A stretch of DNA of 54,650 bases, filler included, from Jimgerdemannia flammicorona (lineage: Eukaryota): the NCBI GenBank assembly GCA_003990765.1. It is 2 parts of 2 records of this genome, joined end to end, with 100 filler letters (N's around TTAATTAATTAA, not from the genome) between each part and the next. Parts side by side here need not be neighbours in the genome. Positions count along the whole stretch, not along the records: positions 27,380 to 54,650 come from RBNJ01000645.1; 1 more part is not named here. The stretch is one strand, 5' to 3'. Of the stretch, positions 1-54,650 are shown piece after piece. The position numbers were made by a program, and so were the translations under genes. How positions within the stretch are numbered: the first letter of the stretch is position 1; each line of letters starts with the position of its first letter. Under the pieces are notes generated by a model. That model did not search any database. It was not told the DNA's origin and worked only from the letters and a program-made list of their open reading frames with translations.

Positions 1-1331
1 TCTTCACCACCGATTATGGCAACCTGCCATACAACCCATCATATCACCACAGCATAAATACAGGAAATGCAACACCCATCCGGCAGAAACCCTACAGAAT
101 ACCCCATCACTTGAAAACCTTCGAAAAAGAGCACATCCAAGAACTCTTAGACAATGGAGTCATCCGACCCTCTACCAGCCCCTGGGCCAGCCCCATACTT
201 ATTGTACCAAAGAAAGGAGGATGGAGACTCTGTGTGGATTACAGAAAACTCAACTCAGTCACCGAAAAGGATGCTTATCCTTTGCCCAGAATCGATGACC
301 TTTTGGATCAGTTACAAGATGCTAGATATTCCAGCAGTATGGACCTCTTCGCAGGATTCCATGAGATCCCCATGGACCCAAAGGACATTCAGAAGACAGC
401 TTTCCTTGCTCTTGGAAAACTGTTTGAATACCTCCGAATGCCCTTTGGACTCTGCAATGCACCCCCCACCTTCCAGAGGATGATGAACTCAGTCTATGCT
501 CCCTTGATCCACCACTGCCTGATTGTATACATGGACGATTCCAACATCTATTCAGCAAATTTCGAAGAACACCTGCACCACCTAGAGGAATTCTTCAAGC
601 TCACCCGCAAGAATCATTTGAGATTGAATGCAAAGAAATGCTATTTTGGGAAACAGAAACTTGAATTCCTAGGATTCATGGTTTCAAAGGAAGGAACTCA
701 TGCAGACCCAAAGAAAACCGAGAAGATCAATAATTGGCCAGTGCCCAAGACTTTAAAAGAAACACTATCATTCTTGATGCTAGTATCCTACTACAGAAGG
801 TTCATCAAAGATTTTGCTCAAATTGCTGCCCCAATCCGAATCCTTCTCAAGAAAGGAGTGCCATTCAAGTGGACAGAATCACAAGAAAAAGCCTTCAGAG
901 AACTCAAGAACCGCATGACTACAGCACCAATCCTTGTGCGCCCCAACCTACAGAAGCCATTCATCTTGTACACAGATGCTTCCAAAGATGACCTAGGAGC
1001 AGTTCTAGCCCAAGAAGGACCTGACCAATAGCACCATGTGATAGCTTATGCAAGCAGAGCTACCAATCAGCAGCAAATGAACTATGGTAGCACCAAACTG
1101 GAATGTCTTGCAGTCATATGGGCAGTCACCCTGTTCAAGCATTACCTCATCAGAAAAAGGTTCACCCTGATCACAGACCATGCAGCCCTTAAATGGTTAT
1201 TCAACCGCAAGGAACCTGCTGGAATCCTAGCCCGCTGGATCCTTATCCTTCAGGATTACAAAATCATCATCATTCACAAAGCAGGGAAAGCTCACAACAA
1301 TGTTGATGTACTTTCCCGCCAGCCCCAATGA
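1..1331 (+). pseudogene. pol: Reverse transcriptase-RNase H of element A (one in-frame stop at 1029-1031)
   Basis: Motifs SPWASP, WRLCVDYRKLN, MPFGLCNAP, YMDD, LYTDAS, ECLAVIWA, ITDH and DVLSR. ORFs 111..1031 and 1038..1331 share a frame. Confidence 0.95.
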
Positions 1332-2395
1332 ATCAGAAGAAGGGTGTCCCGAGGAACCACACCCTAAAGGAAGCTCCTCAGACTGTCAAGGCACAAGAAG
1401 ATCTCATCCGTAAAGAACATCAGAAGGCTCATCAAGGACAGACAAGTACAGAAGACAAGATTCGAAAACAACATCAACATTGGCCCCACCTCAGAACTCA
1501 AGTCCAGGACATCATCCAGAAATGTGACATCTGCCAGAAGTACCAAGGAAAGAAGAACTACCAAGCCCCCCTGCAACCAATTCCCCCACCCACTCACATC
1601 TTTCAAAGATGGGGAGTAGACGTAATCGGGCCTCTACCAGTTACACCAAGAAGAAACAAATACATCCTTGTATTTGTGGAACATCTGACCAAGTGGCCCG
1701 AGGCTTTTCCAATGGAAATCACAGATGCCTTAACCATTGTGGGCCTCCTCCATGGACTCACACTCAGATATGGACCCCCAGAAGAACTTATCTCTGACCG
1801 AGGCACAGAATTTATCAACAACATAATCACGAGTTATGCCCGAATTCACAAGATCCACCTCAAACAGACCATATCATACCACCCTCAGACCAATGGCATG
1901 ACAGAAAGGATGAACCAGACCATCAAGAAAGGACTTGCCCGAGTCAATCCTACCAATTGGGACCTCTGCTTACCTGAGATCCTATGGGAAATTCAGAATA
2001 CCCCTGCCACATCCACCAAATAAAAGCCATTCGAAATGATGTTTGCCAAGAAAACCAGAACTACTGACCATGAGAATCTCGGAGATCTCCTCAAGAAGGC
2101 AGAACAGTTATGAAATCAAGCCCAAGGACAGATTATCAAAGCCCAGGAAAGACAAAAGAAGTACTATAACCAAAAACAGAAGGATCAGGAGATCAAGATT
2201 GGAGATCAAGTCCTAGTTTAGAGAAGCATGATTGAGACAAACTTTGCCGCCAAACTGGAACCGAAATGGGAAGGACCTTATCTTGTACACAACATCAGAG
2301 GAACCAACATCTATTTAAGAAGCATGGATGGACGAATCCTGAGAACACCAGTATACATCAATCGCCTCAAACTGTATTTCCCCTCTACACCATGA
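1328..2395 (+). pseudogene. Integrase of element A, in its own frame with its own ATG
   Basis: HHCC finger (H-QKAH...CDIC), WGVDVIG, ISDRGTEF, YHPQTNGMTER and C-terminal KWEGPY. The frame continues through three transition-type stops to TGA 2393-2395. Confidence 0.92.
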
Positions 2396-2907
2396 GCCAG
2401 AGGATTGATCAGCGCCTCCAGACATTGGTCCTCAGTTCCTTCCAAGCCCTGCCAGTCCCTCTACCCCAATTCGGTCAAGCCAATGGAAGCCCCCTCCAGA
2501 GGATCCAAGTTCATCAAGAAAATCTCATCCTGGCCAGATGCCTACTACAAGTCCACCAACTGTAGGCCTATTATGCAATCGGCGAACAATTGCAGAACCT
2601 CCCAGCCCCAGAACAGACCTACATCAGAAATACTACAGGTCTGACCAGAAGAGACACTACTGCCGCAGACAGACTATACACCATCTACAAACGAAATGTC
2701 ACAGCCCTGACACAGGCACAATTCTCCCTGAATGATATTCAAGGAATGAACCCTGTTACTTATCTGAGCATCATCAACTCTGTCGAAATCCTATTCCCTG
2801 AAGAAGAAGAAGAGCTTTTAGAATGGAGTAACCCCAGCACAGACAATGAAGATGATGGAACAGATATAGATGCAGAAGCAGCCTATGCTTATTGGGATGA
2901 TGACTGA
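2392..2907 (+). pseudogene. Accessory ORF of unknown function (~171 aa, YYxIG family) between integrase and PPT
   Basis: ATG 2392 overlaps the integrase stop. One internal TAG (2563-2565) joins ORF-track pieces 2266..2565 and 2590..2907. Sequence: MSQRIDQRLQTLVLSSF...QVHQL*AYYAIGEQL...AADRLYTIY...acidic tail. Confidence 0.8.
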
Positions 2908-2946
2908 AGAATAGTCTGAGACAGACTACTCTTCAGTGGGGGCTGA

Positions 2947-4327
2947 TGTGACAAGCCAAGACGTACCACCCGAATCATATCTTAACCAGATGACGCAAAC
3001 AGAATGACGTGAACACTCAGCTTAGTAACCAGCAACTCTTGTTGCGGAAAACTGTATAAATAGCCAGACATACTAGAAAGGGTCTGTTTACCTGTACAGA
3101 CTCTGTACACCGTACAGACTCTGTACACTATACAGGTCCTGTACACCATACAGACTCTGTACACCTGCCATAAGTAGCAGATCTATAGTTAGCCACATAG
3201 TAACCAGATAGCAACCAACTTGTATAAATTACCCCAGTGGCAAGAGTGAATAAAACCTCAGTCCGAATTGAAGTGCAAACCAAAGAAGCCTCTAAAGATT
3301 GAGCAATTGGTCCCCTTATTCCCACTCCAGTCCACTTTCCGATACAAAGAAGAGTCTGATACGTTTTTGGTTCGCTTGCCAGATAAGCCTGAAGAATTCG
3401 AGTTTGCCGCCTAAGTTCAAGAAGAACTTCACTGCTTTTGAAGAGAAACCCTTGGTTCACTTGCCAGATAAGCCTGAAGATTTCCGCCGCCTTTCTTGCC
3501 ACAAGCCAGTCTTTTGACACAACTTTGCAGTGGAGCCAGTCTACGACGTAACCCCGCGCAAACGAAGCCAGTCTTTGACGTAACTTGCTAAGAATCCGAG
3601 TAGTATTCCCAGTTGAAGCCGATTCAGGAAGAATCCACGCCACCTGAGTTATCCGAGTTATCTGCCGTTTCTAAGTTATCCGCCGTATTCCCAGTTAAAG
3701 CCGCCGTTTTCAAGAAGTCCGCCAATTCGGGAAGGATCCACGTCGTCCACCATTTTCAAGTTATCCGCATTCTCAGAAGAACCATCCGAGTTATTCGTCA
3801 TTCCCAGTGAGCCCGAGTTAGCAAGTTATCCACCTCCCGAGATAATTCCCAGTGAACCTGGTATAGAAGATACCACGCCAAATATTCCCAGTGAGCCAAA
3901 TCAAGTTATCCGTCAAATCTGCATAAGGAGAACTGCTAAATTGCCAGACCATCACACATAAGGAGATCGTCGCACTACACAGAGATCGTCACGCAGAAAT
4001 TGCATAAGGAGAACCGCTAGATTGCCAGACCGTCACACCCAGAGATCGCATACTTTTGGAGATCGTCACACTACACAAATTGTACCATTCCCAGTTGACC
4101 CAAGAAGGAAGTCCATTCACACACAAATCGCCGCTACACCCAGAGAACCGTCCCAAAAAGGAAACCACTCGCACAGTATCCAGATCTTGACTATTATACC
4201 GCTAAACACCAAGGACCTCAGGAATCTTAGAACATTTTGTTGCTTTTAACAAAGTAACTGGGGGCTCAAGCCAAACTACATCAACCCCCAACCTTGTAAT
4301 TTGCCTCCATTGAGCCGGCACGTTACA
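2947..4327 (+). repeat. 3' LTR of element A (~1.38 kb) with internal 18-bp tandem repeat and TATA-like box
   Basis: TG...CA ends with an imperfect terminal inverted repeat (TGTGAC/GTTACA). About four CTGTACACCGTACAGACT-like units at 3090-3165; GTATAAAT at ~3222. Confidence 0.8.
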
Positions 4328-6319
4328 CTATTTATATTTTTATCTAATAATGTTCTGATTTAATATTCAGTTCAACTGCTGTTTAATTTGTTTACATTTC
4401 TCATTTGCATCAAGTTGGAATTCACATATCATTGAGGTTTATGTTTCATGAGTCATTGGTCATATGACTAGATGTTCAGAATAGTGGAAGGTGAAAATAT
4501 TTATATTGTAAATTCTGGTATACTAATAGTTATTCTGATATTCTTAGTGAAGTTTTCTAACAAGTTGGTGATCTTATATCTTAAATTTCATATTGTCTGA
4601 GGTCTTATATCTGATTTCCATAGTAGCAGTTCTTAACTAATTGACTTGTATCTTCTTGTGATGATTTTCATAGTAGTGGTAGTTCATATCTTAAGTTTTG
4701 TAATGATTTTCATATTAATTTTCAAAGTGGTAAGTGTAATCTCTTAACTTTTGGAGATAGTATATTTCTCTATAAATCTCTTTTTACTTTAAACTATTTG
4801 ACTGAGATTTATTCACTCTTATCTTTGGGAGTATTTATATCTATTATATCTTAATAGTAAGGTCTGGATATACTATTAGTTTGCCAGTGGTAGTATATCA
4901 ATAGTAAAGACTATACTAATGGAGTAAGGTTGGAATACTCTTGTTCTGTACTACTGACAAAGAATGTTTAGATAATGGAGGCTATTCTATATTTGGCTAA
5001 ATTATAATATACTTATGTGAAGAGTAGTACTAACTAAATCAGGTAAGACTGAAATATCTTTTGTTCTATATTACTAGTAAAGAATATTGATATCTGCCTT
5101 AAAAGGAATAGTATTCTTTGTCAGTGGTAAGCAAATCACCTTATTGGATTGTAACTTCATCATACTGCTCTTCAAAGAGGAGAAGTATTGGCCAAAGAGG
5201 TGAGGGGATAGAATAGTGGCCAATCATCTTCAATGATGTTTTCTAACCCTTGCATAGCTTAAAGGCAGACTAAAGACTGGTATATTCTTTGTTGTTCTTC
5301 TTCTTGAAATTCATCAGTTTGGACATCTTGAGATACTATAGCAGTTTTGATAGTAGAGTCTTGGTGTTCTTCTTCTTCCAGAATAGAAGCTTCTGGGACC
5401 TATTAGTTCAGCTTCTATACAATATAATGTGACATATAACTGACAGAGTAGTGGATAGTCATAATAGCTTCTGTCAGTACTTTGATGGTAATGGATAGTT
5501 CTTTGAAGATTTCCATGAAACTTATCAGATGGTCTTGATAGTTGTCTTAGAGAGGGGTAGTATGAAAGCCTGGCAGAGTGAGTTCAGTTTATTGACTTTC
5601 TATAGTAATACAGTTACTTCTGATATAATTAGCAACTTCAGCTTCTATCTAATTGACTTCTTCAGTAGTGAGGCAGACTATATTTCTAGTGGTAACTCTT
5701 TGTAAGTGAGCTATAGTCTAGAATATATAGTGGAAGATTTGGTGGACATGAAGGGCTCTCTTGATCAGTCAGTTAGTGGTTAATAGTTTGGTAATGAGGT
5801 CTTCCCAGTCATCTTCTTAGGTTTCATTATAGAGATGGTGTCCAATTTCATAGTTATGTCAGAGAGTCATTCAGTCAGTAGTATTCTTGAACTGCTAGAT
5901 CATATGTAGTAGTAGTTGATGAAATGTCCAAGATCTTCAGTATAGAAGTTCAGATGTTCAGTGGTATCAGAGTACCAGATAGTCATTTTGATGGCTTTGA
6001 GGACAAGACTCTTCAGACTTGGTAAAAGAGTACTGCAGTAAGAGATCTGGTTAGAGTGGTAAGAAGGAGACATTATGTTCTTGTTTGTTCTGATTCTTCT
6101 TGATACACTAGGTCTAGGTTCTTTAAATAATGTAGTCTTTATTTTAGCTTAAATAATCATTACTTCTTTTGGTCAGATTATCTGATAGATTAAGTGGGTC
6201 ATCAGATAGTATCATATAATTATTATACCATAAGGTTGGAGTTATGATCTGATCAAAATAATTGTGAGATCTGTCATCATTACTTTCTTATTTCAGTATT
6301 ATCAGTTGTACATGTCATA
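4328..6319 (-). repeat. 3' LTR of element B (last ~70 bp cut off by insertion of element A)
   Basis: Colinear with 14545-16514; differences are mostly transitions. Confidence 0.9.
5180..6073 (-). pseudogene. LTR-encoded accessory ORF of family B (3' LTR copy; end approximate)
   Basis: MSPSYHSNQ...SLKSLVLKAIKM...MTL*HNYEIGHHL...KRALHVHQIF...VTTRNIVCLTTEEVN...acidic tail. Several stops and one 1-nt indel relative to the 5' LTR copy. Confidence 0.72.
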
Positions 6320-9300
6320 TCTGCTCCTTGCAAAATTAGAGCCATTCTCAGTAGTGATAGTTATACAAGATTGAGTGATCTTAACTTTAGAGATAAGTAG
6401 GATATTGATACATTTGCAAGAACTGGCCATTCTTATCTAGGGCAAGAGCTCTCATTGTTATGGCTGAGGGTTTGAACTTCTTAGAAATGATATTTTCTAT
6501 AATCCAAGATAATTTCTAGTAGCAATGTCTATTATATGAATAAGCTTAAGAATGGTTCCAACAGTGTTGACTTCTTAAGTTTCAGATGAAGTGTCTATCA
6601 TTCTCCAATAGAGGTGATACAGATGAAGTGAACAGAGTTATTCAAATGTATTTTGCTTCTCTTAGGTAGTAGAGTCTTATATAGTTGCAGTGTATCTTGG
6701 TCTTAAGTAAAAATCCATTCATGGTCTTGAACTGGTAGATATAATTTAAGAATACTTAGTGTATGAGATAAGGTCCTTCCCATTTTGGTTTGAGTTTGGC
6801 ACTCCAGTTTCCTTCTATGATAGATGGTATATCAAGACTTATTGTCTAATAAGCAGGGATTTAAGATCAGCTTTACAGTTATAGTACTTCTTTTATCATT
6901 CTTGTACTTTGACAATAAATTCTTATACCTACTGGTATACTTTGTATAACTGGGTGATCTCTTCAGTAACTTGTTTTGTCAAATTTAGCTAGATTGATTT
7001 GGTGGGGTTCTGTGCTTCTTGGCCATATATCAGATAGAAAGAGCAAGTAGCAGTTGCCTTTGAAGTTCAAATACTGAACAAGATTGCTGAAAGATAGATA
7101 TCTTAGTTAAGTTAATCTTAGGTTCTACTGAGACCTTGTTTGATGGTCTGGTTCATTTGCTCAGTAAGTCTATTTGTCTGAGGATAGTAAGCTATTGTCA
7201 GCTGCAGCTTAATCTTGAAGTTGCTTACAAAGGTTTTCATAGCTTTGTTGATGAATTCCCAGTCTTAGTCTATAATGATTTCCTGAGAACACTATGATAG
7301 CTGAAAATTTCATCATACAGGATTCTAATAATTGTTGGGACATTAGTAGTCTCAATGGTAAAGGCTTCAGGTCATTTTGTTAGGTCATCTTTAATGGTAA
7401 GGATATAGTATCTTCCTTAGCTAATTACTGGAAAAGACCTAATAATATCTATTCCTAGTCTTTAAAAAGCTCTAGCTGGTGTTGTAATTAGTATTAGGAG
7501 TGTTTTGTCACTTGACTTTTATTAGTATCTTTGGTAAAAATCACATTATTGAATATATGTTGAAATTTGTTTCCTTATTTTGGATCACTAGTATTGCTTC
7601 TTGATTCTTATAATAGTAGTACCAATTTCTCAATACATATTCTGATTATAGTTTATTATCAGAATTTTAGATATTTCTTTTTCTCTTGGGATATGGATAT
7701 ATTAATCTCCTTCCACTCTCTAAAGTTTGCCATTGTCTTCTTGAAATTATTTTAAGTTTCTTTAGATGAATAGCTTATGGGTTAGCTAAATTTCTTTCTT
7801 AAAGCTCCTATGGTGCAGACTTCAGATGAGGGTGAGGCATAATTCTTGGTTTATTTAAGAGAGTAAAAAACAGCCTTCTCTTGTGAAGGCTCTTTCTCTT
7901 CTTGTTGATTCTGTAGGATTTTTGACAGAATATTGATATTAGAATTCTTAACACCTTTCTTATAGATGATAGTGAACTGGTATTCTTGCAAGGATATGAT
8001 CTATTTAGCAAAGATTTCTGAAGATTCTGACTTATTGAACAATCTTGATTGTCTGTAATGAGAGTAAATCTCTTTTTCAGAAAATAGTGTCAAAAATGGT
8101 CTACTATCTATACTACTGCTAGACATTCCAACTTGGTGGCTCCATAGTTTGCTTGTAATTTATTTATGGCTTTGCTAGTATATTCAATAATATGTTCTCT
8201 CTTTTGGTCATCTTGCTGGGACAGAATTGATCTAAGTCCTAAAGCTGAGACATTGATTACTAAGATAAAGAACTTGTTGAAGTTTGGTCAAACCAGAATA
8301 GGTGTTTCAGTGAGAGCCTTCTTAAGTAGATCAAATGACTTCTGTTGGTCTTCCTTTTAGTAGAATGATTGGTCCTTCTTGGTAATATCTTATAGTAGTG
8401 CTACTCTATTAGAAAATCTTGAAATAAATTGCTGATAGTAAGATACTAATATGAGAAAGGATAGAGTCTCCTTTGCTGAGCTTGGGGTTGGGTAGTTCTT
8501 GACTTTCTCCACCTTATGAGAGTCAGTATGGGTTTCTTGGGCTGAGATAATATATCTCAGATATTCAACTTAGTATTTTTTAAAGAAGTATTTCTTAATA
8601 TTAAATCTAAGTCCTGATCTTTAAATAGTATCAAATACTTTATGGAGATCTTACAGATATTGTTTGAATATTTCAGAGTAGATGATTATATTATCTATAT
8701 ATATACTAGTATATTTCTTCCAATGAGGTCTTAGTAGACATAGTTCATCATTTGTTGAAATGAGGCTAATATATTACAAAGTTTAAATAGTATGTAAAAA
8801 TATTCATACTGTTCTCATCTGATAATAAAAACTATCTTGCAGATGTCATTCTTGGTAATAGATATTACTTATAGTCTGTAGTAGTCATGTACTTGACTTT
8901 TCTAAGAGCATTGAGGAGATCATCAATTTGCAGTAATGGGTAGGTATCCTCTATAGTAATCTTATTGAGTTTCCTGAAGTCTACAACTAGTTTCAATCCT
9001 CTTTTCTTTGTTACTATAATTACTGGTGAAGCCAATAACTCTATTTCATAATATTTCTTCTATATATTGTTGTTCAAGCCCAATCAGATAGTATAGTATT
9101 TGGTATGAGCACTATCATATTAGTTTTACATCTCCTATATATATGACATATTCTTTATATTAATATAGTAGAAAGTTATTATATATTGTGGTAAATATAT
9201 CTTTATATTCTTCTATCAACTTTTATATCTATTGTTACTGATCCTCTATTAGAGTTTTCTTGATATTGATGGCTTTGATTGCTGAGTCTTCCTCTCTGAT

Positions 9301-9699
9301 ACTATCAGTCTCCAGAGAGGGCTTACTATTTTTCAAGAATTTGAAGACTTCTTCCTCATAGGTGTCTATCAGTGATTCAAAGTATCCCAGTATTGTTTCT
9401 TTGGGAATTATTACTACTTTGAAGCCCAAATTTCTAATAGGAATATAAATTGGTAATATCTGATCATAAATTCATTCTGTAGTAGGAGGAGGTAATACTT
9501 TTCTTGAAGTTTGATTGAAGGCTCAAATATCAGATAATTGTTATCTTCTAGTAGATATATATCTAGGCTTCTTTATTAATAAGACTGGAGGATAACATGT
9601 TCTCTTACTCAAATAAGGTAGCAGAAGTGTGATTTTATTTAACAGAACTGAGCTACTGTTGCTAAGTGAACTTCTATAGATAATTAAGTTCTATTGATA

Positions 9700-10100
9700 C
9701 TTTCAAAGCCTCCTTGTCCTCTCTGGTACTGCTGAGTTGATCTACTTCTTGAATAGTTGATTGTGATGTCTTAATGAATAGAATCTGACAGATGACTTCT
9801 TAGAGATTAAAGACTTAGTGATTTCTGCTGCTGTTGTAGATGATAACCTTCAGTGGATCTTAATAATCTTGGTCAATAACTCCTCCTGCTACTGTAACTC
9901 CTTTGGCTACCAGAGATGATCTTGATGGCAGTTGACCATAGTGTTTAGGTGGTATAGTAAGTGTAATTTGAAGATCAAAGGTCTTTGTAATTCTTAGACA
10001 GAATATTGTCTGATAGTGAAGACAGAGATTATATTCAACTGATTCTTCTGTTTGTATAAGAGAAAGTTATACCCAAGATGATAGTAACTTGACTTAAATG
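9700..10100 (-). pseudogene. dut: dUTPase domain of element B (between PR and RT)
   Basis: HYGQLPSRSSL, GGVIDQDY, ICQILF and RGQGGFES correspond to trimeric dUTPase motifs 2-5. Confidence 0.88.
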
Positions 10101-10959
10101 ACTGGCTGAGTTTTGAGAAATAGTATCTCTGTAGTTACTATTGTATATGAGAGCTCTATATATTCTGGCTTGAAAAATAGCCAATATACTCCAGTCTTTG
10201 AGTTTCTTATATAATTGAATTCTGTTCTTCCAAGTAGATTCAGAGCTTCTATGAAGGCAAAGACAAGATTGACTCCATGGTTATCTTAGTAAGGGTGGTA
10301 ATGCCAGAAAATAATTGCAAGTAATTCTAATAGCAAATCTCAAATAGAGGTCTTGCTCTTGACTTTGCAGTCTCCTTTATGATTGATCTGTTTGCATTTT
10401 TGACAGGTCCAGCAAATTCAGAGTTCTTATAGAGTAGAATCATTTCTCTTGACTTGGCTTTTGTAGATATCATCACTGAGGTGAATACTTTGATATTTGC
10501 ACCAATAATAGGTAAAGATCTTTCCACAATTATAGTATCCTTGCTTGACAACCTTCTCATTCCACTGCTTGACTTTCTTGCTTATAGGATATCTCCTTTG
10601 ATATTTATCATAAGTGGATAGGGTAATCTGAAGAGCTTGGGTGATAGTGTAGATATTGTTGTTATCTTCTTCAATTGTAAGAGTTTCTAGAGGTTGATAA
10701 GAGAGGACCTTTTGTTCTTTCTTATAGGTTTTCTTAAATATCTTTGGAGTTAGTAGTTGTATTTTTTTGAGTACTGGAGCTCATTTTTACTCATCTTTAT
10801 CTGCAATTAGTAGTATTGGAATCTTCTTGAGATCAAAGATTTGATAGTTACTGCAATCATTTCTTGGTGAGTAAAAATAGTTATAGTATTCATATGTATA
10901 TGCCTAAGCAAAAGGCTCACATGATTCTGTTTTCCTTCAGAGGTAGTGGTGGTTATATA

Positions 10960-11281
10960 TAGTGCTCTCAATGAATTGAATCAAATCAAATTTGACCCAA
11001 ATTCAATTTGATTCAAAATTCAATTTGAACCCTATTTTTTGAAATATAATAACTCGATTAAAACATGTCCAAATTTAATGGTCTTTAGCTTGTTAGATCT
11101 CCTTATATAAGGGGAATCTAACAAGCTAAAGGTCATTAAATTTGGATGTGTTTTCATCGAGTTATTACATTTTGAAAAATAAGGTTCAAATTGGACCATC
11201 AGTTTGATTCGAATTCAATTTGATTCAAATGACCCTCAATTTGATTTGATTCAAATTGATTTGATTCGTTTGGGAGCACTA
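10960..11281. mobile_element. 322-bp palindromic MITE with hAT ends, inserted in pol of B
   Basis: Termini TAGTGCTCTC...GGGAGCACTA. 8-bp TSD GTTATATA / GTTGTGTA (two transitions). Nearly self-complementary about ~11107. Confidence 0.92.
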
Positions 11282-11949
11282 GTTGTGTAGGTGATCCTGC
11301 AAACTCAAGTGTTGCTTGTTCACTAATAGCTCATTCAATACTTTCCTCTAAGTCCTCAGTGTTAACAATTTCAACAAATGAATCTTCTTGACCACTTTCA
11401 GAGTCTTAGAGAGCATCAAAATTACTTTCTAGTTCTTGTAGGAAATTGGCTTCACTTTCATTTTCTGTAGAGATAGGTGTATCTTCATATCTCTGCTATT
11501 TTGTTTCAGAGGTCTGACTTACTTTTCTTAAGGATCCTCTTGATTCAATTGGTATCTTGTACTTCTGTCCATAGAAGGTGAAGACTAGAAGCTATTTCTT
11601 GATATTTATATTAACTCCAACTTAGTATAATCAATCAGTTTCTAAGATCAGATTATAAGAGGTTGCTAGAGTTACCATAGCTTGTGGTATATTGAGATAG
11701 GTTTTTTCAACTTGAATAGATATATATATCTCTGACTAGTCTAAGGGAGGTAGATGCTGATCCATCTGCCATAATGACTCTTGCTTTAGTTCCTTCATCA
11801 ATTTTCCATCCAATCCTCTCTAGTATTTGCTGAGTGATAATACAAACTACTGCTCTAGTATTAATAAGGATTCTAGTATTTTCACCATATACTTTTCCAT
11901 TGACAAGTCTTGTAGATTGATATTCTTAGTACCAGTTTTCATAGACTGC

Positions 11950-14420
11950 ATGAATAGTGCTAGGCTCTAGTATATGTAGTCCTTAAATAGAAATTCTCTT
12001 AGTATCTTCCTTGACTTTCTTCAGAAATTTTTACCTAACTTCTAGTATATTCTTAAGGACTTTTTCAAATGTAAGATCTGTATTATGTATACAGATGTAT
12101 TTCCAAAGGAATGCTGCTTCATGGGGTCTACTATTTTTTAATATCTGGATTCTTTATAGTGAGTCCTCTCATTTCTATTAGGTATTTTGTCAGCTGAAGA
12201 TTCTATACCCATATACTTATCTTTAAGGTCAGGCTAGGAAGCACTTCTTGATATCCTTGAAGGCCTGGCCTTCAATTCAGAGATATCTCTTCTGACTTGC
12301 TTGTTATTTTCCTAAGAAGTATCTGAGGAGGAGTGGCCATATCTTGAGTGTTTGTCTGTGGATACTGTCACTGGCAGTGGTAGTAGAAGATGGGTCCTAG
12401 GAGGTCTTTCTTGTCCTCTGGTCTGTGCTGGAGCAGTATTCCAAGTCATCTTAAAAAAGAAGATATAGTATGTATTCTCTTGATTATAAAGCAAGGCAGC
12501 TTCCTCCTCTATTTCTTAAGTCTCTTCATCCATTTGAATGAGATTGATATTTCTGTCATTAGGTGAGGGTTGTTTCTTTAGGCAGAACCTCTGAATATAG
12601 CCTTGGTTTCTACAGTTAAAATATGTTGAGGCATAAGTACTTATTGTTAATGGGTCTATAGTTATAGCTAATAGGGCTTGAGTAGAACTTCTGTTGACTT
12701 GCTGCCAGTAGTCTGGTCTACTATCATGGTAATAATCTTGCTGTCTTCTTTCTTGGTTCTTTAGCTGAGTAACTACAATGGCCAAATCCTTTATTTGTTT
12801 AGTGAGTATTATCATGGGGTCTTTTTAGACTCTTGGTGGAGACTGTTACTATTGCTGCCTATACTGAGTTGGAATTAAGAGTGGGGGTCTGATCTCATAA
12901 TTAGTCAACTGTACTCTTAAGTAGGTATTCTTTTATCTATAGTCATTTCATGAATTCTTAAAATTTCAGCTTGAGTGGAATCTTGATATTCTTGAATCTG
13001 CTGAAGTGATCTATAGTCTGCTTTCTAGTATCCTTGTGCTCCAGCAACTTGCTACTCAATTCTTCAATAATCCATCCTAATAATTTATCTCCAAAGCTCT
13101 GAAAATATTCTATTGAGAAAGGTGGTTGAGGCCAGGGCCAGTTGGAGTGCAGGTTACAAGTTTGTCTTGATCATCTGGGCTTAGATCTGATGATAGAAAG
13201 CCTTAGAAGTTTTATTAGCAGCTTGGCTCATATAGATCAAGGCTTCTTGTACTTCTTATTGATACTTAAGGCCATTGAACTGAGTGTAGAACTAGATCTT
13301 GTGGATATTATATCTGTCTGCATGATCTCCATTTGCTCAAAGATTGTTGGCTTATTCTGTTATATAGATTTCTCCTCCAACTTGCCTTGCTTAGTTGTAC
13401 TTCTATAGAGCAGAACCTCTCAGAAGTGATTCTATAATTCTGAGCTTTCTCTGGGCATTCTATTGTTTGATAGCTACTTATACTTTGATTTCTCCAAGGA
13501 ATTCCTCAACATCTTCACTGACTGCACTATGGAATTTCTGAAGATAGCTTATCTTTAGTTTATTTTTACTATCTAAGTCTAGTTCTGGAGTAGAGTTTCT
13601 TGAGATGGAGATAGTGGAGATACTTGGTAAACTAGTGATACTGGCAGGAGATGGTGTCTTAGTAAAGATGTAGAGAGTCTGGCTCTTCTAATTAAAGCTA
13701 GTATAGAGGTTCTTGATAGTGGTAGTTCTCTGATTAAGTGATAATGATCACTAAATACTGAGGTTCTGAGAGGGCTTGGGCTTCTTATTTCTTATGGGTA
13801 GTAACAGAGTATGAAAGATCAAAAGACTGATATTCTGACAACTGAGATAGGACTGATGTAGCTGATGTTCAATTTATCTACCCCTTGCTATTATGAAGTA
13901 GTAGGGTTCTGTTCATCTTGCCAAAGGTCTGTATTGTTGTCTGAGTAATGATAAAGGTTGAATTTGTCTCTTGGTTGGTCTGGTTGGCTTCCCCAATCTT
14001 CATCTTCCTCTGGTTCTGGAAGATAGAGATGGTAGTCTTCCTCTTCTTCAGATGTTTCAAAGTATACTTGATCTAGAGTTGCTTGAGAGACAATAGTAGT
14101 AATATAATCACTTCTGTCTAAATTTCTTCTGTAGATTAGGGTCTGATATTCTTCAGGAAAGTCTTCTGCTGGTTCTTAACTTTGGGTGGAAATGGGCTCA
14201 GGTTGTCCTCTAAGTCTTTTTCTTTCTCTTGAGGTTAAACTATAGTCTGGATCACTTCTTCCTTCTGATTCAGTTGTCTGATTACTGATTCTGAACAGGG
14301 TGAGGACTGTTCTGATAATGGTGTGAGCTTCCCCTTCTAAGGAGGGCAGTTGTTGGGCCTAGTCTTGTTGCTGACTAGTTTCTCCTGAATTCTCTACTAT
14401 AGATAACTGCTGAGTTCTTG
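11950..14420 (-). pseudogene. gag: gag of element B (limits approximate)
   Basis: Decayed zinc knuckle YFNCRNQGYIQRFC at ~12580-12625; KFHSAVSEDVEEFL major-homology-like segment at ~13500-13540. Confidence 0.8.
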
Positions 14421-14469
14421 AGCCAAATGGTCAAGTCTTTAGAAAACTTTTCCAGTTGAGTCTCTAAAA

Positions 14470-16514
14470 TATGGTATATAATATGTATATCTTACTTACA
14501 GAATGCAATACTTAATATACTACTTGGTTATCTTATATGTATATTATTTATCTTTTTATCTAATAATGTTCTAGCTTTATATTTAGTTCAACTACTGTTT
14601 GATTTGTTCACATTTCTCATTCATGTCAAGTTGGAGTTTGCATATTATTAAAGTTTACATATTGTGAGTCATTGATTATGTGACTAGACATTTGGAATGG
14701 CAGAAGATGAAAGTATATATATTGTAGATTCTGGTATTCTTGGTAAAGTTTCCTAGTAAGTTGGTAATCTTATATTTTGAATTTTTTGTAGTCTGAGATC
14801 TTATATCTGATTTCCATAGTAGTAGTTCTTAACTGATTGACTTGTATCTTCTTGTGATGATTTTCATAGTAGTGGCAGTTTGTATCTTGAGTTTTATAAT
14901 GATTTGTATATCAATTTCTGAGATGGTAAGAGTAATTTCTTAACTCTTGGAGGCAGTGTATTTCTCTATAAATCTCTTTTTACTTCAAACTATCTAATTG
15001 AGATTTATTTACTCTTATCTTTGGAGGTATTTATATATATTTCTACTATGCTCTAGTAGTAAGGTCTGAATATACTATTGGTTTGCCAGTAGCAGTGCAT
15101 CAGTGGCAAAGACTATACTAATGAGGTAAGATTGGAATACTCTTTCTGTGTTACTGGTAAAGAATGTTTAGGTAATGAGGGCTATTCTATATTTGGCTAA
15201 ACTATAATACACTGGTATGGAGGGTGATACTAACTAAATCAGGTAAGACTAAAATATCTTTGTTCTGTTTCACTGATAATGAATGTTAATCTCTGTCTTA
15301 AAAGGTATAGTATCCTTTGCCAGTGACAAGCAAATTATCTTATTGAATTGTGACTTCATCATACTACTCTTCAAAGAGTGAAAGTGCTGGTCAAGAGGTG
15401 AGGGGATAGAATAGTGGCCAATTATCTTCAATGATATTTTCAAACCCTTGCACAGCTTGAAGACAAACTGAAGACTGGTAGATTCTTTGTTATTCTTCTT
15501 GGGTTTCATCAGTTTCAGTATCTTGAGGTACTATGACAGTTTCAATAGCAGAGTCTTAGTATTCTTCTTCTTCTTAGATAGAAGCTTCTGAGACTTCTTG
15601 ATTCAGCTTCTATATAATGTAATGTGATATATAACTGATGGGATGGTAGGTGGATATAGTAGCTCCTGTAGGTGTTTTGATAGTAATGAGTAGTACTTCA
15701 AATATTTCTATGAGACTTATCAGATGGCCTTGATAGTTGTCTAAGAGAGAGGTGATATAGAAGTCTGGTAGAGTAGGTTCAGTTTATTGACTTCATACAG
15801 TAACATAATTGCTTCTGATATAATCAGTGACTTCAGCTTTTACCCAATTGACTTCTTCAGTAGTGAGGCAGACTATATTCCTAGTAGTAACTCTTTATAA
15901 GTGAGCTATAGTCCAGGGTATATGGTAGAAGATTTGGTAGACATGAAGGACACTCTTGATCAGCCAGTTGATGGTTAATAGTTCAGTAATGAGGTCTTCT
16001 TGATCATCTTCTTGTATTATATTATAGAGGTAGTGTCCAATTTTATAGTCATACCAAAGAGTCATTCAGTTAGTAGTATTCTTGAGCTACTGGATTATTA
16101 TGTAGTAGTAGTTGATAAAATGTTCAAGGTCTTTAGTATAAAAGTTCAGATATTCAGTGATATCAGAGTACTAGATAGCCATTTTGATGGCTTTGAGGAT
16201 AAGACTCTTCAGACTTAGTAAAGGAGTACTGTAGTAGGAGGTCTGATTGGAGTTGTAGAAAAGAGACATTGTATTCTTATTTGTTCTAATCTTCTTAATA
16301 TACTAGGTCTAGTTTCTTTAAATAATATGACCTTTATTTTAGCTTAGATTATCATTGCTCCTTTTGGTCAGACACCTGATGAGTTGAATAGGTCATCAGA
16401 CAGTATTGTCTGATTATCATATCATAAGATTTGGAGTTATCATCTGATTAAGGTGATCATGAGATCTGTTGTTATTGCTTCCTTATTTTAGTATTATCAG
16501 TTATATATATCAAC
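14470..16514 (-). repeat. 5' LTR of element B (~2.05 kb)
   Basis: Direct repeat of 4328-6319, followed on the minus strand by a PBS-like sequence. Confidence 0.9.
15380..16269 (-). pseudogene. LTR-encoded accessory ORF of family B (5' LTR copy; end approximate)
   Basis: ATG 16269 is in frame with MTLWYDYKIGHYL at 16065 (68 codons apart) and continues SVLHVYQIFYHIPWTIAHL*RVTTRNIVCLTTEEV. Confidence 0.75.
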
Positions 16515-16840
16515 TAGATATATCAGGAGTCAGCTTTATAAGTCTCTATGAGTGAGTAGCAGTAGATTATCTTATATTATATATTGATCAAACCAGGACT
16601 ATTAACTAAAGACTCCTATACTAAAAGAAAGCTATTCTCAGAGTTATCAAGAAGAAGATAGAGATTAATCTGACTTAAGATAGTGAGAAAGTAAGCAATT
16701 ATATTATCAAATAGAAAGATAAAAAGAGAGTGAGATTAGATAGAAATAGATAGAATAGAGTAGTATTCTTGCCTAAAACTATAAATAGTATTAGATACCA
16801 AAGATATACAATAAAGGAGATTCTGCTGCAGAAGTGACAC
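16515..16840 (+). mobile_element. Probable decayed LINE 3' end fragment
   Basis: Purine-rich; ends GATATACAATAAAGGAGA, resembling the LINE terminus GATATAATAAAGGAAGA at ~32291-32307. Confidence 0.35.
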
Positions 16841-16959
16841 TGCTCTATTTCTCCTGGTATCATATGAGTTCAGAATGTTCATATAGATAGACTGTAGGTT
16901 AGAGATCAAAAGAGAGTTAAGAGAATTTATAAAGTTCTAGTAATCTTCTATAGAGTAAA

Positions 16960-17310
16960 AGTCAGCCTATAGTTGCTTCTCTGAGCATAGAGTGCTCTGC
17001 CCTCCTCAGGTTAGCCTTGCTTTTCCCCTCAGCTACATCAGCCCAAGTACTTACTGGCTATCCACTCTTCTTTAACTTATCAGCAAAACTTGTAGACCTA
17101 GATCTACTCCTATTTTCGCCTGACACTGGCCTTCCTTCAGATTTTTTGCCACCATTCATACCTCCAAAAGAGCCCATCTCTAGGCTGTAACTCCTGTCCA
17201 CATATTACCAATTGAATACCTCAGGTCTTCCTAACCCAGCATGTCCATTAAGACTTTTGCTTAATGATATATTACTAGTACCTTTTCTCTGAGTTATATT
17301 GAAAGGTATG
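16960..17310 (-). mobile_element. 5' fragment (ORF1 N-terminus) of a LINE, homologous to 27380-27640
   Basis: Translates GRPEVFNW*YVDRSYSLEMGSFGG...TSFADKLKKSG*PVSTWADVAEGKSK, against GPGAFDWQTVGRGYGLGMGSFGG...RSFADTLRGGGWPMGT..LAGGKGK at 27380-27600. Confidence 0.7.
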
Positions 17311-20300
17311 CTCTCTCTATCTCTATTGCCTATCTCTCTCTCTTTACTATATATCTCTTTTCTCTTCTTTTTCTTATTAGTTGCTACTTTAGTTATATGT
17401 AATAATTCTCTGCAAAATACTTCTCTAACTCTATTGTTCAAACTCATTTTGAGAAATTTCTAATATTGTTTACAATATAGTAGTTTGGTTTATCTTTATT
17501 ATTAGGAACTATATTAAGGAGGAGGGGCTGTAGCTGAGAGCAGTGGTGTGACTACTAATAGAGATATAATGGAAAATCTGAAAAAAAAAAAATGTAATGA
17601 TCAATAGTAGTACTATGCAGGAGGACTGACAGGGGCAGGGGGACCTGGCTGATGGTATAACAGGTCAGACAGTGACTCCATTGCTCAAGAAATTGATCTT
17701 AGAGTTTGTAGTTCCATTATTCTTCTAAGGTTTAGTAGTGATAGTAAAGATAGTACTGGGGCTAATCTCAAAGCAGATGGCTGGAGCTGTCTCAGTGAAG
17801 TTCCTGAAGAGGTTTGAGAGAGTTGAGGTGGGCTTCAAGAAAGCTGCCTCCTTAGAGGAGGTATTGAAGACTGGGTTGACTGTGGGAGAGATAGTGGTCT
17901 CAATAACTTATTGTTTGAAATAAGACTCCAGAGTGGTCCAGCTACTGGTAAAGAGGGTGCCTATGGTAAAAATAGTTGAGACAAAGAGGAGAGTAGAGGA
18001 GGTTATAGCCAAGTATAGTGAGGTAGTTGATATTGATTTCTAGGTCTGGGAGGGGACTTCATTCAGAACAAGAAATATGAATATTAGACTCTGGCTGGCT
18101 GGAAAGGAGGCTACTGGAAAGCTGTGAGACTGATACTCAGTATTGATATAAGGTATATTTATCTGTAAGGTGACAAAAGTAAAGGAGAGTGTAGAGAAGG
18201 AGGAGGATTGGATAGAGGCACTGGAGGAGCTCAGTGGGGCAGTAGAGCAGTAGGTCAAGGCATGGCAGATATATGTAGATATGATATATCTGGAGGTGAT
18301 AGATGGGAAGTACATTCAGGTAGATAAGGGGTAGTAGAAGAGGACTCAGGGATATAAGTGGTAGAAGGAGTTGCTGGAAAGTTTGAAAGAGAAGAAGAAG
18401 GCATTGCTCAGTTCTGATAGGGTCTCAGAGAGTACTCAAGAGAGTATCTGGTCAGATGATGATGTGGAGAGAAGTACAAAGTCTATAGGTGGGAGCCAGG
18501 AGGCAAGGGATCAGGCTCTCTATAATGATAATATACTGGAGATATGGAAAGAGGGCAAGGATATAGGAGGGCAGTCTGGAGTCATATAGCTGAAGATTGA
18601 TAAGGATGTGGAGATGTTGGGGACTTGCTTTGTTTGATTTGGAGTATCCAAGATAGTAAGTAGGGGGCAGGTAATTGAGGTTGGGGAGGATGAGCTGGTG
18701 GATATTTCTGAGAAGGAGTGGGATAAGTCTATAAGTACTGGGATAAATACTATAATACTAGGAGACAGCAGGCCAGCAACCTCTAGGACAAGGCCTACAG
18801 TGGAAGGATATACTAGATGATGAATAATATGATGGCTGAGGAGTTTGAGGATGTAGACCTATGAGTTATCAGCAAGGAGTACTGAACAAGAGTACTGTAG
18901 AGAGATGGTGTTATAGAGGCCCTAGAGACTGAGATACTGGTAGTATTCCTAAATAAGAAAGGATATATAGTAAATGAAGCAAGAGTGATAGAGTTGGCTA
19001 TAGCTGCTCAAGAGCATATAGTCTTTTGGTGGGAACAGAGATATAGATAGAGAAATCTGATAAGGGACTTGCTTGGAGTACTGAGAGGAGATGGAGGAGA
19101 AGGATGATATAGCAATGGCTGAGCTTTTGATTAAAATGGAGGCTAAGTGGGTCAAGGGGGAGGGGGCTGCTGTGGAATATGAATTAGACTTAGCTAGAGA
19201 GGAGATGAGTGTAGAGCTATAAAGAAGATATATCTATATCAATATTATTCTCTATGAATAGTACAATAATATTTTTTCATTAAATGTAAATAGCTTGAGG
19301 GGTTCTGAGAGACAGTATAATATTTTTACTTAGTTAAAGGAATTAGAAGCTGATCTCTTTCTTCTGTAGGATGTACATTGTAGAGATAACTTTAATTAAA
19401 TAAGAGTAGATGAGAGAATGGAGGAAGAGGCTGTAGTTTGGAATGACAAGATTGAACTTCTGGTACAAAAAGGTAGAGGTAAGTTATATGAGAATTGGAA
19501 TTGGAGTGAATGCCTGGTTTGGAGTGAATAACATTGATCAGAGTGGGAGCTAATTATAGTTAGATCTTGTTACTACTCTATAGCTAGGAGTGAGTATGTA
19601 GAGTGGATTAATAGTCTTTTGGATAGTAGAGTCCTTATAGAGGCAGGAGTGGATATGCTTGGAGGGGACTTCAATATGGTCCATATGGCACAGTTAGACA
19701 GAATAGATTGAAAGAGAAATAAAAAAGGCAGAAGGGACAGCCTATAGGGTTGGGAGAAGGTAGAGTATCTTGGATCTTTGGTGGATACTGGTTGAACATA
19801 TGGGGAGGACAGATATATCTCTCTGGCTAGAAGGATGATAGTGTTGAATATATATTAGTTGCCAAAGTTGTAGTATCTGGAGTATCACTTGGACTTTTCA
19901 GTATGAGTGATTAAGAGACTATTGAAAATGGTCAAGGTATGGATTTGGGTGAGGCAGTAGAGTCAGATTAGATGAGAGGTGATGACATTGCTAGTAGACT
20001 GGAAAAAACTGGGATGGTGGACTTTATCAAGTCCCTATACTATCTGAGGGTATGGTGAATGAAGTAAGTATATAAGTTGAGAGGTTATAAGTAGGTACTA
20101 CTTATGTAGAGAGTGTGGAAGGTATGGTTCTCTCCTCATGATACATCTAGTGACTTGTTCTCTCTAGTAGTACTGGAGAGGAGCCAGAGGATGTACTATA
20201 AAGGATTCTGGTAGAGAGTGGTGGATAGAGCTTGACAAATTGGCCTCTGGTGACAGAGTGATAAGGGGGAGAAAGACTGGAGATGGATGTGGAGGTGAGA

Positions 20301-20871
20301 CTATCTGTTATTAGGGGGCATATTGGTGGATGAGTTCTGTTTAGAGAATGATGTGAAATGTCTTCAGGAATATAAGAGGGATTTGTGGCCTGAGGCCTGG
20401 CAGAGGATAGAGATTGATAAAGAGTGAGACTGGAATGGTATTTAGTTAGTGCTCTGAATGAGTCAATTCAAATCAAATCCAGATTCGATTCATCACATGA
20501 TGGTTTGATCCAAATCTCAAATCTGAAGCCATCCGAATCAACTCGGATTAATCCAAATTGCCCCATCCAAATTGCCCCATCCAAATCACCCATCTGAACC
20601 ACCCCAATCTGAATCACTCAATCTGAATCACTCAATCCAAATCACTCAATCTGAATCACTCAATCCAAATCCTCCAATTTGAATCCTCCAATTCAAATCC
20701 TCCAATTCGAATCCTCCAATCTGAATCCTTATCTGAATCCTTCAACTGAATCCTCCAATCCAAATCCTCCACATGACTCATATGCTAGACATGTCTATAA
20801 CACAATACATACACACATATATACAATACACATACATGCATACACATGCACACACAAATACGCAAACACAC

Positions 20872-23377
20872 ATGTTGACAGATCAGTCTTCAACAGTTCA
20901 TAGTATCAATGATGCTTCAAGTCAAACATCCCTAATAGTTCCACACCTTCCATGCAATCCTTGCTCCGAAATCTGGCAACATTGTACTAAGATAGGAGAT
21001 GATGTTGTTTGTAATTATTGCAGGTAAAAAATTAAGATGTACCTATTGACTTGTTTGACACATACATGATATTGTTTCATCCACCCCCATAAACTGCACT
21101 AGCCAGAAGTTCAAAATGCTTGGTGGTATGACCTTGAACATGAATCGACACATAAAAGACAAGCACTTTGACAAAATCAAAAAGAACATGGAGACAAATA
21201 AAATTGACATCCAAGCTATAGTGGATACATTTATCCGATTGGCCAACCATTTCTATATCAACAACACCATTTAATCAAAAATATTTAGCCATACTCTTTG
21301 GCAGAATTTCGAAATCAGCTCATTCGCTAGATTGTGTGTACAGACCAGCCATTCACAACCATCGAGAGTGATCAATTGCATAGCATCTTTGGCCTCCTCA
21401 AGTATGATTTATATTTGCCAAGTGCCAATACTATTTGCAAAGATGTCCTGGAGGTCTATAGGAAGGAGCACGATAATCTCTGCCAGACACTTCTGATAAA
21501 ATAAGGGCAGCACCATGACCTTTGCAAGCTGAATTATATAAAAGAGCTTACCAATTTAATCTTACATTCAATAAGCAGAATTTGGCAGGCAAAATTTCAT
21601 TTACAATTGACACATGGACATCCCCTAATGCAATTTCATTTCTGGGCATTACCAGTCATTGGATTGACCTTGATTGGTAGCTTAAATCTCTCACCCTTGA
21701 CTTCATCAAACTTGCTGGCCCTCATTCTGGAGATAACATCACAGATGCTTTTATTAGTTATATCTGGGAGCTTGGGATCACAACTAAGGTAAAAAAAGGG
21801 GGGCTTGCCATCAGGTTGGTATTTTGAGGGAGGTCTTTAAACAAAACAGATTTTGGCCATTATAATGGACAATGCCACAAACAACTCAACATTTTTCCAA
21901 GTTTTAGCAGCCAGCCTCAAACAGAAAAATGTGGCCTTCAGTGCAGAAAGCTGCCATGTGCGATGCCAGGCCCACATACTGAACCTCACTATTCAGAACT
22001 ATCTTACATACATAGACAAAACATCCGAGAGAGGAGGGGCCCTGAGTATAATTTCCAAGCTGTGCAAACTGGTTGTGTTGGTCCGATCATCTTCACAATA
22101 ATGAGACAAATTCGCTACGCAGTGTAGAGCAATCAGTTTAGCCCCAAAAGAGCTTATATTGGATGTCTGTACACATTGGAACTCAACATTTGCAATAATC
22201 CAGCATGTACTGGAGTTTGCTGTAGTATGCATCCTTTTTTCTTCAGTCAGCTGAAGTAACTGTTTCAGATAATGGGAGATTTAATTTAAAAAAAAAAAAA
22301 AAAAAAAAAAGCCAATAGATTCAATGATGGCTGTCAACAAGGAAATACAGGCCAAGGCTCTAGGTGAAAGTGAGTGGGATGTACTTAGGAATGTTGTCAG
22401 AATTTTGGAAGTAAGTGGTGGTTGCTCTGACTCTATACTTGTTTTGTCTGCCTCCGCACAATGCAATACCTCACCACATATAACTGCCAGTGTTTCGATG
22501 ATTGTACAAAGGATATAGTCAAACAAACGACCCTGACAATAAGCTCTGTGATACCAGTATACAACCTTCTGATTGACTGGCTAGAGGACAAGCTCAAGGA
22601 CAGGCTGGAGGGTTGCGGTGATTTATGGTTAAGCCTGGATCAGAGAGATGCCATGGAGGTTGCTCTAAGCAAGCTCAGAAAATACTACTCCCAAATAGAT
22701 ACTGCCATATACTCAATCAGTACAGATATATCAATGTTGGTATGTAGCCATTGCCCCTTCCAAAACAGAGAAAACCTCGCAAAAACTCACTCTCCTTTTC
22801 TTCGAACAGTACTGGACCCATGCTTAAAGCTACAATACCATAAAGATCAGAGCTGGGAGCAGCACTTCATTGAGAGAACCAAGCAGGCCATAATTGAAGT
22901 GTACTGGAAAAACTATGCACTGCTGCAAGGTTCTGGCCAAAGTCCAGATGAATATGCCAAGAGATCTCTCCTGTCCCACATTTACTTCAGCAGAAAGAGG
23001 AAGAGGGAGCCATCAGTGGAAGAGCTGCCATCAATAAATGAACTTACCATTTATCTTGCTAGTGACTATGTGGTCCTGCTGGAGGGCACAGAGGTGCTCA
23101 ACTAGTGGAAGGTGGATTGTCAGGTGAGCATTGGGCCAATTTAACCAACCAATCTAACCACTGCTCTACCCACCAGGACATGCAGCTGCGTTAAACGGAC
23201 TTCCCCAGCCTGTGTGGTATGGCTTGGGACTACCTGGTGATTCTTGCCTCCAGCACTCCTGTCGAGCAAGTGTTCTCAGGTGGGGTAGACCTTGTTGCCC
23301 CAAAGAGGTGTACGCTGAATGCTGAGACAATCTGGGTATGTATGTGTCTGAAGTCTTGGTGGGGCTCAGGCCACTAA
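20872..23377 (+). pseudogene. Intron-containing hAT transposase
   Basis: BED start SEIWQH...CNYC; FTIDTWTS, IIMDNATNN, HVRCQAHILNL, DVCTHWNST and LDPCLK. Dimerization domain FPSLCGMAWDYLVILASSTPVEQVFS...CLKSW. Frame-restoring GT-AG intron 21789-21849, plus others. Confidence 0.92.
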
Positions 23378-23479
23378 AATTTGGTGGGTCCGCAGATAAG
23401 TTAGTTGACCTTGTGGAATATTTAATACCTTGCAAAATAATAAAAAAGGAAAAAAAAACCTGAGGACTCGGCCCAGAGT

Positions 23480-23965
23480 TTGCAGCCTAAGTGGGGTGGG
23501 GTTGGCAGTAGCGGCGGAGGGAGCATACAATATTTGCAGCCCTCAGCCAGCAGCAAGGGGCAGCCCCAAGCTGCCAGTGCTCGGGTTGGTGGGTGGGTTG
23601 GTGGGTGGGTCAGTTGGTCAGTGGAGGGAGTGCGCAAAATTTGCAGCCCTCTGCCGGCAGCAAGGAGTAGCCCCAAGCTGCAAGTGTCCAGGTCAGGGGG
23701 GTAGGCAGAGGGAGCATATAAAATTTGTGGCCCTCTGCCAGCAGTGAGGGGCAGCCCCAAGCTGTCAGCACCCAGGTTAGTGGGTGGGGTCAGTTGGTGG
23801 GTGTGGGGTTGGCAGAGGGAGCATGCAAAATTTGCAGCCCTCCATCAGCAGCAAGATGCAGCCCCAAGCCACAAGTGTCTGGGATGAGTGGGACAGGTGG
23901 AGGGAGCATGCAAAATTTGCGGCCCTCTACCAGTAACATAGAGGCAGCCCCAAGCTGCTAAGAAG
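23480..23965. repeat. GC-rich tandem repeat, five ~85-110-bp units, inside the hAT
   Basis: Core GGGAGCATGCAAAATTTGCAGCCCTC...GCAGCCCCAAGCTG recurs at ~23520, 23626, 23710, 23817 and 23902. Confidence 0.85.
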
Positions 23966-24619
23966 TCTGGGGTGGAGGGTGCTTCTGGCAGTCAGAGGGC
24001 ATTTCTGGTGGTCAAAGTTGCCAGTTCGGGTCCCACGGGCACCCCAGCCCTGTGCTGCAGTACTGCACCAGTGGCACTACAGAGCAGGGCTGAGGAGCTG
24101 GTAGGGCCCTACATAACAGCTAAGCTAGTGCTATATAAGAGGTGCCTGGCCCAACCCCCCCATATAAGACTGCCCAACCCACACAAAATGACTGCCTAAC
24201 CCTCATGAAAGATTGCCTAACCATTGTGAAAGATTGCCTAACCCTCACAAAAACTGCTCCACCCACCAGTCCCAGGCCTTGAAGAGCCTGTTATCCATTG
24301 TGAGTGCGACGACTGTTGTGTCCAAGCTCTCCTCGAAGGTGACAGTACCGTGGTGGTTGTGTGGTTGGAATAGGACAGCCGTGTTGGCTGCAAATGGGAC
24401 CCTGAAACTGTAGGTGAGGTCATACCAGACTCCGCCGCTATCCTCTCAGGTTGGGTCCTTCCTTTCTGAGATATAAAACATTACCAGGGTAACATTGTTG
24501 TCTGTGTGTGTGGACAGAGAAAGGTTGCACCCGACATATCCTGATGTGATATGAGCATATGATTGGGTGAACCCTTGGCCCAGGACCTCATACTGCCAGG
24601 CTGTACTGGTAGATGCCTG

Positions 24620-26300
24620 CCCTTAGTCCAGCCCCGGGAGCCCCGGCTTGGAAACCTGCTGAAACAGATGACAACTGGTCAGTCCTTTTTGCATGTGGGG
24701 GGGGCAGAAACCCCAGGTGCAGCACCCCAAAAAAGCAGAGCTCCTCACCTCATATGGCATGCTAAATTGCACCAAGAATGTATATATAGCTGTACTGAGA
24801 TCACCACCAAGCTGGCCTGCCATATGCTCTACCAATCTGCTTAAAGAATCCCAGATCATAGCTGCCATTGCCGCACAGACTGTGTCATGCTCATGCACAG
24901 TTTGCTCTTCGATGGCACTTCTAAAGTTCTGGTAGAGATACAGAATCTTGTATATCTCTAGAATTATATCAAAAAGAGTATGTCAGTGAAGAGTGTGATT
25001 TATCTGGAGAGGGGTTAAAAAAAAAGAGAGACAAGTGCAGGGGATTTTGGAACTCTGGAACCCACTCTTTGCCAGTGTTGCAGTATACCCAATTCCCATC
25101 CAAACCCCCTCTCCTTGCTTTTTTTGCTCCCTCTTTTCTGCTACTCGGTATTTGATACAATCCTTGCAAATCTCATTGATGTGGTAGTGAAGCTCGTCAC
25201 CATAGAGGTTCCTTACCACCATCGCAACCACCTCTCTGCATTCATTAATAAAGATATGGTTCTCTTCATCATTAGTTACTCCTGCTGGCCAATGGACTCC
25301 TTGGTCAAGTACAATTAGCTCTGATTTGAATATAGACCCCCAAGCCTTGATGACAATGCTGGTACTACTCATGCTGAACATCTTGCCCTCAAATTTCTCT
25401 ATTTGATCAGATGCCGGATGTTGTTGAACTTAGGTAACTTTGAACTCTCCTTTCTAATGGAACTGAGCCCTGATCTGAGGGACTGAGATAAGTATGCAGA
25501 CAGGTTGCATGCGGATGAGTTGCATGTGGGCAGATTGCATGCGGGCGGGTTGTGGGCGGGTTGCATGTGGGCAGGTTGCATGTGGGCAGGTTGTGTTTGG
25601 ATGGATTGTGTGTGGGTGTTGGTGTTTTTTAGGGGGAGACTACATAAAAATGAAATTAAATAAAACATGGAGATGGGTATTTCAGAAAAAGAGCATAAGT
25701 GAGTGAGTGAGTGAGCTGTATACCAACGAGTTGCATGCTGACAAGTTGTATGCTGATGAGTTGCACGAGTTGCACAAGATTGCTCACGAAGGCTTACTTC
25801 TGTTCCTTTTGAGACCTCTGCCATGTGATGTATTGACTCAACAGCTCAGCCACCAAAGGCATGCCCCACAACATCCACCAGCCTTTCTTCATCTTGACCA
25901 GATGTTGTGAATAAAGTTGGCAGATCTCACTGTAGAGCTGTGGACTCTAAGAAAAGCATGAGGTGAATTGGGTCATGCTGGGGAAGTTTAAATAAATACA
26001 AGTAAACAAGTGGCAGCTGAGTGAGCAACCTATATCTACTATTGGCTGCTCCAAAAAGGCTGCCGCATGCATAGCTGTGAGGTCTGTGAATTCTGAGGTC
26101 TGAAGGGCTGCTGTGAGTTGTTGCCAGAATTCTCCCTCATCTCCGCCATCACCATCACCATTGCCACCACCACTGCTATCACCCCTTTGGCTCTCGATGA
26201 GCAGTTTGTGTACTGTCCATATGAGAAAGAATCTAACATTGTCAGCAGAGAGTGCATTTCCACCTCGAATACTCCCTCTTTTGATGATCATTACAGGATG
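24620..26300 (-). pseudogene. Spliced second gene of unknown function inside the hAT, convergent with the transposase (limits approximate)
   Basis: GT-AG introns 26029-25978 and 25797-25483 join ORFs 25947..26291 and 24983..25381 into one frame that has only transition-type stops. Confidence 0.62.
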
Positions 26301-27279
26301 AAAAATGAGTAGACTGGACCAATATACAAATTAAGAGCTGCTGTTTTGTTTGCTTGTGATGCAGCAGGAAAGAACAAAGAAAAAGAACAAAGAAAAAGAA
26401 CAAAGAAAAAAACAAAAGAAGAAAGAGAGCAAAAGGAAAGGGTGATGTCACCAAAGTGTGGTAGGAAAAAAAAAACAAGAGCGAAATGAATAAAAGAAAG
26501 GGTGATGTCACCAAAGATTTCAATCCAGATAGATCAATCCGGATGGACCAATCTGGATGGACCAATCCAGATGGACTAATCCAGATGGATCAATCTGGAT
26601 CAATCCAGATCAATCCGGATCAGATCACAAGACCAATCTGAGTTGATTCGAATCCATCACATGACAAATCTGAATCAAATCTCATCCGGATCAACTCTAT
26701 CCATTTGGAGCACTATATTTAGTTATGGGGCAAGTAAGTAGCAAGGTGGATTTTTCCAAGTACTGAGTAGTATGGTGGAGGTTTTTGCAGTACAATATGA
26801 TGTTAAACTATAGGTCAGGATATCTGGTAGAAGGAGGTATCTTGGAGTATGAGAAGTATCTTATATTAGATAGAAGAGTAGAGTAGTACAGATGCCTGAA
26901 TATTGACTGAAGGAGTGTGAGATTATGGGAGACTTTTGGAAGGCTATTAAGGATTGAATGGGAGTGTATTCAGTTTGGCAGATAGTGGGTGGGAGGGATT
27001 GGGGATGAGTAGTTGACTATTGAGTGAGTACTGACTATTTGAATTAGTCTTACCAGATATTGACTCTATGTATTTGAGGATGGTCAGTGGCTGGCACTTA
27101 GAGTGAGAGTTGTGAGGTGAGAATGGATATTGTTAGACCTGTTGAATGGTTGGTAGCAGGGGTGAGGACCTGGGAGGGGGCTTTACAGAAGGCTGATAGA
27201 GAAGATATATAGACAGAGTAAAGAGAGGATTGAGATCACTAGGGGAGTAGTATACTTCTGAAAAGAGAAAAAGGGGGGG

Positions 27280-27379
27280 NNNNNNNNNNNNNNNNNNNNN
27301 NNNNNNNNNNNNNNNNNNNNNNNTTAATTAATTAANNNNNNNNNNNNNNNNNNNNNNNNNNNNNNNNNNNNNNNNNNNN
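27280..27379. other. Artificial assembly spacer: 44 N + TTAATTAATTAA + 44 N
   Basis: Exactly 100 nt; the 12-mer gives stops in all six frames. Adjacency across it is unproven. Confidence 0.97.
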
Positions 27380-27725
27380 TCTGCTTCCCCTTCCCTCCTG
27401 CCAGTCTACCACGAGTGCCCATCGGCCAGCCTCCACCCCTCAGCGTGTCCGCAAAGCTCCTCCCCTGCTTCCCTCCAGCCCCCCCACCAGTGCTACCTCC
27501 ACTGCCCGAGCCGCCCTGCCCACTCGAGCCACCGAATGACCCCATCCCCAATCCATACCCTCTCCCGACAGTCTGCCAGTCGAAGGCCCCAGGTCCACTC
27601 GACCTAGTACGCGCGTCGGCTTGCTTGCTAGTTGACATTGCCTTAGTATCTCTCGCCAATAAATGCTTCGAAAGTGTGTTGAAAAGTGTGTGTAACATGA
27701 ATTGTAGTGGAGAGAGATGAAAGAG
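27380..27725 (-). mobile_element. 5' end of a young LINE (5' UTR and Gly-rich ORF1 start, ATG 27638), cut by the gap
   Basis: Open frame MSTSKQADAR...FDWQTV...SFADTL, with WxxV and S[FY]A motifs typical of LINE ORF1 N-termini. CpGs retained. Homolog at 16960-17310. Confidence 0.62.
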
Positions 27726-27729
27726 CTGG

Positions 27730-28727
27730 TGGTGGTTTCCTGGTACCACCTGGTCCTAATGGCAAGGGCCTCTCTGGCTCTGGTTTGAGGATCCACAGTT
27801 ATTTCTGGGGGTTACTCCTGTCTAAGGTTGGTCTTGTTCCAACTTCAGGAGTGTGTTCCTTGGTACTGTCTTGGCTGGTAATCCGCTGCTACCAAGTTGT
27901 AATAGCTCTCACTTCCATCCCTCTCTTATCCTTAGGATAATTAGGGAAGTGGGCTATTACTTAGGGACTTAGTACACAATGTGTACCAAGAAGCCTTCAG
28001 TTTGAGGAAGCGCTCGCTTAAAGTAGTTGTAGCGGCAGTGTCTTATCTTTCAATGGTCTTTCTGGTTTGCCTTCTGTTTCAAAGGTCTTTCTCTTGTGCC
28101 CTATTTCGAGGGTCTTGTTCTTTGCTGTACACAGACTGAATTCGCCTTAGAATTCAGGTTCAATGGGTTTACTTAAGTCTTTGTGATTTATATACCAGTC
28201 TCAGTTCTGGCAGAAGTTAGCTAGGCTTCTGGAGTTTAGTCAGAAACACTAGAGTCACTTAGGTGTCATTACTAAGACTCTGAGGAATGTGTGTGTGTAG
28301 GGGGGACTTGATTCTTGTATCAAGGACTGAACTAAAACTGCTTTATTTCAGATGGAAACTGGGGGGTATTTATACAAGTTGGTTCGCGATTTCTGACTAA
28401 GTATGAGTGACTAATTTGGTAACTATAATGAGGTTTGTGATCGCGACCTTTGTCAGGTGGTTTTTGGCAAAAACAACTTTGTGATCAGGACCTCAATTAC
28501 TAGGCAATGATCAGCAACTGTGGCAACTGTTGCTGCAGCGCTGATTGTTGGGGATAAGCTGGATATCATTTTCCGCATCGTTTCGCATTGTTCATTCGTT
28601 CGTTATTCATATGTCGCGCTTCGTTCATATGATGACATCATCACTCGTTGGATCATGTGATTGCTCATTGTTTGTCGTTTGTCCTTTGTCGTTCGTCGCA
28701 TCCCATCTGTTCACTCATTCTATTATA
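27730..28727 (-). mobile_element. LTR element family G fragment: 5' LTR 27898-28727, PBS and ~170 bp internal sequence, inserted in the endonuclease of LINE H
   Basis: Terminal inverted repeat TGTAATAG / CTATTATA. Minus-strand PBS TGGTAGCAGCGG at 27883-27894; GTATAAATA at ~28368-28376. Confidence 0.8.
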
Positions 28728-31700
28728 AGGATGTTTGGTGTGAGAATGAGGATGATTGGGTTGAGTGGACTAGGGAATGGGGTGGGGCTGCTGCTTGGTT
28801 TGGAAAAGTGGTGATTCTGGTGAGAAAGGGTAGAGGTAACTTGGGGAGTATTGGGAGCTGGAGTGATCACTTGGTCTGGGGAGATTGGCATCAGCCAGGG
28901 TAGGAGTCAGTGAGGGTTGGCTCTTGCTACTGCCCTGTGGTTAGGGGTGAGGATTGCATGGATTAAGGAGCTGCTGGAGGAAGGTATTCTCTTGGGGGAA
29001 GGGGTTGATGTGCTTGGGAGGGACTTTAATATGGTTTGGGATCAGCATCTGGACTGAACTGACAGTAGATGGGGTACAGAAGGGAGGAGTGGGGGCCTGG
29101 ATGCATGGGAGGAGATGGAGAGGCTGAGCTCCTTAGGAGATATGGGCAGAATACAATGGGGCAACTCAAGGGTCTACACATATTGGGTGAATGGCTTAGG
29201 TACAAGGATAGACTAGATTCTGATGGCAGAATGTTGGGGGTCTGATGTCTGGAAGGCTTTGGAGGTGGAATGGTGCCCATGGTCTGATCACTGGTGACTG
29301 TTGGGAAAGGGGCAGTTTGGGGGGAGTGGAGATGGACCCAGACATTGGTGCCTTAACTCCTCTCTGCTGGCTGAGAAGGAGTTGTAGGACTCATGGGTAA
29401 AGGACATTCAGGCGAAAATTTCCTGCTGGAGGTGTGAGGGTTTATCAGTGGGTGTCCATTGGATGAGATTGAAAGAGGCTGTAAGGGTCTATTGGAGAGG
29501 AGCTGGGAGAGAAGAGGGGAGGTGGATGAGGAAGCACATGAGGTGTGCTTCCAATAGGCTGAAGAGATTACATATGGATTGGGCAGGTCTGCTTGCTGCT
29601 GATGGGGTGGAGGACTGGAGGTTGGCATGGGTTAGATTGGAGATAATGGAACTGTAACAGATGTTGAGAGAAGAGGAAGAGGTGCATATACAAGATATGG
29701 CTGCAAGGCTATGGTGGCAGGGGCTCAAGGAGGGTGAGTGGCCTATTAGATTTTTGTCCCATCTGCTCAAAGCTAGGAGGGTGAGACATCGGTGGGATGG
29801 AGTCCTAGATGCTGATGGAGACATGGTACATGGCATGCAATGAATCTTAGGGGTTTTGAAAGAGAGATGGTAGAGTCTGTGGAGTGAGGAAGAAGGGGAT
29901 ACTGATGGGGTGGCTATTGAAGATATATTAGAAGAATTGAGGCCACCACAAGTGGCTGGACTGGAGGACTTGGCCTTGCCAGTGTGAGGTGAGGAGGTCC
30001 AAAATGTCCTTGCAGCAATTAGACCCAGAATAGCACCAGGGGAGGATGGACTACTGTGGGACTTTTGGAAGAAGATAGTTATAGTCTCTGGTATTTTGGG
30101 TGAGATGACTGCTCTCTATGATCATGTTCTTCAGAGTGATGAGTGGGTTAGAGAGCAGGACCTTGGGCTGGTGGCTTTATTGTACAAAGACAAGGGGAGG
30201 AGAGAAGACTGGAAGAACTGGTGGCCAATCATGCTTTTGGACATGGACAGGAAGATGGTGACTAAGGTGATTGTTGCAAGGCTGCAGAAGATTGTCTAAC
30301 AGGTACTGGGAGAGGAGCAGTGGAGCTTTGTTGGGGGTAGACTTATAAGAGATAGGACTGCATGGGTGCATGGTGTCATTGAAGGGGCCCAGGCTTGTGG
30401 CCTAGATAGAAGGTTGATTTTCTTGGACCAGGAGAAGGTCTATGACCAGGTCTAGCAAGTTTGGCTGTGCAAGGTGTTGGATCATATTGGTGTTCCTCCA
30501 GGATTTCAGGCTTCTATATTGAGTCTGTTAGAGACTGATGTTTAATAATTACCATGGTCTGGCATTTACTTTGGAAAGAGGAGTTCCTCAGGGAGACCCC
30601 CTGTCCCCTATTCTTTATGCCCTCTCTTTGGAACCTTTGATGGATAGAATTCACCGGAAGGTGGTAGGGCTCTCTATCTATGGTATAGTGTGGAAGGTGG
30701 GAGTATTTGCAGATGATATGGCAGTTGGTCTTGGGTCTGTAGCAGATGTCGAGGCAATTAAGGAGATGGTGGAATAGTATGAGGATCACTCTGAAGCAAA
30801 GCTCAACTGGCATAAGTGTGAGACTATAGTGCTGGAGAATGGGCTGGTGGGTGGGGACATCATTGGAACATTTGTTCCTACTGGTGAGATGGTATGGTAT
30901 CTGGGCATCTTCCTCTCTGTGTATGGATCTCTCCTGCCATGAGTATGGTGGGAGAGCAGGGTGGCTGCTTGGGGGGAGGCCCTTTGAGGTTGGGGAGGCT
31001 GCCATATCTCTCTAGCAGGGTGGGTAGCAATTCTGAATGTGTACTGATTTCCTAAGCTATAGTATGTGGCCTACCACCTTGACTTCCCAGCTTGGGTGGT
31101 AAAAAGGCTGATTAAGGTGACTAGGGATTGGATTTGGACAGGGTGGAGGTCCCAGATCAGTTGAGATACTCTTGCAACACCAGTGGTCAGGGGAGGTCTT
31201 GGCCTTGTAGATTTCCCTAAGAGGTTACACTGCTTGCAAGCCTGGTGGTTGAAGAGAGCAGCTGAACTGTAAGGAGGGGATTGGGTGCCTCTGTTGCAGA
31301 AGGTGTGGGAGATGTGAACCTCCCCTTGAGGGTCCTTAGAAGACCTACTCTCTTTGGTGGGACTTAAAGGAATTCAGAGACTGAGATTTAAGGGCTTTTG
31401 GTGGGGAGTGGTTGATGGAGTATACAGAATTGATCTGTGCTGGCAAGGTATTGAGGGGAAGATGTTGTGGAGACCTAGTATGTAGCGATGGGATAGATTG
31501 CTACTGGGGGGTGCTCCACTTGCTACTTTTGATATTGGGGACAGAGTGGAGTGTCAGCAGAGTCTTGGCCAGGATCTTTGGCCAAGTGGCTGGCAGGTAG
31601 TCAGGATTGGTGAGAAGTGGGACTGGGCAGGTATCTGGTCTTGGAGTGCTAAGGTACAGTGGTGGCTTCCCCTCAAGTTCTGAGTGGTGTGGTGGCAAAT

Positions 31701-32345
31701 GCTGTGGTAGAATATCATACTGAATTTCTGCACCAGGTATCTGGCAGATGGTAGCTGTTTTGATTGTGAGGAGTGTTATAATGTAGGGCAAGCTGGGGGT
31801 TTAGTGCAGACACTGGAACATTGGCTGAGAGAGTGTGAGGTTTTGGGGGACTTTTGGATTGAAATAGAAGATAGGCTGGGTGTGGGGCACAGGCTGGTGG
31901 GTGAAGGGGATCACTGGGAGGACTTGAGGTCTCAGCTAGTGGGGGGGGTGGGGGATAGTTGGCTCACTATTGGGTGGGTATTAGTAGTTTAGATGAGATT
32001 AGTGGGTCATTGGTTATTTGTGTTTGAGGAGGGGCAGTAGGTGAGCCTACAGGAGAAGGTCTTAAGGTGGGAGGAGCTACTGGGAGATCTGATAACTAGA
32101 TGGTGGATAGGTTGGGGTCCTTCAGGGGGGTGATGGTGAGGTTTGGTGATAAGGATATACAAACAGAGTGGTGGGAGAGTGGGAATTGTATTCAATAGAA
32201 TGGTGTTTCATTGAGAAAGGGTAGGGGAGAGGGGCCCCCCTAGGGGGATAAGGTAGGGGGTGGGTTCACTGTACTTATATGGGATAGATGGATATAATAA
32301 AGGAAGAGTCCAAGTGACTATAAAAAAAAAAAAAAAAAAAAAAAA
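28728..32345 (+). mobile_element. Tx1/L1-like LINE copy H, ORF2 pseudogene (APE-RT-zinc finger) with poly(A)
   Basis: DFN, RLD and SDH (APE); PGEDG, KNWWPIMLL, FLDQEKVYD, GVPQGDPLSP and FADD (RT); CFDC...EHWLREC. AATAAA at 32296-32301 and A24 at 32322-32345. Confidence 0.93.
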
Positions 32346-32693
32346 GAGAGTGGGTTCATAATATAACTTATTTTTTCTCTTATGAACAGTACAACCAATA
32401 TTTTCTCTTTGAATGTGAATGGGCTAAGGGGATCTGGGCAGTGTAAGGACATTTTTAATTAGCTCAAGGGATTGGAGGCCGATCTCTTTTTACTGCAGGA
32501 TGTTCAGTGTAAGGATGAGGATGATCGGGTTGAGTGGACTAGGGAATGGGGTGGGGCTACTGCTTGGTTTGGAAAAGTGGTGATTCTGGTGAGAAAGGGT
32601 AGAGGAGACTTAGGGGGTATTGGGAGCTGGGGTGATCGCTTGGTCTGGAGAGATTGGTATCAACCGAGGTGGGAGATGGTGAGGGTCAGGCTC
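32346..32693 (+). mobile_element. Fragment of a second copy of the same LINE family (inter-ORF spacer and APE N-terminus, ATG 32382)
   Basis: MNSTTNIFSLNVNGLRG...LFLLQDV; 32498-32693 closely matches 28728-28923. Confidence 0.85.
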
Positions 32694-33851
32694 CTTTCTC
32701 CACTACCTTACTGGTCACAAGGTTTGGTAGATGACCTTCCAAGTCTCCTTTCCCCTAATATTACCCCCTCTACCTCAGGTTGGTTTGCTGTACCTGTAGG
32801 GGTATGGTGAGAGGAGGGCAATAGTAATGAGTTGCCCCTTTATTGGTGTCAGATCGGTACTTCCTCCACTTTTTTGTAGATTCTGGTGCCTTCAGCTGTA
32901 TCTGGGGTGTGTTCATTTTGGTGCAGCACCTTTTTCCTTTTGCCATCGCCAACAAGAAGTTGTCTTAGTGTATCTTGGGCTACATAGGGAGTTGGCTGAC
33001 CTTGGGCATCAAGTGCTCAGTGTAGGTTATCTGCAGGTCCTCAGTACCTGTAGTGGGGCCCTCTGGCTTTGGTGAGCTTTCCGGCGAGCACTGTTCTGGC
33101 ATAGGTGACTGTTTTTTGGGTGTTGTCAGGATGAGAGGGGAGATGGCCATCACAGATAGGTAGAAGGGTGATAATGGTGAACTAGTAGGGTGCCTGACTG
33201 GGGGCAGTCATCAGAGCTGGGGCAGGTGCTGCTTTGGTGGGGCCTTTTGATTGGTGCAGCATGGTTAGGTGGTGGGTGTCACTATCAGCTTCTTTTGGCA
33301 GTCAGCGGGGGTGGGCCCCAGTCATCAGGGGGGGTCGAGAGGCCTGAGGCTACCTATTTCAGGCATCTTGGCTGCACTCAACTGAAACTAAGAGCTGACA
33401 TGGCAATATGATCGAGGCCCACAGGCTTGAGTAGTGGGGTATTGGGGGTTTCCTCCCACCTCATGTGTAAGTTCTTTACTTACCTCGACTGGGAGAACTA
33501 GGCCCTATCCACTGTATTGTGCTTTGATGAGGGTTTTCTCTTTGCCTGTCATTCTCTTTGGGGTGGCAGAGGCTATTCTATTCAGCTTGGGCATGGCCTT
33601 GTATATATGTTGGGTTCTCAGGTATGCACTTTCAGTCATTGGCATATGGTTGGGTTTCCCCTGGTGGTAGGGAGAGCATAGTGTGCAGAATGAGGTGCAG
33701 GCCTATTGGCCCTGCTATGCCTGGCATGGTTGAGCTGCTGGACAATAGCTAGCCTAGGTTAATGGGGGGTAGTGCTTGGTGGGTGGTGGGGGAGGGTTTT
33801 GGCCTATATAGTCTAGGTTCCCTTCTAATAAAAATCCGCAGGACATGAGTC

Positions 33852-33912
<61 letters not shown>
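32694..33912 (+). mobile_element. Short polyadenylated retroposon, probably a deleted LINE derivative
   Basis: AATAAA at ~33828 and A57 at 33856-33912. ALYICWVLR resembles the LINE ORF2 C-terminal W-x-x-R motif. No RT. Confidence 0.5.
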
Positions 33913-33914
<2 letters not shown>

Positions 33915-36900
33915 ACTCCTCCTTCTACTGAGAGTCCTTTCAATGCTAGGCTGCTGCAACAGCATATTCTTCCAACATATCCTTTAGGAATTTAGATGCT
34001 AATTCCTATATGGACTTGCTTGACTTCTCAGTTGGAAACTGTAGCTTCTTCAGCTGCATATAGGTTATATTCAGCTGCCTTTTGACTTCCTTTTTTAGTT
34101 GGTGCTTTAGCAGTTTGCCTTAACTTGACAAAGTCCAGTATTCTGGTAGTCAGGTTGTTGAGGTGGTGCAGAGTAGTAACAGTTGCTCACATTGCTGTTT
34201 GGGATTTTCAGTTAGGGTAGGCACTGGCCATGTGTCCTGTCTTTTGGCAATAGAAGTATACTCTGCTTCTTCAAAGTTCATTTCTTTCTCCTTCAGTGAG
34301 TTTCTTGAAGGTACTTGGCTGAGTGGGTTCATGATTTCTGAGTGTCCATGAGGTGGATGTTGAGGGAGCTCAGGATGCTTCATACTTGGGTTCTTCTCTC
34401 TTGATCCAAGTCTTTTCCTTGTTGTTGAATTGTCTTTGAGACAGAATTGGTCCAGCTGTTAGGATTCACTTGACCATAGTCTTGATTCTTACCAGGCACC
34501 ATTGTTGGTGGTCACAACTAACTGGGCAGCCTTGTTCTCAGATTTTTCTAGTAAGCCATTCAGGCAGAGCATCAAATAAATGGTCTGCCCTTGTACCATT
34601 TCATGCTTCATCATTGGCAATATATCCTAGGCCAATGGTGTTCAGGAGTGACTCAAGTTTTGTACAGAAGGTTTCAAATTCTTCTTTGCTATATACATCA
34701 AATTTGAGGTTGTGAAGTTTTACTTGAGATTTGGCAATTATGGTTTCACTGCAGTATTGAGCAATCATGAGTTGTTTGAGTCTAGGGGCTACAGGATGGG
34801 CTTCATATCCTGGGGCATTATTTGCTGTATTCTGGATAACTACTGTAGGTTGGATATCCCATATAAGGGATTTTTTAGGGAGGGTTCACCATCATTCTTT
34901 GGCAGGTCCTCAGAAGAATGTAACAACTTAGCAGACATAGGCTGTGGTAGTAGCAAAGAGTTGTTTCAGAGTGTGGTCTTGATTGTTTGTCAGAAGACAG
35001 TCGGCAACTTGCTCATTGGTCCATTGATTGGCTTCAAAGTTGGTATCAACCACACCAATAAAGCTTTGGACTTCTTGTATAGTACTATTGAAGATAGGTA
35101 AGCTCAGATTTTTGGTAGGTCAGGTCTGTTTGGCTAAGGCAGTAATGGTTGCTGCCATTATTGCTACCTAGGCTGTAAGGTCTAGAATCTGTTGGTTTGC
35201 TATATTGTTTACTGGAGGTGGTTGGACTGCTGATAGTGGTATTGCTTGTACTACTTAGGATACTGGTGCTGAGTGTGATGGAGTTCTTTGAGTCTGTATA
35301 AGTTACTGGAGTAGTAGTTGTGGGTCTGGAGTAAGGGCTCAATAGATAGCTGCTTGTTGCTATGTTGGTGTATTTTGTCCTGATGGAGGTGTATCTCCTT
35401 TGGTGGTATATCCAGAATCAAATTCACTGAGATACTCCTCCTTCTCTTTGGTTTGGTCCCCATGTAATTGGGTTTGCTCAGCATCAAAGTAGACGGAATC
35501 AGTTATATATCTGATTTCAGATGGACTTAATTCAAAGTCAAGTTCTGGTTCAGTATTGGTTTCAGATTCAGGTAGAGCTGTAGCAGAGCCTGCCTCAGTT
35601 TCAGAGTCAGGGAGTTGATGAAGGGTTTCTCTTACTTCTTCCTTAAGAATATAGCAGGCCTTGCTGTTCTGGAATCAGTAGTATAGTGTGGTCTTGGTTC
35701 TGGTATGGTGAAAGTTGGTGGAGTTGAGCCACTTAGCTATAGAGACTTGGGCTTCGTGAGAAACTAAGGCTAGAAAGACTGCTGCTGGTTGTCCTAGATT
35801 GCTCAGATTTGTGGAGCTGACAAAACTCTTATTGAGAAGAGTAAAGAAGGCTTCAATAAGACCTTCTTCATCTTGACTTGCTGGGTGTAGAGCAAGGAGT
35901 TCAGTGAATAGAGTTTCACCTATTTGCTAATTTAACTGGAGTTTTTGAATGAAGTTTGTCCCACTTGTTGTAGGTGTGAAGGTCAAATTGTTCTTGTATG
36001 TCAGGTTCAATTCTCTCCAGATTGTCAGATGGTTCAGGATAAATTCTAGTTCAGAGGTTGGGCTTTATATCAACTTATAGAAATTCGCAGAGGGGTTTGT
36101 AGCAAGGTGAGGAAGCATCTTGAAGTGGGATTGGATTGTAAATTGCTGCTACCAAGTTGTAAGAGGGTTGCTTTTTAGGGTAACTGTTATGTAGTTCTGG
36201 AAGAGTTTTCTGGAAGTTCTGGATATTCTGGAAGACTGTTTTCTTATAGTCAAGATCAATTTCATATGGAGTATGTCCTCTATACTTATTGATTTCAAGA
36301 TCAGATTGATGTCTCAACCAAAGTCCTTTTTTGGACTAGTTCTGAATGTTCAGGATTTTCCATATTTCAGGAGGTTTAAGAAACTAAGGCCAGCTTAGTT
36401 GAATTGGCATATCGCTGCAGACAATACCCAATTAGGAAATTTCATGATAGGGTTAGGAGTGGGACCTAACAGGAAGCAGATTTACTTAAGAGTGGTTTGT
36501 GGGTTATTAAATAGGTTTATTCGCTATTCATGATATTGCTATACTAGGAGTAGTTGTATAAAGAGATATTGTGGGGAAGTATTCAGGATTGTTCTTGTGT
36601 GTTTGAGTCTGAGATTCTGAGGTCTGTGAGAGTGGGTATTTATACTAGTGAGGGGCTATCTGAACTATGCTGAATATGGATATAGTACTTAGTACCTTAT
36701 TGAGTCAGAATGCAGTCATGTAGTACAAGTGTGATCTGACATATCAAGAGATCATCTGACTGCTGAGTCAGTTCACAGTCATGTTATATAAGGCTAATCT
36801 AACTATACTATGACTGTTAAGCTATTAATAGATTTAGACACTGTCTGAGTAGTCTTTGATGACATCACTATTGATGACATCATCTCTGATGAAGTAGTCA

Positions 36901-38218
36901 TCTAGAAAGAGTGGTTCATGGATTACTTCTCCTTGTTCACTAAGGTAATAATACATTGGGACTTCATCACCATCTCACAGGATTGCATCATTTGTCTCAT
37001 ATGCTGGATAAGGTGTTGGTGGGCAAAAGAGTAGTGCATTGTCTTCGCTTTCATCGGATTTGCTATTTGTATATCTTTTATAGATTACAGTACTATTAGT
37101 CACAGGGTTGTAGTAAGCTGGTGGCTGTGGTTCATATCACTTGTACTCAGGTGGTAGAGTTGTTGGTTCGATCTCAAGGGTTGTCTGAAGATACAGATTG
37201 TGTTCTCCAGTCTCTTCATTATAGTTGAAGTAATCAGAGGTGAATGCAGATTAGTATTCATGCTAGTGGTCATTGTCCCAATAAGTTTTGTATGTGGTTA
37301 TGAACTATTGTAAATTCATCAGCAAGGTTGGCAGTGTGATCAGGGTTGGTAGAGATCCTTGGCTTAATGTTATGTCAGCATCAGAGAGATCATTGTCTTC
37401 TGCTTTGTCTTCATAAAATTGGATTATATCATAGATGTCCTTCATAGTATATCCAACTTAGGGCATTTGTAGGATGTGGTCATTAGGGTGTAGGAAGGTT
37501 TTGTCTGTGGTCTCAACATACTTGAGATACTTTTGGTTGAGTTCTTGTATCATGTCATCGATTTGGCCATAGGATAAGGTAGCAACCATTTCACTGATAG
37601 TAACTTGGAGGCGAGGAATAATGGTGCTGTACTCATAAAAGAGTTCTCAGTATTTGCAGGCAATGAGCTTCTAGTGTTGAGATATCTAGGTAATGTCCAT
37701 GTCATGGTGGTGTTCAACTATGTCTTCTAGGAGATGTCTGATCTAGTAGTAGCTTGAGATTTGTCCAATCCAGTGGATCTCATTAAGCATGTTCAGAGTG
37801 TTCCATCAGCTTCTATGAAGTAGAGGGGTGCTAGGCTATGGATATTCATGAGGGGCAGAGAGGGTGTGGCTTGGTTGGCAATGGCATTCCAAATATCAGC
37901 ACAGATGCAGTTGTAGATCTCAGTGGTCATGTTTGTATGTTCCGAAGTTATAGTTGTTGTTTGTTTTAGTTCTCTGTTTTGATATGTCTTGGTGCTCGGT
38001 ATATATACATTTGGTTCTGATTGATAAGATTTTATTTGTGTGAATCTTGTGTTCTATGACTTCATATTGACTCAGCTTTGTGCACTGTGACTTCAGTTTA
38101 ACTCAGCTTCATGATTGTGCAGATGATTTTCAGATTTGTTTGGAGGTCGCACATGATTTTGGTAGCTTGTTCAGAGGGTGATATGTGATTTCTGTGGCTT
38201 GAAGGTTGTGTGCTTACA
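33913..38218 (-). mobile_element. Family C element, copy 1: 5' LTR 36158-38218, PBS, gag; 3' part replaced by the poly(A) retroposon; inserted in the RT of element D
   Basis: LTR TGTAAG...CTTACA; PBS TGGTAGCAGC at 36145-36154. Gag from ATG 36118 with decayed knuckle YFYCQKTGHMASAY at ~34218-34260. Confidence 0.9.
36834..37930 (-). pseudogene. LTR-encoded accessory ORF of family C, copy 1
   Basis: Colinear with 44390-45487; several stops and a 1-nt deletion. Confidence 0.85.
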
Positions 38219-41200
38219 GTATGAATTCTAGTTTAATTGATGAGGTGTCCTAAGTAGGCAATTTCCTGGGCTACAAACTTGTATTTCTTAGGCTTGATGT
38301 AGAGGTCATGCTTCTTGAGCTTCTTGAGAGCTAGCTGTATGTGATTGATATATTCCTGTGTAGTGTTACTGAAGATGATTATATCATCAACATAGACAAA
38401 GAGCCATTTTCCAATCTTGTTATTGAAGACTCTGTTCATCATTCACTGAAAACTTGCTGGGGTATTGTATATTCCAAATGGCATTCACAGGTAGATATAG
38501 GTGGCATCAGGTATGATGAAGGCTGATTTCTCACTAGCATCTTGAGTAAGACTAATCTGATGAAAGCCTGAGAACAGACCCAAGGTGGTGTAGTATTTGG
38601 CTTCACTTCCAAGAGTGATAAGAATTTCTTGAATATTTGGCAAAGGCTGTCTATTCTTCTTGGTAATTGTATTGAGCTTCTTGTAATCAATATAGAGTCT
38701 TGATGTAAACTCTCCAGGCTTACTTCTTTCTTTGGAGCAAGGACAATGAGTGAAGCCCAGGGACTGATAGCTTACTTGATAATTCTGGCTTCTTCCATTT
38801 TCTTGAGTTCTGCTTGCAGTTATTCTCTGTAGACAGGTGGTATAGGTCTGGCTTTCTGGTAGATGGTCTTGGTATCACCAGTATCAACTTTGTGATAATA
38901 CTTGGATTTTTGATTGTAGATATCTCTGAAGTCTGTAGCAAGTACTCCTTTATTCTGATACAGGATCTTGAGAAGTTATTCTTCTAGGGGAAAGTTTTCT
39001 CCAATGGTATATATATGCTTATTCTGATCTCTGTCTTTCTTGTACTCAAGTTCAGTAATCTTGGTGGTAGCATAGGCTCCTCTTCTAGTAGATCCAAAGC
39101 CTTGTTCTCCTCTCTTGGTCTTGATGAGTTCGATGGCTTCAGTGATCTTAGGCTTCTTGATTTTGTAGATCAGCATCTGGCCAATCCTGTCATACTTCTT
39201 GATTTTGAATAGGGTGGTGGGGTTGTGATTCCTGATTATAAGGAAGATCTTGCCAGTATAATCAGAGTCAATTATTCTTCCTTCAACTGAGATTTCACTT
39301 TTGGTCAGACTGCTCCTGGTTTTGATAATTCTGTCATGGTTTTCTAGCAACTTGACTCCAATTCTAGTGCCAAGTAGGGTGGTGGTCTGTGGTTTGAGGG
39401 TAGCATCTTGAATGCTGATAAGGTCCATTCCTATGGCTCCTTCAGTCTTGTATTCTGGGATCTTGGCTTCAGGGTAAAACTTCTTGACCTTGAGAGTGAT
39501 GTCTGATTCTTGTTCCTCCTCATTGTCACTGTTAGCCTGAAGCTCAGGGGACTGGTCATCTTCTTCAGCTTTCCTTTTTGCTTCAGCAGCTTCTTGCTCA
39601 TATTTCTGTTGACAGATTTTCCTGACTTCACTGATACAGGACCAGTAGTCATTCAGGTGTTCAGAGCAGTACATTCTAATACCATAGTATCTTTCTTGAG
39701 AGGCATAGCCATTAATGATCTTATTGTACTACTACTCATCTGTGAGCTTGAGTGTCTTGTTCTTATTCTTGTTCTTGTTCACTGAGTGTATGAAGACTTC
39801 AGTGTCCTCTTTATCTCCTTCCTCTATATCTAATAGGACTTCTTTGTAGATATTGATAGAGACTTATATCTTTCTTTCTCTATAGTTGATCTGTATCTTC
39901 TGAGCATTGAGGTCAATGATGGCCTTGGCCTTGTGAAGCCATTGGTTGCCAATAAGAATGTCATAGTTAGTGGTGCTTGTAACAATCACATCTACTGAGA
40001 TAGTAGCTCCTCCTATCTTGATGGAGACTTCTCAGATTTTGCTAAGAAGGATAGCTCATGTACCATCTGCTGTAACATAGACCATCTTGGTTATCTCAGC
40101 CTAGACAGCCAATTGCCTTCTTGCTCATAAGATATCCTCCAGGACTGGTATCAATGATGGCATCAAAGATACAATCTTCAATCTGATATGGAGTATAGGC
40201 TGATGTCTTGTGCTGATCTTCAGATTCTTTACCTAAGTCTTCTGATTCTTTCTATACATTGTGAGCTTCTACAATCTTGTACTCTTGATTTTTGATAGTA
40301 GTTGCAAGTTCTACTCTTAACTGCTGTCTGAAGGCAGGGACTTCAACTAGCTGTCCAAAAGTAGTATTGACCTTCTGTTCCTTGAGGTCCTTATAGATAT
40401 CATACTAGTGGATCTTGGTCTTGCACAGCTTCTATTCCTTCTTACTTTCACTTTCTCCTAAGACTGGAGTAGTGCTTTCAATAATTTAGTAGGCAGCTTC
40501 ATCTAACTCCATATCTTGATCAATCTCCTTGGTTTGAGTTTTGCTTTGAATAGTAATAGCTGGGGTCTTCTTTAGTCTTCCAACTGGCTTGCTGTTACTC
40601 TTCTTATCATAGGGCTTAGACTGGGTTCTGGTACCTTCAGTAGCAGGGTAGAATTCAAGCTCTTTATAGTATTCTTCATCATCAGTATTACTAATCTCCT
40701 TGATGACTACACATTGGTTTGTTCTCTGGTTCTGCTAGTATTGCTTGGTTGGGCTTTGCATCTTATTTTGGTCATGCAATTCTTTACATAGTGGCCTTCT
40801 TCTCTACATCTAAAGCATGTGATATTATATTCTTTTATAGCAGCTGCAAATCTCTACACTGGTCTCCTGTGAGCACTTCAGACTTCTCTAACAACATTAC
40901 CAAAATGTATAGTCATCTCAGCGAACTGCTTGGTAAGTTCCTCCACTGGGTTAGCTTTAGTTGTCTTGGGGGTAGGTGGGAATAGTTGTCTATTTACAAC
41001 TGTGGCAGGTATGATACTAGTTAGCTTTGATGGCTCTATCTTAATACTAGTTATTTTCTCTATTGAGTGTTTGGCAGAGTATCTGGTAGTCTAATATCTC
41101 TGTGCAAAGACCACTTTCTGATCAAGGGTCAGTACAGCTGGAGTAGACTGGATTGTTAGGGCAATTTCAGAGTGAACTCTTTTGAGAAAGGTTGAATCTG

Positions 41201-41833
41201 CTATTTTTTCCTTAAGGGTATCATCATAGCCAGCCAAGACAATCTGATGGCAGATTTAGGTATAGAATGAGTTTGGATCTTCACTGAGTCTCTGGCAGAT
41301 AGTATTGAGTTAATCCTTGAGAGCTTGCTTGATCTCTTCAGTATAGTATGTTGTTCTAATATATTGGCAAGTTTGGCTGCACTATTATCAGCAATAGTGA
41401 CTATATTGAACTTATCTCTAGCAGGTCCTCTGAGGCTGACTGGTAGAAGGACCAATTGTGTATCTACACCAAGAGCTTATATGGTGGTGAATTGTTCAAA
41501 GTCTTCAATAAAGGTCAGGATTGACTCTTTAGTAGTATATCTATAGAATGTGGAGGGGCATATTTCCATCTTGTCTTGAATTCTTACAGGAGCGACTCTT
41601 ATAGTTAGAGTAGTTATTATGGGAGTTATTTGTTTTTCAGCTTGAAAGTAAGAGATTTGTCTTATATCACTAGCTAATGGGCACCAAGTTGTTATGTAGT
41701 AGTCACTGAGTCCTTCAAATATACCAGATTCTCTTCAAGGTATATCTCTTAGACTAACTCAAGTTTGTTATAAGTAAGTTCTTATTAGAGTATCTTCCCA
41801 AGGTCTTATAGTCCTCAAACTTCTTATCTTTAA
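38219..41833 (-). mobile_element. Ty3/gypsy family D fragment: U5 end (41690-41833), PBS, gag, PR, dUTPase, RT; truncated on both sides by family C insertions
   Basis: PBS TGGTGCCCAT at ~41677-41686; ICPSTF...FIEDFE gag start; AIIDTS protease at ~40145-40165; RT SPWAS, MPFGI and YVDD. Confidence 0.9.
39090..39490 (-). pseudogene. dut: dUTPase domain of element D (between PR and RT)
   Basis: AIGMDL, TRSSL, IIDSDYTG, RIGQM and RGEQGFGST in ORF 38976..39674. Confidence 0.93.
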
Positions 41834-43711
41834 TATAAGTACACAACCTCCAAGCCACCAAAATCACATATCATCCTCAGAACCAATTTGGAAACTACAT
41901 GCAAGACTATAAAACAAGTTACTGAAGAGATCATCTGGTTATACAAAATATGCCAGCAAGCATGAGAACCTACCACTAAGATATAAGAATACCAGAAGAA
42001 GTACTATAACTATAAGACTGACTCTAGATCTCTATAACTAGTTTGATGTACTATACTATTATAATAGGAAATCAAAAGTACCAAAACTCAAACTGAGATA
42101 AGAAGAATCCTATCTTATCCATCAAAGATTCATGAATTGCACTTATCAACTCAAGACTAAAATATACTATAACCATATAAGACCTCATTACTTAGCAGAA
42201 GTAAACTATATTTGAATAACTTTGTTCACTCTATCTATATTACCTGTTAGAGATGGATGCTTCATCTGAACTCAAGAAAGCTGACATTGTCAAAACCAAT
42301 CTCAAGCTATCCATGTGATAGATATTACTACTAGAAATTGCCTTAGATTATAGAAAATATCATTTCCAAGAGGTTCAAACCCCCAGCTGCAACATTGGGA
42401 GCCCTTATTCTAGACAAGGATAGCCAGTCCTTGCAAATATACCAGCAGGCTAAAAAAAAAGAGAACCAAGACCTATTATCCTTGTACAACCACTATCACC
42501 AAGGATAGTCTTAATCTTGCAAGAGATAGAAGTGACGACATCTTGGAAACTAATGATGTCAGAAGTCAGAAAACTGCTCAGACTTTGCCAGAGATGATAT
42601 CATCAATAGTGATATCATCAAAGACTAACCAGACAGTACCTAAATCTATAAATAGCTTAGCAGTCATAGTATAGTTAGATTAGTCTTATATAACGTGACT
42701 GTAAACTAACTCAGTAGCCAGATGATTCCTTGATATGTCAGATCACACTTGTACTATATGACTACATTTTGACTCAGTAAGACACTAAGTGCTATATCCA
42801 TATTTAGTATAGTCCAGATAGCCCCTCACTAGTATAAATACCCTCTCTTCCAGACCTCAGAATCTCAGACTAGAACAGACTTGAACAATCCAAACACAAC
42901 TCCTGAGCACTTCTCCACAATATCTCTTCACACAACTACTCCTAGTATAGTAATATCATAAATAGTGAATAAACCTATTTAATAACCCACCAATCACTCT
43001 TAAGTAAATCCACTTTCTGTTAGATCTCACTCTTAACCCCATTATGAAATTTCCTAATTAGATATTGTCTATAGTGATATACTAATTCAACTAAGCTGGT
43101 CTTAGTTTCTTGAACTTCCTGAAATACAGAAAATCCTGAATATCCAGAACTAGTCCAAAAAAGGACTTTGGTTGAGACATCAATCCAATCTTGAAATCAA
43201 TAAGCATAGAGGATATACTCCATATGAAATTGATCTTAACCTTAAGAAAACAGTCTTCCAGAATATCCAGAACTTCCAGAAAAACCCTTCCAGAACTATG
43301 TAATAGTTACTCTAATAAGTAACCCTCTTATGACTTGGTAGTAGTAGTTTACAATCCAATTCCACTTCAAGATACTTCCTCACCTTGCTACAAACCCCTC
43401 TGTGAATTCCTATAAGTTAGTATAAAGCCCAACCTCTGAACTGGAATTTATCCTAAACTATCTGACAATCTAGAGAGAATTGAACCTGATATATAAGAAC
43501 AATTTGACCTCTACACCTACAACAAGTGAGACAAACTTTACTTAAAGAAAGAAGTACTCCAATTAAATCAGCAGATAGGTGAAACTCTATTTACTGAACT
43601 CCTTGCTCTACATCTAGCAAGTTAAGATGAAGAAGGTCTTATAGAAGCCTTCTTTACTCTTCTCAATAAGAGTTTTGTCAGCTCTATAAATCTGAGCAAC
43701 TTAGGACAACC

Positions 43712-45774
43712 TGTAAGAGGGTTGCTTTTTAGGGTAACCGTTACATAGTTCTGGGAAGATTTTCTGGATATTCTGGATGTTCTGGAAGACCGTTTTCTTA
43801 TGGTCAAGATCAATTTTATATAGAGTACATTCTCTATGCTTATTGATTTCAAGATCAGGTTGACGTCTCAACCAAAGTCCTTTTTTGGACTAGTTCTGGA
43901 TGTTCAGGATTTTCCGTATTTCAGGAAGTTCAAGAAACTAAGACCAGCTTAGTTGAATTGGTGTATCGCTGCAGACAATACCCAATTAGGAAATTTCGTG
44001 ATGGGGTTAGGAGTAGGACCTAACAGGGAGCGGATTTACTTAAGAGTGGTTTGTGGGTTATGAAATAGGTTTATTTGCTATTCATGATATTGCTATACTA
44101 GGAGTATTTGTGTGAAGGGATATTATGGGGAAGTGCTCAGGAGTTGTGTATGGATTGTTCAAGTCTGAGATTCTGAGGTCTGGGGGAGGGGGTATTTATA
44201 CTAGTGAGGGGCTATCTGGACTATACTAGATATGGATATAGCACTAAGTACCTTGCTGAGTCAGAATGCAGTCATATAGTACAAGTGTGATCTGACATGT
44301 TAAGAGATCATCTGACTGCTGAGTCAGTTCACAGTCATGACATACAATGCTAATCTAACTATATTATGACTGCTAGGCTATTTATGGGTTTAGGTGCTGT
44401 CTGGGTAGTCCTCGATGACATCACCATCGATTGCATCATCTCTGATGAAGTAGTCGTCTAGGAAGAGTGGTTCGCAGATTACTTCTCCTTGTTGGCTGAG
44501 ATAGTAATACATTGGAACTTCATCTCCATCCTACAGGATAGCATCGTCTGTTTCGTATGCTGGATAAGATGTTGGTGGGTGAAGGATGGGTGTATTGTCT
44601 TCGCTTTTATCAGATTCACTGTCTGCGTACCTTCTATAGGTTACAGCACTATGAGTTGCGGGGTTGTAGTAAGCTGGCAGCTGTGGTTCATGTTGCTCGT
44701 ACTCAGGTGGTGGAGTGGTTGGTTCAATCTCGAGGGTTGTCTGGAGGTACAGGTTGTATTCTCCGGTCTCTTCATTGTAATTGAAGTAGTCGGGGGTGAA
44801 TGTGGGTTGGTATTCGTGCCAGTGGTCATTGTCCCAATAAGTCTCGTATGCAGTTATGAACTGTTGCAAGTTCATCAGCAAGGTTGGCGGAGTGATCAGG
44901 GTTGGCAGAGATCCTTGGCTAGAGGTCATGTCAGCATCAGAGGGATCATTGTCTTCTGCTTCATCTTCATCGAAGTGGATTATATCGTAGATGTCCTTCA
45001 TGGCATATCTGACTTGAGGCATTTGCAGGATATGGTCATCAGGGTGCGGGAAGGTTCTGTCTGTGGTCTGGACATATTCGAGGTACTTGTGGTTGAGTTC
45101 TTGTACCATGTCGTTGATTTGGCCATAAGAAAGAGTAGCAACCATTTCGCTGGTAGTAACTTGGAGGCGGGGAATAAAGGTGTTGTACTCATAGAAAAGT
45201 TCTTGATGTTTGTGGGTGATGAGCTTCTGGTGTTGAGATATCTGGGTAATATCTGTATCATAGTGGTATTCGACCATGTCTTCTAGGAGGCGGCCAATCT
45301 GGTAGTAGCTTGAGATTTGTCCAATTCGGTGGGCCTCGCTAAGTATGTTCAGGGTATTCCATCGGGCTTCTACGAAGTAGAGGGGTGCCAGGCTATGGAT
45401 ATTCATGAGGGGCAGAGGGGGTGTAGCTCAGTTGACAATAGCATTCCAAATGTCAGCACAGATACGGTTGTAGATCTCAGTGGTCATGTTTGTGTGTTTA
45501 GAAGTTGTGGTGTTGTTTGTTTTGATTCTCTGATTCGACGCGTCTCAGTGCTCGGTATATATGCATTTGGTCCTGATTGGTAAGATTCTGTTTATGTAAA
45601 CCTTGTGTTCTGTGACTTTGTATTGACTCAGCTTTGTGTGCTGTGACTTCGGTTTGACTCAGCTTTGTGATCAAGCAGGTGATTTCCAGATTTATTCAGA
45701 GATTGCATGTGATTTCAGTGGCTTGTTCAGAGGGTGACATGTAGTTTCAGTGGCTTGGAGGTTGTGTGCTTACA
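43712..45774 (-). mobile_element. Solo LTR of family C (2063 bp) inserted in the gag of copy 2
   Basis: TGTAAG...CTTACA ends; 5-bp TSD CAACC (43707-43711) / CAATC (45775-45779). The flanks rejoin to the uninterrupted sequence seen at 35780-35795. Confidence 0.95.
44390..45487 (-). pseudogene. LTR(U3)-encoded accessory ORF of family C, best copy (365 codons, two internal stops)
   Basis: ATG 45487 to TAA 44390 in one frame. The TGA at ~45428 is CAA in the other copies and the TAG at 44531-44533 is TGG in the 53620 copy. Includes ORF 44531..45406. Confidence 0.9.
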
Positions 45775-48113
45775 CAATCAGCAGTAGTCTTTCTAGCCTT
45801 AGTTCCTTATGAAGCCCAAGCCTCTGTAGCCAAGTGGCTCAACTCTACTGACTTTCACTATACCAGGACCAAGACTACATTATACTACTGATTCCAGAAT
45901 AGCAAGGCCCACCATATTCTTAAGGAAGAAGCAAGAGAAACCCTGCATCAACAACCTGACCCCAAACCAGAAGCAGGCCCTGCTATAGTCCTATCTGAAC
46001 CCAAAACTAATACCAAACCAGAACTTGACTTTGAATTAAGTTCATCAGAAATCAGATATACAACTAATTCTATCTACTTTAATGCTAAGCAAACTCAATT
46101 ACACAGAGACCAAATTGAAGAAGAGGAGGAGTATCTTAGTAAATTTGATCTTAGATATACCACAGAAGGAGATGTATCTCCATTAGGACAGAATACATCT
46201 ATATAACAACAAATAGCTATCTATCAAGCCCTCACTCCAGACCTACAACTACTACTCTAGCAACTTACACAGACTCAAAGAACTCCATCACACTCTGCAT
46301 CAGTATCTTAAGTAGTCTAGTAACACCACTACCAGTAGTTGTAAGCACACAACCTCTAAGCCACAGAAATCACACATCACCCTTTGAATAAGCCACTGAA
46401 ATCACATGTAACAGCCAAACAAATCTGGAAATCACCTACTCAATCATGAAGCTGAGTCAAACTAAAGTCACAGTATACAAAGCTGAGTCAATATGAAGTT
46501 ACAGAACATAAGATGTATACAAACAGAATCTTACTAATCAGGACCAAATATATATATACTGAGCACTGAGATACATCAAAACAGAGAACCAAAACAAACA
46601 ATAATGTAATATTTTAGCATTGTTTATTCCTTTTCTTTGTCTTTCTTCAATATTCTATGACCTTCTGGTACTTTCCGAATGCTTAGAAATCCTTTCTTGG
46701 TGCCGAGCATTAACTAGTACTTATTTAGTTGGTCACTGAATATCCTGGAAACTTGTAGAACTTTATTTGTCATTATTTATCATCTTTGCTGAGAACTTTC
46801 CTCTTGGCATTTTCCTTTGATTTCTCAGATCCTTCTGGATCCTTCTTTCAGATCTTGTATAAATATTCCCTTTGTTCTCATAAATAAAGTCTCAGAATAT
46901 TTTCTCTCAGAAATCCTTTGAGAACACTTGAATCCTTAGTATCTCTTTAAGCTACTTAGGACTACTAGACTTAGTCACTTTCTCATTTAGAAACTAGAAC
47001 CATTACACTTGGTAGCAGTGGTGAAGTTACACCTAGCCTTATCAAGACACCTCTCAAGATATCAGTCACAACACTATGGAGGACAATGGATGGAACCCTT
47101 CATATAGTACCTATGGTCCAGGCAATGTCTCATATAATCAGTACAATCAGCAAGAAGAAGAGGAACAGCAAAACCCTACTCAGTCGAATGGGGCCATCAA
47201 GAGTCTTTTGCAGACTACATTAGCTCAGATTGCTTAACTTCAAGAATGCATAGAAAGAAAGGAAAGCAAGGTCCCCACTCATACCTCCATACCTCTACCA
47301 ACATCAATACATCTAACAGCAGTCACTATCAAGCCTCAGAAGCCTGACACCTTTGATGGTCAAAGAGGAGGACTGTCTACTGATACCTGGCTTTTCCAAT
47401 TGGAGTAATATGGAGAACTGACCAATTTGGAAGAAGCAACACTAGTCCAATTTGCCACCACACTCCTCTAAGGAAATGCTGCAATCTGGTGGCGAAATTG
47501 TGTCCAGAATACCAGATTCTCTGGCCGAATTAAGACCTGGGGCAAATTCTCTGATACTATTCAAGGCCAATTCAAACCAGTCAATAGCACCAAGGCCACG
47601 CGAGACTGTCTGGTAAATGTCAAACAACTCAAGTCTGTGCAAGTATATAATGCACAATTCCTGTCAATCCTGCTAGAATTACCACATGTCACTGAAGACA
47701 AAAAAGTCGACAAGTACATCTGAGGCCTGAAAGGTCAAACCTGAGTTCATGTTGAACTGGAAGAACCCAAGGACCTAGATACAGCAATGAAAATTGCTGA
47801 TAGGTTTGATGTCATCACCTATGGTCATTACTTTGAATAGAAGAGACTGCCTTTCAACAACAACAATAACCACAGAAGGGAGGAACCCAAAGTCAGAACT
47901 GTTGGACCTGCCCCCATGGATCTAGATACCATCAATAAGAACAAGAAAGGCAAACTTACACCTGAGAAAAAGGAGTACCTCAAGAAGGCTAGAGCCTGCT
48001 TCTTTTGCTGTCAGCCTGGTCACATTGCAACCAAATGTCCCAAGAAAACTGCTGAACCAAAGAGGATTCTGGTCCTGTCCAAAGACACCCAAGGTCAACC
48101 AGTTGAATAAGAA

Positions 48114-48530
48114 GTTGTACTCAATTTCATGCGAGTCAACCCCAAGGCCCAGATCCCTCAAGCATAGTCAGAAGAAGCCATTGGTTTGGACCTTCAAGCA
48201 GTACAACAAGTCACTATTCTGGCACATGAGAGAAGGCTCATTCCAACTAGCCTTTCAGTCAAAATCCCCAAGGAACATTATGCAAGAATTGCACCAAGAT
48301 CTGGCCTCAGTTTCAAGCACTCATTAGATGTTGGTGCTGGAGTCATTGACTCTAACTTCTAAGGTAAAATGCAAGTCCTGCTAGTCAATCACAAGAACCA
48401 ACCATATACCATCAATGAAGGAGACAGAATTGCACAGCTCATTCTGGAGCAAGCCACTCTACCAGTCATTAAAGAAGTCACCAAGCTGTCCTCAACCAAG
48501 CGAGATCAGAAAGGCTTTGGCAGCACTGAC
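48114..48530 (+). pseudogene. dut: dUTPase domain of element E (between the Gag zinc knuckle and the protease)
   Basis: AIGLDL, ARIAPRSGL, GVIDSNF*G, RIAQL and RDQKGFGST; all five motifs present. Confidence 0.95.
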
Positions 48531-51500
48531 AAAGTTGCAAGTATAGCCAAGAACCAAGCCAATTCAATGCTCATCTTCAAAGGTCTAGTCAAGAGACAAG
48601 AGCTAGATATTCTCATAGACAGTGGAGCTGTTGGGAACTTCATCAACAAGAACCTCATCAACAAGCTCAAGATTCTCACCAAACCAGCTGGCAAGAATGG
48701 TAGAGTTGTCACTGCAGATGGTACCACCTTACCAATTGACTCAATTGCCACTAAACTTCCCCTCAAGATCCAGAAGTACTGGGAATGTTTAGATTTTGAG
48801 GTAGCACCACTAGGAGACCATGACCTGATCCTAGGCAAACCCTGGCTTATATGGCACAACTTTTAGATTGATTGGACCAAGAATGAAGTCACCTTGATTC
48901 AGAATGGAGCCAACATTACCATCAAGCCAGACAAGACTCAGACAAGAACCCCAATTGCTACCCTCTCAGCAATTCAGTTCAAGAAGGCCCTCAAGAAAGC
49001 TACCTGTGCCTTTGTGACACTGATCTGATCAAAGAAAGAAGACAAGAAGCTATCAATTAGTGAAAGTGTCAAGTTACTGCTGAACAAATATAAGGATGTC
49101 TTCCTGGACAAACTATCTGGTCTACCACCTTCAAGAGACCATGACCACAAAATCAAGTTGGTACCTGATGCAGCTATACCTAAGAAGAAAATGTACCACA
49201 TATCTCTACTCGAAATTGAAGCAGTTAAGAAGGAACTCAATGAACTCATCAAGCGAGGAGCCATTCAGCCAAGCAAGTCACCCTTTGGCTCCCCAGTCCT
49301 ATTTGTCAAGAAAAAGGATGATACTCTACAAATGTGCATAGACTACCATGCACTCAACAAGATCATAGTCAAGAACTACTATCTGCTACCACTCATAGAT
49401 CAAATCTTTGATACTCTCAAGAATGCAAAGTACTTCACCAAGATTGATCTCATCTCTGGGTATCACCAAATTCGAATCAAGCCAGAAGACATACCCAAGA
49501 CTGCCTTTATGACACCCTTTGGACTCTACAAGTTTCTAGTCATGACCTTTGGTCTCACCAATGCACCAGCAACCTTTCAAGACCTCATGCAAACTGTCTT
49601 CAAGGATCAGCTCTATATCTTTGTACTTGTATATATTGATGACATTCTGATCTTCAGCAGCACTGAAGAAGAACATCTCAAGTACATTGAACAAGTCCTC
49701 AAGATCCTCCATGAGAACAAGCTCTATGCAAAGCTCAAGAAATGTGAATTTTTCAAGAATCAAGTTGAATATCTTGGACACATTATATCAGCCAAAGGAA
49801 TTCAAGTAGATCCAAGGAAAATACAAGCCATTGAACAGTGGCCTGTACCAGTAAACCTCACTGAACTCAGGTCCTTCCTTGGTCTGGCTGGATACTACCA
49901 TCAATTTGTCAAGAACTTCTCTGGTATCACAGAATCTTTGACAAACCTCCTGTGAAAGGAACCCAACTCTGACCTCTATGTCCCCTACATCTGGGATTCT
50001 TTCTGTCAACAAGCTTTTCAAGAACTTAAGAACTGTCTGACCCATGCACTTGTCCTTAGAAACATGGACCCAAACTTGAAGTTCATGGTCACTACAGATG
50101 CATCTAACTTTACCATTGGTGCAGTCATTTCTCAAGATGATGGTCAAGGACACCAACCTATTGCCTTTGAGTCAAGAAAATTGTCCCCAGCAGAACAAAA
50201 GCTGGCTACTCATGAAAAGAAACTCCTGACAATCATGCATGCCCTCAAGATGTGGCAATACTATCTAGAAGGAGTTGAGTTTGACGTGATCACTGATCAC
50301 AGGTCTCTTCAATACATCAACACTCAACCAATCCTTTTTCGCCAACAAGCCAAGTGGAGTCAACTGCTTCAGACCTTTACCCCAAACATCATCTACAAGC
50401 CTGGCAAAACTCTAGTTGTACCAGATGCACTTTCAAGAAGACCTGACCTGGCCACAATTTTACAAGTCACTGTGGTACCAGAATTCCTCAATGAGATCAA
50501 GAAGGCATATGAACAAGACTCTCTGGTTCTACAAAGGAACACCAAGGAATTCAAGGAAAAGTACACTATCAAGGACAACCTCATATACTATCAAGACAAA
50601 GTATATATTCCTGCCAACCCTGAACTATGGTACAAGATTCTTCATGAACATCATGACTCCCTACTAGCTGGTCACCTTGGAATGAAGACCATCAAGAATA
50701 TCCAACAAGACTACTACTGGCCAAATATGCTCAAGGAAATCAAGAAGTATATCCAAAGCTGCGATCTTTGCCAAAGAAACAAGTCAAGCAACCAAGCACC
50801 CACTGGTCTTCTACAACCCTTGTCAATTCTGACCAAGAAATTTGAACAAGTCACAATGGACTTCATTGTGCAACTCCCATGAACCAAAACAGGCTATGAT
50901 GCTATTATTGTATTTGTAGACTATCTCACTAAGATTACAATTACCAAGCCAACCACAACCAATGCCACTGCCCTAGAAATTGCAAGAATCTTCTTCAAGA
51001 CTGTCTTCCACCATTATGGACTTCCCTGAGTAATTATCAGTGACCACGACCCCAAGTTCACAAGTCACTTTTGGCAAGCACTCTTCAAGACCCTTGGAAC
51101 CCAAATTGCTATATTCACTGCCTTCTATCCTCAAACTGATGGACAGACAGAGCAAATGAACAGAACACTTGAAAAAATGCTCAGAAACTATATATCTTAT
51201 GAGCAAGATAATTGGGACCACAATCTGACTTATGCCAAGTTCATTTACAACAATGCCAACCAATCATCAACTGGTCTTTCCCCATTCCAGCTACTTCACG
51301 GTCAAAACCCCGAGACCCCTGCAAGCCTAGTCCAATTCCAGTAATCCAGTTATACACAAGTCCCCACAGCCCAGAACCTTATCAACAAAATGGATTCCCT
51401 TCTCAAGATTGCCACTATAAATCTGTAAAAGGCTCAGTAACATCAAGCTAAGTATGCAGATAAGAAGCAGCAAGATGTCATATATAACATTGGTGATATG

Positions 51501-51758
51501 GTTCTACTCAAAACTGATGACATCAAGGTTCAATCTCAAGTTAACTGCCAGTCAGCCAAATTCCAGCCCAAGTACCTTGGATCCTTCAAGATCACTGAGC
51601 AAGTCTCTACCTGGTCTTACCATCTCAACTTGCCAACAACCATGTGTATATACCCAGTATTTCATGTGTCACAACTCAAAGTCTGGAACCAGTCACCTCC
51701 ATACCCTGGCTGAATTCTGACACCATCAGCACCAGTTATAGTTGAAGACCACATCAAG

Positions 51759-51910
51759 TATGAAGTTAAGAAAATCTTAGACAAGCGAGTCCAATACCAT
51801 CACACAGAATACCTAGTCAAGTGGATGGGTTACCCTGAATATGATGCCACCTGGGAACCTGCCACCAATCTCAAGAACTCCCAAGACCTCATCCAAGAGT
51901 TTAAACAAAA
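51759..51910 (+). pseudogene. Chromodomain at the integrase C-terminus of E
   Basis: YEVKKILDKR...EYLVKWMGYPEYDATWEPATNLKN; aromatic-cage residues retained. Confidence 0.93.
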
Positions 51911-52673
51911 AGGAACTCATTGACTGCCCATGAGGTTCTCCCCTTGGATAGTAGATAACCTACTGTGTTGATCAGGCACATTATACATTGGGGCTCTCTA
52001 AGGAATACAGCATCAGAAGCAAGAGATATAGAAGAATCCTATAAATCCTATAACCAATGAGGTTTGAACCAGTTCTTATCTGATCAAGATGATACTTTGG
52101 CCCTCGCCTTATACAAGGACAGCCAATCCTTACCAATGAGTCAGTATATTTAATTTGAAGTTTTTTTTAGTCTTATTGTTTATCATATATATATAACTTT
52201 GAGAATTCAACAAGGACATTGATTCTTAAGGAGGGGGAGATGTAACATTTTAGCATAGTTTATTCCTTTTCTTTATCTTTCTTCAATATTCTATGATCTT
52301 TTGGTACTTTCTAAATACTTAGAAATTCTTTCTTGGTGCTGAGCATTAACTAGTACTTATTTAGTTAGTCACTGAATGTCCTGGAAACTTATAGAACTTT
52401 ATTTGTCATCATTTGTCATCTTTGCCAAGAACTTTCCTCTTGGCATTTTCCTTTGATTTCTCAGATCCTTCCAGATCCTTCTTTCAGATCTTATATAAAT
52501 ATCCCCTTTATTCTCATGAATAAAGTCTCAGAATATTTTCTCTCAGAAATCCTTTGAGAACACTTGAATCCTTAGTATCTCTTTGAGCTACTTAGGACCA
52601 CCAGACTTAGTCACTTCCTTATTTAGAAACTAAAACCATTATAAACAATCACAACTTCTGAATATACACAAAC

Positions 52674-53771
52674 ATGACTACTGAGATCTATAACTACATC
52701 TGCGCTGATATTTGGAATGTCATTGTCAACCAAGCCACACCCTCTCTACCCCTTATGAATATCTATAGTCTAGCACCCCTCTACTTTATGGAAGCCTGAT
52801 GGAATACCCTGAACATACTTAGCAAGGTCCACTGAATCAGACAAATCTCAAGCTACTACCAGATTGGCCACCTCCTGGAAGATATGGTCAAATACCACTA
52901 TAATACAGATATTACTCAGATATCTCAACATCAGAAACTCATTGCCCACAAACACTGAGAACTCTTTTATAAGTATAGCACTATTATTCCCTACCTCTGA
53001 GTCACTACCAGCAAAATGGTTGCTATCTTGTCCTATGGCCAAATCAATGACATGATACAAGAACTCAACCACAAGTACCTTGAATATGTTCAGACCACAG
53101 ACAGAACCTTCCCACACACTGATGACCATATCCTGCAAATGCCTTAAGTTAGATATGCCATGAAGGACATCTATAATATAATTCGATTCAATAAAGACAA
53201 AGCAGAAGACAACAATCCCTCTGATGCCAATATGACTATGAGCCAAGAATCTCTGCCAACCCTGATCACTCTGCCAATCTTACTGATGAACTTATAATAG
53301 TTTATAACCACCTACAAGACCTATTGGGACAATGATCACTGGCATGAATACCAACCCACATTCACTCCTAACTACTTCAACTATAATGAAGAGACCAGAG
53401 AATATAATCTGTACCTTCAGACAACTCTTGAGATCAAACCAATAACTCCACCACTTGAGTATAAGTGACATGAACTACAGCTACTAGCTTATTACAACCC
53501 CATAACTCATAGTGCTATAACCTATAGAAGGTATGCAGATAGCAAATCTGATGAAAGTGAAGATGATGTACCTCTCTTTCACCCACTAATGCCTTATCCA
53601 GTATATAAGATAGATAATACTATCCTGTGGAACGATGATGAAGTTCCAATATATTATTACCTCAGCAAACAAGGAGAAGTAATCTGCGAACTACTCTTCC
53701 TAGACAACTACTTCATCAGAAATAATATCATCAATGGTGATATCATCAAAGACTACCCAGACAGTATCTAA
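52674..53771 (+). pseudogene. LTR-encoded accessory ORF of family C, copy 4
   Basis: Exactly 1098 nt from ATG to TAA, the same as 44390-45487; includes ORF 53589..53771. Confidence 0.88.
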
Positions 53772-54064
53772 ACCTATAAATAGCTTTGCAGTCATAGTAT
53801 AGTTAAATTAGCCTTATATTATGTAACTGTGAACTAACTCAGCAGTCAGATGATCTCTTGATATGTCAGATCACACTTATACTACATGACTGTATTCTGA
53901 CTCAGCAAGGCACTAAGTGCTATATCTATATCTAGCATAGTCCAATAGCCCCATACTAGTATAAATATTCCCTCCCCCAGGACTTCAGAATCTCAGATCT
54001 GAACAATCCAAACATAACTCCTGAGTACTTCCCCACAATATCCCTTCATACAACTACTCCTAGT

Positions 54065-54635
54065 TAGTGCTCTGAACGAGTCAATCTGGATGGGATTTGG
54101 ATGGATTCGAATCAACCATTGTTTTGATTTCCAAATTAGATAATTAAATGTTTACATCAATAACTCAACGAATAATCATCCAAAATTGATGATCTTGGTG
54201 TCATTTGAAAGCCCTTAATAAGGCCTTTCTAATGATACTAAGAACATTAAAATCTGATCACGTGTTGCTGAGATATTAAGGAAAATGTTCCATTTGATGA
54301 AATTTCCAAAATTGGCAAATCAAAGAATTTCCAAAATCGGCGATTCAGACGTTTTCCTTCATAAATCAGCAATGCATGATCTGATTTCAATGTTCTTGGT
54401 ATCATTAGATAGGCCTTATTAAGGACTTTCAAATGACACCAAGATCATCAAATTTGGATGATTATTTATCAAGTTATTGATGTAAACATTTAATTGTCTA
54501 ATTTGGAAATCAAAACAATGGTTGATTCGAATCCATTCCGATGGGATTTGAATCCCATCTAAGTTGATCTAGATGGGATTCAATCCGAATCAATCTGAAT
54601 CCAATCTGGATTAAATTGACTCATTAGGAGTACTA
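54065..54635. mobile_element. 571-bp palindromic MITE with hAT ends
   Basis: TAGTGCTCTGAACGAGTCAAT...ATTGACTCATTAGGAGTACTA. Long inverted arms (~54100-54260 vs ~54378-54540). Left TSD CTCCTAGT; right flank CTCCT then poly(T). Confidence 0.9.
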
Positions 54636-54650
54636 CTCCTTTTTTTTTTT

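Follow-up and report, generated by a model that had tools for sequence, protein, structure and literature searches.

Accessory genes that lie in, or overlap, the U3 of the 3' LTR are known from retroviruses, namely MMTV sag, lentiviral nef and foamy-virus tas/bel, and the foamy-virus Tas protein has an acidic activating end and is encoded by a gene served by a second, internal promoter upstream. The elements described here resemble complex retroviruses in having an extra gene 3' of pol that is partly or wholly in U3 and is duplicated in both LTRs. They differ from them in that neither sequence, Pfam nor fold comparison revealed a relation, in that a whole ORF of about 1 kb lies within U3 in two of the elements (B and C), and in that they are Ty3/Gypsy elements without env in a fungal-looking host, known here from sequence alone. 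Extra ORFs after pol are also carried by the Tat, Ogre and Athila Ty3/Gypsy elements, in which, as in our element A, integrase and the 3' LTR flank the ORF; these are plant lineages, and the comparison is one of layout, not of sequence. We know of no such ORF of Tat, Ogre or Athila inside U3, and to our knowledge extra genes of LTR retrotransposons are rare outside env and hardly described in fungi.

In the parts of the source consulted, the LTR retrotransposons of bdelloid rotifers (PMC5408684) are likewise Ty3/Gypsy-like, some with a dUTPase, and have a varied set of third ORFs downstream of pol, some of them not env; those ORFs encode enzymes or env-like proteins that can be assigned to known families, whereas the ORFs reported here are familyless and two of the three are inside the LTR. 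The Boty-like Gypsy elements of Botrytis cinerea, as excerpts of PMC8365987 describe them, are fungal Ty3/Gypsy elements too and carry an extra gene, brtn, whose function is likewise unknown, but brtn is antisense according to the cited title and our ORFs are in sense at the 3' end, a separation made by description and not by sequence. A third ORF is unmentioned in the searched passages of a survey of fungal LTR elements (PMC3248453), and the crapaud LTR paper (PMC10787394), in the sections seen, describes short LTRs without an ORF. The ORF3 of PMC13159263 was rejected as a parallel, as the available portion of that paper places it in a Penelope-like element. Our literature search found no report of an ORF within the LTR of an LTR retrotransposon.

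Three Ty3/Gypsy lineages with an additional 3' gene

We analyzed a 54,650-nt stretch of DNA from Jimgerdemannia flammicorona (hereafter, the window), for which an original prediction had proposed one accessory protein family shared by three divergent LTR families. Three Ty3/Gypsy lineages are present, each with one real extra protein gene at its 3' end. Placement in Ty3/Gypsy (Metaviridae) follows from the order RT - RNase H - integrase, found by Pfam in A and by tblastn in B, from the direct LTR pair of B, and from the TG...CA ends, the primer-binding site and the short target duplication seen with the C-type LTRs. The divergence claimed for the families was only partly borne out: the lineages are different, yet B and C, whose integrase ends share 70% DNA identity over 576 nt, are by that comparison sister elements. 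As sisters they make homology of their ORFs plausible, and they do not count as independent cases.

The pol of element A (RT, RNase H, integrase; positions 3 to 2395, plus strand) was identified from Pfam, tblastn and the sequence itself, with matches to RVT_1 (5.7e-34), RT_RNaseH_2 (2.5e-16), rve (3.5e-9) and Integrase_H2C2 (5.2e-9). This copy is decayed, with in-frame stops and one frameshift, and its sequence ends without a chromodomain at a TGA stop (2393-2395) that shares bases with the ATG of ORF A (ATGA). ORF A runs on the plus strand from the ATG at 2392 to the stop at 2905-2907; its 171 codons are interrupted once, by an in-frame TAG at 2563-2565. It is followed by the purine run AGTGGGGG, a putative PPT, and a putative 3' LTR (together 2925 to 4328, plus strand, recognized by motifs only) that begins with TGTGACAAG at about 2941 and reaches 4328 at most, where element B starts. 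This LTR boundary was placed from motifs only because the second LTR copy lies outside the window. The putative LTR contains TATA-like boxes at about 3056 and 3220 and, at 3095-3165, an 18-nt near-palindromic unit repeated 3.9 times.

Element B lies on the minus strand and was delimited by its LTR pair and their aligned ends. The 3' LTR (4329 to 6317, about 1.98 kb) starts with TGTACAAC at about 6312, after GCAAGGAGCAGA, and the 5' LTR (14545 to 16512) has a TATA-like box at about 15035; the two are 82% identical over 1997 nt. The internal region (6318 to 14544, from the ORF list and tblastn) is heavily mutated in all its parts: a gag that includes a zinc knuckle, protease, RT, RNase H and integrase. 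When the A pol was compared with it by tblastn, identity was 39-52% in RT and 34-46% in IN, with the same domain order. ORF B is present in both LTRs. Copy B1 (5100 to 6073, minus strand) starts about 240 nt into the LTR and has many stops and a frameshift near 5900; copy B2 (15298 to 16269, minus strand) keeps a single frame, in which 12 stops were counted over the 307 codons read (16269-15349); further on there is at least one more.

The C-type LTRs are about 2065 nt long, and two of them, C1 and C2, are not the pair of a single element: C1 (43712 to 45774, minus strand, TATA at about 44200) is a solo LTR inserted in the gag of another copy, with ends TGTAAG...CTTACA on the plus strand and a 5-bp target duplication CAACC/CAATC, while C2 (36158 to 38218, minus strand) is a 5' LTR. 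Read from 38218 to 36158, C2 terminates in ...TTACA and is followed by the primer-binding site TTGGTAGCAGCAA and the gag of its own element (34900 to 36157, minus strand). The best copy of ORF C, in C1, covers 365 codons on the minus strand (44390 to 45487, ATG at 45487), begins 288 nt inside the LTR and has two in-frame stops, a TGA at codon 20 and a TAG at codon 319; the original prediction had quoted a short stretch of it. The copy in C2 (about 36830-37930) has a frameshift and stops. Copy C3, on the plus strand, is split by the insertion of element D into its first 264 nt (46340 to 46603) and a continuation (52642 to 54068), and holds a 365-codon ORF copy with eight in-frame stops at 52674-53771 (plus strand). 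A deletion derivative of a C-type element end (41911 to 43711, plus strand) consists of a B-like integrase end (41911-42444), the last ~20 ORF C codons with the 3' part of the LTR (42589-43340), and the primer-binding site with gag codons 1-111 (43341-43711). No C-type 3' junction in the window is intact.

Element D (46604 to 52641, plus strand) is a contrast case outside the finding, namely a chromovirus with LTRs of about 400 nt that encodes dUTPase, protease, RT, RNase H, integrase and a chromodomain (Chromo, 1e-17) and in which an extra ORF is absent. A chromodomain was not detected in the integrase ends of B or the C-type elements, which are mutated.

As predicted, the extra ORF follows pol in A and lies inside the LTR, in U3, in B and C, and the ORF limits proposed for A, for the starts of both B copies and for the start of C were reproduced. 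Eleven of the twelve peptide strings quoted in support of a common family were found exactly where they had been placed, at 2410-2748 (plus) for A, 5670-6019 (minus) for B and 45131-45469 (minus) for C. The twelfth, LRHDYEIGHHL, does not occur as such and is, as had been said, a blend of the B copies, which read L*HNYEIGHHL in B1 and LWYDYKIGHYL in B2.

Coding signal, relatives and build of the proteins

Open members of each ORF type, 55-86% identical to those in the window, occur in independent public sequences, which argues that these are real genes, under selection now or formerly, as the original prediction of an old, selected gene had it. For ORF A, five public relatives among 115 candidates showed 75-82% identity, two of them open over 171 and 172 aa, and P0031 is a third open member of this family (171 aa). 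ORF B has open relatives of 324-331 aa, and ORF C is matched over aa 1-128 by P0005 (86% identity) and over aa 115-365 by P0004 (67-70% identity). Three C copies hold one frame over all 365 codons, their stops being point mutations only, and differ at codon positions 1/2/3 by 59/31/83 changes. Of the changes on the C1 lineage, 43 are synonymous, 33 are non-synonymous and 2 create stops, with 38% expected to be synonymous. An origin of the ORFs as chance open frames in non-coding U3 or spacer DNA could draw on the in-frame stops in the copies of the window (1 in A, 2 in C1, 8 in C3 and 12 in the 307 codons read of B2) and on the fast variation of U3 noted in part of the crapaud LTR paper (PMC10787394). 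Against it stand the frame kept across copies, the codon-position bias, the synonymous excess and the open frames of 171 and 324-331 codons in independent sequences at 55-82% identity, and we consider such an origin highly improbable.

Protein searches covering 5.8 and 1.84 billion proteins returned only ORF relatives on short contigs and no longer or named host protein, and a look-up of the protein clusters of these relatives gave no names. One further match, P0006 (E 1.7e-6, six stretches), was judged spurious, as it is a repeat protein that matches a short helix repeatedly. Neither a profile search of viral contigs with the A and C alignments nor the scan of metagenome contigs found a relative. 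Capture of host genes is a known route to extra retroelement ORFs; a derivation of these ORFs from host-gene fragments is nevertheless very unlikely here, given that no longer or named host protein appeared among the proteins covered and that no Pfam family was matched.

In all three proteins the N-terminal 130-160 aa or so are helical and are followed by a strongly acidic, aromatic and proline-rich tail, with tail net charges of -15 to -41 and F/W/Y at 4-29. Judged by composition only, the acidic and aromatic tails are like activating regions. The N-terminal part is acidic in C (pI 5.4) versus a pI of 9.1-9.6 in A. The AlphaFold model of A is all helical with a disordered tail (pLDDT 57.8) and that of C has a pLDDT of 31.6; in these models, whose confidence is too low for a superposition, the helix order is roughly alike. 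Foldseek with the low-confidence model of A gave no match in the PDB at E<=0.001, and the best VIA-align match of the same model was to a designed helical protein (Z 5.5). Pfam gave no match above cut-off for the A, B or C protein, and the best PDB sequence matches (E 0.21-0.39) were judged noise. In the ESM Atlas, P0011 (a relative of A) and P0005 (of C) fell to the same nearest clusters at 0.93; shuffled proteins also score so and the clusters may be hubs, so that we treat the common clusters as a lead only.

The A, B and C proteins match no described family and are most probably not envelope proteins, judging from the lack of a match in Pfam, in the PDB or, with a low-confidence model, by fold, together with the lack of a membrane segment, which the original prediction had also stated (highest 19-residue Kyte-Doolittle means of 0.57-1.09 in seven proteins). 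ORF A does stand in the env position, and a degraded env-like gene might be expected there; given small, helical and acidic proteins without a hydrophobic segment (maximum 1.09) or an env family in Pfam, this origin is barely credible.

Relationship among the three proteins

A common origin of the three proteins is only suggested by the sequence comparisons. No nucleotide similarity was detected among the A, B and C ORFs or LTRs, as had been noted before, and the claimed similarity of the proteins proved marginal, in that BLASTP matched A with C at E=0.001 and B with C at 0.39 but found nothing between A and B. Overall, p is about 0.01 both for A-C and for B-C, and the A-B similarity is no better than chance. 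The A-C Smith-Waterman score of 70 was reached by none of 1000 shuffles (35.5+-5.7), and hhalign gave an E of 0.02 with full-length alignments and 0.0072 with the N-terminal parts. For each of the three A-family members tested, ORF C was the top non-self match among 360 six-frame segments; the open A relatives scored 45-49 against C, below the 70 of the window copy. B and C were aligned by hhalign at E 0.012-0.015, the value of 0.012 being for 70 columns in the register of the original prediction, whereas the register differs in the best A-B match. Semi-global z values were 3.1-3.8 for B-C, a score reached by 4-6 of 500 shuffles, 3.0-3.7 when the open A relatives were compared with C, and about 0 for A-B.

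The profile-profile alignment that had been proposed as a check gave weak A-C and B-C matches, but reversed controls were about equally high: A scored 20.5 against reversed C (real 21.7) and B 23.8 against reversed C (real 20.5). In a separate comparison P0012 scored 39 against reversed C (real 40). A combined A + C profile did not raise B above reversed decoys. The best three-way block of 10 residues, searched with offsets limited to +-30, is the motif of the original prediction ([HY]YAIGEQLQN / DYEIGHRLRN / YYQIGRLLED, starting at residues 60 in A, 74 in B and 61 in C); its score of 69 was reached by none of 300 shuffles (42.0+-5.2), and one reversed control gave 68. In A and C a PLP motif follows the first helix, whereas in B it precedes that helix.

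The 3' end is where LTR retroelements tolerate extra sequence, and the ORFs, at least A as against B and C, may be unrelated orphans that were independently gained or born there and have come to look alike by convergence. We regard this as quite possible, if short of probable. It would account for the chance-level A-B comparison, for reversed controls that match the real profile scores and for the 68-point block with reversed C, and it has a precedent in the varied, unrelated ORF3 types found within one host in the rotifer elements, as far as the excerpts of PMC5408684 describe them. It sits less well with A-C and B-C values of about p 0.01 in several tests, with a best block that lies at a similar distance from the start in all three proteins (60, 74, 61), and with the same place of the ORF in the sister elements B and C. 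ORFs B and C, which come from sister elements, are most likely diverged homologues, and ORF A may belong to their family at a greater distance. Taken as a whole, the reading of the ORFs as extra 3' genes of which B and C are likely homologues and A possibly distant kin, with a probable regulator or adaptor as the product, has in our judgement an even chance of being right.

Position in U3 and possible function

ORFs B and C start 240-290 nt inside LTRs of about 2 kb, upstream of the LTR TATA, and are therefore in U3, so that both LTRs, and solo LTRs as well, receive a copy of them. This layout is compatible with the proposal that the long LTRs arose by a PPT shift that absorbed the ORF. Among promoter-like features, the motif TGA[CG]TCA occurs 22 times versus 7 expected, with 12 of the 22 in C-type LTR copies, where pairs of it stand ahead of the ORF ATG and ahead of the TATA; the ATG of ORF C is preceded by a TATATA box and two TGAGTCA sites. 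A subgenomic RNA, or one with a start of its own, is the probable template for the accessory protein, and the ATGA overlap in A suggests coupling to pol translation.

The accessory protein is probably an element-encoded regulator or adaptor, and our best guess for its function, at low confidence, is a regulatory factor comparable to the Tas, Tax, Nef or Sag proteins of retroviruses. The likeliest single role would be an activator of the LTR of its own element, in which the acidic-aromatic tail would do the activating, in the manner of the 3' accessory genes of complex retroviruses; this is a low-confidence guess that we would expect to be wrong more often than right. A more specific form, in which a fast-evolving U3 gene with its own promoter encodes a Tas-like product that activates the LTR promoters of the family in trans, or shields them from silencing, appears unlikely. 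On that account each LTR, solo LTRs included, would be a small self-contained gene, the helical part of the protein would bind and the acidic tail would activate, and the divergence of the protein would far outpace that of pol, the B and C proteins sharing about 20% amino-acid identity beside integrase ends with 70% DNA identity.

A gene of about 1 kb inside U3 would make long and solo LTRs carriers of a gene and not just promoters. Should the three ORFs prove unrelated, the 3' end and U3 of these lineages would still be a hot spot of gene gain. Should the protein regulate the element that encodes it, these elements would offer a simple system in which to study how retroelements come by the accessory-gene logic seen in complex retroviruses.

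Retroelements in the window and the position of the extra ORFs

An element map built from Pfam, tblastn mapping and self-comparison of the window revealed nested LTR retrotransposons of a eukaryotic, fungus-like kind. Three Ty3/Gypsy lineages (A, B and C) carry an extra ORF at the 3' end, which is absent from a fourth element, D. Element A (3-2395, plus strand) encodes RT, RNase H and integrase, its start being truncated by the window edge. Element B (minus strand) is complete; its two LTRs (4329-6317 and 14545-16512) are 82% identical (1997 nt). Self-comparison found four copies of the C-type LTR (~2065 nt): the solo LTR C1 (45774->43712, minus), the 5' LTR C2 (38218->36158, minus), C3 (46340-46603 plus 52642-54068, plus), and a partial copy (42589-43340, plus). 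C3 is split by element D (46604-52641, plus), a near-complete chromovirus with ~400-nt LTRs, a dUTPase next to the protease, a chromodomain (1e-17) and the PBS TTGGTAGCAGTGG, inserted ~70 nt upstream of the C3 ORF start (52674). The repeats gave the first impression that C1 and C2 were the two LTRs of one element, which was rejected: C2, whose end ...TTACA precedes TTGGTAGCAGCAA and a gag frame, is therefore a true 5' LTR, while C1 is a solo LTR within the gag of another copy (codons 1-111 at 43341-43711, codons 111-289 at 45776-46312), flanked by the target duplication CAACC/CAATC.

Other remains were also mapped. The region 41911-43711 (plus) holds a C-type element reduced by deletion, running from an integrase end through the last ~20 ORF codons and the 3' part of the LTR to a PBS and gag, a layout that suggests a tandem or recombined arrangement. 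A second dUTPase (1.3e-24) and an RT fragment at 38236-39728 (minus) belong to a different minus-strand element, truncated where the C2 LTR inserted (38218). The ~16 kb at 19000-34900 (~47% GC) have nearly no recognisable domain; only one of the 103 ORFs scanned gave a Pfam match, an RT fragment (30532-30774, plus), and repeats occur internally at 23491-23958 and as a 190-nt direct repeat at 28728/32497. The C and B copies have mutated in a RIP-like or deamination-like decay pattern. Transitions make up 161 of the 173 differences between the C1 and C3 ORF copies (44393-45487 and 52674-53768); across the C ORF copies, including that at 36830-37930, 45/92 C>T changes lie in CpA context and 37/62 G>A changes in TpG, and the B LTRs are AT-rich (~33% GC).

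Eleven of the 12 peptide strings quoted in the original prediction matched exactly, the exception, LRHDYEIGHHL, being a mix of the two B copies. The limits given for ORF A (2392-2907) held, with a single in-frame TAG. The start codon of ORF A (ATG, 2392-2394) and the stop codon of pol (TGA, 2393-2395) share bases as ATGA, and the ORF's own stop is followed by the purine run AGTGGGGG and, at ~2941, TGTGACAAG. These motifs would represent the PPT and the A LTR start, placing the ORF between integrase and PPT as proposed; the LTR start is putative and read from motifs because the window contains no second A LTR. In the public relative P0014, the ORF A frame stays open for 41 more codons upstream, across the integrase end. 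The two ORF B copies start at 6073 and 16269, ~240 nt after the B LTR start (~6312, where TGTACAAC follows GCAAGGAGCAGA), and the start of ORF C (45487) is 288 nt past its LTR start, so that both lie downstream of the LTR start as had been claimed. ORF C, of which the original prediction quoted a short stretch, is much longer than that and extends for 365 codons (45487 to 44390) in a single frame throughout, with 2 in-frame stops in C1 and 8 in C3. Since a TATA-like box lies downstream of the ORF in both LTRs (~15035 in B, ~44200 in C), ORFs B and C are located in U3, and hence at the 3' end of the element RNA, functionally the same place as ORF A. The pol frame of B (6400-6800, minus) and of the C-type element (42000-42444, plus) is ~120 codons longer than that of A, which stops after ...RLYYLR; the extra part matched neither a chromodomain nor any other family.

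Evidence that the ORFs are genes

Database relatives allow us to regard ORFs A, B and C as real genes with high confidence. In a word-indexed search of 5.8 billion proteins, ORF A had 5 relatives among 115 candidates (75-82% identical), two with uninterrupted frames of 171 and 172 aa, and a cluster look-up added a third uninterrupted member, P0031 (171 aa). ORF B had 7 relatives among 2585 candidates, one of them open (325 aa), and its cluster includes uninterrupted members of 324 and 331 aa. ORF C had 1 relative among 246 candidates; when 1.84 billion representatives were searched exhaustively for C, 3 proteins had E<=0.001. Two of these are C relatives that jointly span the protein, P0005 covering residues 1-128 (86% identity) and P0004 covering residues 115-365 (67% over the full alignment, 69-70% over the matched part); the third, a repeat protein, was judged spurious. 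Every record of these relatives comes from short contigs. The C1 and C3 ORFs differ at 59/31/83 first, second and third codon positions. The C1 lineage carries 43 synonymous, 33 non-synonymous and 2 stop changes, a synonymous excess of z ~3 by our own arithmetic over the 38% expected if every possible C>T and G>A change is counted, and synonymous changes are near neutral expectation in C2 (38/90) and C3 (35/86); these counts take the majority call of the three copies as ancestor and come from a context-biased mutation spectrum.

No Pfam family exceeded the cut-off for the ORF proteins, and a PDB sequence search returned nothing better than E 0.2. The view that they are not env was upheld because they lack a membrane segment (19-residue hydropathy maximum 1.09). 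AlphaFold, given 6 A-family sequences, produced an all-helical model with a mean pLDDT of only 57.8 (helices 2-18, 34-68, 72-81, 86-101, 103-109, 113-118 and 121-132; disordered tail 130-171). Foldseek found nothing for this model at E<=0.001, and its best Z in a wide structural search (5.5) is at the level that generic helical models reach. The C model was unusable (pLDDT 31.6), so that its A-like order of predicted helices (3-18, 27-54, 61-77, 85-102, 121-140) has little weight. The three proteins are alike in composition, with tails rich in F/W/Y and P (net charge -15 to -18 in A, -24 to -29 in B, -41 in C); the pI of the N-terminal part is 9.1-9.6, 6.2-8.1 and 5.4, respectively.

Relationship among the three proteins

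The last 570 nt of the B integrase are 70% identical to 41911-42444 (plus), which is followed within 145 nt by the last ~20 C ORF codons and the 3' part of a C-type LTR. C-type elements therefore have a B-like pol, and B and C are sister lineages. Their ORFs are similar in size (325 vs 365 aa) and are placed identically within LTRs that are themselves similar, so that a shared ancestor of ORFs B and C is the simpler reading. The B and C LTRs lack similarity at the DNA level; if the two ORFs are homologous, the ORF and the remainder of U3 would thus be diverging far faster than pol.

The protein comparisons supported the proposed single family in part. BLASTP aligned A and C over 137 residues (22% identity, E=0.001), and their Smith-Waterman score of 70 (shuffles 35.5+-5.7) was reached by 0/1000 shuffles (Gumbel p 2.5e-4; p 9e-4 for A against copy C3). 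Among 360 six-frame segments from the whole window, the C ORF was the top non-self match for all three A-family members tested, and C ranked second and third for the open B protein. Semi-global alignment of B with C gave z 3.1-3.8 (4-6 of 500 shuffles as high), and alignment with C gave z 3.0-3.7 for open A relatives and 6.0-6.6 for the window's A. By hhalign, B 73-146 matched C 60-130 over 70 columns (E=0.012) in exactly the register proposed, and the proposed motif proved to be the best gapless three-way block (HYAIGEQLQN / DYEIGHRLRN / YYQIGRLLED, from residues 60, 74 and 61), scoring 69 against 42.0+-5.2 (0/300 shuffles) and a maximum of 60 in 36 trials with pol decoys. Tail motifs are collinear in B and C (EDDWPLFYPLTSWPA vs EDNTPILHPPTSYPA, BLASTP E 0.042); by eye only, both tails have NDEV then LF..D..Y in the same order, and the A end AYAYWDDD resembles AYETYWDND of C.

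Other results spoke against a single family. A and B were at chance level in BLASTP and semi-global alignment (z about 0), and their best hhalign match (E 0.047) fell in another register, B 103-116 / A 47-60. For A-C, hhalign reached only E 0.02 with full-length alignments and 0.0072 with N-terminal parts. Column-permuted profiles scored as high as real ones in 1/150 (A-C), 2/150 (B-C) and 5/150 (A-B) trials, and reversed profiles, which preserve helix periodicity, scored 20.5 vs 21.7 for A-C and 23.8 vs 20.5 for B-C. One reversed control reached 68 in the block test via an unrelated block, and the protein P0012 scored 39 against reversed C and 40 against real C. Open A relatives scored 45-49 against C, compared with 70 for the window copy, and the original prediction had therefore been made on the luckiest pair. 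A combined A+C profile did not raise B above decoys, and the position of the PLP motif differs, being behind the first helix in A and C and ahead of it in B. Overall, B-C homology appears fairly probable and A-C homology is slightly favoured, while homology of all three ORFs falls a little short of an even chance. The finding is much less certain than first implied.

Possible expression and function

A, B and C all have the ORF as the final gene of their genomic RNA. In A, the ATGA overlap suggests that the ORF is translated either by coupling to the termination of pol or from a spliced RNA. The 288 nt that precede the ATG in C contain both a TATATA box, ~75 nt upstream of the ATG, and a duplicated unit in which TGAGTCA occurs (45655 and 45624); a second pair, TGACTCA at 44320 and 44257, precedes the main TATA. 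TGA[CG]TCA, the AP-1/Gcn4 site, occurs 22 times in the window (7 expected), 12 of them in C-type LTR copies, and the paired sites (45624-45661 and 44257-44326) recur in C2 and C3 as well as the partial copy. The C LTR may thus have two promoters, the first serving the ORF, in which case every LTR, including solo LTRs, could make the protein. In the putative A LTR, an 18-nt near-palindromic unit, TACAGACTCTGTACACCA, is repeated 3.9 times at 3095-3165 directly upstream of a TATA-like box and might serve as a binding site. Acidic activators are usually built like these proteins, from a helical N-terminal part and an acidic, aromatic tail. On these grounds we rank an LTR transactivator or regulator first, with low confidence; the candidate roles that come next are a factor against silencing, an adaptor for targeting or transport, and a helper in assembly.

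Extra 3' genes in LTR elements are not new as a general idea. Complex retroviruses have 3' accessory genes within or overlapping U3 (sag, nef, tas). LTR retrotransposons of bdelloid rotifers carry varied ORF3s (PMC5408684), and a fungal Gypsy element of Botrytis has an extra antisense gene (cited in PMC8365987). We found no description of an ORF inside a retrotransposon LTR among the open-access papers listed, most of them judged by title and abstract opening; the crapaud paper describes none, and 'third ORF' did not occur in the text of the fungal survey PMC3248453. The interest of the finding lies in the combination of a U3-embedded gene and an orphan protein.

Follow-up and report, generated by a model that had tools for sequence, protein, structure and literature searches.

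A decayed protein-coding frame inside the LTR of a Ty3/gypsy-like element of Jimgerdemannia flammicorona

We find that the window, that is the whole stretch of 54,650 nucleotides of Jimgerdemannia flammicorona DNA that was analysed, contains copies of a true LTR of about 2.06 kb, here called family C, with TGTAAG...CTTACA ends seen in copies A and B and at the start of a third copy (Table 1). In the preliminary description of this DNA the ends of the LTR had been set by a solo LTR flanked by a TSD, and this is borne out by the junctions of copy B and by its empty site. The uninterrupted target of the insertion of copy B was found by self-BLAST and junction analysis at 35787-35792, in the leader of copy A, and in three out of four runs the flanks of copy B are joined by contigs that skip 2068-2077 nt, which fits the LTR plus its TSD. 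Copy A is followed by ACT and TGGTAGCAGCAA, a PBS-like sequence, and a matching flank adjoins the LTR end in an X10 contig at 43714, while a PPT-like purine run abuts the first base of the LTR in seven X10 contigs (agreement 0.63). Copies A and B were considered as the LTR pair of one element, and this was rejected: copy B stands alone, as a solo LTR inside the leader of a further family C element, and the dUTPase-RT sequence that separates the two copies comes from a different, truncated element. A 5′-truncated family C element has a leader made up of 43331-43711 and 45780-46339, and both copy B and the third copy have inserted into that element.

Table 1. Features of the family C LTRs, their U3 frame and adjoining elements in the window.
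Feature	Position	Strand	Basis or remark
LTR copy B, solo, 2063 nt	43712..45774	-	self-BLAST, junctions, empty-site contigs
TSD of copy B, left CAACC	43707..43711	.	right CAATC at 45775-45779; 4/5 identical
U3 frame in copy B, 365 codons + TAA	44390..45487	-	LTR nt 288-1385
U3 part upstream of the frame	45488..45774	-	alignment of three copies, motif positions
Main TATA box TATAAATA	44193..44200	-	190 nt downstream of the ORF stop
R-U5 part (putative)	43712..44148	-	AATAAA at 44075-44070
LTR copy A, 5′ LTR, 2061 nt	36158..38218	-	its element extends leftwards
ORF copy in copy A	37930-36834	-	11 stops; 1-nt deletion at ORF nt 122
PBS-like TGGTAGCAGCAA	36143..36154	-	3 nt past last base of copy A; same flank in outside contig
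Internal region of the element of copy A	33911..36157	-	read-through with X at stops, Pfam
Third LTR copy, first 265 nt	46340..46604	+	resumes at 52645-54064 past nested insertion
Third LTR copy, continued	52645..54064	+	homology to family C stops near 54064
ORF copy in third LTR copy, 1098 nt	52674-53771	+	8 stops
Family C LTR, 5′-truncated	42584..43330	+	from last 19 ORF codons to LTR end
Nested Ty3/gypsy element	46605..52644	+	splits third copy; separate from family C

The element of copy A is broken by other insertions, but its LTR is followed by a leader of about 1 kb, a gag frame starting from a Met at 35158, a CCHC knuckle at 34258-34211 (CX2CX4HX4, altered at the final Cys position) and, in one frame with gag, a dUTPase at 34096-33911 (Pfam, E=2e-9). 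Retrotrans_gag was not called by Pfam on this gag frame, the 3′ LTR of the element was not found within the window, and the only PR-RT-RH-INT in the window belongs to neighbouring families. Because RT-RH-INT of family C would lie outside the window, we call the family Ty3/gypsy-like on the basis of its gag CCHC knuckle and dUTPase. The nested element that splits the third copy has 402-nt LTRs at 46604-47005 and 52240-52641 and dUTPase-PR-RT-RH-INT at 48363-50882. The best match of its RT has 91% identity and the next best by identity 57%; every named match, at 44-57% identity, belongs to a green plant or a contaminated MAG, and none to a fungus. The only Atlas clusters matched by the dUTPase ORF are of phage-type dUTPases, below 0.9, and in the available text of a plant reference survey (PMC6317226) the word 'dUTPase' occurs 0 times. 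The LTR was not matched by tblastn with the ORFs of the nested element, and Rfam and tRNA scans gave no matches.

A hallmark of the family C LTR is a complete frame, from ATG to stop, that lies in U3 upstream of the TATA box, as had been proposed, and on the same strand as gag. In copy B the frame ends in TAA at 44392-44390 and is interrupted twice, at codon 20 by a TGA (45430-45428) and at codon 319 by a TAG (44533-44531). It had been claimed that two copies have a length of 1098 nt and that another differs by 1 nt, and also that the two stops of the best copy are sense codons elsewhere; both claims hold, the first for copy B and the third copy with copy A as the deleted one, and the second for the third copy, which has sense codons at both places. 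A stop occurs in at least one copy in 15 codon columns, in none of which all three copies have one, and no stop or frameshift is fixed across the copies. All 19 stops of copy A and the third copy fall among the 29 codons that are one transition away from a stop. Five stops are common to these two copies; descent from a dead master was considered as a reason for this and rejected, since the overlap fits independent hits (P=0.11). The frame was found in all window copies that span this part of the LTR (3/3), and contigs are present in 30 of 30 bins of the mapped stretch in both DNA runs. Copy B carries the whole frame, and the suggestion that the gene is kept in a solo LTR is thereby confirmed.

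The composition of the frame differs strongly between codon positions (chi2=82.6, p=1e-15), which is not seen for the remaining LTR (p=0.33), and its periodicity is the strongest peak in the whole window. Shuffling the LTR 2000 times gave open frames of up to 221 codons, whereas copy B has 298 uninterrupted codons. By the NG86 method dN/dS was 0.19-0.27 in the sense frame as opposed to 0.32-1.48 in the five other frames, and with YN00, which computed for two pairs, it was 0.55 and 0.79; a dN/dS near 1 was not found in the sense frame. The excess of synonymous differences was assessed by a trinucleotide-context-matched permutation with 5000 rounds, of which a dinucleotide version was also run, on the three DNA copies, copy B being common to both comparisons. 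Between copy B and the third copy, 82 of 173 differences are synonymous, where the null is 63.0 (sd 4.7), and between copies B and A, 86 of 177, where the null is 67.0 (sd 5.0); neither value was reached by any of the 5000 permutations. No such excess was present in 12 out of 12 negative-control tests (six in the leader, three in the 3′ part of the LTR and three in an LTR pair of another family, the latter being an intra-element pair that holds a coding-like frame). Among the best-supported variant places, the 13 listed inside the ORF comprise eight synonymous and five conservative changes.

Given the codon periodicity, the synonymous excess and the clean controls, purifying selection acted on the gene during the spread of the family, and its decay after insertion was neutral. 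The differences that make stops are near the neutral expectation (8 vs 8.7 and 11 vs 9.2), and at 16% the ORF is as diverged in nucleotides as the non-coding 5′ part of U3 (16-18%) and more so than the promoter part (12-14%) and R-U5 (10%, for A and B only, as the third copy is not homologous there). Of the functional accessory gene that had been put forward, the past selection stands, but all three window copies are dead. The word functional would at most apply to a once-active lineage.

The predicted product has 365 aa, a pI of 4.2, 17.6% D+E, 8.8% Tyr and 7.7% Pro; it is rich in Tyr, Pro and Thr, is without a basic region and contains no transmembrane segment (the top 19-residue Kyte-Doolittle mean is 0.86), and it appears neither Env-like nor nucleocapsid-like. 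The acidic and Tyr/Pro-rich composition agrees with the preliminary description, whereas the helical N-terminus given there appears only in an AlphaFold2 model built on three sequences, with a mean pLDDT of 32.3 and no confident fold. Pfam gave 0 families at E<=10 for P0004, P0001 and P0002; the frame is accordingly not matched as an ordinary Gag/Pol fragment, and the element has its own gag and dUTPase.

A protein search of 1.84 billion representatives listed three proteins, one of them spurious. The other two are metagenome fragments: P0002, of 128 aa, begins at the same first Met, and P0001, of 247 aa, has the same C-end and aligns with two in-frame gaps of two residues each. Both are open throughout, which is partly ascertainment because both were found as called ORFs. 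The spurious one, P0003 (E=8e-7), was rejected as a relative, being a 68-residue tandem-repeat protein matched over 38 residues with a score inflated by its repeats, and so was SKA1, for which the best PDB sequence match reached only E=0.33. A PPxY motif was considered as a conserved late domain and rejected because it is missing from P0001. No usable Atlas match was found for the protein. A search of metagenome contigs for related loci gave 379 pattern matches, 0 of which were confirmed, and a transition-tolerant 42-letter motif was found in 3/3 window copies, in 0 metagenome contigs and in 0 viral contigs.

The 5′ part of U3, upstream of the frame, holds a pair of TGAGTCA motifs (45661-45655 and 45630-45624) in two of three copies, with a single motif in copy A, and a TATATA at 45561-45556, about 70 nt before the ATG, in all three; a short upstream ATG is located at 45566. 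We suggest that this part is a candidate promoter of the ORF, a reading drawn from motif conservation across three decayed copies. At the other end of the LTR, contig depth rises about 100-fold below 44140 in two runs that we guess to be RNA, and depth is low over the ORF compared with the R region; these depth data are contigs and as such can neither rank nor bound transcripts. A contig end at 44148 carries letters that we take to resemble a sequencing adapter. Together, the depth jump and the contig end are a weak hint of where the R-U5 part lies.

A second family with 2-kb LTRs is also present in the window, and it has a decayed U3 frame of about 285 codons in the same place and orientation. 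This frame shows codon periodicity (p=2e-8) and has TATAAATACC downstream. Homology between the U3 frames of the two families is not significant by BLASTP (E=0.54) or hhalign (probability 3.5%).

How should the frame be understood? It could be a passenger, namely all or part of a processed host mRNA that was transduced into U3, in which case the coding marks would predate the capture and the product would never have served the element. In favor of this, the frame runs from ATG to stop, is intronless and coding-like and has no similarity to any retroelement protein, and gene capture by LTR retrotransposons is documented in the available text of PMC7264820. However, the synonymous excess concerns differences between transposon copies and so arose after any capture. 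The frame is present in every spanning copy in the window, and contigs lie in every bin of the mapped stretch; presence in most copies, by the criterion given in the available text of the same review, speaks against simple transduction, and an analogous U3 frame exists in the second family. No host parent was found in searches of 1.84 billion representatives and 5.8 billion clusters, in which the proteome of this host is perhaps not included. We consider a passenger origin unlikely.

A much smaller chance is left for the view that there is no gene at all and that the open frame is a by-product of an A/C-rich, stop-poor sense strand of the LTR. The sense strand is indeed G/T-poor, an antisense frame of 274 codons is open as well, and every copy has stops. 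Composition of this kind does not bring the shuffled LTRs (n=2000) beyond 221 codons, though, and it would account neither for a periodicity confined to the ORF, nor for a synonymous excess found only in the sense frame with clean controls, nor for the fact that both gaps of P0001 keep the frame. Equally improbable in our view is that the gene served the host, as a domesticated or regulatory product made from many solo LTRs. Solo LTRs do retain the whole unit together with the candidate promoter, but the three window copies decay at the neutral rate, and selection for a host function would hit particular loci rather than the lineage that makes new copies. Least probable of all, the antisense frame at 44462-45286 (+ strand) could be the real gene, as its 274 codons are open and plant elements, such as Retand, Grande and RIRE2, often have additional ORFs of this orientation close to the 3′ LTR, as far as the available text of PMC7264820 and PMC11963269 goes, but it shows no synonymous excess (54/173 vs 60.2 and 52/177 vs 55.3 expected), its third positions are the first positions of the sense frame, both database fragments are called in the sense frame, and an open antisense frame is what one would expect opposite a sense coding frame.

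We favor, with a probability of roughly 0.7, the reading that the frame is what remains of a real accessory protein gene that lay wholly in U3, in addition to gag, and was once under purifying selection. With the PPT upstream of the gene, reverse transcription places the gene in both LTRs, and solo LTRs keep it. Since U3 lies at the 3′ end of the genomic RNA, behind pol, the gene would act as a sense additional ORF of the pol-to-3′LTR class, and it may have come to its place when the LTR border shifted upstream of a former ORF of that kind. Most likely the gene was expressed as a unit of its own inside the LTR; such a transcript could start at the conserved TATATA, with TGAGTCA ahead of it, and terminate at the poly(A) signal within R. 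Alternatively, the gene could have been expressed through a spliced subgenomic RNA. As to the product, our guess is that it acted in trans for the element, either as an assembly or regulatory adaptor or to counter host silencing. After insertion, every copy in the window underwent neutral decay through C>T/G>A transitions, the genome being depleted in CpG.

More tentatively, and with considerable doubt, we speculate that there could be a clade of Ty3/gypsy elements that have a dUTPase, 2-kb LTRs and a self-contained LTR gene, and in this clade the LTRs would be a distributed source of a trans-acting protein. Promoter, ORF and poly(A) site would all lie within the LTR, and the two diverged families with a frame in the same place of U3 would both belong here. 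Each full element would carry two copies of the gene, every solo LTR would be an expressible copy, and the thousands of LTRs of a family could supply a protein that, for instance, acts against host silencing.

LTRs of retrotransposons are usually regarded as non-coding control regions and are masked by annotation pipelines. A gene in U3 is present in two copies per element and outlasts the LTR-LTR recombination that removes gag and pol. If such a gene is expressed, one can no longer regard solo LTRs as inert, and product dosage would scale with the whole LTR population. We also point out that an acidic, Tyr/Pro-rich orphan protein that selection has preserved in a transposon may take part in a new interaction between host and element.

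A close parallel is the aORF-3S class, including the 'env-like' ORFs of Athila and Bagy2. According to the available text of PMC7264820, these are like the family C ORF in being extra, in sense orientation and downstream of pol, and they are likewise present across the copies of a family, have no relatives outside the elements and have a function that is not known. They are, however, internal and upstream of the PPT, whereas the family C ORF starts 287 nt inside the LTR and downstream of the PPT, and unlike them it occurs twice per full element, once in each LTR, and persists in solo LTRs. The family C product also has no transmembrane segment, which is a mark of Env-like ORFs. In its available text the same review (Vicient & Casacuberta 2020, PMC7264820) makes no mention of an ORF located in an LTR. 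Retand, Grande and RIRE2 are Ty3/gypsy elements with additional ORFs in their 3′ portion that are family-wide and of a role not known (PMC11963269; PMC7264820, both as far as available), but these are antisense and internal (PMC11963269, available text), while the selection signal of family C is in the sense frame only.

Among fungi, the dUTPase-bearing Ty3/gypsy elements of Postia, Phanerochaete and Tuber (Tmt1) share gag-CCHC and dUTPase in a polyprotein with family C (Novikova et al. 2010, PMC2864245, available text). For some of the fungal elements the drawing in that source includes an 'add. ORF of unknown function', but its available text describes no LTR-borne ORF, unlike what we find for family C. 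The Cassandra TRIMs, as far as available descriptions go, have an LTR with a functional unit that has its own promoter and is copied into both LTRs; that unit is a 5S rRNA-like Pol III RNA module, whereas the unit of family C is a protein gene.

In the literature searched, a self-contained accessory gene carried in the LTR was not described for LTR retrotransposons, and the only LTR-borne protein ORF was that of mouse mammary tumour virus (MMTV). MMTV is a retrovirus of mammals, and its sag gene is a complete sense protein frame in U3, upstream of the LTR promoter, the product of which is a membrane glycoprotein. It is also known as the 'LTR ORF' (e.g. PMC2118998, available text). The family C product differs in having no membrane segment and no Pfam similarity (E<=10) and in coming from another host kingdom, and the likeness, a complete sense ORF in U3 upstream of the promoter, extends to position only. 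A simple evolutionary route to such a gene would be a move of the PPT/LTR border across an accessory ORF at the 3′ end, and it would lead to the arrangement seen in MMTV sag.

The repeat of family C, the retrotransposon family with a 2.06-kb LTR, is a genuine LTR. Its copies, located by self-comparison of the window, all start with TGTAAG and finish with CTTACA wherever the end is preserved. A PBS-like TGGTAGCAGCAA lies 3 nt past the end of copy A, the same flank adjoins the LTR end in one outside contig, and a purine run adjoins the first LTR base in seven contigs of X10, an outside sequence set aligned to family C (agreement 0.63). Copy B is bordered by CAACC and CAATC, its uninterrupted target is found at 35787-35792 in the leader of copy A's element, and contigs join the two flanks of B in three out of four runs, omitting 2068-2077 nt, a length that corresponds to the 2063-nt LTR together with the duplication. 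The layout is not the one expected at first sight. Copy B is a solo LTR that inserted into a plus-strand family C element, in its leader. That leader also received the third copy, which is in turn split by a nested Ty3/gypsy element whose LTRs are 402 nt long. Copy A forms the 5′ LTR of an element that lies on the minus strand and extends leftwards. The dUTPase-RT stretch at 39728-38236, between A and B, is part of another, truncated element. The DNA is present in soil and root metagenomes and in two coded organisms, where family C is abundant (4227 aligned pieces in the outside set X1).

Features of the window
Feature	Position	Strand	Remarks
Copy A	36158-38218	minus	self-comparison
Copy B	43712-45774	minus	self-comparison
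Third copy	46340-46604 + 52645-54064	plus	split by nested element
Fourth copy, 5′-truncated	42584-43330	plus	only last 19 ORF codons left
LTR ORF, copy B	45487->44390	minus	365 codons + TAA
Element hosting B (family C)	5′ LTR remnant 42584-43330; leader 43331-43711 + 45780-46339	plus	
Leader, A's element	35226-36142	minus	
Gag-like frame	from Met 35158	minus	CX2CX4HX4 knuckle at 34258-34211
dUTPase, A's element	33911-34096	minus	Pfam E=2e-9
dUTPases, two other elements	38976-39728; 48363-48530	minus; plus	
Second-family element	4329-16512	minus	~2.0-kb LTRs 4329-6317, 14545-16512
Second-family U3 frame copies	16182-15325; 6016-5181	minus	
Imperfect tandem repeat block	23491-23958		self-matches at offsets ~100-300 nt

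The preliminary description had reported a 365-codon frame inside this LTR, and we confirm it at nt 288-1385 of the 2063, with two in-frame stops in copy B, at codons 20 (45430-45428) and 319 (44533-44531), that leave a stop-free middle of 298 codons. In the same LTR TATAAATA is found at 44200-44193, 190 nt past the ORF stop codon, and AATAAA at 44075. From 44140 to 43840 contig depth climbs about 100-fold (contigs only, from two runs guessed to be RNA), and one contig stops at 44148 in letters that resemble a sequencing adapter. As a weak hint, both are consistent with transcription starting some 45-50 nt below the TATA box, which would place the ORF in U3. Depth over the roughly 300 nt just below the TATA box (43840-44148, minus strand) is about 100 times that of U3 or U5, again in contigs only; this peak hints at a short, abundant transcript of the R region that many LTRs could be producing.

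The frame has the signature of a coding sequence. Base composition differs between codon positions in the ORF (chi2=82.6, p=1e-15) and the remainder of the LTR has no such signal (p=0.33), the ORF is the top peak of the whole window in a sliding periodicity scan, exceeding the pol genes, and the longest open frame in 2000 shuffles of the LTR was 221 codons. The differences between copies are distributed otherwise than neutral decay by itself would predict. NG86 estimates of dN/dS are 0.19-0.27 for the sense frame and 0.32-1.48 for the five other frames. YN00 could be computed for two pairs, with values of 0.55 and 0.79. We also ran 5000 permutations in which every difference was moved at random to a site with a matching trinucleotide context, and used a dinucleotide version as well. 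Synonymous differences between B and the third copy number 82 of 173 where 63.0 are expected (sd 4.7), and between B and A 86 of 177 where 67.0 are expected (sd 5.0); none of the 5000 permutations reached the observed value in either comparison. The sole other frame with an excess was the antisense one whose third positions coincide with the sense third positions, and the frame of the long antisense ORF had none. All 12 negative control tests were without synonymous excess: six on the 1-kb leader (two directions, three frames each), three on the LTR part 3′ of the ORF (one per frame) and three on the two LTRs of one other-family element (one per frame), a pair whose divergence is possible only after insertion and whose coding-like frame has 57 of 182 against 58.4. 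Among the 13 best-supported variant places listed in the ORF from contigs, eight are synonymous and five conservative. Within the limits of three DNA copies, with copy B in both main tests, some of the differences that separate the copies accumulated while purifying selection was acting on the ORF frame, in a lineage still transposing.

The inserted copies decayed freely, as the ORF has diverged by 16%, like the non-coding 5′ part of U3 (16-18%), and stop-making changes are as frequent as neutrality predicts (8 observed and 8.7 expected; 11 observed and 9.2 expected). The functional accessory gene proposed earlier is partly supported: the ORF in U3 is a real accessory gene on which selection once acted, but all copies in the window are dead.

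Several observations bear on whether the frame was once open. There are two stops in B, eight in the third copy and 11 in A, which has also lost one nucleotide at ORF nt 122, and none of the 15 stop columns is common to all three. In A and the third copy, all 19 stops sit at codons a single transition away from a stop, of which there are 29, and the five that overlap match the expectation for independent hits (P=0.11). The CpG observed/expected ratio of the window is 0.15, with TpG (1.15) and CpA (1.22) in excess, and repeat copies and aligned contigs differ by about 12 transitions per transversion; this depletion and bias are the signature of extensive methylation and deamination of cytosine. 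Searches of 5.8 billion clusters and of 1.84 billion representatives turned up two relatives, both public metagenome protein fragments, and no others. P0002 (128 aa, 85% identity) has the same first Met and is open up to its end, and P0001 (247 aa, 69% identity) has the same C-terminus and is open throughout, its two gaps being of two whole residues each, so that the frame is preserved. Both were retrieved as called ORFs, which makes their openness partly ascertainment; a shorter-protein search, able to catch pieces of decayed copies, returned P0002 alone.

The predicted product of 365 residues is acidic (pI 4.2; D+E 17.6% vs K+R 4.1%), contains 8.8% Tyr and 7.7% Pro, and has no membrane-type segment. 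Sequence searches of the Atlas and PDB gave nothing, the nested element's proteins did not match it, and its AlphaFold2 model was unusable (pLDDT 32.3). From these properties and search outcomes, the product is neither Env-like nor nucleocapsid-like. The single PPxY of the product was rejected as a conserved motif, as P0001 lacks it. That the ORF is something other than a Gag/Pol fragment holds up as well: even with a cutoff of E<=10 no Pfam family matches it, and gag and dUTPase are found separately in A's interior, where one frame (stops read as X) runs from the leader through a gag-like region into the dUTPase. The leader, which spans about 1 kb from the PBS to the gag Met, has one stop-poor frame whose few stops are common to both leader copies. 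A pair of 190-nt direct repeats (28728-28917 and 32497-32686, 89% identical) encloses an RT fragment (30532-30774, plus strand), probably another nested element, which would interrupt A's element.

A second LTR family carries a comparable frame, whose place and orientation in U3 match those of the family C ORF. Periodicity peaks at matching places in both LTRs of its element mark a decayed sense frame of about 285 codons (LTR nt 331-1188, p=2e-8), in which sense codons often stand in one LTR where the other has a stop; TATAAATACC lies downstream, and the frame has an acidic EEEE stretch. Neither BLASTP (E=0.54, a colinear N-terminal stretch) nor hhalign (probability 3.5%) gives significant similarity between its protein and that of family C. 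That two diverged families share this architecture is an argument for U3-borne ORFs being characteristic of the element group.

The truncated fourth LTR copy lies between a pol end and a PBS-leader. Ahead of it (41911-42583, plus strand) lies the 3′ end of an integrase gene, a GPY/F-type stretch that has decayed and is homologous to 6977-6406 in the other family. A purine run rich in A is found at 42447-42466. This arrangement may be a tandem, a recombinant, or an LTR form without the ORF.

In genomic RNA U3 would be the final segment ahead of R and the LTR ORF the 3′-terminal sense ORF, with the PPT upstream of it instead of downstream. The 287 nt ahead of the ATG contain TATATA in all three copies (in B at 45561-45556, about 70 nt before the ATG) and TGAGTCA twice in B, twice in the third copy and once in A. 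Judging from sequence, a candidate unit could start in this upstream part and end at the LTR poly(A) signal, and would then be complete within any single LTR, solo LTRs included. Alternatively, a spliced subgenomic RNA could be the route of expression.

A dUTPase lies at the gag/protease boundary in three different Ty3/gypsy-like elements of the window. Such elements are described in fungi (PMC2864245), whereas the nearest named RT matches here are green plants: the nested element's RT has one 91% metagenome match, and its named matches, at 44-57% identity, are to Tanacetum, Iris, Helianthus, Riccia, Haematococcus or contaminated MAGs. An ORF in an LTR goes unmentioned in the text of a review of additional ORFs (PMC7264820), and the literature covered on LTR-borne ORFs, main texts outside subscription journals, contained only the 'LTR ORF' (sag) of MMTV. 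The LTR ORF of family C is a positional analogue of MMTV sag, and the gene is a new variation on the 'additional ORF' theme of LTR retrotransposons.
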